Shown here in pieces: positions 1-32,000 of a DNA stretch of 32,000 bases (positions within the stretch are counted from its first letter, which is position 1; every line of letters starts with the position of its first letter). This DNA is from Caldimicrobium thiodismutans (lineage in GTDB: Bacteria; Desulfobacterota; Thermodesulfobacteria; Thermodesulfobacteriales; Thermodesulfobacteriaceae). Below the pieces are notes generated by a model, which saw nothing but the letters and a program-made list of their open reading frames with translations, was not told where the DNA came from and ran no database searches. Location: positions 1,410,001-1,442,000 of the forward strand of contig NZ_AP014945.1 in the NCBI RefSeq assembly GCF_001548275.1, in the 5' to 3' direction. Both the position numbers and the translations under genes were made by a program.

Positions 1-17
1 TTGCGGTATCAATTTAT

Positions 18-695
18 GTGCTCCTTGGAAAAAGAAGAGGGCGAAGGCGCTTTCTCCTTTTCTTAGCCATCTTTTTATACTATCTTTCTACGACCCCATT
101 TTTACCTTATTTTTTACTCAAAAACCTCGAAAAAGATTATCCTATCCCCTCTGAGGAAGAGCTCTCAAAAATAAAAAATTTAGTGGTTCTTACAGGGCGA
201 ATTTATGGAGACCCAGGTCTATCCTTAGAAGAGCGCTTTAGCAGAGAGACTTTAATTCGCTTTCTTGTTGCCCTTGAAATCAAGAAAAAATATCCTGAAA
301 AGAAGTTATGGATAGTAGGGGGCTCTTTTGAAGGAAAGGGGGCTGGATATTTACAAGAGCTTGCTGAGAAATGGGGGGTTAAGGTTGAGGCCTTGGATAC
401 ACCTCTTGACACCTTGAGGAGCGCTAAAGAAGTTAAAAAGATAATCCCTCCAGGGGAACCCTTTTATCTTCTCACTTCTGCCTATCATCTCCCACGGGCT
501 ATCTTTCTCTTTAAAAAGGAAGGACTGAATCCCCTCCCATACCCTACAAATTATAATTATCCCCTCTGTAAGCCCTCTCGTCTCTTTCTTTATATTTTCC
601 CTCATGATCTCTATCTAAATCTCACCAACCTTGCCTTTCAGGAATATCTTGCCCTGACTTATTATAAAATCAAATATTTCATAAAAAGGACTTAA
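18..695 (+). CDS. DUF218 / YdcF (ElyC-SanA)-like protein; possibly 5'-truncated by the window edge
   Basis: The frame is open back to nt 3 and the listed start is GTG. N-terminal hydrophobic segment (FLLFLAIFLYYL). LVVLTGR and LLTSAYHLPRA resemble the DUF218 core motifs. Confidence 0.6.
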   Translation: MLLGKRRGRRRFLLFLAIFLYYLSTTPFLPYFLLKNLEKDYPIPSEEELSKIKNLVVLTGRIYGDPGLSLEERFSRETLIRFLVALEIKKKYPEKKLWIVGGSFEGKGAGYLQELAEKWGVKVEALDTPLDTLRSAKEVKKIIPPGEPFYLLTSAYHLPRAIFLFKKEGLNPLPYPTNYNYPLCKPSRLFLYIFPHDLYLNLTNLAFQEYLALTYYKIKYFIKRT

Positions 696-697
696 AA

Positions 698-1267
698 ATG
701 AAGGACCTTTTGGAAAAAATTAAAATTGAGCATCAAAACACAATCTCTGCCTTTATTGAAAGGGAAGGTGAAAAGTTTCTTCAAGTGGTAGAGCTTACAA
801 AAAGGGTCTTCAAAGACGGGGGAAAACTTCTTATTTTTGGGAATGGGGGGTCAGCAGCGGATGCTCAGCATCTGGCAGGAGAGCTTGTTAATCGTTTTAA
901 GATGGAGAGAGTTCCCCTTCCTGCCATAGCTTTAACTACGGATACTTCGGTTCTTACAGCTATTTCTAATGACTATGACTTTTCTCAGGTCTTTGTGAAG
1001 CAGGTTCAGGCTCTTGGAAAGCCCGGGGACATTGCCTTGGCTATAAGTACCAGTGGAAAATCACCTAATATTATCTCAGCCCTAAAGACAGCAAAGGAGA
1101 TGGGACTTTATACCATTGGGCTCAGTGGTGGAAGTGGGGGGCTTATGCCTCCCTACTGTGATTACCTTATTCTTGTGCCTTCAACAGATACTCCTCGTAT
1201 ACAGGAGGGGCACCTTCTTTTTTTACATATCTATTCTGAACTCTTAGAAAAGGCCCTTTTTGCATAG
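698..1267 (+). CDS. gmhA: SIS-domain phosphoheptose isomerase (D-sedoheptulose-7-phosphate isomerase, GmhA/DiaA family)
   Basis: LLIFGNGGSAADAQHLAGELVNRF and ISTSGKSPNI are typical GmhA/SIS motifs. Length 189 aa. Confidence 0.8.
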   Translation: MKDLLEKIKIEHQNTISAFIEREGEKFLQVVELTKRVFKDGGKLLIFGNGGSAADAQHLAGELVNRFKMERVPLPAIALTTDTSVLTAISNDYDFSQVFVKQVQALGKPGDIALAISTSGKSPNIISALKTAKEMGLYTIGLSGGSGGLMPPYCDYLILVPSTDTPRIQEGHLLFLHIYSELLEKALFA

Positions 1268-1269
1268 GT

Positions 1270-2262
1270 ATGCTTCTTGCCATAGAGACCTCTTGTGATG
1301 AAACAGGGGTAGCTCTATTTTCTGAAGAAGGAACCCTTGTTGAGGATTTCCTTTACTCCCAGGTTGCCCTTCATTCTCCTTATGGTGGAATTGTGCCTGA
1401 GATTGCCAGCAGGAAACAACTTGAGGTTCTTCATCCCCTCGTTAAAAGAGCCCTTGAGGAAAGGGCCTTAAAGCCCTATGATCTTAAAGGAGTTGCAGTA
1501 ACCTTTGGTCCGGGGCTTCTGGGGTCTTTACTGGTAGGAGTAACTTACGCTAAAACCCTTTCTTTAGCCCTTAAAATACCTCTTATTGCTGTTGATCATC
1601 TTTCAGCCCATCTTTTTTCCATCTTTTTAGAAAGAGAGGTATCTTTTCCCTATCTCGGGCTTCTGGTTTCTGGAGGACATACTGCTCTTTTTGTGGTTCA
1701 GGATTTTGATTCTTTAAAACTTATTGGACATACCCGGGATGATGCAGCTGGAGAGGCCTTTGATAAGATTGCCAAACTCCTTGGCCTTCCCTATCCAGGT
1801 GGCCCTGTTATAAGTGAGCTTGCTGAGAAGGGGGATCCTGAGAAATACCCCCTTCCAAGACCCATGCTTGAGGAGGAAAATTTTGATTTCAGTTTTTCTG
1901 GGCTTAAAACTGCTGTTTTCCAACTTTTAAAAAGAGAGGGAAATCTCAGGAATGAGGATCTGTGTGCAAGCTTTCAAAAGGCCCTTTGTGAGGTGCTTGT
2001 TGAGAAAACCTTAAGGGCAGCAAGAGTTCTGGGGATCAAAAGAATTGTTGTGGCAGGAGGGGTTTCTGCCAATACCTATTTGAGAGGTCTTTTTCAGGAA
2101 AGAGCCCAAGAAGAAGAGATTTTTTTTCCCCATCCCAAGTATTGCACAGATAATGCAGCTATGGTGGGTTTTCTTGGATGGATTAAATTTAAGAAAAAAG
2201 ATTTCGCTTCTCTTGATGCTGAGCCCTATTCAAGAGCTCTTTTCAAAAAGTCCAGGCCCTAA
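1270..2262 (+). CDS. tsaD: tRNA N6-adenosine threonylcarbamoyltransferase TsaD (Kae1/Gcp)
   Basis: AIETSCDETGVALF N-terminus, VSGGHTALF and CTDNAAMVG. 330 aa. Confidence 0.9.
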   Translation: MLLAIETSCDETGVALFSEEGTLVEDFLYSQVALHSPYGGIVPEIASRKQLEVLHPLVKRALEERALKPYDLKGVAVTFGPGLLGSLLVGVTYAKTLSLALKIPLIAVDHLSAHLFSIFLEREVSFPYLGLLVSGGHTALFVVQDFDSLKLIGHTRDDAAGEAFDKIAKLLGLPYPGGPVISELAEKGDPEKYPLPRPMLEEENFDFSFSGLKTAVFQLLKREGNLRNEDLCASFQKALCEVLVEKTLRAARVLGIKRIVVAGGVSANTYLRGLFQERAQEEEIFFPHPKYCTDNAAMVGFLGWIKFKKKDFASLDAEPYSRALFKKSRP

Positions 2263-3638
2263 GGAAGATCGTCCTCTTTTAGGCCCAGCTCTTTAAGTTT
2301 TTTCTGGAGATAGGTTCTTTCAAGCCCTATTTCTTTTGCGGTTTGGGTTATATTTCCCCGAAAGGTCTCAAGTTTTCTGCGTAAGAACTCCCTTTCAAAT
2401 AAAGCCTTTGCAGTGCGAAAGTCCTTTGCCATGAACCAAGGTTCCTGATTCTCCTTTAAAATTTTCTTTTTGGTAAGAGTTGACAAAAAGTCCTGGGGAA
2501 GATCATTAAGAGTGATTTCCTCAGAGGTGGTGAGAATAACCAATCTTTCGATAAAGTTTTTGAGCTCTCTAACATTACCTGGCCAGGGATATTTTTTTAT
2601 TAGCTCTTTGACCTCAGGAGAAAGCCTTTTTTTTCCAAGGCCTGTTTTTAAAGCCATTTCCTCAAGGAAGGTCTCACAAAGGGGTTCAATATCTTCAGGT
2701 CTTTCCCTTAGGGGAGGAATATGAATGGGGAAGACCCGCAGTCTAAAGTAAAGATCCTCTCTAAAACGGCCCTTTGCAATCTCCTCTTCAAGATTTTTGT
2801 TCGTTGCCGTAATAATTCTTACATCTACTTCAATGGGTCTTTGCCCACCTAATCTTTCTATCTTTTTTTCCTGAAGAACTCTTAAGACTTTGGCCTGGGC
2901 AGAGAGATTCATATCTCCGATTTCATCAAGAAAGATAGTGCCTCCATGAGCCACTTCAAATTTGCCTTTTTTTGGACTTCTGGCATCTGTGAAAGCCCCT
3001 TTTTCAAATCCAAAAAGTTCAGCTTCAATAAGAGTTTCCGGAATACTTGCACAATTAACCTCTATAAAGGGACCTTCTGCTCTTTTAGAATGAAGGTGAA
3101 TAAGTTTAGCTACCACCTCTTTTCCTACCCCTGACTCACCTGTAATGAGAACAGTTGTATCTGTCTGAGCGACCCGTTGAATAAGATCTCTTATTTCAGA
3201 AATAGCCTTGGATCGACCTGTAAGTTGAACCTGTGCATAGATTTGAGCCTTCAGCCGCTTATTTTCTTCTTCAAGTCTTACAAATTTGAGGGCATTTTCT
3301 AAGGAAACGAGAATCCTCTCATAGGAGAGGGGCTTTTCTATAAAATCAAAGGCTCCCATTTTGAGAGCCTTTACCGCAGTTTCAATTGTGCCGTGCCCTG
3401 AGATGATAATAACTGGAAGTAGTGCATTATGTTCTTTAATCTTTGCTAAGACCTCAAGGCCCTCCATGTCTTTAAGCCAGAGGTCAAGAAAAACTGCCTG
3501 AGGAGTGCGCTGAGAAAGTCTTTCCAGGGCAGATTTTGCCAGTGCAAAGGTCTCAACCTGATAACCCTCATCCTGCAGAATCCCCCCAAGGGTCTCAAGT
3601 ATGCCCTTTTCGTCATCAATTACCCAGATCTCACCCAT
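2259..3638 (-). CDS. Sigma-54-dependent response regulator (NtrC/AtoC family: REC + AAA+ + Fis-type HTH)
   Basis: REC domain (VFLDLWLKDM). Walker A GESGVGKE. ELFGFEKGAFTDA, a variant of the GAFTGA loop. GGTIFLDEIGDM, WPGNVRELKN. C-terminal HTH GNITQTAKEIGLERTYLQKKL. Confidence 0.9.
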   Translation of the reverse strand: MGEIWVIDDEKGILETLGGILQDEGYQVETFALAKSALERLSQRTPQAVFLDLWLKDMEGLEVLAKIKEHNALLPVIIISGHGTIETAVKALKMGAFDFIEKPLSYERILVSLENALKFVRLEEENKRLKAQIYAQVQLTGRSKAISEIRDLIQRVAQTDTTVLITGESGVGKEVVAKLIHLHSKRAEGPFIEVNCASIPETLIEAELFGFEKGAFTDARSPKKGKFEVAHGGTIFLDEIGDMNLSAQAKVLRVLQEKKIERLGGQRPIEVDVRIITATNKNLEEEIAKGRFREDLYFRLRVFPIHIPPLRERPEDIEPLCETFLEEMALKTGLGKKRLSPEVKELIKKYPWPGNVRELKNFIERLVILTTSEEITLNDLPQDFLSTLTKKKILKENQEPWFMAKDFRTAKALFEREFLRRKLETFRGNITQTAKEIGLERTYLQKKLKELGLKEDDLP

Positions 3639-3778
3639 CTTCTATAATAGTATAATTTTAAATTTTCTATTTTCCACCTCAGAAGTTTACTCATAAAAGG
3701 GCTATAAACTTCATCTTTTATTTTAATTTTTTCTTGATACAATATATATAGATTGATTGCGCTTAGAGGGAGGCTTTT

Positions 3779-4180
3779 ATGAATACTAATTTTAGTCCCA
3801 AGGAATTAACAGAAGCTGTAAGAGACATTTTTAGCGGGACCTTAGGGTATGAAATCAAGGAAAAAATTAGTTCTGAGATAATGGAGACCCTTGAGAAAAG
3901 ATTATCTGAACTTATGGAGAAAAAACTGAGATTAAATGAAGAGCGACTGAAGGTGTCAACTCTCCTTGAGAGAATTATTCGTGTGGAAGAGGAATTAAAG
4001 GCTTTAAGGGAGCTTGAAGAAAAGAGATTTGAAAGTTTGATGAGAGAGATGAATGCAAGATTTGAGGCTATGAATGTTAGATTTGAATCCCTTGAAAAGC
4101 GTATGAATTTTATGCAATGGTTGATAACAGCTGGCTTTGCCTTCTTAGGTGTCCTTTTAGCTCGACTCAAATTTTTATAA
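3779..4180 (+). CDS. Tail-anchored coiled-coil protein, short paralog (2 MNxRFEx heptads + C-terminal TM)
   Basis: SD GAGGGAGG lies 6-7 nt upstream of the ATG. Heptad-rich sequence ends in LEKRMNFMQWLITAGFAFLGVLLARLKFL. Homologous over its whole length to ORF 30512..31198. Confidence 0.75.
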   Translation: MNTNFSPKELTEAVRDIFSGTLGYEIKEKISSEIMETLEKRLSELMEKKLRLNEERLKVSTLLERIIRVEEELKALRELEEKRFESLMREMNARFEAMNVRFESLEKRMNFMQWLITAGFAFLGVLLARLKFL

Positions 4181-4298
4181 AGCTCTTCTATCGTTATAAT
4201 TCCTGAATTAAATCCCTTTCTGCATACACAATAATTCTTTACTTTAAAAAACTTATTTAAAATACAAGAGGCTTAAAAGGACTGAATGCAAACCCTTT

Positions 4299-4510
4299 TT
4301 TTGCATAGTTTCAGATCCTTACAAGAAAAAGGGTGGTAAAAGGTGAGAGAGGTGAAAATGTGAGAGGTGAGAGGAGGGGAAGCCCCTTGCGTGCCTGCCC
4401 CGTGTAGGGGTTCAAGATTTTGAACCCCTACATTGATGTAAAAAACACATAACAGGCAAACACATAGATTTTCCAAATGAGGACAAACACATAGGTTTGC
4501 CCCTACAAAA
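4299..4510. repeat. Copy A of a modular ~200-nt intergenic repeat element
   Basis: Shares these blocks with 11212..11401 in the same order and orientation: TTTTGCATA, GGTGGTAAAA(A)GGT, GAGAGGT(G/A)AGAGG purine tract, CTGCCCCGT, and the exact 19-mer ATAACAGGCAAACACATAG followed by GTTTG. Confidence 0.7.
4404..4431. other. Perfect hairpin (12-bp stem, 4-nt loop) inserted in repeat copy A
   Basis: GTAGGGGTTCAA-GATT-TTGAACCCCTAC read directly from the sequence. Absent from copy B. No U-tract follows on either strand. Confidence 0.9.
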
Positions 4511-4644
4511 TACAGGTTCATTTTCCTACAACCGAAGTAGGAGAAAATCTCCTTAAGTCTCAAAAGATATGAACTTATACAGTGCTTTGAAAAAGGAACT
4601 TTTGATTTAAAATTAATACAAAAAACTTTCCAGGGAGGAGAGAG

Positions 4645-6006
4645 ATGGAACATGTTTTTGATAAGCTTAAAGCAGAAGAAATAAAGGAGCTTGAGGGTCT
4701 TATTAAGAAATATCTTGATTTTTTATCCGAGATTAAGACAGAAAGAGAGTGTGTAGAGCAATTTAAAGAGGATTTGCTAAAAAAGGGGTTTCAAGAAAAA
4801 GCTCGGGATAAAGGCTTTTTTACCTATAGAAATAAGTTCCTTGCCTGCTGGAGAAGAGGTAAAAGACCACTTCAAGAAGGGTTAAAACTTATTATAAGTC
4901 ATATTGATACCCCGAGACTTGATTTAAAACTTCATCCCCTTTTTGAAGATCAGGACCTGGCATTTTTAAAGACCCACTATTATGGCGGAATAAAAAAATA
5001 TCATTGGGTAGCTATGCCTCTGGCTTTACATGGAGTGGTAGTAAAAAAGGATGGCTCAATAATTAATCTCGTGCTTGGAGAAAGGGAAGATGAGCCTTTG
5101 TTTACAATCTGTGATCTTCTGCCTCATCTGGGAAGAAAAAAACAAGAAGAAAAAAGGCTGGCTGAAGCTATCCCTGCTGAAAATTTAAATATACTCATAG
5201 GTGGAATTCCTATAGAAAAGAGCGGAAAGGGAAAAAAGGAGGAAAAAGAGCGTATTAAAAAAAGAATTTTAAAGCTTTTTGAGGAAAAATATGGTATAAG
5301 CGAGGAAGACTTCTTTTCAGCAGAGATTTTTGCTGTTCCTGCAGGAAGGGCAAGATTGGTTGGTTTGGATTCAGCCTTTGTGGGAGGCTACGGTCAGGAT
5401 GATCGCATCTGTGCCTTTACAAGTTTTCAAGCTCTGTTATCCATAGAAAAACCTTTATATACCACCCTTGTCCTCTTTATGGATAGGGAGGAAATAGGCT
5501 CAGAGGGAAATACCAGTGCCAAAAGTCGGATCTTTGAGAGCTTGGTCTATGAACTCATGAAAGCTGAAGAGTTATCCCCAACTCCAGATGTCTTTTTTGA
5601 AATTATGTCTAAAACTAAGGCCCTCTCAGCGGATGTTACCGCAGGGATTGATCCCAATTATCTTGAGGTTCACGACAAACTCAATGATGCCAAGCTTGGT
5701 TACGGGGTGGTTATAAGCCGTTACACTGGACATGGCGGTAAATATATGGCTAATGAAGCCCATGCTGAATATATAAGTTACCTGAGGTCCCTTTTTGAAA
5801 AGGAGGGGGTAGTCTACCAAGTGGCTTCTATGGGTAAAGTTGATGAAGGAGGAGGGGGAACAGTCTCCAAATATTTTGCCTCCTACGGGATGGATGTTGT
5901 TGATATAGGCCCACCACTTCTTTCCATGCACTCACCCTTTGAGATTGCCCACAAAGGAGACCTCTATATGACCTATCGGGCCTTTAAGGCCTTTTTGAAA
6001 GGTTAA
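4645..6006 (+). CDS. M18-family zinc aminopeptidase (aminopeptidase 1 / ApeA-like)
   Basis: SD GGGAGGAG upstream. KTERE near the N-terminus. ISHIDTPRLDLK, DREEIGSEG and SMHSPFE are typical M18 metal-ligand regions. 453 aa. Confidence 0.8.
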   Translation: MEHVFDKLKAEEIKELEGLIKKYLDFLSEIKTERECVEQFKEDLLKKGFQEKARDKGFFTYRNKFLACWRRGKRPLQEGLKLIISHIDTPRLDLKLHPLFEDQDLAFLKTHYYGGIKKYHWVAMPLALHGVVVKKDGSIINLVLGEREDEPLFTICDLLPHLGRKKQEEKRLAEAIPAENLNILIGGIPIEKSGKGKKEEKERIKKRILKLFEEKYGISEEDFFSAEIFAVPAGRARLVGLDSAFVGGYGQDDRICAFTSFQALLSIEKPLYTTLVLFMDREEIGSEGNTSAKSRIFESLVYELMKAEELSPTPDVFFEIMSKTKALSADVTAGIDPNYLEVHDKLNDAKLGYGVVISRYTGHGGKYMANEAHAEYISYLRSLFEKEGVVYQVASMGKVDEGGGGTVSKYFASYGMDVVDIGPPLLSMHSPFEIAHKGDLYMTYRAFKAFLKG

Positions 6007-6008
6007 AA

Positions 6009-6791
6009 ATGGCCCTTCAAAAGGGTGATCTCGTTATACTTCAGAAAGGCTCGAAGAAGTATCTTTTGATTATAAAAGAGGAAATCTTTCATACCCATGC
6101 TGGTTATCTTGACCTTTCTCAAATAGAGGGCAAGGAATATGGAGATTACATCCTTTCCTCTAAAGGAGTGCCCTTTTATATTTTAAAACCCACTATTTTT
6201 GATCTTCTGATGAAAATAAAAAGGCAGACCCAGATTATTTATCCCAAGGACATTGGTTATATCCTTCTTAAATTGGATATAGTTGAGGGGAAGACTGTCC
6301 TTGAATGCGGGTGTGGTTCAGGGGCTCTTACCACAGCTTTAGCCTATTTTGTTGGTAAAACCGGAAGGGTTATATCCTATGAAAAGAAAGAGTCCTTTGT
6401 TGAGATTGCAAGGACAAATCTCAAAAGATTTAATCTTGAGGAAAGAGTTGTATTTAAGCTGAAGGAGGTAGAAGAGGCCTTTGATGAAGAGGAAGAGGTG
6501 GATGCCCTTTTTCTGGATGTGCGGGAACCTGAAAGACTCCTCTTTCCAGCTTATAGGGCCCTTAAAGGAGGACATCCCCTTGGAATATTGGTTCCAACCA
6601 CAAATCAGGTAACTTCGGTCTTAAAGGGTCTTGAGGCTCTCCCTTTTGTAGACATAGAAGTTATTGAGATTTTCCTTAGACCATATAAATTAAATCCTGA
6701 GAGATTTCGGCCCGAGGATCTTATGGTTGCTCACACAGGCTATCTCATCTTTACTAAAAAGGTTAAGGTGAAAGATGGCAATGAAGATTGA
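6009..6791 (+). CDS. trmI: tRNA (adenine-N1)-methyltransferase TrmI/Gcd14 family (SAM-dependent)
   Basis: N-terminal beta domain followed by the SAM motif VLECGCGSGALTTALAYFVG and FLDVREP. 260 aa. Confidence 0.75.
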   Translation: MALQKGDLVILQKGSKKYLLIIKEEIFHTHAGYLDLSQIEGKEYGDYILSSKGVPFYILKPTIFDLLMKIKRQTQIIYPKDIGYILLKLDIVEGKTVLECGCGSGALTTALAYFVGKTGRVISYEKKESFVEIARTNLKRFNLEERVVFKLKEVEEAFDEEEEVDALFLDVREPERLLFPAYRALKGGHPLGILVPTTNQVTSVLKGLEALPFVDIEVIEIFLRPYKLNPERFRPEDLMVAHTGYLIFTKKVKVKDGNED

Positions 6792-7965
6792 GTATCTTGG
6801 AATAAAGTCTTTTCCGAGAGCCCTGGACAGAGGACTCAAGCAAAAAATCTTGAAGGCTTTTGAAATTTTAAATCTTCCTGCAAGGAATTTAACCCTTGTC
6901 TTCACAAATGATGTCGTAATAAGGGATTACAATCTTCAGTTTTTAAAGAGAGATTATCCAACGAATGTAATTTCTTTTAAAGGGGAAATGCCTGGTTATC
7001 TGGGGGATATTATAATCTCTGTTGAGAGGGCAAAGATTGAGGCCAAAACCTATGATCTCCCCCTGGAGGACTATCTTTTAATCCTTGCTCTGCACGGCCT
7101 TCTCCATCTTTTGGACTATGATCATGAGAAGGGTCTTTATAGCCCTTGGCTTATGCTTAAAAATGAAATAAAATTAGCTAAATATTTGTGTGAAAAAAAG
7201 GAAGAGATAGTTAGATTTTTGATGAGGAGGGAATATATGCCAGCCAAACTTGCCGTAAATGTAGATCATGTAGCCACCATTAGAGAAGCAAGAAAGACCT
7301 ATTATCCTGATCCTGTGCATGCAGCAGTTCTTGCTGAGCTTGGAGGGGCTGATGGAATAGTTGTGCACCTTAGGCTTGACAGAAGACATATTAAGGAAAG
7401 AGATGTTAGAATCATAAAAGAAATTATAAAAACCAAGCTTATTCTTGAGATGGCCATAGATAAAGATCTTGTGAAATTTGCAAAGGAGGTTAAACCCTAT
7501 CAGGTGACTCTTGTTCCAGAGAGAGTGGAAGAGGTTACCACTGAAGGAGGGATGGAACTTGAGGGTAGGGTAGAGGAGGTCAAAAAAGTAGTAAAAGAAC
7601 TCAATAAAGCAGGCATCAAGGTCAGTCTTTTTTTAAATCCCGATGAAAAAGCCTTAGAGCTTGGCCAAAAAACAGGGGCCCAAATTGTTGAGCTTCATAC
7701 AGGAATGTATGCTGAGGCTGAAGATGAAGAAAAGAGAATGGTTGAGTTTGAAAGACTTGAACGAGCTGCTCATCTTGCAAAAGACTTAGGATTTATAGTG
7801 CATGCTGGACACGGACTCAATTACGAAAATATAGGGCCAGTTGCAGCTATTCCTGAGATTGAAGAGTTTAGTATCGGCCATAGCATCATTGGAAGAGCTA
7901 TTTTTGTGGGTATGAAAGAGGCTGTTAAAGAAATGAAGAACCTAATTCTTAGGGCAAGAGGTTAA
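6775..7965 (+). CDS. ybeY-pdxJ: Single ORF fusing YbeY (rRNA maturation RNase, aa 1-~150) to PdxJ (pyridoxine 5'-phosphate synthase, aa 155-396)
   Basis: YbeY metal motif HGLLHLLDYDHE. PdxJ motifs LAVNVDHVATIREAR, VHLRLDRRHI, VELHTG and HAGHGLNY. No in-frame stop between them. An internal SD AGGAGGG (7225-7231) precedes ATG 7237. Confidence 0.8.
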   Translation: MAMKIEYLGIKSFPRALDRGLKQKILKAFEILNLPARNLTLVFTNDVVIRDYNLQFLKRDYPTNVISFKGEMPGYLGDIIISVERAKIEAKTYDLPLEDYLLILALHGLLHLLDYDHEKGLYSPWLMLKNEIKLAKYLCEKKEEIVRFLMRREYMPAKLAVNVDHVATIREARKTYYPDPVHAAVLAELGGADGIVVHLRLDRRHIKERDVRIIKEIIKTKLILEMAIDKDLVKFAKEVKPYQVTLVPERVEEVTTEGGMELEGRVEEVKKVVKELNKAGIKVSLFLNPDEKALELGQKTGAQIVELHTGMYAEAEDEEKRMVEFERLERAAHLAKDLGFIVHAGHGLNYENIGPVAAIPEIEEFSIGHSIIGRAIFVGMKEAVKEMKNLILRARG

Positions 7966-7967
7966 GT

Positions 7968-8612
7968 ATGAAAATAGAGACCTTCATTGTTGGTCCCCTT
8001 CAGGTCTGCTGTTATCTCCTTTATGACGAAAATACCAGAGAAGGAGTGGTGATTGATCCAGGAGATAGCGATCCAAGAATTATTAAATCCCTTTCCGAGC
8101 TAAATCTGAAAATTAAATACATCCTTGGAACCCATGGACATCCCGATCATATTTTAGGAGCAAGCTTTTTACGAGAGACCTTAAAAGCACCTTTCCTTTT
8201 GCATAAGGAAGATGATAAATTTTTTCAGGATCCTGAGAACTTTTTTACCTTTAAGGTCTGGGGCTTTCCAGAAAATCCAAGAGCTGATGGTATTTTTGAG
8301 GATGGAGAGATTTTAAGTTTCGGAGACTGTAATCTTAAAGTAATTCATACACCAGGGCACTCACCAGGATCTGTCTGTTTCTATGAGGAGAAAAGGGGGG
8401 TTCTTTTTTCCGGGGATACTCTCTTTGTTGAGGCTATTGGCAGAGCAGATTTACCAGGGGGTTCTTATAAACTCATGATGAAATCAATCAAAGAAAAACT
8501 TTTGATTTTGCCGGATGAAACTGAGGTTTATCCTGGGCACGACTACGGGCCAAGACCAGTGTCAACCATTGGTCATGAAAAAAGATTTAATCCCTTTATA
8601 AATGAGGGTTAG
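7968..8612 (+). CDS. MBL-fold metallo-hydrolase (glyoxalase II-like)
   Basis: GTHGHPDHILG (HxHxDH motif) and HTPGHSPGS. 214 aa. Confidence 0.8.
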   Translation: MKIETFIVGPLQVCCYLLYDENTREGVVIDPGDSDPRIIKSLSELNLKIKYILGTHGHPDHILGASFLRETLKAPFLLHKEDDKFFQDPENFFTFKVWGFPENPRADGIFEDGEILSFGDCNLKVIHTPGHSPGSVCFYEEKRGVLFSGDTLFVEAIGRADLPGGSYKLMMKSIKEKLLILPDETEVYPGHDYGPRPVSTIGHEKRFNPFINEG

Positions 8613-9916
8613 ATCCTTCCAACACCTGAATAGCTAAAACCAAGTTTTTTGACTGTTTCAGGTTCGTAAATATTTCGCATATCAATAAGAACTGGATTTT
8701 TCATAAGTTTTTTAATTTTAGCAAGATCAAGAAACCTGAATTCATTCCACTCCGTAAGAATAACCATAGCATCCGCTGACTTTAAGGCTTCATCAGGGGA
8801 ATTAGCATAATCTATAGAAAGCGTTCCTACGGTTTTTTTAAACTCTTCCATAGCTACAGGGTCATAAACCCGGACTTTGGCTCCCTTTTCCAAAAGGTGG
8901 GGTACAACCACTAAAGCTGGACTTTCCCGGACATCACTGGTATTGGGTTTAAAAGAAAGACCAAGAATGGCTATAGTCTTATTTTTAATCTCTCCCAGAT
9001 AGGACTCAAGCTTTTCAATAACGCGTCTTTTTTGCCTTTCGTTAACCTCGAGCACAGCCTCAAGAATTTTAAAAGGGGAGCTGCTAAGTCTACCCTGATG
9101 AATGAGGGCCTTGACATCCTTGGGGAAACAGGAACCTCCAAACCCAGGCCCGGGATTGAGAAATTTAGGCCCAATTCTTGGATCAAGCCCCATGCCTTGT
9201 GCAACCACCGTTACATCGGCTCCCACCTTTTCACAGAAATTAGCAATTTCATTGATAAAGGAAATTTTGGTAGCCAGAAAGGCATTGGAGGCATATTTAA
9301 TGAGTTCTGCTGTCTCAAGATTAGTAATAATAAAAGGGGTTTCTGCTAGATAAAGGGGGCGATAAATATCCTTTATAATGGCAATGGCATAGGCACTTTC
9401 TCCACCGATAATGACCCTATCGGGATGCATAAAATCCTCAACAGCATTTCCTTCTCTCAAAAATTCTGGATTTGAGATTACATCAATAGCAGAATCTGTT
9501 TTTTTATGTTGATTAATTAGATCCTTAATCCAGCGATTGGTTCCCACAGGCACGGTGCTTTTGGTAACAATAACTTTGTATTCGTCAACTACTTCAGCCA
9601 GTCTCAAGGCTACATCTTTTATCTGGGAAAGATCTGCTGAACCATCTGGAAGGGGTGGAGTGCCAACGCATATAAAGATAACTAAGGAATTTTTAACTGT
9701 TTTGGCAAAATCTGTGGTAAAGAAGAGCCTCTCTGCCTTAAGATTTTTTTTGACCAGATCATCTAAGCCAGGCTCATAAAAGGGAATCTGCCCCTTTTTC
9801 AATCTTTTGATCTTAGATTCATCTATATCCACGCAGGTAACCTTCATACCGAAGTCAGCCAGACCTGCTCCGGTAACAAGCCCAACATAACCTGTGCCTA
9901 TGACTGAAATATGCAT
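8609..9916 (-). CDS. ugd: UDP-glucose 6-dehydrogenase / nucleotide-sugar dehydrogenase
   Basis: N-terminal Rossmann motif ISVIGTGYVGLVTGAGLA. Catalytic GGSCFPKD. 435 aa. Confidence 0.85.
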   Translation of the reverse strand: MHISVIGTGYVGLVTGAGLADFGMKVTCVDIDESKIKRLKKGQIPFYEPGLDDLVKKNLKAERLFFTTDFAKTVKNSLVIFICVGTPPLPDGSADLSQIKDVALRLAEVVDEYKVIVTKSTVPVGTNRWIKDLINQHKKTDSAIDVISNPEFLREGNAVEDFMHPDRVIIGGESAYAIAIIKDIYRPLYLAETPFIITNLETAELIKYASNAFLATKISFINEIANFCEKVGADVTVVAQGMGLDPRIGPKFLNPGPGFGGSCFPKDVKALIHQGRLSSSPFKILEAVLEVNERQKRRVIEKLESYLGEIKNKTIAILGLSFKPNTSDVRESPALVVVPHLLEKGAKVRVYDPVAMEEFKKTVGTLSIDYANSPDEALKSADAMVILTEWNEFRFLDLAKIKKLMKNPVLIDMRNIYEPETVKKLGFSYSGVGRI

Positions 9917-9934
9917 AGAGAAAAAGTAAAGACC

Positions 9935-11026
9935 TTATGAGGTTTTTTTGGTCTTTGCTTCAGCGGTGATCAATTTTTTGGTCTTTTTCTTTGAGATATT
10001 TATCTTTTTATGAGATTGTTGGGCTAAAAGCTTTTTGTTCTTTGTGCTTTTGGAAAGATAGGTCTTATTTTTAGATTGTCTGGCCAGAAGTTTCTTTTTG
10101 GTCTCAACTTTTTTTGATGATTTGTAAAGACTGTTGGGTTTAAAATTTACAGGAATACTCAAATTTACCGTAGTATTTATGATAAGAGGAGAGGCCTTCT
10201 TTGCAAAGACAAGTTCTGCAAAATTAAGGAGTCTTTTGGTATCTTCCCATAGGGCATCTCTATAAGGAGCACCAAGTAAAGAGGTAATAACTAAACGATC
10301 TTTGATCTTGGCAACATTTACAAGACAGTGCTTAGAAAGGCGGGTATATCCTGTTTTCCCACCCAGTATTTCATCCTTTAAGCCATCCTCAAAAAGGAGC
10401 TTGTTTGTATTTTTAACTATGATTGTTCTTCCCTGTGAAGAGGTAATGACCTTGACAGGGAGGTTAATAATTTCCTTGATATGAGGATATTTCAGGGCTT
10501 CATATAATAGAAGGGCAAGTTCATAGGCTGTGGTATATTGATTGGAGGCAGGGAGCCCGGAGGCAGTAACAAAATGGGAATCTTTTAAACCAAGCATTCT
10601 GGCTTTAGCATTCATTAACTCTGCAAAAGCCTCTTCACTACCTGCGGTTGCCTCAGCAAGGGCTACTGCTGCCTGATTGGAAGATTTAATTAACATCAGA
10701 TGTAAAAGGTCATCCACTGTATAGGTTTCTCCTTCATTGAGATGGGGAGGTGAACTTGGAGTATCGTCAGCTTTTTTGGAAATAGTGACCCTTTGTTTTA
10801 GATTAAGCCTGTCCAGAACAACCATAGCCGTTAAGAGTTTGACTGTGCTTGCAGGCGGGATTTTGATATTTGGATTTTTGGCATAAAGAATCTGCCCGGT
10901 AACACCATCTAAAGCCACAGCTGATGTAGAGAGAACATTTTCATAATACTCAGAGATTTCTTCCCCCTTTGCGTGGGAGACTGAGATAAAAAGTATTAAA
11001 AAGAAAAATATTAGAATCTTTTTCAT
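9935..11026 (-). CDS. D-alanyl-D-alanine carboxypeptidase (S11, PBP5/6-like) with Lys-rich C-terminal tail
   Basis: Start moved to Met13 (ATG at 11026), which has SD GGGGGAA and a signal peptide MKKILIFFFLILFISVSHA. SxxK = ASTVKLL, SxN = SSNQ, KTG = KTGYT. Confidence 0.8.
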   Translation of the reverse strand: MKKILIFFFLILFISVSHAKGEEISEYYENVLSTSAVALDGVTGQILYAKNPNIKIPPASTVKLLTAMVVLDRLNLKQRVTISKKADDTPSSPPHLNEGETYTVDDLLHLMLIKSSNQAAVALAEATAGSEEAFAELMNAKARMLGLKDSHFVTASGLPASNQYTTAYELALLLYEALKYPHIKEIINLPVKVITSSQGRTIIVKNTNKLLFEDGLKDEILGGKTGYTRLSKHCLVNVAKIKDRLVITSLLGAPYRDALWEDTKRLLNFAELVFAKKASPLIINTTVNLSIPVNFKPNSLYKSSKKVETKKKLLARQSKNKTYLSKSTKNKKLLAQQSHKKINISKKKTKKLITAEAKTKKTS

Positions 11027-11211
11027 TTTTTTCCCCCTGAGGCATGGAATTGATAACTTCAATTAATATACCAGCAATCTTTGGAAAAGTCAAATAAAAA
11101 AGGGCAAAAAAATAAGAAGAAAATCTATTTTTTCCTTGATATTCCTTACTAAAATTCATTTTTTAAAATTTTTTTTTGAATTTTGTAAAAATCCATTCTT
11201 TCTCACTAACC

Positions 11212-11401
11212 TTTTGCATAAGTTCATACCCTTTCAAAAAAGAAAGGTGGTAAAAAGGTATAAAGGTGAGAGGTAAGAGGTGAGAGGAAGGAAAAAACCC
11301 ACACATGCATTTCATCAACAATGTTGGGGAAGCTTAGTATGTCTGCCCCGTAATGTAAAGGAACAGATAACAGGCAAACACATAGGTTTGTCCTTACCAA
11401 A
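11212..11401. repeat. Copy B of the modular intergenic repeat element
   Basis: Same ordered blocks as 4299..4510. It lacks the 28-nt hairpin and the internal CAAACACATAG duplication of copy A, and carries a different central insert (~11296-11340). Confidence 0.7.
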
Positions 11402-11540
11402 CCAAGAGGTTTAAAAAATTTATACAGGGAAGGCTTTAAAATTTTGGATAAAAGGATAATCCTCTTTATTGGCTAAAAAGGGAGATTTATTACCAAAGAA
11501 GCAGATTTAAGTTGTAAAGATATAGATGCAACCTAACCTC

Positions 11541-11568
11541 TTGTCCATTTTTTTATAGTTTATATAAT
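11541..11568 (+). promoter_or_regulatory. Sigma-70-type promoter directly abutting polX
   Basis: TTGTCC (11541-46), 16-nt spacer, TATAAT (11563-68). The ATG at 11578 is only 9 nt past the -10 box and has no SD. Confidence 0.4.
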
Positions 11569-11577
11569 ACATAGCAT

Positions 11578-13296
11578 ATGAAAAATAAGGAAGTAGCAGA
11601 AATTTTTAGAAAAACTGCCGAGCTTCTTGAGATAAAGGGTGATAATCCTTTTAGGATAAGGGCCTATGAAAGGGCTGCTCAAACCATTGAATCCTTAACC
11701 AAAGATATAGAGGAACTGGCTAAGGAGGGAAGGCTTGAAAATCTGCCGGGTATCGGTGCGGATCTTGCTGGAAAAATTAAGGAGATCTTAAAAACCGGAA
11801 CCCTCAGTCTTTATGAAAACCTTAAAAAGGAGATTCCCCCGGTTTTACTCAATTTTCTTGAGATTCCAAGCCTTGGTCCAAAAAAGGTCAAGGCTATTTA
11901 TGAAAAATACGGGATTATTTCTCTTGATGAACTCGAAAAGGCCTGTCTTCAGCATAAAATTGCTAAATTGCCTGGTTTTGGTTTAAAAACTGAGGAAAAT
12001 ATCTTAAAAGGAATTAAACTAATCAAAGAGAAGACAGGGAGAAGGCCCTTAGGTGAGGTTTTACCTCTGGCAGAAGAGGTTATCGCTTTGATAAAATCCA
12101 GGGCTCCCCTTCTTCAGATTGAGGTTGCAGGAAGTATAAGGCGAAGAAAGGAGACTGTTAAAGACATAGATGTTCTTATTACCTCTACCCACCCCCTTGA
12201 GGTTATGAAGGTGGTATCAAGCCTTCCCCTGGTTGAAGAGGTCCTTGCCTTTGGGGAGACCAAAACGAGTGTTCGCCTAAAAATGGGGATGCAGATGGAT
12301 GTGAGGGTGGTTGAACCTTCCGCCTGGGGTTCTGCTCTTGCTTATTTTACCGGGTCAAAGGCTCATAATATAAGAATAAGAGAACTTGCCTTAGAGAGGG
12401 GCTTAAAAATAAATGAATATGGAGTTTTTCGTGGTGAAGAGAGAATCGCTGGGAAAACTGAGGAGGAGGTCTATGCAATCCTCGGGCTTCCCTTTATTCC
12501 TCCTGAGTTAAGGGAGGATAGAGGGGAAATTGAGGCAGCCCTACAGGGAAGACTCCCCCAACTGGTAAACTACGAAGATATCCAAGGGGATGGACATGTG
12601 CATTCAAAATACAGTGATGGAATGGCAAGTCTTGAAGAAATTATGGCTAAGGCAGAAGCAATGGGGCTTTCCTGGGTTGCTGTCTGTGATCACTCTCAGG
12701 GGCTAAAGGTTGCAGGAGGAGTCCCGGTTGAAGACCTTTTTAAAAAGAAAAAAAGAATTGAAGAACTCAATGCAAGATCCAAAAAAGTTAAACTTGTCTT
12801 TGGAGCAGAAGTAGATATTCTTTCTGATGGCACCCTTGATTATCCTGATGAAGTCTTAAAGGAAATTGATTTTGTTATTGCAGCTATTCATACAGGTTTT
12901 CAGCAGACGGAAAAGCAGATAACCCAAAGAATAGTCTCTGCTTTAAAACATCCCTTAGTGCATGCCCTTTCTCATCCTACCGGGAGAGTAATAGGGGAAA
13001 GGGAGCCTTATGCAGTGAACATGGAAGAGGTGATGAAGACTGCTAAGGAACACGGTAAAGCCCTTGAGATAAATTGCTATTATAAAAGACTTGATCTTAA
13101 TGATATACATGTTAAGGCCTGTGTAGAAATGGGTATTCCTCTTATTATTGGTACTGATGCCCATATAGTGGATCAAATGGAGTATTTAAGGCTTGGGGTT
13201 TCTGTAGCAAGAAGAGGTTGGTGCGAAAAAAAGGATCTTTTAAATACTTTTACTTATGATAAATTTATGGAATGGTTAAGAGGTCTTAGAAAGTAA
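11578..13296 (+). CDS. polX: Family X DNA polymerase with C-terminal PHP phosphoesterase domain (PolX)
   Basis: HhH motifs (LPGIGADLAGKI, LPGFGLKTEENI). Pol-beta palm GSIRRRKETVKDIDVLI. PHP domain GDGHVHSKYSDG...CDHS...GTDAH. 572 aa. Confidence 0.9.
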   Translation: MKNKEVAEIFRKTAELLEIKGDNPFRIRAYERAAQTIESLTKDIEELAKEGRLENLPGIGADLAGKIKEILKTGTLSLYENLKKEIPPVLLNFLEIPSLGPKKVKAIYEKYGIISLDELEKACLQHKIAKLPGFGLKTEENILKGIKLIKEKTGRRPLGEVLPLAEEVIALIKSRAPLLQIEVAGSIRRRKETVKDIDVLITSTHPLEVMKVVSSLPLVEEVLAFGETKTSVRLKMGMQMDVRVVEPSAWGSALAYFTGSKAHNIRIRELALERGLKINEYGVFRGEERIAGKTEEEVYAILGLPFIPPELREDRGEIEAALQGRLPQLVNYEDIQGDGHVHSKYSDGMASLEEIMAKAEAMGLSWVAVCDHSQGLKVAGGVPVEDLFKKKKRIEELNARSKKVKLVFGAEVDILSDGTLDYPDEVLKEIDFVIAAIHTGFQQTEKQITQRIVSALKHPLVHALSHPTGRVIGEREPYAVNMEEVMKTAKEHGKALEINCYYKRLDLNDIHVKACVEMGIPLIIGTDAHIVDQMEYLRLGVSVARRGWCEKKDLLNTFTYDKFMEWLRGLRK

Positions 13297-13297
13297 A

Positions 13298-15775
13298 ATG
13301 TTTTACTTATTACAATTACCCATAAAAAATTTTCTCAAAGACACAGAGATCTTAACTCCCCCCATTGATATAACCCTTAAGGATTTGCTAAAGCTTTTTC
13401 AGAAATATGAAAGAAATTTTGCTGTTTTTATTAAAGACAGCAAACCTGTGGGGATAATTACTGAGCGAGATGTTTTAAAAGCTCTCCATGAAAAATATTC
13501 ATTAGATACTCCTGCTTTTCATTTAGCCAAAAGAGAGCTTTTTAAAATTAAAAGCAAGGATACCCTTTTTAATGCCTTTAATATCATGACTGAGAATTTT
13601 ATTAGAAGACTTATAGTTGTAAATGATAAAGGGGAGTTTGAAGGAGTTATAACTCAGCAGGATCTTATTCTTCACTCTTCAGCTGAACTTTTTAAGGGAG
13701 AAGGGAAAATCCGTGATCTTCTTGAGATGAAGGATAAACTTATTTATGCTGAAGAGTCTGATACTTTAGATATAGCTCTTTCAAAGATGGTCCAGCACAA
13801 TGTGGGATCCCTTCCTATTTTGGATGCCAGCTTAAGACCCATTGGAATAATTACAGAAAAGGATTTTTTAACCCTTGATTCTGATAATTTAAAAACCCCT
13901 CTTAAAGAGGTAGCGCTCAAAAAGGTTTTTACAGTAGGTATAAAAGATCCAATTATAAAAGGGATTGACCTTTTTAAGAAATATAATATCAGACATTTAG
14001 TGGTAGTGGATGATGAGGGAAGAGCTCTCGGGGTTTTATCTCAAAGGGATTTTGTGCAAAGTCTTACCTGCACTTATGCTGATTTTCTTGAAAGCAATCT
14101 CAAACAAGCTAAAAGCTTTATTTCCCTATTACCTGAGATTGTGCTTGAGCTTTCTGAATGTGATAGTGAATGTAGGATTACCTGGATGAACGATTTTGCC
14201 AAGAAAAATCTTGGGGAAAAATATGTAGAAAGAGATATATACACCCTTATTGATTTTGATGATTGGAATAGGGTTTATGGACTCTTAAAAAGAGAAAAAA
14301 TGATATATAAAGAAAAGATAAAGGGACAAGATGGGAAAATTTATGAGGTCACTGGCACTTATCTTGATTTTGGAATAAAAGAAGGCAAAATAAAGCTTTT
14401 TTTAAGAGATATTACCTATGAGTTTATCAAAGAGGAGAATTATCAAAGGGAAATCCGCTTTTTAAAGAGTTTTCTTGATAATTCTCTTGATTATATCTTT
14501 GTCATAGATAAAGATGGAAGAATTCGTTTTGCCAATACTGCCTTTAAAAAGGCACTGGGGTTTTCGGATGAGGAGATTAAAAATAGAACCATTTTTGATA
14601 TTGTAGATTTATCAGAAGAGGATTTGAGAAAAAATATGGAGCTCCTTATTAAAAAGGGAGTAGAAATTAAGGGAAGAAGGTTTTACAGGGATATTAATCA
14701 AAATCTTATTCCTGTTGAGATTAAGGCCAAGGCAGTTATTCTAAATGGAGATTTTTATATCATTATAAATGCCAGGGATATAAAAGAAGGCTTAGAGTAT
14801 GAGAGGGCTCTTCAGGAGCGTTATCTAATCCTTTCGTCCTTTTATGCCTTTGCTAACTCTCTTAATTATGCCAGAACTGAAGAAGAGCTTTTTCAAGTTA
14901 TAGAAAAGTTTTTATTAGAAAAAGTAGATACCTTTCACTATTTTGAAGTTGATAGTCAAACAGAGGAGATAAAAACTACCTACCTTGCGGGGAAAAAGGA
15001 ATACTGGAATGATTGCTTAAGTAGAGAGGCCAAGGAGTGCAGAGTTTATATAACAGGTAAGAGCTTTTTGGGTAAAGATGAGCATTTTTGTTCTCGCTTG
15101 AAAAGGCCTGATCTTCCTCACTTTTGTATTCCTCTTATTTTTGAAGGGCGTGTTCAGGGAGTTTTAACTTTAATAAGAGAAAAACCTTTTACAGAGGAAG
15201 AGCTCAAATTCCTGGAAGATAAGGTTCAGATCTTTAATATTTATTTAAATCAGATGAAATTAATAAAAGAATATAGAGAGCTTTCCATAAGGGACCCACT
15301 CCTGGGGATTTATAACCGGAGATTTCTTATTGAGATGCTTAAAAAGGAGGAGAAAAAGGCCAAAAGAACCGGAAAACCTTTCAGTATCATCCTTGCAGAT
15401 TTAGATCACTTTAAGAAAATAAATGATACTTATGGCCATTTTGTGGGGGATAGAATTTTAAAGGAGTTTTCTGACCTTGTAGGCTCTCTTATAAGAGGTA
15501 TGGATTATTTTGCCAGGTTTGGAGGTGAAGAATTTTTGATAATGCTTCCTGAAATTTCTAAGGATAGTGCAGTCTTAGTGGCAGAAAGGATAAGAAAGGC
15601 TCTTGAGAAGCATGAAATTTTAATTTCAGAAGGCCAAACTATTAAACTAACCGCTTCCTTTGGTGTGGCCGAATATCCTGCAGATGCCCTTAATTACGAA
15701 GGACTTATCAAAAAAGCGGATACAAGGCTTTATCAGGCCAAGGCTGAAGGTAGAAACCGAGTTGTTTTCAAATAA
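13298..15775 (+). CDS. Multidomain diguanylate cyclase: 4x CBS - PAS - GAF-like - GGDEF
   Basis: Repeated CBS signatures (GIITERDVL, GVITQQDL, GIITEKDF, GVLSQRDF). PAS region (SLDYIFVIDKDGRIRFAN). Active site RFGGEEF with the I-site RGMD five residues upstream. 825 aa. Confidence 0.9.
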   Translation: MFYLLQLPIKNFLKDTEILTPPIDITLKDLLKLFQKYERNFAVFIKDSKPVGIITERDVLKALHEKYSLDTPAFHLAKRELFKIKSKDTLFNAFNIMTENFIRRLIVVNDKGEFEGVITQQDLILHSSAELFKGEGKIRDLLEMKDKLIYAEESDTLDIALSKMVQHNVGSLPILDASLRPIGIITEKDFLTLDSDNLKTPLKEVALKKVFTVGIKDPIIKGIDLFKKYNIRHLVVVDDEGRALGVLSQRDFVQSLTCTYADFLESNLKQAKSFISLLPEIVLELSECDSECRITWMNDFAKKNLGEKYVERDIYTLIDFDDWNRVYGLLKREKMIYKEKIKGQDGKIYEVTGTYLDFGIKEGKIKLFLRDITYEFIKEENYQREIRFLKSFLDNSLDYIFVIDKDGRIRFANTAFKKALGFSDEEIKNRTIFDIVDLSEEDLRKNMELLIKKGVEIKGRRFYRDINQNLIPVEIKAKAVILNGDFYIIINARDIKEGLEYERALQERYLILSSFYAFANSLNYARTEEELFQVIEKFLLEKVDTFHYFEVDSQTEEIKTTYLAGKKEYWNDCLSREAKECRVYITGKSFLGKDEHFCSRLKRPDLPHFCIPLIFEGRVQGVLTLIREKPFTEEELKFLEDKVQIFNIYLNQMKLIKEYRELSIRDPLLGIYNRRFLIEMLKKEEKKAKRTGKPFSIILADLDHFKKINDTYGHFVGDRILKEFSDLVGSLIRGMDYFARFGGEEFLIMLPEISKDSAVLVAERIRKALEKHEILISEGQTIKLTASFGVAEYPADALNYEGLIKKADTRLYQAKAEGRNRVVFK

Positions 15776-15786
15776 GTCACATTTTT

Positions 15787-17976
15787 ATGTTCCTTGAGCT
15801 AAAGGGAGCCTCAACTCACAATCTTAAAGGTTTTGACTTAAAAGTTCCCTTGAACCAGCTTGTTATAATTACTGGTCCTTCAGGTTCAGGTAAAAGCTCC
15901 CTTGCCTTTGATACCATTGCTAAATTAGCAGAGTTACGCCTTAAACTACTTCAAACCTATGCAATCCCCTTAGGTGTAGAGGAAAATATAGAGGGTCAAT
16001 TAAGGGGCCCTATCCCTCCTGTTGTTTCCCTTGCTCAGGGAGTGAGAAACTGGTATCCCTATAAAAATGTTTCTGAAATTCTTGGGCTCTCTCGGTTTAT
16101 AAAAGCTCTTTTTGTGGAAAAAGGTAAAATCAGGTGCCCCATTTGCAGTGCTTTAAATGAGATTCACTCTTTACAACAGGTTATAAAGTGGTTTGAAGGC
16201 CTTTCTGAGGGAAAGAGATTTTATTTAATGTTACCTCTGTCTGAGTCCTCTCCCAAGGCTCTGAATTATCTTCTTTCTCAGGGTTTTACTCGTTATTTTT
16301 TTGATGGAAGGGAGATTGATCTCTCAGAAGAGGAGGCTCCAGCCAATTTTAAAGAGGTTCTTTTGCTCTTTGACAGGATGATTAAGGAGGAAAAAACCCT
16401 TTCAAGACTCTTGGAGAACCTTAGAGTTGCTAAGAGCATAAATCGCGGAAGAATAGTATTTGAGTTCTTAGATGATAGAGAAAGAGTTAACTTCAACCTT
16501 GGGGGTAGTTGTTTTTCCTGCGGAAACTCCTTGAATCAGAGCTTACAAAAATGTTCCCTCTGTAAGGGAGTTGGATTTAAAGAGAAAATTCCCTGCGCAA
16601 ATTGTGGAGGCCTTAAATATGAAAGAGCTTACTTAGAAAGTGAGCTCTACTCCACACCTTTATATAAAATCCTTTCCATGAGCCTTGGGGAGTTTAAAAA
16701 CTTTCTTTTAAATAACCTTAAGTCTGAAGAGAAAACTATCTGGGAAAATTATTTAAAAGTCCTTGAAAAGGCAGGCTTTTTAAAGGCAGATTATTTAAGG
16801 CTTTCCACTCCAGTTTTTGAACTTTCTCTGGGGGAGAGAAAGCTTTTGGAGATACTCTTGCTTTTTTCAGCAGACCTTCAAGGAGTTCTCTATATACTGG
16901 ATGAACCAACCCTTGGTCTTGATGAGACGCATAGGGGAAGACTCCTTGCATTAATTAAAGAGATCCTTGCTCAGGGAAATTCCTTTTTGCTGGTTGAACA
17001 CGATCTTGATTTTATTCGGAAAGCAGATTTTGTTATAGAGCTTGGACCGGAGGCTGGGGAAAAGGGAGGTTATCTCCTCAGGGCCTTACCTGTTGAAGAT
17101 TATTTAAAAGACAAAGAAAGCCTTCTGTATCCTTACTTTGAAAAATCAATTAGCTTTCCCAAAAAGGAATTCAAACCAGAGGACTTTCTTGAAATTTATA
17201 AAGAGGAAAAGATGATTAAGATCCTTTTGAGGGGGATAAATCTTTTTTACGGTGCAACGGGTTCAGAGAAGGATTTTGAATTAAGGAATTTTGTGAGAGA
17301 GCTTTCTGCACTTGGCTACAAAGTTATGGAAGGGGAAGGGATTTTTGATAAAAGGGGAGATAATTTCCTTGTGGATTATCTGGGAATCTGGGGGCTCTGG
17401 AGAGAGATTTTATTGGCTCTTCCCTCTGCCAAAGCTAAGGGGTTGACTAAGAGGCATTTTAGTTTTCATACCCAGGAAGGCCTTTGCTCAACCTGTAAAG
17501 GCAAGGGATATAAAACCTTAATGCTTGAGACTTATACCCTTAAAAGTCTCTGTGAAGAATGCCTTGGGAAGAGATTGAATTATGAGGTTTTAAATCTTAC
17601 TTATCGGGGTTTTAAAATTAGTGAGATCCTTGATTTTACCTTTGAAGAGGCTCTTGAACTTTTCACTCAGATATTTGAGATAAAAGAGATTCTTGGTTGG
17701 TTAAAGGAACTTAAACTTTCTTATCTTAAGCTTTCTCAGAGCCTTCCAGAACTATCCGGAGGTGAAAGATTAAGGATTGAAATTCTCCGTAACCTCAGGC
17801 AAAGAAGTAAACTCGATTTCTTGATTCTTTTTTATCCCTTTCAGGGCTTATCAATCTTAGACCTTGAGGAATTGCACCGGTTTTTTAGAAAGTTAAATTC
17901 CCATGGACTAACTATTTTAATCCGTGAAACTCACCCTTTAAGCAAAGCTTTTTCTGATAATATTATAGAAAAATGA
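15787..17976 (+). CDS. UvrA-like ABC ATPase paralog, shortened (729 aa) with one degenerate nucleotide site
   Basis: UvrA-type N-terminus THNLKGFDLKVPLNQLVIITGPSGSGKSSLAFDTI. Cys clusters (CPIC; CFSCG..CSLC..CANCGG; CSTCKGKG..CEEC). LSLGER + LYILDEPTLGLD, then YGATGSEKDF instead of a Walker A, then LSGGERLRIEI. Confidence 0.8.
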   Translation: MFLELKGASTHNLKGFDLKVPLNQLVIITGPSGSGKSSLAFDTIAKLAELRLKLLQTYAIPLGVEENIEGQLRGPIPPVVSLAQGVRNWYPYKNVSEILGLSRFIKALFVEKGKIRCPICSALNEIHSLQQVIKWFEGLSEGKRFYLMLPLSESSPKALNYLLSQGFTRYFFDGREIDLSEEEAPANFKEVLLLFDRMIKEEKTLSRLLENLRVAKSINRGRIVFEFLDDRERVNFNLGGSCFSCGNSLNQSLQKCSLCKGVGFKEKIPCANCGGLKYERAYLESELYSTPLYKILSMSLGEFKNFLLNNLKSEEKTIWENYLKVLEKAGFLKADYLRLSTPVFELSLGERKLLEILLLFSADLQGVLYILDEPTLGLDETHRGRLLALIKEILAQGNSFLLVEHDLDFIRKADFVIELGPEAGEKGGYLLRALPVEDYLKDKESLLYPYFEKSISFPKKEFKPEDFLEIYKEEKMIKILLRGINLFYGATGSEKDFELRNFVRELSALGYKVMEGEGIFDKRGDNFLVDYLGIWGLWREILLALPSAKAKGLTKRHFSFHTQEGLCSTCKGKGYKTLMLETYTLKSLCEECLGKRLNYEVLNLTYRGFKISEILDFTFEEALELFTQIFEIKEILGWLKELKLSYLKLSQSLPELSGGERLRIEILRNLRQRSKLDFLILFYPFQGLSILDLEELHRFFRKLNSHGLTILIRETHPLSKAFSDNIIEK

Positions 17977-18087
17977 ATTATTAAAAAATATAGTATAATT
18001 TTTATCTTTAGGTTTAAAAATCAATAAAAAAAACTTGAAGAAAGCTCCTAACTTGCCATATTTTAGCTTAATTGCCCTAAGATGGTC

Positions 18088-18116
18088 TTGACAATCAAAA
18101 GGGTTTTATATAAGAT
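18088..18116 (+). promoter_or_regulatory. Sigma-70-type promoter of the sulfur-relay operon
   Basis: TTGACA (18088-93), 17-nt spacer, TAAGAT (18111-16). It lies inside the longer 18082 ORF, which supports the ATG at 18145 as the true start. Confidence 0.45.
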
Positions 18117-18144
18117 AAAACAAAAATTTTCCAGGAGGGGGGAT

Positions 18145-19311
18145 ATGTCTCTAAAAGATACCTGGAAAGAGTTTTATGGATCAGTTTTTAGATCTAATTA
18201 TTCTCCTATTACTGGTGGTGTTTTACTGGCTTTATTAGTAATTTTACTTGAGATGTGGTATCGTCCCTGGGGAATTGTGGGGGGGTTGAGAAATTGGGGG
18301 GAGTGGGTTTTATATGGAGTTGGTTTTTTAGATGAGGCTCCGCCTCATCCTCTTTGGTTTTCTTCTTCGGTTCTTGATCTTGGGCTTATTCTTGGGGCTT
18401 TTCTTTCAGCAACCCTTGCTCAGGAATTTGGAATCCGTATTCCACCTAAGCTTGAGATCATTAAGGGAGTTGTTGCTGGAATTTTAATGGGAATTGGTTC
18501 TGCCCTTGCTCAGGGGTGTAACATTGGTGGTTTTTATATGGCCATTGCCAATCTTTCTGCTGGCGGTGTGGCTATGATGCTTGGGCTTATGGTGGGGGTC
18601 TTTATTGGGGTCAAATACCTTCTTTGGGAGCTTGAACACCTTTCCTCTCAGGGGGGGGTGGAAATAAATACCAGAAAGTTGAATCCTATATTGGGAATAA
18701 TTGCTTTAATTGTGTTAGTCCTTGGAACTTATGGTTATTTTAATAGTGAAAGAGAAAATGGGGCCCTTCTTGGGGGAGCCTTTTTACTTACAGCTGGGAT
18801 TGGCTTTGTTATGCATCGTTCCAGATTTTGTATTGTAAATGCCTTTAGAGAACCTTTTCTTTCTGGTGAAGCTACTATGGCAAGAGGAGTAGTTTTGAGT
18901 ATATTGTTAGCGACCTTAGGAATTTTATTTATTAAAATGGCTGGTATTCGTGAACCCATGGTGTATGTTACTCCCACATTTATTTGGGGCTCTCTTATTG
19001 GTGGAGTAATCTTTGGTGCAGCTATGGTAGTTGCAGGGGGATGTGGTTCTGGATCTCTCTGGAGGGTAGGTGAGGGCCAGGTAAAGTTGATGATCGTGGT
19101 TGTCTTTTTTGCCTTAACCAATGCTATTTTTAGATATTATTTAGATAATGTCTGGGAGGTATGGGATAAAGGCTTACTTGGTTCTGCAGTTTATCTTCCT
19201 GATATCTTTGGGTATGGAGGTGCTTTTATTATTCTTGCTTTAGTAATATTTTTATGGTATCTTTTTGTAGATTGGAACGAAAAGACCGAAAAATTTGTAA
19301 TTGGGTTATAA
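18145..19311 (+). CDS. YeeE/YedE-family sulfur-compound (thiosulfate-type) transporter-like membrane protein
   Basis: Start set at Met22 (SD AGGAGGGGGG, 18133-42). Polytopic. Paired conserved motifs AQGCNIGGFY and AGGCGSGSLWR, plus RSRFCIVNAF. Confidence 0.85.
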   Translation: MSLKDTWKEFYGSVFRSNYSPITGGVLLALLVILLEMWYRPWGIVGGLRNWGEWVLYGVGFLDEAPPHPLWFSSSVLDLGLILGAFLSATLAQEFGIRIPPKLEIIKGVVAGILMGIGSALAQGCNIGGFYMAIANLSAGGVAMMLGLMVGVFIGVKYLLWELEHLSSQGGVEINTRKLNPILGIIALIVLVLGTYGYFNSERENGALLGGAFLLTAGIGFVMHRSRFCIVNAFREPFLSGEATMARGVVLSILLATLGILFIKMAGIREPMVYVTPTFIWGSLIGGVIFGAAMVVAGGCGSGSLWRVGEGQVKLMIVVVFFALTNAIFRYYLDNVWEVWDKGLLGSAVYLPDIFGYGGAFIILALVIFLWYLFVDWNEKTEKFVIGL

Positions 19312-19337
19312 AAAAACTTCATTAGGAGGGGAGAGCC

Positions 19338-19583
19338 ATGGTTGATTTAAGCAGTATTAAAGCTGATGAAGTGCTGGATTGTAAGGGTTTGTCTTGTCCA
19401 ATGCCTATGCTTAAAACCAAAAAGGCCTTGCAGAAGCTAAGCTCTGGCCAGATTTTGGAGGTTTTAGGCACTGATCCTGGCAGTAAAAATGATATTCCCA
19501 GTATGTGTAAAAAAGAAGGACATGAATTTTTAGGAATGATTGATGAGTCCGGATATACAAGATATTTTATCAGGAAAAAATAG
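19338..19583 (+). CDS. tusA: TusA/SirA-family sulfur carrier protein
   Basis: DCKGLSCPMPMLKTKKAL (Cys-Pro-x-Pro active-site motif). 81 aa. SD AGGAGGGGAG. Confidence 0.85.
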   Translation: MVDLSSIKADEVLDCKGLSCPMPMLKTKKALQKLSSGQILEVLGTDPGSKNDIPSMCKKEGHEFLGMIDESGYTRYFIRKK

Positions 19584-19628
19584 TTTATAAAGAATTGGTA
19601 GATATTATTACAAAAAAGGAGGTAAGTT

Positions 19629-19958
19629 ATGTCAAAGGATCCAGATAAATTAGGAATTTTTGTGACCTCACCTATTCATATTAATGAATTAGTAAAAATA
19701 GTTGAAGCTGCCTATAGAAAGGGCAAAAAGGTTAAAATCTTTTTTACTTTTAAATCAACTCATTTAGTAGTGCACCCTGATTTTCAAAAACTCAGGAATA
19801 GGATCCCCGAAGAGGATCTGGCTATTTGTGTAGCAGCCTTTGCCTGTGAAGGTTATGAGCCAGAGTATCACAATATGGGGCTTACAGAAAAACAGATGAG
19901 AACTCAGGCCTTTCACGGCGAGCTTATTGAGGAAGTAGGTAAATATTTTGTATTGTAA
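19629..19958 (+). CDS. DsrE/DsrF-fold small protein (DsrE-like)
   Basis: LGIFVTS...KGKKVKIFFTFKS...DLAICVAAFACEGY matches the beta-alpha-beta core and the Cys-containing C..a..(R/E)G region of DsrE-family proteins. SD AAGGAGGTAAGTT. Confidence 0.6.
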   Translation: MSKDPDKLGIFVTSPIHINELVKIVEAAYRKGKKVKIFFTFKSTHLVVHPDFQKLRNRIPEEDLAICVAAFACEGYEPEYHNMGLTEKQMRTQAFHGELIEEVGKYFVL

Positions 19959-19978
19959 TCTTAGAAAGGAGGTAAGTT

Positions 19979-20335
19979 ATGAGTTATAAAGTATGTTTTT
20001 TAATTGCCAATAGATCTTTTATTTCTGATGGAATGAGATCAGCCCTTGGGCTTGCGGTGGAGAATATGTATTCTTATACTTACATCTTTTATCAAAAGAT
20101 GCCAGGTAAAAGCGAATATCTGGAAGAAAATCTGGCCTGGATTAGAGATATGGAAGGTGAATTCTATGCAGTTACTGAAACTATGGATGAGGAGACCAAA
20201 AATTTTAATCTTCAAGAGTGGGAGCTTGCTGAAGCTACCCTTGATGATGTGGTAGAAAAGATTCTGGAATGTGATTTTATAGTAGGATATGGGCTTCCAG
20301 CTCAAAAAGTTCAGGCACCACCTCAGTGTGCTTAA
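19979..20335 (+). CDS. Conserved hypothetical small protein, possibly DsrF/H-like fold
   Basis: Preceded by the same 16-nt AAGGAGGTAAGTTATG as the previous gene. KVCFLIANRSF...ALGLAVE resembles the start of a DsrE/F-fold. Function unknown. Confidence 0.6.
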   Translation: MSYKVCFLIANRSFISDGMRSALGLAVENMYSYTYIFYQKMPGKSEYLEENLAWIRDMEGEFYAVTETMDEETKNFNLQEWELAEATLDDVVEKILECDFIVGYGLPAQKVQAPPQCA

Positions 20336-20357
20336 TTTGTGATAAAGGAGGTTGTAT

Positions 20358-20549
20358 ATGAAGATACTTAATGTTTATAGACATAAAGTTAGCGCAGAAA
20401 ATGAAGATATTAAAAAAATAGTCGCTAAATTTAAAGAAAAAGGGCATGAAGTAATTGAGTTTAATCTCTTTGAGGCAAAGAGTGATGCAGACTATGATAA
20501 ACTCATAGATCTTATTTGGGAAGCGGATAAAACAATCTCCTGGTGGTAA
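20358..20549 (+). CDS. Small acidic hypothetical protein (63 aa), last gene of the sulfur-relay operon
   Basis: ATG 20358 lies 6 nt after SD AAGGAGG, so the track's TTG at 20352 is less likely. Followed by a strong terminator. Confidence 0.6.
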   Translation: MKILNVYRHKVSAENEDIKKIVAKFKEKGHEVIEFNLFEAKSDADYDKLIDLIWEADKTISWW

Positions 20550-20557
20550 AATTAAAT

Positions 20558-20581
20558 AAAAGGGGGCTTTGCCCCCTTTTT
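20558..20581 (+). terminator. Rho-independent terminator
   Basis: AAAAGGGGGC-TTT-GCCCCCTTTTT. GC-rich stem plus a T-run, 9 nt after the stop codon. Confidence 0.8.
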
Positions 20582-20816
20582 AAATCTCCGATTATTAATA
20601 GGGATTAACAAATCACTTTTCATTTTATCTTTAGTAAAAAGTATTTTCTAATTTAAAAATTTTTAGAGACAGAAATTTTTTCGCATCTATAAAATATTCG
20701 GTTTATCTCTAAAAGTCTCTTCAAGGGAATAAATAAGAGGGATAAGTATCCGAATTCTAGCGAAATATTAAATGAGCAGGATATTTAAAAATTGATCCCC
20801 TTTTTTAAAATTCATC

Positions 20817-20845
20817 TTGACTTTGATTTAATAGGTCTTTATAAT
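20817..20845 (+). promoter_or_regulatory. Near-consensus sigma-70 promoter for the cytochrome c operon
   Basis: TTGACT (20817-22), 17-nt spacer, TATAAT (20840-45), about 40 nt upstream of ATG 20885. Confidence 0.55.
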
Positions 20846-20884
20846 TAAAATAATAAAGCAAAAAATTTATTTAGGGGGCGGGTT

Positions 20885-21256
20885 ATGTTGAAAAAGGTTT
20901 TAGTTACCATTGGTGTTTTAGCTCTGGGGGTTAATTTAGCTTATGGTCAGGGGGATGTAGAAAAAGGTAAGAAGCTATTTAATGATCCAAAGCTTGGAAC
21001 CAGTGGTAAATCATGTAATTCCTGCCATTCAGGTGGACAGGGTCTTGAGGGATCCGCATCTAAAAAAGAATTTAAGCTTGGGGGCAAAACTCAAAAAAGC
21101 CTTGAAGAGGCTATTAATTTCTGCATTGAAATGGCTCTTAAGGGAAAACCTCTTGATCCCAAATCTAAGGAGATGCAAGATATGGTAGCTTATATTAAAT
21201 CTCTTTCTGGGAAAACCCCTGCAGCTCCTAAGAAGAAAAAAGTTGAAGGCTGTTAA
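20885..21256 (+). CDS. Secreted monoheme class-I c-type cytochrome with Lys/Pro-rich tail ending in Cys
   Basis: Signal peptide MLKKVLVTIGVLALGVNLAYG. Single CNSCH heme motif. C-terminus SGKTPAAPKKKKVEGC-stop. Confidence 0.8.
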   Translation: MLKKVLVTIGVLALGVNLAYGQGDVEKGKKLFNDPKLGTSGKSCNSCHSGGQGLEGSASKKEFKLGGKTQKSLEEAINFCIEMALKGKPLDPKSKEMQDMVAYIKSLSGKTPAAPKKKKVEGC

Positions 21257-21271
21257 AGTTTTATCTAATAT

Positions 21272-21391
21272 ATGTTAAAAAAGATTATTGATTTTTTGAA
21301 AAAACCAAGTTTTTTGACTTTTCGTTGGTGGTTTATTCACTTTCTTGGAATTCTTATAACCTATTTAATTGGTGTTATTCTTAGAGGCTAA
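21272..21391 (+). CDS. Mini membrane peptide (39 aa), paralog 1
   Basis: My own translation: MLKKIIDFLKKPSFLTFRWWFIHFLGILITYLIGVILRG. Too short for the ORF track. Fills an otherwise empty gap in a compact operon. Weak SD. Confidence 0.4.
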   Translation: MLKKIIDFLKKPSFLTFRWWFIHFLGILITYLIGVILRG

Positions 21392-21392
21392 T

Positions 21393-21491
21393 ATGTTTAA
21401 ATATTTTATGAAGTTTAAACCTGGTTGGTTTATCTTACATCTTATTGCTATTTTGTTAACGATTTTATTAGGCTATTATATAAGATTTTAA
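21393..21491 (+). CDS. Mini membrane peptide (32 aa), paralog 2
   Basis: MFKYFMKFKPGWFILHLIAILLTILLGYYIRF. SD AGAGG lies 5 nt upstream. Starts 1 nt after the stop of paralog 1. Shares the WFI-H-L-IL-T-L-G--R pattern with it. Confidence 0.45.
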   Translation: MFKYFMKFKPGWFILHLIAILLTILLGYYIRF

Positions 21492-21493
21492 TT

Positions 21494-21943
21494 ATGCTCA
21501 AAGATAAGACACGCTTGATCCTTTATTTAATCCTTTTTTTTCTTTCTCTTGATGGATTTATTCTTCATTATAGAGTTCATCCTTTTCTTGTTGCTGATGA
21601 ACTCAATCCTCAAATTGTTTATTTTAAATTTTCTTTTTTTATGGCTAATTTTTTTTCACTATTTGATTTAATTATAGTAAATATCTTGTTTTTAAGTCGA
21701 AAAACATTTATACTTGCATATGTTTTAAATGGGCTTATATCCTTCTATGGAATTATTCTCATGGGACATTATGCAATTTCCAAGTTAGTGACTGGAGGTT
21801 TCCCATTTTCTTTTGAAAATCTTTTTATTCAATCTGTTTTTCCTCACCAACTTATTTGTTTTTCAGATTTTTTTACAGGATATTTACTTTTTGAACAAAT
21901 AAAAAAAACAAACAAGGAGGTGGCTTATGAAAAAAGAGGTTAA
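21494..21943 (+). CDS. 4-TM membrane protein of unknown function with His residues at helix ends
   Basis: ATG at 21494 (Met24 of the 21425 TTG ORF). Four hydrophobic segments. HYRVHP, GHYAIS and FPHQL sit at helix boundaries. Confidence 0.6.
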   Translation: MLKDKTRLILYLILFFLSLDGFILHYRVHPFLVADELNPQIVYFKFSFFMANFFSLFDLIIVNILFLSRKTFILAYVLNGLISFYGIILMGHYAISKLVTGGFPFSFENLFIQSVFPHQLICFSDFFTGYLLFEQIKKTNKEVAYEKRG

Positions 21944-22142
21944 AATGCCCTTTGATTACCAGTCTCTTGGTGATCTTTTCAAGTCTATAGCTCAGGATAT
22001 AGAGGAGGGTTATTTTTCCGTTGGTGATTTAAAGATTCCTCTTCCCGGAAGTGGAGAAGTAGAAATAGAGTATAAAGAAGTTCAAGAAGGTGGGAAAACA
22101 AAATGTATCGTAGAATGGGAATTTAAATGGTATAAAGATTAA
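21927..22142 (+). CDS. Small acidic protein, possibly amphi-Trp-domain-like
   Basis: Strong SD AAGGAGG 6 nt upstream. ...PLPGSGEVEIEYKEVQEGGKTKCIVEWEFKW resembles, from memory, the alternating E/W strand pattern of amphi-Trp domain proteins. Confidence 0.55.
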   Translation: MKKEVKMPFDYQSLGDLFKSIAQDIEEGYFSVGDLKIPLPGSGEVEIEYKEVQEGGKTKCIVEWEFKWYKD

Positions 22143-22161
22143 TTTTTCAAAGGAGGAAAAT

Positions 22162-22401
22162 ATGGTTAAAGGTGTTGATCCTGAAGTATTGTGCAACAAA
22201 ATAAAAGAAATTTTTCCTGATATAGGAGAATGTGCTATTGATGTAAAGGTATATTTTGATGAAGAAGTGAATAGGTATGCTGTATTATTAGAAAAAGGAG
22301 GGAAAACTGCCAAGGTTTATCTTGAAGATGATGAAATTACCGATTGCCTTGAAGGTAGAAAGTGTGTTTCCCTTGCCCTTCAAATTGGTCAATTTAAATA
22401 A
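22162..22401 (+). CDS. Small hypothetical protein with 4 Cys (79 aa)
   Basis: Strong SD AAGGAGG. Cys at positions 11, 24, 61 and 67. No family recognised. Confidence 0.6.
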   Translation: MVKGVDPEVLCNKIKEIFPDIGECAIDVKVYFDEEVNRYAVLLEKGGKTAKVYLEDDEITDCLEGRKCVSLALQIGQFK

Positions 22402-22406
22402 GATTA

Positions 22407-22964
22407 ATGAAAACTTTATTGGAGTGTAAATGGGCCCTCCAGATTTTAAAATATTTAGCGGAGGGCCCAAAAAGGCCCTCAGAGCTCTTAAGAATTATTT
22501 CTGGCATCTCCGAAAGGATTTTATTTGACAGATTAAGAGCTCTTGAAAGAGAAGGAATTATTTATAAAAAATCTTCTTCAGGATATCCTTTAAGAACTTT
22601 ATATTATCTTGATCATGGAGCAGGGTTAGATGAATTAATTTCATTAATTTCTAAAGTATCGGAAAATACTCTTTTTCTTAAAGTTCTTTCTTCAAAATGG
22701 ATGATTCCTATCCTAAAAGCCTTAAAGGACCCGGCCCCACCAAAGGAGCTATTAATAAGGTTTCGAAATTTATCTCAGAAAGTTTTATATGAAAATCTTA
22801 AGGTTATGGTAGAAATAGGACTTATTGAAAGGAAAGTAATTCCCTCAATTCCTGTTAAGGTGGTTTATCAGTTGAGTAGAGAGGGGGAGAAGATTCTCCC
22901 CGCCCTTTTAAAAGCTAAAAGTATTATTCTTTCCACAGGGAAAAGACGAAGTCCTGGTCCTTAA
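22407..22964 (+). CDS. Transcriptional regulator with two tandem HxlR-type winged-helix domains
   Basis: Domain 1: CKWALQILKYLAEGPKRPSELLRIISGISERILFDRLRALEREGII. Domain 2: SSKWMIPILKAL..PKELLIRFRNLSQKVLYENLKVMVEIGLIERKV...VVYQLSREG. Confidence 0.7.
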   Translation: MKTLLECKWALQILKYLAEGPKRPSELLRIISGISERILFDRLRALEREGIIYKKSSSGYPLRTLYYLDHGAGLDELISLISKVSENTLFLKVLSSKWMIPILKALKDPAPPKELLIRFRNLSQKVLYENLKVMVEIGLIERKVIPSIPVKVVYQLSREGEKILPALLKAKSIILSTGKRRSPGP

Positions 22965-23400
22965 CCTGAGAATGACAGTTATGGCAATCTACTTTCATAT
23001 CTTTAACTATAGGGTTTCCCTTGGCATCATAAGCAAAATAACCCCACCCATCAGTATTTTTATATTTCTTAGAATTTTTTATCATATAAGCCTCTAATCT
23101 CTTTTCCCCTTCAACAAAAGCTCCTTGATCTTCTTTATGATTGTAAAATACTATTGCGATTTTTGTGCCCTCTGGAAAAGTTCTTTTTCCCTGATTTTGT
23201 ACGGTTTTGAGCCCTTTTTTGTTAATATAAACATGATGGATACCGAAGAAAGGGTCATAGAGAGGGTGTTTTTTATCAAAGATAACCATGCTTTTCACAT
23301 GATACCAATATTTATAAAAATCTTTTCTTTCACCACTGGCATTAGTTAGAAAGGGAAAACCTAAAATAAGAGCAAAAATGGTTAAAATGGCTCTTTTCAT
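22924..23400 (-). CDS. Secreted cytochrome P460 / cytochrome c'-beta family haem protein
   Basis: SD AGGAGGTG. Signal peptide MKRAILTIFALILGFPFLTNA. FYKYWYHV, GIHHVYIN, FPEGTKIA, DGWGYFAYD and CHNCH...DFVFS are collinear with P460-family motifs. Confidence 0.75.
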   Translation of the reverse strand: MKRAILTIFALILGFPFLTNASGERKDFYKYWYHVKSMVIFDKKHPLYDPFFGIHHVYINKKGLKTVQNQGKRTFPEGTKIAIVFYNHKEDQGAFVEGEKRLEAYMIKNSKKYKNTDGWGYFAYDAKGNPIVKDMKVDCHNCHSQVKDQDFVFSLWKE

Positions 23401-23502
23401 AAGGCACCTCCTGTATTTTTAGTTTTAATTAAAAATTTTAGATTTGATCTTTAAAGAGTCAATAACTGAATTTGTAGTTATTAACTTACTTAGTTTTCAG
23501 TA

Positions 23503-24378
23503 TTATTTGAATTTTTCTAGCAGGTTTTTAACTTTTTCTAAATAATAGGGTCTTTCAAAGAGAGGACCATTTTTAAGGACTGGGATTTGCTCCTCAAAAG
23601 AGTTTTTTTCTTTTTTGTAAAGAATACCAAGAGGAATTTTATCTCCCCATTCCATGGCTTTTTCAAAGGCAAGGACTTTATTAGTTGGGTCATAAAAAGA
23701 GTCGAGGAAATAGACCCGTTGGTTATACCATTCATAGGTGTTAATCTTATTGAAGGTCACACAGGGTTGCAGAATATCAAGTAAAGCAAATCCTTTATGA
23801 AGGATAGCCTCTTTTATAAGGCTTTTAAGATGTTCCACCTTCCCCGCATAGCCTCTTGCCACAAAGGAGCAGTCAAGGGCAATGGCTAAAAGTAAAGAAT
23901 TTAAAGGCTCTGAAATCACTCCAAAGGGTTGAGTTTTAGTTTTCATTCCCTTTGTGGAAGTAGGAGAGGCCTGGCCCTTGGTTAATCCATAGATCTGATT
24001 ATTGTGCACAAAGAGTTTGATATCTACATTTCTTCTAATAGCATGAATTAGATGGTTTCCTCCTTCTCCATAACAGTCTCCATCTCCAGCAACTGCTATG
24101 ACCTTTAAGTTTGGATTGACAAGCTTTATTCCTGTTGCTACAGGTAGGGTTCTACCGTGAAGGCCATTAAAGGTATTGCATCTCGTATAGTGTGGGAATT
24201 TACCTGCCTGTCCAATTCCTGAAACTATGACTATTTCGTGTGGATTAATATTTAATTCTACCATGGCCTCGTTAAAGGCTTTAAGAATAGCAAAATTCCC
24301 ACAACCCGGACACCAGGCTGGAGTTAAACCTTTAAAATCCTTTAATGAGGCCACGGATCTTTTCCTCCATTTCTTCAA
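23503..24378 (-). CDS. korB: 2-oxoacid:ferredoxin oxidoreductase beta subunit (TPP-binding)
   Basis: WCPGCGNFAIL and VAGDGDCYGEGGNH (TPP/Mg motif). 291 aa. Overlaps the upstream alpha subunit gene. Confidence 0.85.
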   Translation of the reverse strand: MKKWRKRSVASLKDFKGLTPAWCPGCGNFAILKAFNEAMVELNINPHEIVIVSGIGQAGKFPHYTRCNTFNGLHGRTLPVATGIKLVNPNLKVIAVAGDGDCYGEGGNHLIHAIRRNVDIKLFVHNNQIYGLTKGQASPTSTKGMKTKTQPFGVISEPLNSLLLAIALDCSFVARGYAGKVEHLKSLIKEAILHKGFALLDILQPCVTFNKINTYEWYNQRVYFLDSFYDPTNKVLAFEKAMEWGDKIPLGILYKKEKNSFEEQIPVLKNGPLFERPYYLEKVKNLLEKFK

Positions 24379-26050
24379 TCAGAAAGGGTCTTCCATCATA
24401 TTTGTTAATATGATGTTTAATTGTAAGGCCGGTTTCCATTTTTAAAAGCCTTGCAAACTGACTGGTTGCATTCTGCTCAATGTTTATTACCAATTTGGCT
24501 TTTTCAAGAAGTCTTTGCCAGGTTTTATCCTCTGAAAAGGGATAGATCTCACTGAAATGAAGCATGCAAACAGGGTGGTCCTTCTTAAGAATATCTACTA
24601 CCTCTTTAACTATTCCGTATAGGGAACCCCAGCATATCAAAACAATCTCAGGGTCCTCTGCTCCATAAAAAAGGGGTTGGGAAATTTCCTTTTTGATTAA
24701 AGAAAGTTTTTTGAAAAGTCTTTTTTCAACCATCTTTTTTCGGATTTCTGCATCCTCTATCAAGTGGCCTTCTTCATCATGTTCATCGCTGTCAGTAATA
24801 ATTAAATGAGTTGATGTTCCAGGTATTCCAAGAGGAGAAATTCCTGTTTCTGTAAAAAGGTGTCTTTTATAAACCTCTATTTTTTGAAGCTCTTCACCGG
24901 TCAATCGGTAATTCTTATAAATCAATCTGGAGGTATCTATTTTTGAATAACTCCATTGAGAATCTGCCAGATACTGATCTATCAGGATGATAGAGATCAC
25001 TTGATACTTTTCTGCAAGATCAAAAGCCTTATTTGTTAGGTGGAGAGCCTGTTCAGGGGTGCCTGGAGCAAAAACAATTTTTGGAAATTCTCCATGCCCT
25101 GAAAAGAGAGCAAATAAAAGATCGCCTTGTTCAGTTCTTGTGGGAAGACCTGTTGCAGGGCCTGGTCTTTGAGCAAGAACAATTACTATAGGGGTCTCTG
25201 TCATGCCAGCCAAGGCTAAACCCTCAACCATTAAAGCAAATCCTCCCCCAGAAGTTCCTGTCATGGATCTAACCCCAGCATAGGAAGCGCCAATAATCAT
25301 ATTAATGGCAGCAATTTCATCTTCAGCTTGCTCTACCATGATATTAAACTCTTCAGCATGTTCTGCAATAAAATTGAAAATTCCCGTTGAAGGGGTCATG
25401 GGATAGGCCGCATAGAATTTTACATTGGCTGAAAGAGCTCCAATTCCAATAGCTTCTGTTCCAGTGATTAAATATTTGCTTTCACTAAAGGAAGCCAAAG
25501 AAAAATTACAGGCTAAACATTTTTCTTTGGCATAGTTATAGCCTTCCTCAGCTGCCCTTAAGTTGGCCTCAAGGACTTCTTTTCCTTTTTTGTAAAAGGT
25601 TTTCTTTAAAAGATCATACATAATCTCAGGAGACATCCCAAGCATTCCTATTACAGCCCCTACAGCCACAGTATTAGCAGTAATTGGAGAGCCGCCTTTT
25701 GTTCTGGCAATCTCAAAAAGAGGAACATCAAGAAATCTTGGGTCTTCAAATTTATCTTTAAGATGGGAAGAATCGTAGAGAACTTGGCCTGTGGAATCAA
25801 GTTCTTCAAAATGAAGAGGAATGCTTTCCTTGTCAAGGGCAAGAAGAAGATGAATCTTTCTTTTTGAGGCACTTACCGGTTTATCAGAAAATCTGATCTG
25901 ATAAAAGTTATGCCCTCCTCTTATGCGTGATTCATAATCCTGATGGGTAAAAACATAATAGCCTGCTTTAGAAAAAATGTGAGCTAAAAGATCTCCGATG
26001 GTCTGTATCCCTTGACCAGCTTCTCCACCAATTTTTATAGAATAATCCAT
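24332..26050 (-). CDS. korA: 2-oxoacid:ferredoxin oxidoreductase alpha subunit (gamma-alpha fusion type)
   Basis: N-terminal gamma-like IKIGGEAGQGIQTIG followed by an alpha domain (AAYPMTPST). 572 aa. Two-subunit KorAB architecture. Confidence 0.85.
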   Translation of the reverse strand: MDYSIKIGGEAGQGIQTIGDLLAHIFSKAGYYVFTHQDYESRIRGGHNFYQIRFSDKPVSASKRKIHLLLALDKESIPLHFEELDSTGQVLYDSSHLKDKFEDPRFLDVPLFEIARTKGGSPITANTVAVGAVIGMLGMSPEIMYDLLKKTFYKKGKEVLEANLRAAEEGYNYAKEKCLACNFSLASFSESKYLITGTEAIGIGALSANVKFYAAYPMTPSTGIFNFIAEHAEEFNIMVEQAEDEIAAINMIIGASYAGVRSMTGTSGGGFALMVEGLALAGMTETPIVIVLAQRPGPATGLPTRTEQGDLLFALFSGHGEFPKIVFAPGTPEQALHLTNKAFDLAEKYQVISIILIDQYLADSQWSYSKIDTSRLIYKNYRLTGEELQKIEVYKRHLFTETGISPLGIPGTSTHLIITDSDEHDEEGHLIEDAEIRKKMVEKRLFKKLSLIKKEISQPLFYGAEDPEIVLICWGSLYGIVKEVVDILKKDHPVCMLHFSEIYPFSEDKTWQRLLEKAKLVINIEQNATSQFARLLKMETGLTIKHHINKYDGRPFLIEEMEEKIRGLIKGF

Positions 26051-26135
26051 ACTTCAAAGTAATTAAAAGAAAATATTTTTTAATTAGAATACTTTTGAGA
26101 TTAGCAAAAGTCAAGAGTCAATTTGAAAAAAATTT

Positions 26136-26279
26136 TTAAAGGCCAAGGCCTTTGATTAAGATGTAGGCAATAAGAATGGCTCCTGTGATTCTTAGGATCC
26201 AGAGATACCAGGGACTTTCTCTGAGATAGGTAAAGACAAATCTTTTATAACGCTTCCAGAGGCTTTGCTTTTCACTCAT
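26136..26279 (-). CDS. Small single-TM protein (47 aa), translationally coupled to hpt
   Basis: My own translation: MSEKQSLWKRYKRFVFTYLRESPWYLWILRITGAILIAYILIKGLGL. Its ATG overlaps the hpt TGA (ATGA at 26279-26276). Confidence 0.4.
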   Translation of the reverse strand: MSEKQSLWKRYKRFVFTYLRESPWYLWILRITGAILIAYILIKGLGL

Positions 26280-26800
26280 CTTTTAATAACCTCATAAATT
26301 CCTGGAAGATGCCTGTATTTTTCAGCGTAATCAAGGCCATATCCCACGAGAAAGCCTCTCTCCAAGGTAAAACCCACATAATCAACCTTTACCTCAACCT
26401 TGCGTCTTTCCTTTTTGTCAATCAGGGCGCAGACTTTCAAAGCTTTGGGTTTATGAAGACTTAAATGCTTCAGTAGAAAGCTTAGCGTGAGCCCTGTATC
26501 CACTATATCCTCAACAACAATAACATTTTTGCCCTCTATGGGAAGCTCTATATCTTTGGTAATAACTACTTCACCCGAGGATGTGTCTGAAAGCCCATAG
26601 CTTTTTACTCGCACAAAGTCTATTTGCACCTCTTTTCCTTTTAACTTTCTGGCAAGGTCGGATAGAAAGATGAAGGCTCCTTTAAGGGTTCCTATCAAGA
26701 CAAGGGGCTCCTTTAAAAAATCTTTTTCAATAGTTTCAGAAAGCTCTTTTACCCTTTTTTGAATGGTCTCAGGAGAAAGGAGCTCTTTTAACTCTTCCAT
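26276..26800 (-). CDS. hpt: Hypoxanthine(-guanine) phosphoribosyltransferase
   Basis: PRPP-binding motif VIVVEDIVDTGLT. 174 aa. Confidence 0.9.
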   Translation of the reverse strand: MEELKELLSPETIQKRVKELSETIEKDFLKEPLVLIGTLKGAFIFLSDLARKLKGKEVQIDFVRVKSYGLSDTSSGEVVITKDIELPIEGKNVIVVEDIVDTGLTLSFLLKHLSLHKPKALKVCALIDKKERRKVEVKVDYVGFTLERGFLVGYGLDYAEKYRHLPGIYEVIKR

Positions 26801-26818
26801 GGCTTAGCTCTTTTTAGA

Positions 26819-29233
26819 TTATACATCAAGCTCTCTATATTCCAAGGCATGTTCATAGATAAATTCTTTACGGGGCTCCACATTTTCCCCCATAAGCACA
26901 GAGAACATCTCATCTGCCTTTTCTGCATCCTGAATAGTTACCCTTTTAAGGATTCTCTTTTGGGGATCCATGGTGGTTTCCCAGAGTTGCTGAGAGTTCA
27001 TTTCCCCAAGGCCTTTATATCTCTGAATGTAAAGCCCCTTTCTTCCTTCTTCCCGTAAAAAGGTAAGAATTTCCGTTAAGTGGAGGAGAAAGTCAGAAAA
27101 TACTTTTTGGGTCTCCTTTAATTTAATTTCAAGGTCAAGCCCTGCGTAATCTCTCAGAGTATCAAATATTCTTGAGGCCTCTCTATAGTCTTTCTCTAAA
27201 ATTAATTCAGGCCCAATTTTACAAAAGCTATAGGTGTCCCCCTGGGAATAAAGGTAAAATTCAAAGTATTTGGGATTATAGGTGCTACTTTTGACCCTGG
27301 AAATTTTGAAGTTTAAGGCCTTGGCAGATTGAGAAAGTTTTTCAACTACTTCTTCAGACTCAAAATCTGTCAGGGCCTTTATGTTTTCTTTGAGAAGCAG
27401 TAAAACCACCTTGGGGGGATAATTTTTCTTGGTAAGATTGAGGAGATTTTTTTCCAGATGGGACAGATTTTGAAAAAATTTGATAGGCTCTTTGATTTCA
27501 CTGATAGGACTTCCCTCCTTTTTGACTAAAACCTTCAAATCTCCCAGAATTCTTTTAAAAATATATCTATCCAGTTCTTCGTCATTTTTGATATAGGTCT
27601 CTTTTTTTCCTTCGGCTACTCTGTAAAGAGGAGGTTGAGCAATGTAAAGCCAGCCCCTTTCAATAATTTCAGGCATCTGGCGATAGAAAAAAGTCAAAAG
27701 CAGGGTGCGAATATGAGCTCCATCTACATCGGCATCGGTCATAAGGATGATCTTATGATATTTACAGCGATCTGCATTAAAGCTATCAGGGCCAATGCCT
27801 GTTCCAAGGCTTGCAATGAGGCTTTTTATTTCCTCTGAGGCAAGCATCTTTTCAAAATTGGCCTTTTCCACATTAAGGATTTTTCCTCGCAGAGGCAGTA
27901 TAGCCTGAAATTTTCTATCTCTTGCCTGTTTGGCCGAGCCTCCAGCTGAGTCTCCTTCAACTATAAAAAGTTCTCTGTTTTCTGGGGTCCTTTCAGTGCA
28001 GTCAGCCAGTTTACCAGCTGTAAGAAATTCTTCAATCTCACTCTTTTTTCTAACAAGTTCTTTGGCTTTACGGGAGGCCTCTCTGGCCTTAGCAGAAGTA
28101 ATAACCTTTTGAAGAATCTTTTTGGCCTCTCCTGGATTTTCTTCAAAAAATTTAAGGAGTCCTTCATAAACGAGGGATTCAACAAGGGGTTTGACCTCGC
28201 TATTTCCTAATTTCATTTTGGTCTGTCCTTCAAACTGAGGCTCTGGCACTTTCAGGGAGATAACTGCAGTTAGGCCCTCACGAACATCTTCTCCCTCAAC
28301 TTTGATTTTGAATTGCTTAGGGAGTTTTTCTGAGTCAAGATATCTATTTACAGCTTTAGTAAGGGCAGCTCTAAAACCAACCACATGGGTTCCACCTTCT
28401 TTGGTATGAATGTTATTTACATAGCTGTAAATGGTTTCGGTATATCCTGAGTTATATTGAAGGGCAACCTCAACAACAATATTGTCCTTTTCCCCGGAGA
28501 TGGTAATAACTTTATTGTGAAGGGCTTCTTTTTTTTGATTTAGTGCCTTGACAAGTTCTGCAATCCCCCCTTTATAGTGAAACTTTTCAGCATACCCAAT
28601 CCGTTCATCCATGAGGTAAAATTTTACCTGGGGATTTAAATAAGCAAGTTCTTTTATCCTTTTGGAGACAATCTCTAAGTCAAATTCAAGATTACTTCCA
28701 AAGATCTCCGGATCTGGTTTAAAGCAAACCTTGGTTCCGTGCTTTGAGGTCTGACCAATGGTTGTAACTACTCCGTCAGGGACACCTCTTTTGTAACTCT
28801 GAAAGTAAATTTTTCCATCTCTATAGACCTCGGCTTTTAACCATTCGGAAAGGGCATTAACAACAGAAACCCCTACTCCGTGAAGCCCACCTGAAACTTT
28901 GTAGGCCCCGTGGTCAAACTTAGCCCCAGCATGAAGCCTTGTCATAACTATTTCTAAGGCTGAGATACCCTCTTCAGGATGGATATCAACGGGGATCCCT
29001 CTTCCATTGTCCTCTACACAGGCAGACCCATCTTTGTTAAGGCTTACCTTTATTTCTGAAGCATATCCAGCTAAGGCTTCATCAACAGCATTATCAAGCA
29101 CTTCCCAGAGAAGGTGGTGAAACCCATAAATGTCCGTTGAACCTATATACATAGCAGGCCTGACTCTAACTCCTTCAAGGCCTGTTAAAACCTTTATACT
29201 TTCAGCTTCATATCTTTCCATGAAAGACTTCAC
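26819..29233 (-). CDS. gyrB: DNA gyrase subunit B
   Basis: GHKL ATPase motifs (VLDNAVDEA, GLHGVGVSVVNALS). Toprim EGDSAGGSAKQARDR, PLRGKILNVEKA, DADVDGAHIRTLLLTFF. 804 aa. Confidence 0.95.
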   Translation of the reverse strand: MKSFMERYEAESIKVLTGLEGVRVRPAMYIGSTDIYGFHHLLWEVLDNAVDEALAGYASEIKVSLNKDGSACVEDNGRGIPVDIHPEEGISALEIVMTRLHAGAKFDHGAYKVSGGLHGVGVSVVNALSEWLKAEVYRDGKIYFQSYKRGVPDGVVTTIGQTSKHGTKVCFKPDPEIFGSNLEFDLEIVSKRIKELAYLNPQVKFYLMDERIGYAEKFHYKGGIAELVKALNQKKEALHNKVITISGEKDNIVVEVALQYNSGYTETIYSYVNNIHTKEGGTHVVGFRAALTKAVNRYLDSEKLPKQFKIKVEGEDVREGLTAVISLKVPEPQFEGQTKMKLGNSEVKPLVESLVYEGLLKFFEENPGEAKKILQKVITSAKAREASRKAKELVRKKSEIEEFLTAGKLADCTERTPENRELFIVEGDSAGGSAKQARDRKFQAILPLRGKILNVEKANFEKMLASEEIKSLIASLGTGIGPDSFNADRCKYHKIILMTDADVDGAHIRTLLLTFFYRQMPEIIERGWLYIAQPPLYRVAEGKKETYIKNDEELDRYIFKRILGDLKVLVKKEGSPISEIKEPIKFFQNLSHLEKNLLNLTKKNYPPKVVLLLLKENIKALTDFESEEVVEKLSQSAKALNFKISRVKSSTYNPKYFEFYLYSQGDTYSFCKIGPELILEKDYREASRIFDTLRDYAGLDLEIKLKETQKVFSDFLLHLTEILTFLREEGRKGLYIQRYKGLGEMNSQQLWETTMDPQKRILKRVTIQDAEKADEMFSVLMGENVEPRKEFIYEHALEYRELDV

Positions 29234-29256
29234 CCCTTGAAGATTTTTGTTCAGGT

Positions 29257-30378
29257 CTAAATTACCATAGGCATAAGAAGATAAAGGAAACCCTCATCTC
29301 GAAAGCCTGTTATCAGGGCAGGGGATCTCTCATCATTAATTTTTACCTCAACTTCTTCGGACTTCATATTCTCCAAGGCTGAGATAAGATAGACAGCATT
29401 GAAACTTATAGTTAAAGGAGAACCTTCATATTCTGCACTAAGCCTAATCCTTGCTCTGGAGGTATCTCCCTCAGGGGAGGAGATGGTGATTTCGGAAGAA
29501 GTAAGACTTAAGCGGATAGGTTTGAATTTTTCAGAGATTACATTGGAGGCTCTTTTGCAGGCATCCAGAAAGAGTTTTCTATCAATTTTGAGTTTATTTT
29601 GAAAATCCTGGGGTATAACCGCCCTATAATCTGGAAAGGAGCCTTCAATGGTTCTGGTAAAGAAAAAGCCATCGCTAAAAAAGAGCACAACATAGTTATT
29701 AACAAAGCCAAATTTGACTATAAGCTCCTCCTCGGAAAGATCAGCCATCATATCAGCCCCTTTTTTGCTGATGATGAATCCTTCTTTAAGCGAGGAGCTA
29801 TCAAGCCCGAGAACCTCTCTGTCCAAAAGGGCAAGTCTGTGTCCGTCTGAGGCAACAGCCCGAAGAACTCCTTTTTCTCGCATAGGTTCAAGATAGATCC
29901 CTCCCAGGACAAATCTGGCCTCATCCTTTGAGGCTGAAAAGATGGTGCTTCTAATAAGTTCAGTTAGGACCTTTCCAGGAATTTCAAGGAGATTTTCTTC
30001 ATAAAATTCAGGGAGACTTGGAAATTCTTCACTATCCATGACTGAAAGCTCGTAGAGCTCCTTTTCTTCTTCATCTCTTATGATGAGACGAGAGTCCTCT
30101 TTAAGGAGATAGACCTCCTCTTCAGGAAAGTCTTTAATTATTTCAAGGAATCTTCGGCAGGGGACGCAAAAGGAGAGCCTTTCTCCTTCAATATCTGCAG
30201 GCACTCTTCCTCTGAAACCCTGTTCAAGGTCAGTTGTAGTGATATAGAGGGTTTTTTCTTCTGGTTCAAAGTTGAGAAGAGCCATTGAGAGAACAGCCAT
30301 GGAGGCCTTTTTATCAGCTACTCCATCTGCCCTTTTTAGAAGCTTTTCAAGGTGCGATTTGTCAAGTTTAGCCTGCAT
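29257..30378 (-). CDS. dnaN: DNA polymerase III beta sliding clamp
   Basis: 373 aa, three-domain length. Typical N-terminus (...L...L......VA.K....VL) and C-terminal LLMPM. Lies immediately upstream of gyrB. Confidence 0.85.
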   Translation of the reverse strand: MQAKLDKSHLEKLLKRADGVADKKASMAVLSMALLNFEPEEKTLYITTTDLEQGFRGRVPADIEGERLSFCVPCRRFLEIIKDFPEEEVYLLKEDSRLIIRDEEEKELYELSVMDSEEFPSLPEFYEENLLEIPGKVLTELIRSTIFSASKDEARFVLGGIYLEPMREKGVLRAVASDGHRLALLDREVLGLDSSSLKEGFIISKKGADMMADLSEEELIVKFGFVNNYVVLFFSDGFFFTRTIEGSFPDYRAVIPQDFQNKLKIDRKLFLDACKRASNVISEKFKPIRLSLTSSEITISSPEGDTSRARIRLSAEYEGSPLTISFNAVYLISALENMKSEEVEVKINDERSPALITGFRDEGFLYLLMPMVI

Positions 30379-30511
30379 AGGAGCCCCCTTGCGTGAAAAT
30401 TTTTATATATTATAGCACAATCCCCTTTTTTGTCACCCTTTTTAGGGATTTTGCCCTTTATTTTTTGAATTTTTTGAATATAATAAAAAGAAAACATGCG
30501 GAGGAAGATAA

Positions 30512-31198
30512 ATGCAAGGCCCTAACCTTAGCTCTGAAGAGCTGAATGAGGCAATTAAAGGGGTTTTTCGGAGTAGTTTTGGGGAGGAATTCAAAGAAAG
30601 TATTAGCGCTGAGATATGGGCAAAACTTGAGGAAAAGTTTCTTGAATTTATGGAAAATAGGCTAAAGATAAGTGTTGAGCGACAAAAGGAGTTAACTCTT
30701 CTTGAGAGAATTGTTCGTGTGGAAGAGGAATTGAAGGCTTTAAGGGAGCTTGAAGAAAAGAGATTTGAAAGTTTGATGAGAGAGATGAATGCAAGATTTG
30801 AGGCTATGAATGAAAGGTTTGAGGCCTCACAGAAGGAGATGAACACCCGCTTTGAGGCTACGAATGCCAGATTTGAGGCTTTACAGAAGGATATGAACAC
30901 TCGCTTTGAGGCTTTACAGAAAGAAATGAATACTCGCTTTGAAGCTATGAATGCCAGATTTGAGGCTTTACAAATAGACATGAACACCCGCTTTGAGGCT
31001 ATGAATGCTAGATTTGAGGCTTTGCAGAGGGATATGAACAGCCGCTTTGAGGCTCTGCAGAAGGAGATGAATGCCCGCTTTGAGGCTATGAATGCCAGAT
31101 TTGAGGCTTTAGAAAAGCGGATGAATTTTATGCAATGGCTGATCACAGGGGGCTTTGCCTTCTTGGGGGTGCTTTTAGCCCTTCTTAAGTTTCTTTAA
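30512..31198 (+). CDS. Tail-anchored coiled-coil protein, long paralog (12 MNxRFEA heptads with six 4-residue inserts + C-terminal TM)
   Basis: SD GGAGGAAG upstream. The N-terminal 90 aa are homologous to ORF 3779..4180. Same C-terminal LEKRMNFMQWLITGGFAFLGVLLALLKFL. Confidence 0.8.
   Translation: MQGPNLSSEELNEAIKGVFRSSFGEEFKESISAEIWAKLEEKFLEFMENRLKISVERQKELTLLERIVRVEEELKALRELEEKRFESLMREMNARFEAMNERFEASQKEMNTRFEATNARFEALQKDMNTRFEALQKEMNTRFEAMNARFEALQIDMNTRFEAMNARFEALQRDMNSRFEALQKEMNARFEAMNARFEALEKRMNFMQWLITGGFAFLGVLLALLKFL
30785..31108 (+). repeat. In-frame tandem coding repeat (21-nt heptad units, 33/54-nt higher-order units)
   Basis: ATGAAyrCyCGCTTTGAGGCT-type units are visible directly and encode MNxRFEA x12, separated by SQKE/LQKD/LQKE/LQID/LQRD/LQKE. 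Confidence 0.9.
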
Positions 31199-31277
31199 AG
31201 AATTTTGTTAATTCTATCTTTCCTTCTGGCTCTTAGATTCAAATTTTTTCCCTTTATATTTTTTCCAATTTTTGAGG

Positions 31278-31306
31278 TTGACCCAGAGGAAAATAATAAT
31301 TATGAT
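31278..31306 (+). promoter_or_regulatory. Sigma-70-type promoter upstream of copA
   Basis: TTGACC (31278-83), 17-nt spacer, TATGAT (31301-06), 33 nt upstream of ATG 31339. Confidence 0.45.
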
Positions 31307-31338
31307 ATTTAAAGTTTTAAGAAGTTGAGAGGGATGCT

Positions 31339-32000
31339 ATGGAAAGGGTTACCCTTAAAGTTGAGGGAATGACTTGTGTAAATTGTGCTAAGGCTATTGA
31401 GATCTCCTTACAAAAACTTAAAGGTGTAAAAAGGGTTGAGGTCTCTTTTGAACTTGGAAGGGTCTCTGTGGATTTTGAAGAGGAGTTTTTAAGTCTTGAA
31501 GAAATAAAGAAAGTTATTGAAGACCTTGGATATAAAGTAGCTTCTGGTGTCAAAAAGAAGGACTATCAAAGGGAAATCCTTGGCTTTTCCTTTCTAGCAA
31601 GTCTGGCAATTATGGGGCTCATGTTTTATCATCATCCCGTTAGCCTCTTTCTTCAGGCTTTACTCAGTATCTCTATTCAAATTATTGGTGGTTACAGATT
31701 TTATAAAGGGGCTTATGCAAGCCTTCGGGCAGGGATTGGGAACATGGATGTCCTTGTTGCCCTTGGAACCACATCAGCCCTTATTTATAGTCTTCTTGCC
31801 GTATTTAAGTTCCTTCCAGGGGAGCCCTTTTTTGAGACCAATGCTTTTCTCATTGCCTTTGTGAGGCTTGGAAAATACATTGAAGAGCGATCAAGAACCC
31901 GGGCCCTGAATCTTCTCAAAGAGCTTTTTGCTATACAAACCGCAAAGGTTATAATCTTAACCCCTGATGGAGAAAAAGAGGTATCTGTGAGTGAGGTTCT
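31339..32000 (+). CDS. copA: Heavy-metal (Cu+/Ag+-type) translocating P-type ATPase, N-terminal part (runs off the window)
   Basis: My own translation: MERVTLKVEGMTCVNCAKAIE... This is an HMA domain with GMTCxxC, followed by TM helices (GNMDVLVALGTTSALIYS). No stop before nt 32000. Confidence 0.85.
   Translation, partial: MERVTLKVEGMTCVNCAKAIEISLQKLKGVKRVEVSFELGRVSVDFEEEFLSLEEIKKVIEDLGYKVASGVKKKDYQREILGFSFLASLAIMGLMFYHHPVSLFLQALLSISIQIIGGYRFYKGAYASLRAGIGNMDVLVALGTTSALIYSLLAVFKFLPGEPFFETNAFLIAFVRLGKYIEERSRTRALNLLKELFAIQTAKVIILTPDGEKEVSVSEV

Follow-up and report, generated by a model that had tools for sequence, protein, structure and literature searches.

A mosaic intergenic repeat built around a putative GTAG-tagged REP dimer in Caldimicrobium thiodismutans

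Introduction

Several kinds of small dispersed repeat have been described in bacteria that are relevant to the element reported here. GTAG-tagged REPs, and the REP doublets that are known as REPINs, are reportedly mobilised by RAYT transposases (Nunvar 2010, Bertels and Rainey 2011, Di Nocera 2013). REPs are expected in tens to hundreds of copies per genome, and a REPIN–RAYT system is expected to include a RAYT (Y1/HUH transposase) gene in that genome, typically with REPs on its flanks. Enterobacterial BIMEs bind IHF or gyrase, and the pneumococcal BOX is a modular repeat that is comparable to our element in its mosaic layout. According to Di Nocera et al. (PMC3733652), members of the REP superfamily are palindromes of 20–40 bp with an unpaired GTAG at one end, and are found in >80 species from 8 phyla. 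In that account, REPs lie mostly downstream of coding regions, some copies are inside genes, and in certain families the REPs are regularly found within other repeats. Head-to-head (HH) or tail-to-tail (TT) dimers are common, with spacers of 20–100 bp that tend to be conserved in the HH arrangement. RAYTs are considered to mobilise REPs. The recombinant enzyme from E. coli binds REP DNA in single-stranded form, with cleavage at GTAG, and transcribed REPs have been reported to act as RNA elements (PMC3733652).

Here, we describe a modular element in a 32,000-nt stretch of the Caldimicrobium thiodismutans genome (the window: NCBI RefSeq assembly GCF_001548275.1, contig NZ_AP014945.1, positions 1,410,001 to 1,442,000), with positions counted from the first letter of the window. 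A first-pass annotation made from the sequence alone had noted an element of ~200 nt present twice in the window, and had suggested that it was an sRNA gene family, a MITE-like repeat or a shared cis-regulatory leader. The explanation that we favour, and consider reasonably likely, is that the copies are non-coding mosaic repeats of ~210–280 bp, BIME- or REPIN-like in character, each of them organised around a GTAG-REP dimer and mobilised in trans.

Results

The two longest intergenic regions of the window, 4181–4644 and 11063–11577, were seen on inspection to contain a common set of blocks in the same order and orientation. This observation of the first-pass annotation held up well: a gapped local alignment of the two regions scored 123, vs 25 ± 4 (maximum 45) in 300 shuffles. 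The 19-mer ATAACAGGCAAACACATAG is present exactly at 4449–4467 (copy A) and at 11367–11385 (copy B), and 100 shuffles produced no match to it at three or fewer mismatches. Similarly, CTGCCCCGT was present only at 4395 and 11343 in the window, where 0.06 occurrences were expected. Two other blocks are weak evidence for the element when taken singly, as TTTTGCATA had four plus-strand occurrences in the window, two of them within genes, and GGTGGTAAAAGGT-like strings alone were close to their chance frequency.

The element is longer than was initially proposed. Its extent had been given as 4299–4510 in the first copy, and we found that homology continues further right, to TAAGTCTCAAAAGATATGAACTTATACAG (4554–4582) in copy A and to ATTTATACAG (11418–11427) in copy B. 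To the left of TGCATA, similarity between the copies was absent, and no flanking homology was found between copies A and B. Copy A therefore extends from 4302 to 4582 and copy B from 11215 to 11427. A search for GTAGGGG located a third copy, copy C, at 4948–5184 of L008, a contig of the same species, and a profile based on the three copies recovered copy C and nothing further in the window or in congeners. The element is present in at least three copies, at three loci in the ~40 kb of C. thiodismutans DNA that was covered. The order of modules is identical in copies A, B and C, all three are intergenic, and the genes downstream of them (for an aminopeptidase, PolX and tRNA-Asp, respectively) are unrelated. 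The early description of a dispersed structured element is thus supported, both by the third copy and by the widespread occurrence of the hairpin core elsewhere (see below).

When 185,579 representative genomes were searched with the 19-mer, there were only two matches, both in unrelated MAGs, and these were judged to be chance hits. Six-frame translations of the element, joined into one query, had no match among 5.8 billion proteins. The only sizeable reading frame over copy A, a minus-strand ORF at 4273–4653, had already been suspected to be non-coding; we agree, as it had no Pfam match and is split into fragments of 25–47 aa in strain L003.

Comparison of the blocks revealed that the 19-mer and the GTTTGCCC block are the parts of one hairpin, which has a stem of 7–9 bp and a 6-nt loop and ends in CCCCTAC (GTAG on the opposite strand). 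In its intact form this right unit reads GGGGCAAAC-ACATAG-GTTTGCCCC-TAC. That the 19-mer is followed directly by GTTTGCCC, as first described, is not so for copy A, in which a 27-nt duplication (4468–4494) separates the two. The CTGCCCCGT block is the arm of a degenerate partner unit in inverted orientation. The paired units lie at 4373–4401 and 4481–4506 in copy A and at 11323–11349 and 11373–11397 in copy B, where the spacer is 23 nt. The two units constitute a head-to-head REP dimer with its tags outside, which is REPIN-like; the right unit is intact and the left one has decayed. The right-unit tag is CCCCTAC in copies A and C (GTAG on the other strand) and GTAA in copy B; the left-unit tag is GTAG in copies A and C of L008, GGAG in the window's copy A and GTTG in copy B. 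The tag is unpaired, because its 5' complement is not conserved among the viral sites described below.

The left unit can be compared with a dimer in the phage contig L009. The left block reads GTTGGGGAAGCTTAGTATGTCTGCCCC in copy B and GTAGGGGAAGCCCC..GTGTCTGCCC in copies A and C of L008, and it aligns with the left unit of the L009 dimer; the spacer ..AACAGATAACA likewise aligns with the spacer of that dimer. Since both left unit and spacer align in this way, the centre of the element is a dimer of GTAG-tagged palindromes of which the left has decayed. Of the features by which GTAG-tagged REPs are recognised, a stem-loop palindrome of 20–40 bp, a GTAG-type tag, an extragenic location and an inverted pair with a short spacer are present here. 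So is the feature that distinguishes BIME-type repeats, which is that REPs and further conserved motifs recur together, in a set order, at several loci.

Copy A begins with a plus-strand left module, TGCATAGTTTCAGATCCTTACAAGAAAAAG (4302–4331), at which the homology of the three copies starts and which could be aligned in A, B and C. It is followed on the same strand by a purine tract (4332–4372) of (G)GTGAGA-type heptamers that resemble Shine–Dalgarno sequences, and that behaves as a variable-number tandem repeat. The inverted, degenerate left REP unit, GGAGGGGAAGCCCCTTGCGTGCCTGCCCC (4373–4401), includes the CTGCCCCGT block and was assigned to the minus strand, that being the strand on which it reads like the right unit (loop ACNYAG, 3' CCCCTAC). 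Its counterpart in copies A and C of L008 is GTAGGGGAAGCCCC..GTGTCTG(T/C)CC, and these L008 units match the canonical inverted units of viral contigs, GTAGGGGC(A/C)GACCT(A/G)(T/C)GTGTCTGCCCC. Next, at 4403–4432, is a perfect 13-bp palindrome without strand, TGTAGGGGTTCAA-GATT-TTGAACCCCTACA, which has GTAGGGG on both strands and is present only in the window allele of copy A. The dimer spacer (..ATGTAAAAAACACATAACA; 4433–4454, plus strand) is conserved in A, B and C, and part of it, which reads AACAGATAA in copy B, is also found within the spacer of the L009 phage dimer.

The right REP unit of copy A (4455–4506, plus strand) is duplicated, with a first part GGCAAACACATAGATTTTCC and a second part GGACAAACACATAGGTTTGCCCCTAC (4481–4506). 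It comprises most of the 19-mer together with the GTTTGCCC block, the first six bases of the 19-mer (ATAACA) being the end of the spacer. The second part is one base apart (GGG for GGA) from the 26-nt GGGCAAACACATAGGTTTGCCCCTAC of copy C and of viral contigs. A variable right spacer (4507–4553, plus strand), which is partly alignable with copy C and is deleted in B, leads to the right terminal block TAAGTC-TCAAAAGATATGAACTTATACAG (4554–4582, plus strand). This block consists of six element-specific nucleotides (TAAGTC) and the first 23 nt of a 30-bp direct repeat in L008. We consider it to belong to the element, whose limits are thereby widened, because it ends copy A and a remnant of it is present in copy B.

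Copy B has the same plan. Its left module (11215–11245, plus strand) aligned with those of A and C, and is followed by a purine heptamer tract (11246–11296, plus strand) and by the inverted, degenerate left REP unit GTTGGGGAAGCTTAGTATGTCTGCCCC (11323–11349, minus strand). That unit has the same length and ends as the L009 unit GTAGGGGCCGACCTATGTGTCTGCCCC and is equal to it at 18 of 27 positions. The 23-nt dimer spacer GTAATGTAAAGGAACAGATAACA (11350–11372, plus strand) adjoins the right REP unit GGCAAACACATAGGTTTGTCCTTAC (11373–11397, plus strand), in which one stem pair is G.T and the tag is degenerate (TTAC). The remnant of the right terminal block, ATTTATACAG (11418–11427, plus strand), retains TTATACAG. 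Each copy also has three or four occurrences of a GTGTCTGCCC-type motif, which is found in either orientation.

Additional information was obtained from two contigs of the same species that are syntenic with the window over both copies, L003 (GCA_017880035.1) and L008 (from a JGI metagenome). Homologues of the M18 aminopeptidase assign the window to Caldimicrobium, and one protein encoded on a related contig has 100% identity to THC_1411 of C. thiodismutans. Copy B has 98–99% identity over the three strains except in its purine tract, which is 10 nt longer in L008 and has a point change in L003. The flanks of copy A are also ~99% identical between strains, and its interior differs. In the window, the 30-nt GTAGGGG..CCCCTAC palindrome replaces 23 unrelated nucleotides of the two other strains, and the 27-nt duplication, which repeats the 5' half of the hairpin, is missing from the same locus in both of them. 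The replaced segment resembles copy B in the window allele and copy C in the L003 and L008 alleles, which looks, from these sequences, like exchange between copies. The purine tract is rearranged in copy A of L008 and is short in copy C. Because its length and sequence change between strains, we interpret the tract as a variable heptamer repeat and not as a constrained motif. The first-pass proposal that its SD-like units act as a decoy for ribosomes or for a GGA-binding protein does not fit well with this behaviour, and the tract is better regarded as a slippery repeat than as a designed decoy.

The element was absent from the corresponding sites in congeners. The contigs compared were L005 and L006 (81% protein identity) and L007 (86%), and the block of genes from the aminopeptidase to an S11 peptidase is kept in both congeners. 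At site A, the DNA that precedes the aminopeptidase gene was short and unrelated in both the 81% and the 86% congener, and the upstream neighbours were different genes. At site B, for which the comparison is with the 81% congener only (L005) as the L007 contig stops ~120 nt past the S11 peptidase gene, there was unrelated DNA beyond that gene. Both window copies sit where gene order differs from that of the congeners. Owing to its absence from these relatives, the element is not regarded as an old leader of either downstream gene. A shared cis-regulatory leader, as had been suggested, is further disfavoured by the orthologous aminopeptidases (81%, 86%) that have no such element, by the unrelated genes downstream and by the location of the copy B promoters outside the element.

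Copy C is associated with an insertion polymorphism. It is the last, right-end part of a 2.37-kb segment of L008 (2817–5185) that lies upstream of tRNA-Asp and is absent from L003. The segment encodes a Dam-like methylase, a 261-aa ORF and a 69-aa ORF, followed by copy C, and is bounded by 30-bp direct repeats, TCAAAAGATA(T/G)GGACTTATACAGGATCTTG. In L003 the site is empty, and a single 30-bp repeat stands just upstream of tRNA-Asp. Homologues of the 261-aa ORF with 66–81% identity are found in several phyla, as is expected for mobile restriction-modification genes.

These observations raise the main rival to our interpretation, in which the element would serve as a cis-acting arm (an att-type site with protein-binding repeats) for a small integrative cassette that encodes no recombinase. 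The enzyme would be supplied in trans and would recombine the right block, TCAAAAGATATGGACTTATACAGG, with similar chromosomal sequences, and the REP-like repeats and heptamers would be accessory binding sites. The L008 insertion that ends in copy C, with its filled and empty sites, is what such a cassette would produce, and the spread of its 261-aa cargo over several phyla is in keeping with mobility. The end of copy A in the same block plus six element-specific nucleotides, the TTATACAG kept by B, the altered gene order at both window copies and the recurrent GTGTCTGCCC-type motifs in both orientations can all be read in the same way. However, no integrase or other recombinase was found in the island, the window or the flanks, and there is one polymorphic insertion only, for which a deletion between the 30-bp repeats would give the same picture. 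In addition, a partner site for the left end of copy A was not found at five or fewer mismatches, the candidate for copy B was weak, and strains differ in how many of the supposed binding repeats they have. An att arm is also ill-suited to the hairpin that occurs alone, in many copies and in both orientations, in phage contigs. On balance, we consider this explanation unlikely. A circular form of the cassette, if there is any, would read TTATACAGGATCTTG joined to ACAATGACAG across its junction.

The hairpin core of the element was also found far from Caldimicrobium. Three unrelated viral contigs of 47–64% GC contain an exact match to the 26-mer GGGCAAACACATAGGTTTGCCCCTAC of copy C, from which copies A and B deviate at one to three bases. 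The same three contigs have further copies with compensatory stems (GGCGAAC/GTTCGCC and GGCAGAC/GTCTGCC). A degenerate pattern for the hairpin matched 101 IMG/VR stretches with GC contents of 35–71%. As this pattern fixed most positions, including the loop (ACNYAG) and the tag (CCCCTAC), the conservation of loop and tag in the viral set is partly built in, and its unbiased evidence is confined to the two stem pairs that were left free. Both of these pairs were Watson–Crick in 129 of 139 unique viral sites. The G.T and A.C exceptions were equally rare, and so no strand is favoured.

The viral hairpins are frequently paired. An inverted partner (GTAGGGGC..) was present upstream, with the tags outside, at 33 of 141 sites; tandem (18/141) and tail-to-tail (13/141) arrangements were also observed. 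A complete dimer, GTAGGGGCCGACCTATGTGTCTGCCCC-TTAACAGATAAAA-GGCGAACACACAGGTTCGCCCCTAC, is present at 7290–7357 of L009, and it can be aligned with the element of the window in both its units and its AACAGATAA spacer. Most viral sites (117 of 155) fall outside ORFs of at least 150 aa, and many are <100 nt past a stop codon or 13–60 nt ahead of a start codon; their orientation relative to genes is mixed, with occasional copies inside genes. Outside Caldimicrobium, matches were confined to the dimer, and none was found in the viral loci for the left module, purine tract or right terminal block. Few matches to the hairpin were found in GenBank phages and plasmids. A 1.1-kb intergenic region of Vescimonas fastidiosa is filled by hairpins that share the GCCCCTACGG tag and have other stems. 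A search of the literature with the hairpin sequence returned only unrelated papers, none of them about bacterial repeats.

This wide, phage-associated distribution is the sole surprising aspect of our findings. A loop and tag that are nearly invariant, if in part through the design of the search, over contigs of 35–71% GC, many of them phage-like, are unusual for REPs, and might mean that another protein recognises the hairpin or that it functions as RNA. A broader interpretation, which we regard as decidedly doubtful, is that GGGGC-RR-ACAC-NY-AGGT-YY-GCCCC-TAC is a cross-phylum, phage-enriched structured element outside Rfam. One widespread protein, such as a phage or host HUH enzyme or another nuclease, would read its loop and tag, or else it would be an RNA signal in the operons of phage structural genes. 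In that case, the mosaic seen in Caldimicrobium would derive from it by domestication or hitch-hiking, and would mark the insertion sites of gene cassettes. If the recurrence in phage-like contigs holds up, it could help to find the enzyme that reads the hairpin and show how such repeats cross lineages.

We also considered that the element encodes, or belongs to, a structured RNA. This could be an sRNA, for instance one from the minus strand with a CU-rich, anti-SD-like tract, or a hairpin in a UTR through which neighbouring genes are controlled at the level of transcript stability, termination or translation. In favour of an RNA, the minus strand folds better than shuffles (z = −4.7 for copy A, z = −2.3 for copy B), the hairpin stem covaries in the viral sites, many of those sites are just past stop codons or 13–60 nt before starts, and, as noted above, transcribed REPs have been reported as RNA elements (PMC3733652). 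Against this, the Rfam scan that the first-pass annotation had proposed returned no match for the window or the viral loci, at the gathering score or at E up to 10, and neither strand had a conserved promoter or intrinsic terminator. The promoter and terminator scan of copy A was empty. The promoter-like sites at copy B belong to the flanking genes only, both predicted promoters being outside the element, and its sole terminator-like site, on the minus strand over the right REP hairpin, is not conserved in A; a hairpin near the left end of copy A is, in turn, not conserved in B. The long-range minus-strand stem that would pair the 19-mer with CTGCCCC does not covary in L009, wobble pairs show no strand bias, orientation relative to genes is mixed, and indels of 10–35 nt separate strains whose flanks are 99% identical. 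Overall, an RNA-based explanation appears very unlikely, and with it the sRNA gene family of the early annotation, as the lack of an Rfam match, the lack of a conserved promoter or terminator and the large indels between strains with ~99% identical flanks all speak against such genes.

Several other candidates were examined and rejected. The blocks GTGTCTGTCC..AATGTAAAG, which we take to resemble E. coli tmRNA, were unsupported as such by the Rfam scan and by ARAGORN, which detected neither a tRNA nor a tmRNA in the window. A sigma-54 promoter at TTTTGCATA has the wrong GG/GC spacing in all four occurrences, and a sigma-70 promoter in the left module has poor −10 boxes and an empty promoter scan. 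Alignment to T7-type consensus sequences for phage single-subunit RNA polymerase promoters was poor. A DnaA-box cluster or origin, to which the minus-strand TTTTACCACC had pointed, was dropped on account of the several copies and of the lack of a skew change over 3.5–12.5 kb. The start-stop mini-ORF AGGTGAAAATGTGA of copy A is not conserved in B. A CRISPR-like array or guide-bearing RNA was dropped because the replacement of the inner segment is explained by a GTAG-tagged palindrome and exchange between copies. A LexA, CRP or parS-type palindromic operator was dropped as well, given that the stem varies with compensation and the loop is conserved. Resemblance to an IS91-type CTTG target was only partial. 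Integron attC sites have the core sites R'' and R', RYYYAAC ... GTTRRRY; here the resemblance was again partial, with no such cores at the ends of the element.

Finally, it is extremely improbable that the two copies are a mere local duplication remnant, with no family and no activity and with decaying similarity, since the presence of just two copies in 32 kb, the degenerate left unit and copy B tags, the two chance-type 19-mer matches and the empty six-frame protein search, which could all suggest this, are set against a third copy at an unrelated locus, copy A alleles that have exchanged segments resembling B or C, a hairpin core identical in distant viral contigs and no flanking homology at either copy.

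Discussion

We return to our preferred explanation, that the element is a mosaic repeat organised around a GTAG-REP dimer. Under this explanation, the hairpins would be single-stranded DNA substrates for a trans-acting HUH/Y1 enzyme (RAYT) that cuts them at the GTAG tag. The element as a whole would be non-autonomous DNA, probably selfish, that is copied or moved in trans, with the composite either spreading itself or being carried along. Copies would then diversify as the heptamer tract slips, as tagged palindromes are gained or lost and as segments are exchanged among copies. Any influence on neighbouring genes would be incidental, for example where the hairpin, as RNA, stabilises or attenuates read-through transcripts. 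The sequences themselves establish the anatomy, the pairing of the stem, the dimer layout, the copies and the polymorphism, and it is from the resemblance to the REP family that RAYT-dependent mobilisation and any RNA-level effect are inferred. A search for the HUH...Y..NP motif found no RAYT-like ORF in the 1.06 Mb of loci examined, and the window had no Y1_Tnp match. To the core, with its conserved spacer of ~23 nt, this lineage adds the left block, the slippage-prone purine heptamer tract and the right terminal block. The left module, purine tract and right block make up two-thirds of the element and are unexplained by REP biology. For annotation, our results speak against naming either of the long intergenic regions an sRNA gene or part of a shared regulatory leader.

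Of the three identities that were originally offered for the element, the MITE-like repeat came closest. Like MITEs such as Correia/NEMIS, it is small, non-coding, dispersed and polymorphic between strains, and it has no transposase. However, its ends, TGCATAG.. and ..TTATACAG, are not inverted repeats, and there is no recognisable target-site duplication for copy A or B, so that it is not a MITE in the strict sense. The more precise designation is a GTAG-tagged REP dimer within a species-specific mosaic. Integrase-less integrative elements (CIME-like) and the att arms of tyrosine recombinases also have some likeness to it, in that the L008 copy is at the end of a strain-specific insertion with 30-bp direct repeats beside a tRNA gene and contains repeated short motifs. 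They differ in that no recombinase was found here, the insertion is upstream of the tRNA gene and not in its 3' end, copy B has no cargo, and the hairpin units also occur independently elsewhere.

The closest likeness is to GTAG-tagged REPs and REPINs. Our element shares with them a GC-rich stem-loop that is short and has GTAG as an unpaired terminal tag, inverted units with their tags outside and a conserved spacer of ~23 nt, an extragenic location and differences between strains. Heterodimers with partners of different stems, and occasional intragenic copies (here in the viral loci), are further points in common. In contrast to REPINs, the left unit has decayed and the dimer is embedded in ~150–200 nt of other conserved modules. 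REP families are also mostly lineage-specific, whereas the loop and tag seen here are common to contigs of very different GC, including phage-like ones. In its modular layout the element resembles the enterobacterial BIMEs and BOX, in which ordered modules, some of variable copy number, are combined with palindromic units and dispersed between genes. There is no sequence relationship to BIMEs or BOX, and the module that varies here is a microsatellite of purine heptamers and not a repeated box. The kind of repeat is thus already known, and its occurrence is new for this lineage. It adds the Thermodesulfobacteriota to the phyla with GTAG-tagged REP dimers, and does so with a dimer that is embedded in a mosaic at the end of a strain-variable restriction-modification insertion.

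Recurring motif and start-stop pair in the window

The motif TTTTGCATA occurs four times in the window (positions 1258, 4299, 8197 and 11212), against a chance expectation of ~0.5. All four occurrences are on the plus strand and are preceded by CC(Y)TTT, and two of them lie within coding sequence. No sigma-54 spacing was found at the occurrences of the motif in the window. Copy A of the intergenic mosaic repeat contains a start-stop pair at 4350-4363, in which a strong SD (AGGTGA) is followed by ATG and then TGA. This pair is not kept in copy B.

Genes of the window and same-species contigs

The window encodes two paralogous coiled-coil proteins (3779-4180 and 30512-31198), both with a C-terminal hydrophobic anchor, whose genes share 77-79% DNA identity. 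The longer paralogue has internal repeats of 141 nt (47 aa) with a substructure of 54/54/33 nt. Long ORFs were also observed on the antisense strands of these genes. The coiled-coil paralogue gene lies upstream of dnaN, which is adjacent to gyrB on the minus strand (26819-30378), and no dnaA adjoins dnaN in the window. The replication origin may be close to this gyrB-dnaN pair.

The gene at 13298-15775 encodes a CBS-PAS-GAF-GGDEF protein of 825 aa in both the window and L008, a syntenic metagenome contig of the same species. In L003, the syntenic contig of MAG GCA_017880035.1, two overlapping ORFs of 454 and 379 aa were called at the counterpart (18657-21133), a split that is likely caused by a frameshift or an assembly error.

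Comparison of L008 with L003 (5162-5191) also revealed a strain-specific insertion of 2.37 kb (L008 2793-5191), directly upstream of tRNA-Asp (5230-5307) and enclosed by 30-bp direct repeats. Its cargo is a Dam-like methylase, a 69-aa ORF and a 261-aa ORF, the last of which is identical to THC_1411. The left junction forms a -35 box (TTGACA) before the methylase gene. In the genome of the window itself, this insertion is probably located just upstream of the window start.

Hairpins in other genomes

The 1.1-kb intergenic region between recO and mutS2 in Vescimonas fastidiosa pMM35_01 (L110 2100-3200) is dense in GC-rich hairpins of differing stems, every one terminating in GCCCCTACGG, with other palindromes interspersed among them.

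Tandem arrays of hairpin half-units or whole units were observed in contigs L011, L033 and L049. That of L011 (1078-1150), apparently in frame within an ORF, has three copies of the 15-nt GGGCAGACACGC and then a full hairpin, that of L033 (11628-11726) consists of whole units with a period of 37 nt, and in L049 GGGCGAACACACAGGGCGAC is repeated. In three related viral contigs (L036, L040 and L048), tandem GTGAGTT/GTGAGTA heptamers were noted to the left of the hairpin and their complement to the right (e.g., L048 2560-2660 and 3150-3250). Such flanks, present at only 4 of the 141 viral sites, recall the GGTGAGA heptamer tract adjoining the hairpin dimer of the window.

Follow-up and report, generated by a model that had tools for sequence, protein, structure and literature searches.

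The window studied here, a stretch of 32,000 nucleotides, carries a real five-gene sulfur-carrier operon of a Caldimicrobium-like hot-spring bacterium. [quoted passage not shown] YTD was named years earlier, in reference 20 of PMC13293266, and has been discussed in PMC12998232, PMC9676032 and PMC9751629; the small proteins were described as DsrEFH type II from Ca. Electronema aureum GS by Plum-Jensen et al. (ISME J, May 2026; PMC13293266), who list Caldimicrobium thiodismutans in their Table S5 as carrying YeeE-TusA-DsrEFH type II. The window is one further example of this cluster and raises no new question. The sole new increment is a co-varying pair of cysteines, DsrE-Cys73 and a cysteine in the DsrF tail, which would divide the family into two mechanistic subtypes (see below).

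Operon organization

The five predicted genes of 388, 81, 109, 118 and 63 aa were all found as ORFs in the same direction on the positive strand, with intergenic gaps of 20-45 nt. The closest relatives of the window were Caldimicrobium MAGs, at 86-94% identity, and neither an Rfam family nor a tRNA was found when the window was scanned. G1 starts at the ATG behind AGGAGGGGGG; a longer version starting at 18082 (409 aa) would swallow the promoter and goes against both the SD spacing and the N-termini of homologues. The ATG of G5 lies 6 nt 3' of AAGGAGG and opens an MKIL N-terminus that also occurs in relatives, while a TTG start for this gene was ruled out by SD spacing and homologue N-termini. 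A SoxA/TsdA-type cytochrome c gene downstream was not accepted as a sixth member, since it sits beyond the terminator under a promoter of its own and no related locus carries it.

Table 1 Features of the five-gene operon (positions in the window)
Feature	Position	Strand	Description
Sigma-70-type promoter candidate, TTGACA-17-TAAGAT	18088..18116	+	10/12 matches; putative function
G1, yedE-related membrane protein (Sulf_transp family)	18145..19311	+	388 aa; putative sulfur-compound importer
G2, tusA sulfur carrier	19338..19583	+	81 aa; Cys in CPMP motif
G3, dsrE type II (YTD 'dsrE-like')	19629..19958	+	109 aa; active-site Cys67 and second invariant Cys73
G4, dsrF type II (YTD chp1)	19979..20335	+	118 aa; Pro-rich C-terminal tail with Cys117
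G5, dsrH type II (YTD chp2)	20358..20549	+	63 aa; invariant C-terminal WW
Intrinsic terminator hairpin, then T-run	20558..20580		10-bp stem, 6 G-C pairs

The TTGACA/TAAGAT element proposed as the promoter of the operon is present and is supported as a candidate by conservation: the -35 TTGAC was invariant and in the same place in nine Caldimicrobium-clade loci, where the flanks were only 53% conserved and the -10 position was A/T-rich and TA..AT-like. The consensus scan of the window taken alone, however, was not above chance (13 sites against 10.2 expected). The strong terminator announced after the fifth gene was confirmed, with a hairpin of -16 kcal/mol (z = -3.3) that none of 200 shuffles equalled in stability. 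The 16-nt AAGGAGGTAAGTTATG, pointed out as an identical initiation region of G3 and G4, is indeed present exactly twice, before these two genes (0.01 occurrences expected), but it is peculiar to this genome. It is a strong SD, beyond which it has no evident meaning, because it was conserved in none of the relatives compared; on the same ground a role as a device setting the G3/G4 stoichiometry was dropped.

The putative importer and the sulfur carrier

The Sulf_transp and TusA profiles matched as predicted: G1 matched Pfam PF04143 (Sulf_transp) at 4.6e-51, and G2 matched Pfam TusA (PF01206) at 4.9e-27, with 94 bits against a cut-off of 28.6. The cysteine motifs RFC, GGCGSG and GCNIGG were present in G1, and two of them, GGCGSG and GCNIGG, had been pointed out as YeeE motifs. 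The family placement stands, but the name needs revision: G1 is colinear with YedE/FdhT, and it is related to the crystallised S. thermophila YeeE (6leo, 5e-19) with the two halves in swapped order. The identification of G2 as a TusA with a CPxP cysteine was correct, and in relatives, too, tusA immediately precedes the E-F-H genes.

The three small proteins

The order tusA-E-F-H recurred in some 76 of 80 related loci from genomes and in the majority of 80 loci from metagenomes, and the counterpart of G5 was the last gene in 78 of the 80 loci. Four loci of the cable bacteria Ca. Electronema (L062, L072, L078 and L080) had the same gene order behind tusA, with identities to the window proteins of 55-56% for E, 44-45% for F and 38-44% for H. 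The orthology of the window trio to these Electronema loci is verified.

The AlphaFold2 model of G3 had a pLDDT of 93, and its top four Foldseek matches in the PDB, 2hy5_C among them, were all of the DsrE/F/H fold. That of G4 had a pLDDT of 91.5 (67-78 in the C-terminal tail), and its top PDB matches, YchN 1jx7 (1.1e-4), 3pnx and 2qs7, were all of the DsrE/F fold. Both proteins are thus predicted, with high model confidence, to adopt DsrE/F-type folds; for G3, which also contains the expected cysteine pair (CVAAFAC), this agrees with its description as DsrE-like.

None of the window proteins matched the Pfam DsrE or DsrH or the NCBIfam TusB, TusC or TusD models at E <= 1, but Pfam DsrE was weakly matched by 10 of 27 G3 family members. 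All G4 and G5 family members were scanned against Pfam with no DsrE or DsrH match, and a G3-family profile search of PDB sequences retrieved no DsrE, DsrEFH, TusD or TusBCD. Alignments with hhalign of the G3, G4 and G5 families to E. coli TusD, TusC and TusB, and of G3 to G4, were all non-significant; only that of G3 to TusD was structurally sensible, placing ICVAA opposite the TusD Cys78 motif. For G5, which had no sequence match to TusB (hhalign) or to Pfam DsrH (family scan), the assignment as dsrH type II is based on orthology to the protein co-purifying as DsrH type II (PMC13293266).

A reduced DsrEFH/TusBCD-like complex of the three small proteins, fed by TusA, had been inferred from the window. 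The inference was right but already demonstrated, because the Electronema trio has been characterized: the E. aureum proteins form a 1:1:1 complex, and sulfur passes in vitro from TusA to DsrE-Cys67 and on to DsrC (PMC13293266). The accompanying remark that the set had not been characterized biochemically is therefore outdated. Our analysis verified the orthology, Cys67 and the G3 and G4 folds for the window proteins.

Conserved cysteines and two subtypes

Cys67 of DsrE was found without exception in 27 homologues and in all 153 clusters of the two subtypes, and its residue number is unchanged in the Electronema DsrE orthologue. Cys73 was likewise invariant in the 27 homologues and was present in 80 of 80 clusters of the present subtype. 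All 80 of these clusters also had a DsrF cysteine 1-4 residues from the end of the Pro-rich tail, which was seen in every F sequence recovered from subtype-A loci. The second subtype kept Cys67 and had neither Cys73 (0/73 clusters) nor the DsrF tail cysteine (0/73).

We tentatively raise the possibility, which we consider rather doubtful, that within DsrEFH type II the subtype of the window and the cable bacteria may relay sulfur over three cysteines and not over Cys67 alone. The cysteine on the flexible DsrF tail could mimic the C-terminal arm of DsrC and carry or resolve a persulfide between DsrE and DsrC. The C67S complex, still persulfidated on DsrF, went on passing sulfur to DsrC, which the authors ascribed to non-specific cysteines, treating that of DsrF as one of these (PMC13293266). 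A three-cysteine relay, if true, would also account for the transfer to DsrC by this mutant complex.

Proposed function and alternative explanations

The operon probably encodes a relay from YedE-like import through TusA and DsrEFH type II to DsrC. Judging from its family, the YedE-like protein would import sulfur in reduced or zero-valent form, and the CPxP cysteine of TusA would accept the sulfur as a persulfide. TusA would then hand it to Cys67 of the 109-aa DsrE, assembled 1:1:1 with the 118-aa DsrF-like and 63-aa DsrH-like proteins, a step observed in vitro with the orthologous proteins of Electronema and extended by orthology to the window proteins. Finally, the complex would deliver the sulfur to DsrC, which would feed DsrAB for oxidation to sulfite; transfer in vitro is taken from the literature, and the direction in vivo is presumed. 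No dsrC, dsrAB or other dsr genes were present among the ORFs of the 32-kb window, and the sulfur acceptor is therefore assumed from relatives. Another point against this reading is that the Electronema proteins did not become persulfidated with thiosulfate (PMC13293266).

In a Caldimicrobium-type host the relay would act in the oxidative branch when S0, thiosulfate or sulfite is disproportionated. The cluster is of interest for the sulfur cycle as the proposed link by which organisms with reductive-type DsrAB could oxidize sulfur or carry out the oxidative half of disproportionation; this case has already been argued and put to the test in the literature, with Caldimicrobium already a named carrier. 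DsrEFH type II follows the distribution of dsrAB-bearing sulfur metabolisers (73.9% with reductive dsrAB), and the YTD cluster occurs in only 25 of 63 cultured disproportionators (PMC13293266). Its link to disproportionation is contested, and the physiological role, oxidation or disproportionation, is disputed in the literature.

Assimilatory uptake of thiosulfate for cysteine synthesis by a YeeE/YeeD (TsuA/TsuB)-type module, to which the three small proteins would be accessory, would fit the membership of G1 in the Pfam family of TsuA, its three retained cysteine motifs and the TusA/YeeD-like character of G2. We regard it as improbable, since G1 scored only 95.6 and 80.3 bits with the NCBIfam TsuA models (cut-offs 400 and 645), G2 scored 17.1 bits with TsuB/YeeD (cut-off 147.5), and the colinearity of G1 is with YedE and not with YeeE. 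Moreover, TsuAB loci are without tight E-F-H linkage, and thiosulfate did not persulfidate Electronema TusA or DsrEFH type II (PMC13293266).

A selenium-handling YedE/YedF module is suggested by selen_YedE_FdhT being the best NCBIfam match of G1 and by the YedF models that also match G2, yet both scores were far under the curated cut-offs (132.8 against 350 bits and 55.2 against 79). The score of G2 exceeds the Pfam TusA threshold and is higher with the TusA equivalog, and no selenium genes (selD, selenoprotein formate dehydrogenase) were seen among the annotated ORFs of the window, so that this explanation is very improbable indeed. Hardly more credible is a divergent TusA-TusBCD relay for 2-thiouridine tRNA modification: the fold family and three-subunit logic are common to TusBCD, and ICVAA of G3 is identical to the TusD Cys78 motif, but the TusB/C/D and DsrH models and the hhalign comparisons with TusB and TusC were negative (see above), neither tusE nor mnmA is adjacent within the window, and the family follows dsrAB-bearing organisms.

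Comparison with known systems

G1 and G2 share with YeeE/YeeD (TsuA/TsuB; PDB 6LEO and 8J4C) the Sulf_transp fold family, the three cysteine motifs and the adjoining TusA-like partner, and differ in the swapped homologous halves and in scores far below the TsuA/TsuB cut-offs. From the YTD cluster the operon shows no difference of substance, and the genus is known for S0, thiosulfate and sulfite disproportionation; some YTD clusters have a third conserved hypothetical gene, whereas in the window the terminator comes after the second.

The fold family and the TusA donor are common to the window proteins, A. vinosum DsrEFH (PDB 2HY5) and E. coli TusBCD, as is the position of the active cysteine at the strand-to-helix junction of the E/D subunit, with the ICVAA motif shared with TusD. 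Sequence similarity to canonical DsrEFH (Allochromatium vinosum) or TusBCD was not significant, and the window subunits are shorter, H most of all (63 aa compared with 95-102 aa). DsrEFH type II is associated with reductive and not with oxidative dsrAB.

The window operon and Electronema DsrEFH type II both have the tusA-E-F-H order, a subunit sum of about 33 kDa, Cys67 at the same residue number, DsrE Cys73 and the DsrF tail cysteine, and E and F subunits of DsrE/F-type fold, and canonical sequence models match neither system. In the window the yedE-like gene runs in the direction of the other genes and apparently belongs to their operon, whereas it is divergent in Electronema; the Caldimicrobium-clade DsrF has an 8-residue insertion (MDEETKNF) and ends in PPQCA, against PPPACAE in Electronema; and the C-terminus of DsrH is SWW in the window and CWW in Electronema.

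Organization and expression signals of the operon

The five-gene operon is real, was correctly identified in the original prediction and is well conserved; it is also already known, and has been characterised in orthologues. Its ORFs are closely packed, with intergenic gaps of 20-45 nt, each is preceded by a Shine-Dalgarno sequence of the GGAGG type, and the motifs first read from the sequence (GCNIGG, GGCGSG, CPMP and CVAAFAC) were all found in the translations. The promoter-like match upstream was by itself not above chance in the consensus scan. Its TTGAC box is fixed in position across nine Caldimicrobium-clade loci in which the flanking sequence is just 53% conserved, an invariance that can reasonably be taken as a phylogenetic footprint for a candidate promoter. 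The identical 16-nt initiation region noted for dsrE and dsrF, AAGGAGGTAAGTTATG, does occur exactly twice, before these two genes; since no relative has such identity, we regard the repeat as two strong ribosome-binding sites that happen to be identical here.

Features of the operon and of its surroundings
Feature	Position	Strand	Length	Remark
ORFs without Pfam match	3763-4180; 4273-4653; 21425-21943	both; -; +	126-172 aa	
YbeY-PdxJ ORF	6775-7965	+	396 aa	YbeY endoribonuclease domain (35-119), complete PdxJ domain (158-391)
UvrA-like ABC protein	15787-17976	+	729 aa	directly 5' of operon
Operon	18088-20581	+		
Candidate promoter	18088-18116	+		TTGACA-17-TAAGAT, consensus scan
yedE-related	18145-19311	+	388 aa	
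tusA	19338-19583	+	81 aa	
dsrE type II	19629-19958	+	109 aa	
dsrF type II	19979-20335	+	118 aa	
dsrH type II	20358-20549	+	63 aa	
Terminator hairpin	20558-20580			-16 kcal/mol, z = -3.3
Cytochrome c promoter	20817-20845	+		TTGACT-17-TATAAT, near-consensus
Monohaem cytochrome c (CNSCH)	20885-21256	+	123 aa	SoxA/TsdA-type domain, 7.9e-12; just past operon terminator
Protein with two HxlR-type HTH stretches	22407-22964	+	185 aa	
Cytochrome P460	22924-23400	-		
gyrB and dnaN	26819-30378	-		adjoining

Assignment of the five proteins

The first protein matched Sulf_transp (PF04143, 4.6e-51). Its alignment to the YedE/FdhT model is colinear but, at 132.8 bits, well short of the 350-bit cut-off, and it fell far under the cut-offs of the TsuA models. 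All three cysteine motifs of the crystallised S. thermophila YeeE are kept, but the halves are in opposite order: the N-terminal half aligns to YeeE residues 218-310 and the C-terminal half to residues 11-117. Given this swap and the colinearity with YedE/FdhT, "yedE-related" is the better label. The second protein is TusA (Pfam, 94 bits).

[quoted passage not shown] The 61 close homologues of DsrE are nearest in Caldimicrobium (86-99%), then in Thermosulfurimonas, Thermodesulfatator and Desulfobulbaceae, and Cys67 and Cys73 are invariant across 27 homologues. Its confident AlphaFold2 model (pLDDT 93) gave as top four Foldseek matches in the PDB 2qs7, 3pnx, 2pd2 and chain C of 2hy5 (A. vinosum DsrEFH), all of the DsrE/DsrF/DsrH fold (probability 0.96-1.0, TM ~0.6). 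A weak hhalign alignment with E. coli TusD places ICVAA of DsrE (Cys67) over ICVAA of TusD (Cys78). DsrF, with more than 700 homologues, was also modelled confidently (pLDDT 91.5, lower in the tail past residue 105), and its best matches, YchN 1jx7 (1.1e-4), 3pnx and 2qs7, indicate a DsrE/F fold. The DsrH family is 57-63 aa throughout with an invariant C-terminal WW, and sequence comparison with TusB and Pfam gave no signal.

Three other functions were weighed against a DsrEFH-type relay: assimilatory thiosulfate uptake of the TsuAB type, a tRNA-thiolation relay of the TusBCD type, and selenium handling by YedE/YedF. All score poorly, as none reaches the cut-offs of the curated models and each fits the distribution of the family badly.

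Conservation and neighbouring genes

Searching species-representative genomes with the DsrE family recovered 191 relatives, and synteny was read in the best 80. In about 76 of these 80 loci tusA, dsrE, dsrF and dsrH are adjacent in unchanged order. Thermodesulfobacteria and many Desulfobacterota have the yedE-like gene in the same orientation as the others; in Ca. Electronema and in some Desulfobulbaceae it is divergently oriented.

The remaining genes of the window are housekeeping genes. Upstream, PolX, a GGDEF protein and the UvrA-like protein, which is shorter than canonical UvrA, are syntenic within Caldimicrobium; the last evolves fast in these loci (41-74% identity vs 78-94% for the sulfur genes). 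The SoxA/TsdA-type cytochrome c was rejected as a cluster member: it has its own promoter beyond the terminator and was not found beside the cluster in any related locus. This absence, and its position where the GC content of the window is lowest (0.31), make it an apparent strain-specific insertion. The HxlR-type gene converges with that of cytochrome P460 (41-nt overlap), which is conserved near the cluster in one related locus (L003); the 172-aa Pfam-less ORF, by appearance a multi-pass membrane protein, has a homologue close to the cluster in L011 alone. The YbeY-PdxJ ORF is either an unusual fusion or the product of a missed stop or frameshift. The adjacency of gyrB and dnaN places the window beside the replication-origin gene set, and the sulfur operon within ~10 kb of that set.

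Two subtypes with co-varying cysteines

A proline-rich C-terminal tail with a cysteine 1-4 residues before the C-terminus (PPQCA in the window, PPPACAE in Electronema) is shared by all DsrF type II sequences obtained from the 80 genome loci, those of Electronema among them. Distant homologues of DsrF lack this tail, one of them in a complete YTD-type cluster (L082), and using that subtype as seed, a scan of metagenomes yielded 80 more loci. We compared 80 clusters of subtype A, including the window, with 73 of subtype B. DsrE-Cys67 is present in all (80/80 and 73/73); Cys73 occurs in 80/80 and 0/73, with K, N, Q or R in its place, and the DsrF tail cysteine (Cys117 in the window) likewise in 80/80 and 0/73. 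This co-occurrence is perfect, yet with two clades only it could be explained by a single evolutionary event. Neither cysteine is discussed in the searchable text of published work, and their co-variation is the sole lead that we consider worth handing on. That the DsrF tail might act like the DsrC arm is a testable hypothesis and not a finding; persulfidation of DsrF, and the residual sulfur that DsrC still received from the C67S complex, have been ascribed to non-specific effects (PMC13293266).

Comparison with characterised systems

The gene set has already been named the YTD cluster and taken up by at least 15 publications, and C. thiodismutans TF1 is listed as "YeeE-TusA-DsrEFH type II" in a supplementary table (PMC13293266). 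The view that the cluster was biochemically uncharacterised is out of date, the Electronema orthologues having been assayed, and the proposal that the three small proteins form a DsrEFH-like complex fed by TusA had already been borne out for them (PMC13293266). DsrEFH type II genes occur in 985 genomes, 73.9% of these with reductive dsrAB, and in only 25 of 63 cultured disproportionators (PMC13293266).

In the proposed mechanism, the YedE-like protein would import a sulfur species, TusA would carry it as a persulfide and pass it to DsrE-Cys67 inside an E-F-H trimer, and from there it may reach DsrC for oxidation by DsrAB. The three proteins of Ca. Electronema aureum GS co-purified as a 1:1:1 complex (~33 kDa trimer, some hexamer), persulfidated TusA loaded Cys67, C67S abolished loading, transfer to DsrC in vitro was unidirectional, and thiosulfate persulfidated none of the proteins (PMC13293266). 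The Ca. Electronema loci (L062, L072, L078 and L080) share 55-56% (DsrE), 44-45% (DsrF) and 38-44% (DsrH) identity with the proteins of the window.

Follow-up and report, generated by a model that had tools for sequence, protein, structure and literature searches.

What kind of protein is encoded by a gene that consists largely of 7- and 11-residue repeats followed by a hydrophobic end, and does the number of its repeats change? The question is raised by a locus in a 32,000-nucleotide stretch of Caldimicrobium thiodismutans DNA (contig NZ_AP014945.1, positions 1,410,001 to 1,442,000; here called the window), which holds a long and a short paralog of this type. A sequence-only reading of the window had described the long protein as a membrane-anchored rod with a length set by repeat number and did not recognize its family. 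The features considered here are collected in Table 1.

Table 1. Features of the long and short repeat genes, with positions counted from the first nucleotide of the window
Feature	Position	Strand	Basis
Short paralog, 133 aa, like architecture, 3 RFE anchors	3779..4180	+	ORF, BLASTP, parse; exact sequence present on an NCBI contig of 1,814,952 nt
Antisense ORF, 234 aa	30442..31146	-	By-product of stop-free repeats
Shine-Dalgarno sequence GGAGG	30500..30504	+	Read directly; ATG 7 nt downstream
Long paralog gene, 228-aa tail-anchored repeat protein	30512..31198 (stop codon included)	+	ORF, family homologs, AlphaFold2
Variable N-terminal "tip," residues 1-60	30512..30691	+	Low DNA identity, low conservation, pLDDT
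Probable gene-conversion tract, 97-100% DNA identity to ~3956-4074	30692..30810	+	Nucleotide comparison; flanks 53-87%
Conserved stalk-base motif LLERIVRVEEELKALRE, residues 63-79	30698..30748	+	Family alignment
RIVRVE, residues 66-71, fitting the R-hxxhE trimerization motif	30707..30724	+	Motif match
Repeat array, residues 84-203, then terminal RFEALEKR	30761..31120	+	Sequence parse, Tandem Repeats Finder
W209 and C-terminal hydrophobic anchor LITGGFAFLGVLLALLKFL	31136..31195	+	Hydropathy, family alignment

The long ORF is a genuine gene, conserved within an unnamed and fairly large family. A word-seeded protein search returned 775 matches at E<=1e-3 (best, 4.8e-52). With the short paralog as query, phmmer was run exhaustively on 1.84 billion representatives at 50% identity; 566 of these matched at E<=1e-3, of which 87 reached E<=1e-10. 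Among species-representative genomes, relatives are encoded at 318 loci. They occur in Thermodesulfobacteriota, Anaerolineales, Omnitrophota, Aminicenantes, and Magnetococcales, as well as in spirochaetes, Caldithrix, Poribacteria, Hydrothermota, and one Helarchaeota bin, with the best tblastn matches, at up to 70% identity, coming from Caldimicrobium metagenome-assembled genomes. The genes are multi-copy: Caldimicrobium sp. SKYB6 has at least seven loci, a Magnetococcales bin has three copies in tandem, and the window has two. Many of the family matches lie at contig ends.

Family members share a common plan. A variable N-terminal region of 40 to 60 residues leads to a nearly invariant stalk base, L-x-ER-[IV][VI]-R-V-EEEL-K-x-L-R-E, followed by an array of [RK]F[ED]A units in variable number (~3 to 17 across the family), a terminal RFEA[LM][ED][KR]R...QW, and a hydrophobic C terminus. 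We defined the family by four features, all of them present in both window proteins: ER[IVL][VIL]R[VL]EEEL[KR] at the stalk base, tandem [RK]F[ED]A units spaced by 7 or 11 residues, a terminal RFExh[ED][KR]R...QW, and a hydrophobic segment at the C terminus. The stalk is also found in other company. Relatives P0033 and P0216 have RFEA repeats before a C-terminal PD-(D/E)XK-like domain, with a weak PDDEXK_10 match in P0033, and other relatives carry the stalk behind a signal peptide, so that it is a reusable module.

The gene lies in a chromosomal setting with housekeeping neighbors. It is divergent from dnaN (29257..30378, minus strand); a probable gyrB, an 804-aa ORF identified from position and size alone, lies upstream, and a copA-like P-type ATPase gene with an HMA domain starts downstream near position 31340. 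The short gene is divergent from a gene for a sigma-54-type response regulator. DnaA boxes are no more frequent than expected by chance, no Rfam families were found in the window, and a phage search gave no matches. Clustering of two neighbors per side for 180 family genes at 166 loci yielded no conserved neighbor gene; with no recurrent partner, the gene appears to stand alone, and its context gives no functional lead. The largest "neighbor" clusters at related loci are ORFs antisense to the repeat gene, of the same kind as the one opposite the long gene in Table 1. The latter was rejected as a gene, as family homology, Shine-Dalgarno sequence, and start codon are all on the plus strand.

Parsing of the long protein gives 13 RFE[AS] anchors between residues 84 and 196, spaced by 11, 7, 11, 7, 11, 11, 7, 11, 7, 11, 11, and 7 residues, that is, by five heptads and seven hendecads. 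The 12 MNxRFEA copies counted in the sequence-only reading resolve into 11 exact copies plus one TNARFEA, and its six 4-residue inserts are likewise seen in our parse (SQKE, LQKD, LQKE, LQID, LQRD, and LQKE). Downstream of the array come LEKRMNFMQW and then the hydrophobic segment. At the DNA level, Tandem Repeats Finder detects nested periods of 21, 33, 54, 87, and 141 nt over positions 30781 to 31125, with the best score (488) for the 141-nt period; this higher-order unit (47 aa = 11+7+11+7+11) recurs at 80% identity. The repetitiveness of the array is far above chance. The Arg codon of the anchor is CGC after six of the seven hendecads and AGA or AGG after all five heptads, and the array has thus grown by copying of composite units. 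As the repeats have diverged to ~80% DNA identity, the array is not obviously hypermutable.

The two kinds of unit together set the periodicity of the helix. For the long protein it is 3.61 residues per turn (112 residues over 31 turns, or 3.613), and across the family, with 716 heptad and 652 hendecad spacings, it is 3.597 +/- 0.025 per protein. Since these values are near the 3.6 of an unstrained helix, a bundle of such helices should be nearly straight. The spread between proteins is about that of a random 1:1 mix of heptads and hendecads, and we therefore make no claim that any one protein is finely tuned.

AlphaFold2, run on the monomer with a 35-sequence family alignment, predicts a short helix (residues 8 to 22) followed by an unbroken helix from residue 25 to 227, with a mean pLDDT of 90.5. 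A Foldseek search with this single-helix model gave no matches. The tip, which comprises the short helix and the beginning of the long one, has a pLDDT of ~70, and no other part of the family alignment is less conserved. On a helical wheel with 100 degrees per residue, the 18-residue composite unit has its F, M, and L in an arc from 20 to 100 degrees, with R on one flank, N and Q on the other, and E opposite; so narrow an apolar stripe looks like the core of a coiled coil. With a rise of 0.15 nm per residue, the stretch of helix that precedes the anchor would measure ~27 nm in the long protein and ~13 nm in the short paralog.

In a 19-residue Kyte-Doolittle scan, the only hydrophobic segment of the long protein is at residues 210 to 228 (maximum, 2.18), and the first 60 residues are never hydrophobic (<=-0.01 throughout), so that there is no signal peptide. 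Both results agree with the sequence-only reading, which had proposed a tail-anchored helical rod with a 19-residue C-terminal anchor and no signal peptide. Directly before the anchor, Q208 is invariant and W209 nearly so in the family alignment. A C-terminal hydrophobic segment without an N-terminal one is seen in 367 of 422 distinct members. The tail beyond the span is short, at ~3 residues in the long protein and a median of 3 in the family, and positive charge is biased, with 2.27 K+R per family member in the 12 residues before the span versus 1.23 after it. From the lack of a signal peptide and this modest charge bias, we infer that the long protein resides in the cytoplasmic membrane with its stalk probably in the cytoplasm. 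Some relatives clearly put such a stalk outside the cell.

In the stalk-base motif, residues E65, R66, R69, E71 to E73, L74, and L77 are nearly invariant in the family alignment, and RIVRVE can be read as Arg(g)-h(a)-x-x-h(d)-Glu(e). Of the 422 family proteins, 311 have an R-hxxhE motif in the 30 residues that precede their first RFE. This motif is described as one that specifies parallel three-stranded coiled coils, although exceptions occur among dimers and among antiparallel trimers (PMC3653964). In 355 of the 422 members the array ends in a variant, RFExh[ED], whose position a is F. The repeat units themselves, which have F at a and Q or N at e, are not canonical trimerization motifs. Conservation of R-hxxhE at the stalk base thus favors, and on sequence grounds suggests, a parallel trimer.

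Repeat number is polymorphic among very close relatives. The clearest case is a single locus, located between a FixI-type P-type ATPase gene with FixS and murB-murC, which was recovered on six contigs from independent samples and encodes proteins of 200, 182, or 171 aa (P0002, P0013, and P0014). The flanks are at least 99.9% identical over 1500 nt upstream and at least 99.7% identical over 300 nt downstream, and the genes differ solely by a clean 54-nt indel and a clean 33-nt indel, both inside perfect repeats. Within the 90%-identity clusters of P0006, P0016, and P0049, proteins of 160, 164, 171, 185, 189, 192, 203, and 210 aa differ by whole heptads or hendecads, and P0145, 94% identical to the short paralog, lacks exactly AMNVRFE. 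Short-read metagenome assemblies, in which repeats may be collapsed, are the source of these lengths, but the perfect arrays are shorter than the k of 141 that was used, and every length recurs in independent samples. Comparison among metagenome-assembled relatives, which had been proposed as a check on the rod, therefore finds a repeat number that varies. The suggested length variation thus stands, as in-frame unit indels, for close relatives, while the long locus itself is not covered by them.

For the long gene, exact look-ups with dnaN, a 174-aa neighbor, the short paralog, and an HxlR-like neighbor retrieved no strain-level ortholog, the first three returning nothing and the last short contigs only. 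A JGI contig that is 99% identical spans window positions 1 to 14212; reckoned from the coordinates, this contig should stop ~95 nt inside the long gene, as would be typical of an assembly that breaks at a repeat. When metagenomes were scanned with the N-terminal portion of the long protein, nothing exceeded 56% identity over that portion, and higher identities, up to 78%, were confined to the conserved stalk-base segment.

Exchange of sequence is also indicated between the two window genes. By BLASTP, the N-terminal parts of the long and short proteins are 63% identical and their C-terminal parts 86%, which does not bear out the "identical flanks" that had been noted for the short paralog, although its two heptads (two MNxRFE copies) are as described. 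The DNA comparison is more uneven, at 53 to 73% identity over positions 30521 to 30700, 97 to 100% over 30701 to 30790, and 75 to 87% at the 3' end, so that near-identical DNA is limited to a tract of ~110 nt at the stalk base. As the identity includes synonymous sites and falls within a bounded tract, it points to gene conversion, which we regard as probable between the long and short genes. The tract lends weight to the earlier idea that recombination acts at these genes.

Taken together, these results are best explained by a tail-anchored membrane protein with a self-paired coiled-coil stalk whose length shifts by whole units, a reading to which we assign a probability of about 0.6. Residues ~25 to 208 would form one uninterrupted alpha-helix, which probably associates with its own copies, most likely as three parallel strands, in a coiled coil that is nearly straight. 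The heptads (RFEAMNx) and hendecads (RFEALQKEMNx) would place F, L or M, and M on one narrow stripe, and their mixing at ~1:1 would give the ~3.6 residues per turn. With the last 19 residues spanning the membrane, the variable N-terminal tip would be held at stalk length from the inner face, ~27 nm away in the long protein and ~13 nm in the short one. Units of 21, 33, or 54 nt would be gained or lost in frame through recombination or slippage between repeats, and the paralogs may exchange sequence. We further infer that the protein may act as a scaffold, or as a stalk that sets a length, for partners bound by the tip; the spacer or ruler of the sequence-only reading is likewise a hypothesis.

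Among known proteins, the Bdr (KID-repeat) proteins are the nearest in design. For more than 25 years, Bdr has been known as a Borrelia-specific, multi-copy, repeat-variable inner-membrane family, the number of repeats differing between its members. Like the window protein, Bdr proteins are small, belong to a multi-copy paralogous family, end in a C-terminal hydrophobic anchor, and have a central array of 11-residue units with 7-residue units among them (KIDNVEKNLNT and KIDNLDS in the B31 lp56 protein, which reads KIDNVEKNLNTKIDNVEKNLNLKIDNLDSKIDTVEKNLNT and later has a C-terminal hydrophobic segment). The Bdr units match RFEALQKEMNT position by position, and BLASTP aligns RFEALQKDMNT with KIDNVEKNLNT in register up to the membrane anchor at 55.8 bits. 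In a tblastn search of 72,556 plasmids, 55 records matched, all from Borrelia/Borreliella, and nearly all of the matches listed fall under annotated bdr/Bdr genes, with a few under hypothetical or otherwise-named genes. Our family HMM scores a protein from lp23 of Borrelia sp. RT1S at 66.1 bits (shuffled controls, maximum of 7.2; reversed sequence, 7.5) and the B31 Bdr at 25.1 bits (5.4 and 3.7, respectively). In the RT1S protein, which is encoded beside a replication gene, units of the KINNLEKNI kind occur together with MNAKFEAV and MNIRFEAV.

The differences from Bdr are nonetheless clear. The KID model PF02524 finds no match at E<=10 in the repeat fragments of the window, whereas as controls a Bdr fragment and full-length Bdr score 38.8 and 69.9 bits. 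The Bdr N-terminal model NF040500 and its siblings are absent from the complete set of 14 matches of the short paralog and from the best 25 of the long protein, while Bdr of B31 scores 91.5 bits on the Bdr N-terminal NCBIfam model. The window protein instead has a distinct N terminus and its own stalk-base motif, ERIVRVEEELKALRE. Its gene is chromosomal and belongs to a free-living bacterium, whereas Bdr is encoded on Borrelia plasmids or prophage; the Bdr-type setting, on a plasmid beside replication or mlp loci, is not that of the window gene. Bdr genes adjoin replication genes, and their products associate with the inner membrane and have no known function (PMC10016077). As judged from sequence, then, the window protein is the closest in layout to Bdr among known things, yet it is no member by current definitions. 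The sequence-only reading had missed Bdr as the closest known analogue, the multi-copy family, and the trimerization-type motif.

That reading had instead named DUF1640/CCDC90-like proteins, a grouping (PF07798) that holds MCUR1, CCDC90B, yeast Put6/Put7, and prokaryotic members. The likeness, a coiled-coil stalk ending in one C-terminal membrane segment, is real but weak. The long protein scores 15.4 bits (E=0.018) against a gathering cutoff of 33.5 bits, the similarity being spread over stalk and anchor, and the 16 Pfam matches of the short paralog, listed in full, do not include PF07798; weak matches over most of the profile are found in two relatives, P0085 (25.4 bits) and P0118. In mitochondria, the stalk of these proteins points toward the matrix, the cytoplasm-equivalent side (PMC7519068). 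Their marks are an N-terminal head domain and a beta-layer neck, [aliphatic]-A-T-K-[polar]-[DE] (PMC4786415). They also assemble as homotrimers, a trait for which the conserved R-hxxhE motif of the window family is suggestive. Neither window protein has an A-T-K motif, and the AlphaFold2 helix from residue 25 to 227 runs unbroken without head or neck, so the earlier remark that the N terminus looks different was apt. A further difference is that the window protein is made of tandem 7/11 units in variable number.

Other comparisons are looser. The coiled-coil stalks of DUF3782-type PD-(D/E)XK endonucleases are, like ours, a reusable module (PMC4786415), and P0033 and P0216, with RFEA repeats before the C-terminal domain, resemble them; the window protein has a membrane anchor in place of the nuclease domain, and no DUF3782 match is among the Pfam matches listed. 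ElaB/YqjD (DUF883) and YgiM-type TIGR04211 proteins also combine an N-terminal cytoplasmic helical part with a C-terminal anchor, but they lack the repeat array, and the window protein lacks an SH3 domain. Over the stalk and anchor, TIGR04211 gives weak scores of 27.1 and 25.5 bits, far under its 65-bit cutoff, and DUF883 is not among the matches listed, although one relative is named ElaB/YqjD by JGI. The end of the stalk, together with the anchor, also matches two PHROGs of unknown function at E ~2e-10. The remaining Pfam, NCBIfam, PADLOC, and PHROGs candidates were set aside as sub-threshold coiled-coil matches, among them HSBP1 (33 bits spread across three stretches) and ZorA tails, which are PADLOC coiled-coil noise. 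Profile matches in the PDB (influenza HA2, ApoA-I, and 6h9l, the last at E=0.025 with the family profile) did not survive trimming of the repeats from the profile, 6h9l then disappearing from the matches listed. No Pfam or NCBIfam model reaches its cutoff, and the failure to place the protein in a known family is thereby upheld.

Several other readings of the long ORF were weighed. That it is no functional gene, being either generated by the repeats or a decaying paralog, might be suspected from the lack of the exact protein in the protein collection searched and from the antisense ORF of similar length; given a good Shine-Dalgarno sequence and ATG start, nonrepeat motifs and an anchor common to hundreds of homologs, and a unit motif kept at the amino acid level despite ~20% DNA divergence, we consider this exceedingly improbable. 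It is also quite improbable that the rod stands in the periplasm with its N terminus out, as an envelope spacer. Relatives P0193, P0224, P0262, P0263, and P0273 do have an N-terminal signal peptide or membrane segment, and their order of signal peptide or membrane segment, stalk, membrane segment, and C-terminal tail implies that the stalk can work outside the cytoplasm. Yet the long protein, like the 367 relatives counted above, has no N-terminal hydrophobic segment, ~200 acidic residues (net charge of -7 over residues 1 to 208) would need to be exported without a signal, and the charge bias favors the N-in orientation. Alternatively, the 11-mer-rich helix could be an amphipathic, lipid-surface-binding one of the apolipoprotein, perilipin, or LEA type rather than a coiled coil, lying flat on the membrane with one end anchored, for example as a membrane stabilizer at high temperature. 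The long protein has a weak Apolipoprotein A1/A4/E match of 28.3 bits, ApoA-I chains are the top PDB matches for P0085, Arg at the edge of the apolar face with Glu opposite is a class A-like arrangement, and many family members come from thermophiles. We think this improbable all the same, since the stripe is narrow (five strongly hydrophobic residues per 18, ~80 degrees) in the manner of coiled-coil cores rather than lipid-binding faces, heptads are as common as hendecads, R-hxxhE is conserved, the stalk also precedes soluble nuclease-like domains, and the Apolipoprotein score is far under its 90-bit cutoff.

A different kind of alternative concerns descent and is compatible with the tail-anchored stalk, to which it adds common ancestry: the window family may be a divergent member of one superfamily with Bdr and/or the DUF1640/CCDC90-like proteins (MCUR1), sharing an inner-membrane scaffold role. 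We hold this as a tentative possibility. The plasmid matches confined to Borrelia/Borreliella, the in-register alignment to Bdr, and family HMM scores above the shuffled and reversed controls all speak for it, as do the RT1S protein, with MNxRFEA-like and KIN/KID-like units side by side next to a replication gene, and the weak PF07798 matches of P0085 and P0118. On the other side, PF02524 misses the window repeats, the Bdr N-terminal model is not among the matches, and PF07798 stays under its cutoff with the long protein and gives no match with the short one. The head domain and A-T-K neck are missing, 6h9l was lost on trimming, and periodic coiled coils can converge. The bolder proposition that RFEA-repeat, Bdr/KID, and DUF1640/MCUR1 proteins form one ancient superfamily of tail-anchored, trimeric, nearly straight stalks of 18/5 periodicity, purposely tuned in length as 7/11 units are gained and lost, is speculative and in our estimate unlikely. 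If it were true, paralogs of 13 and 27 nm in one cell would place different partners at set depths beneath the membrane.

The motif strings of the family were found in no paper of the searchable literature. The family, its breadth, and its link to Bdr are absent from that literature, although the kind of protein is already known from Bdr and DUF1640. The hosts of RFEA-repeat proteins are free-living, mostly thermophilic or anaerobic bacteria, and a widespread Bdr look-alike in free-living bacteria would provide comparative material and genetically simpler systems. The family is also a natural series of single-helix rods with balanced 7/11 periodicity, useful for deriving coiled-coil rules and for thermostable spacers. 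Its genes break short-read assemblies and are mislabeled in databases, where automatic labels on members include prefoldin, RmuC, exonuclease VII, FtsX, and ElaB/YqjD; a family model would clean up this annotation.

The repeat array of the long gene, whose 228-aa product is a predicted RFEA-repeat coiled-coil stalk with a C-terminal membrane anchor, is built of 7-residue heptads and 11-residue hendecads, and the choice of Arg codon at the start of a unit depends on what precedes it. After a hendecad this codon is CGC in 6 of 7 cases, and after a heptad it is AGA or AGG in all 5. Such tracking of the preceding unit type indicates that the array grew by duplication of composite blocks of 54 to 141 nt rather than of single units.

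Coordinates of the features considered here (window positions unless a locus is named)
Feature	Position	Strand or replicon	Remark
Near-identical DNA tract	30692-30810 vs 3956-4074		stalk base of both paralogs; DNA identity comparison
Antisense ORF, 234 aa	30442-31146	-	spans repeats of long gene
Repeat array of long gene	30761-31120		Arg codon opening each unit read
copA-like P-type ATPase with HMA domain	31340-32000	+	starts 140 nt downstream of long gene
dnaN and probable gyrB	26819-30511		no dnaA adjacent
Annotated "hypothetical protein"	L167 1345-1917	Borrelia sp. RT1S plasmid lp23	adjoins RepL

Exchange between the long gene and its short paralog (133 aa, same architecture) is also suggested. 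Over ~110 nt of the stalk base, the conserved segment ahead of the array, the two genes have 97-100% DNA identity, synonymous sites included, compared with 53-73% before this tract and a drop to 75-87% beyond it. From this pattern, the stalk-base tract of both paralogs looks like the product of recent gene conversion.

The 70,987-nt contig Ga0401068_000372 (JGI 3300038964; L001) has 99% identity to window positions 1-14212, and by coordinate arithmetic it should end ~95 nt inside the long gene, just ahead of the tract that both paralogs share; such an end would be a likely assembly break at the repeat. P0145, an 81-aa protein from the representative library, matches the short paralog's residues 46-133 with 94% identity, except that exactly one heptad (AMNVRFE) is missing. 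Its C-terminus, LLALLKFL, is like that of the long paralog. P0145 belongs to a close relative, in which it is a hybrid or an allele of reduced length.

The antisense ORF across the long gene is an artefact of stop-free repeats. Related loci carry equivalent ORFs, which make up the largest "neighbour" clusters. The relative polymorphic in length (alleles P0002, P0013, and P0014; loci L160-L165) adjoins a FixI-type heavy-metal P-type ATPase, on the opposite side to the window's ATPase; clustering of neighbour genes gives no support for a general association. No dnaA adjoins dnaN and the probable gyrB, the 133-nt spacer upstream of dnaN contains no DnaA-box cluster, and the whole window has 8 DnaA boxes where 7.7 are expected by chance.

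The RFEA stalk occurs in two further architectures. In P0193, P0224, P0262, P0263, and P0273, the stalk lies between a signal peptide and a membrane segment, and the protein ends in a conserved tail of ~70 aa (...PEMRxMMQxAxL). In P0033 and P0216, the stalk precedes a C-terminal domain, which in P0033 weakly matches PD-(D/E)XK.

Among PDB sequences, influenza haemagglutinin HA2 matches the family profile best (E = 0.003-0.08; residues 90-205 of the long protein). The matched stretch is part of the HA2 helical stem region, and the likeness is most likely due to chance or convergence. The Borrelia sp. RT1S lp23 protein mixes MNAKFEAV and MNIRFEAV units with KID-like KINNLEKNI units and carries an anchor at its C-terminus. 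Its score against the family HMM is 66 bits, so it may link the RFEA repeats to those of the Borrelia Bdr proteins.
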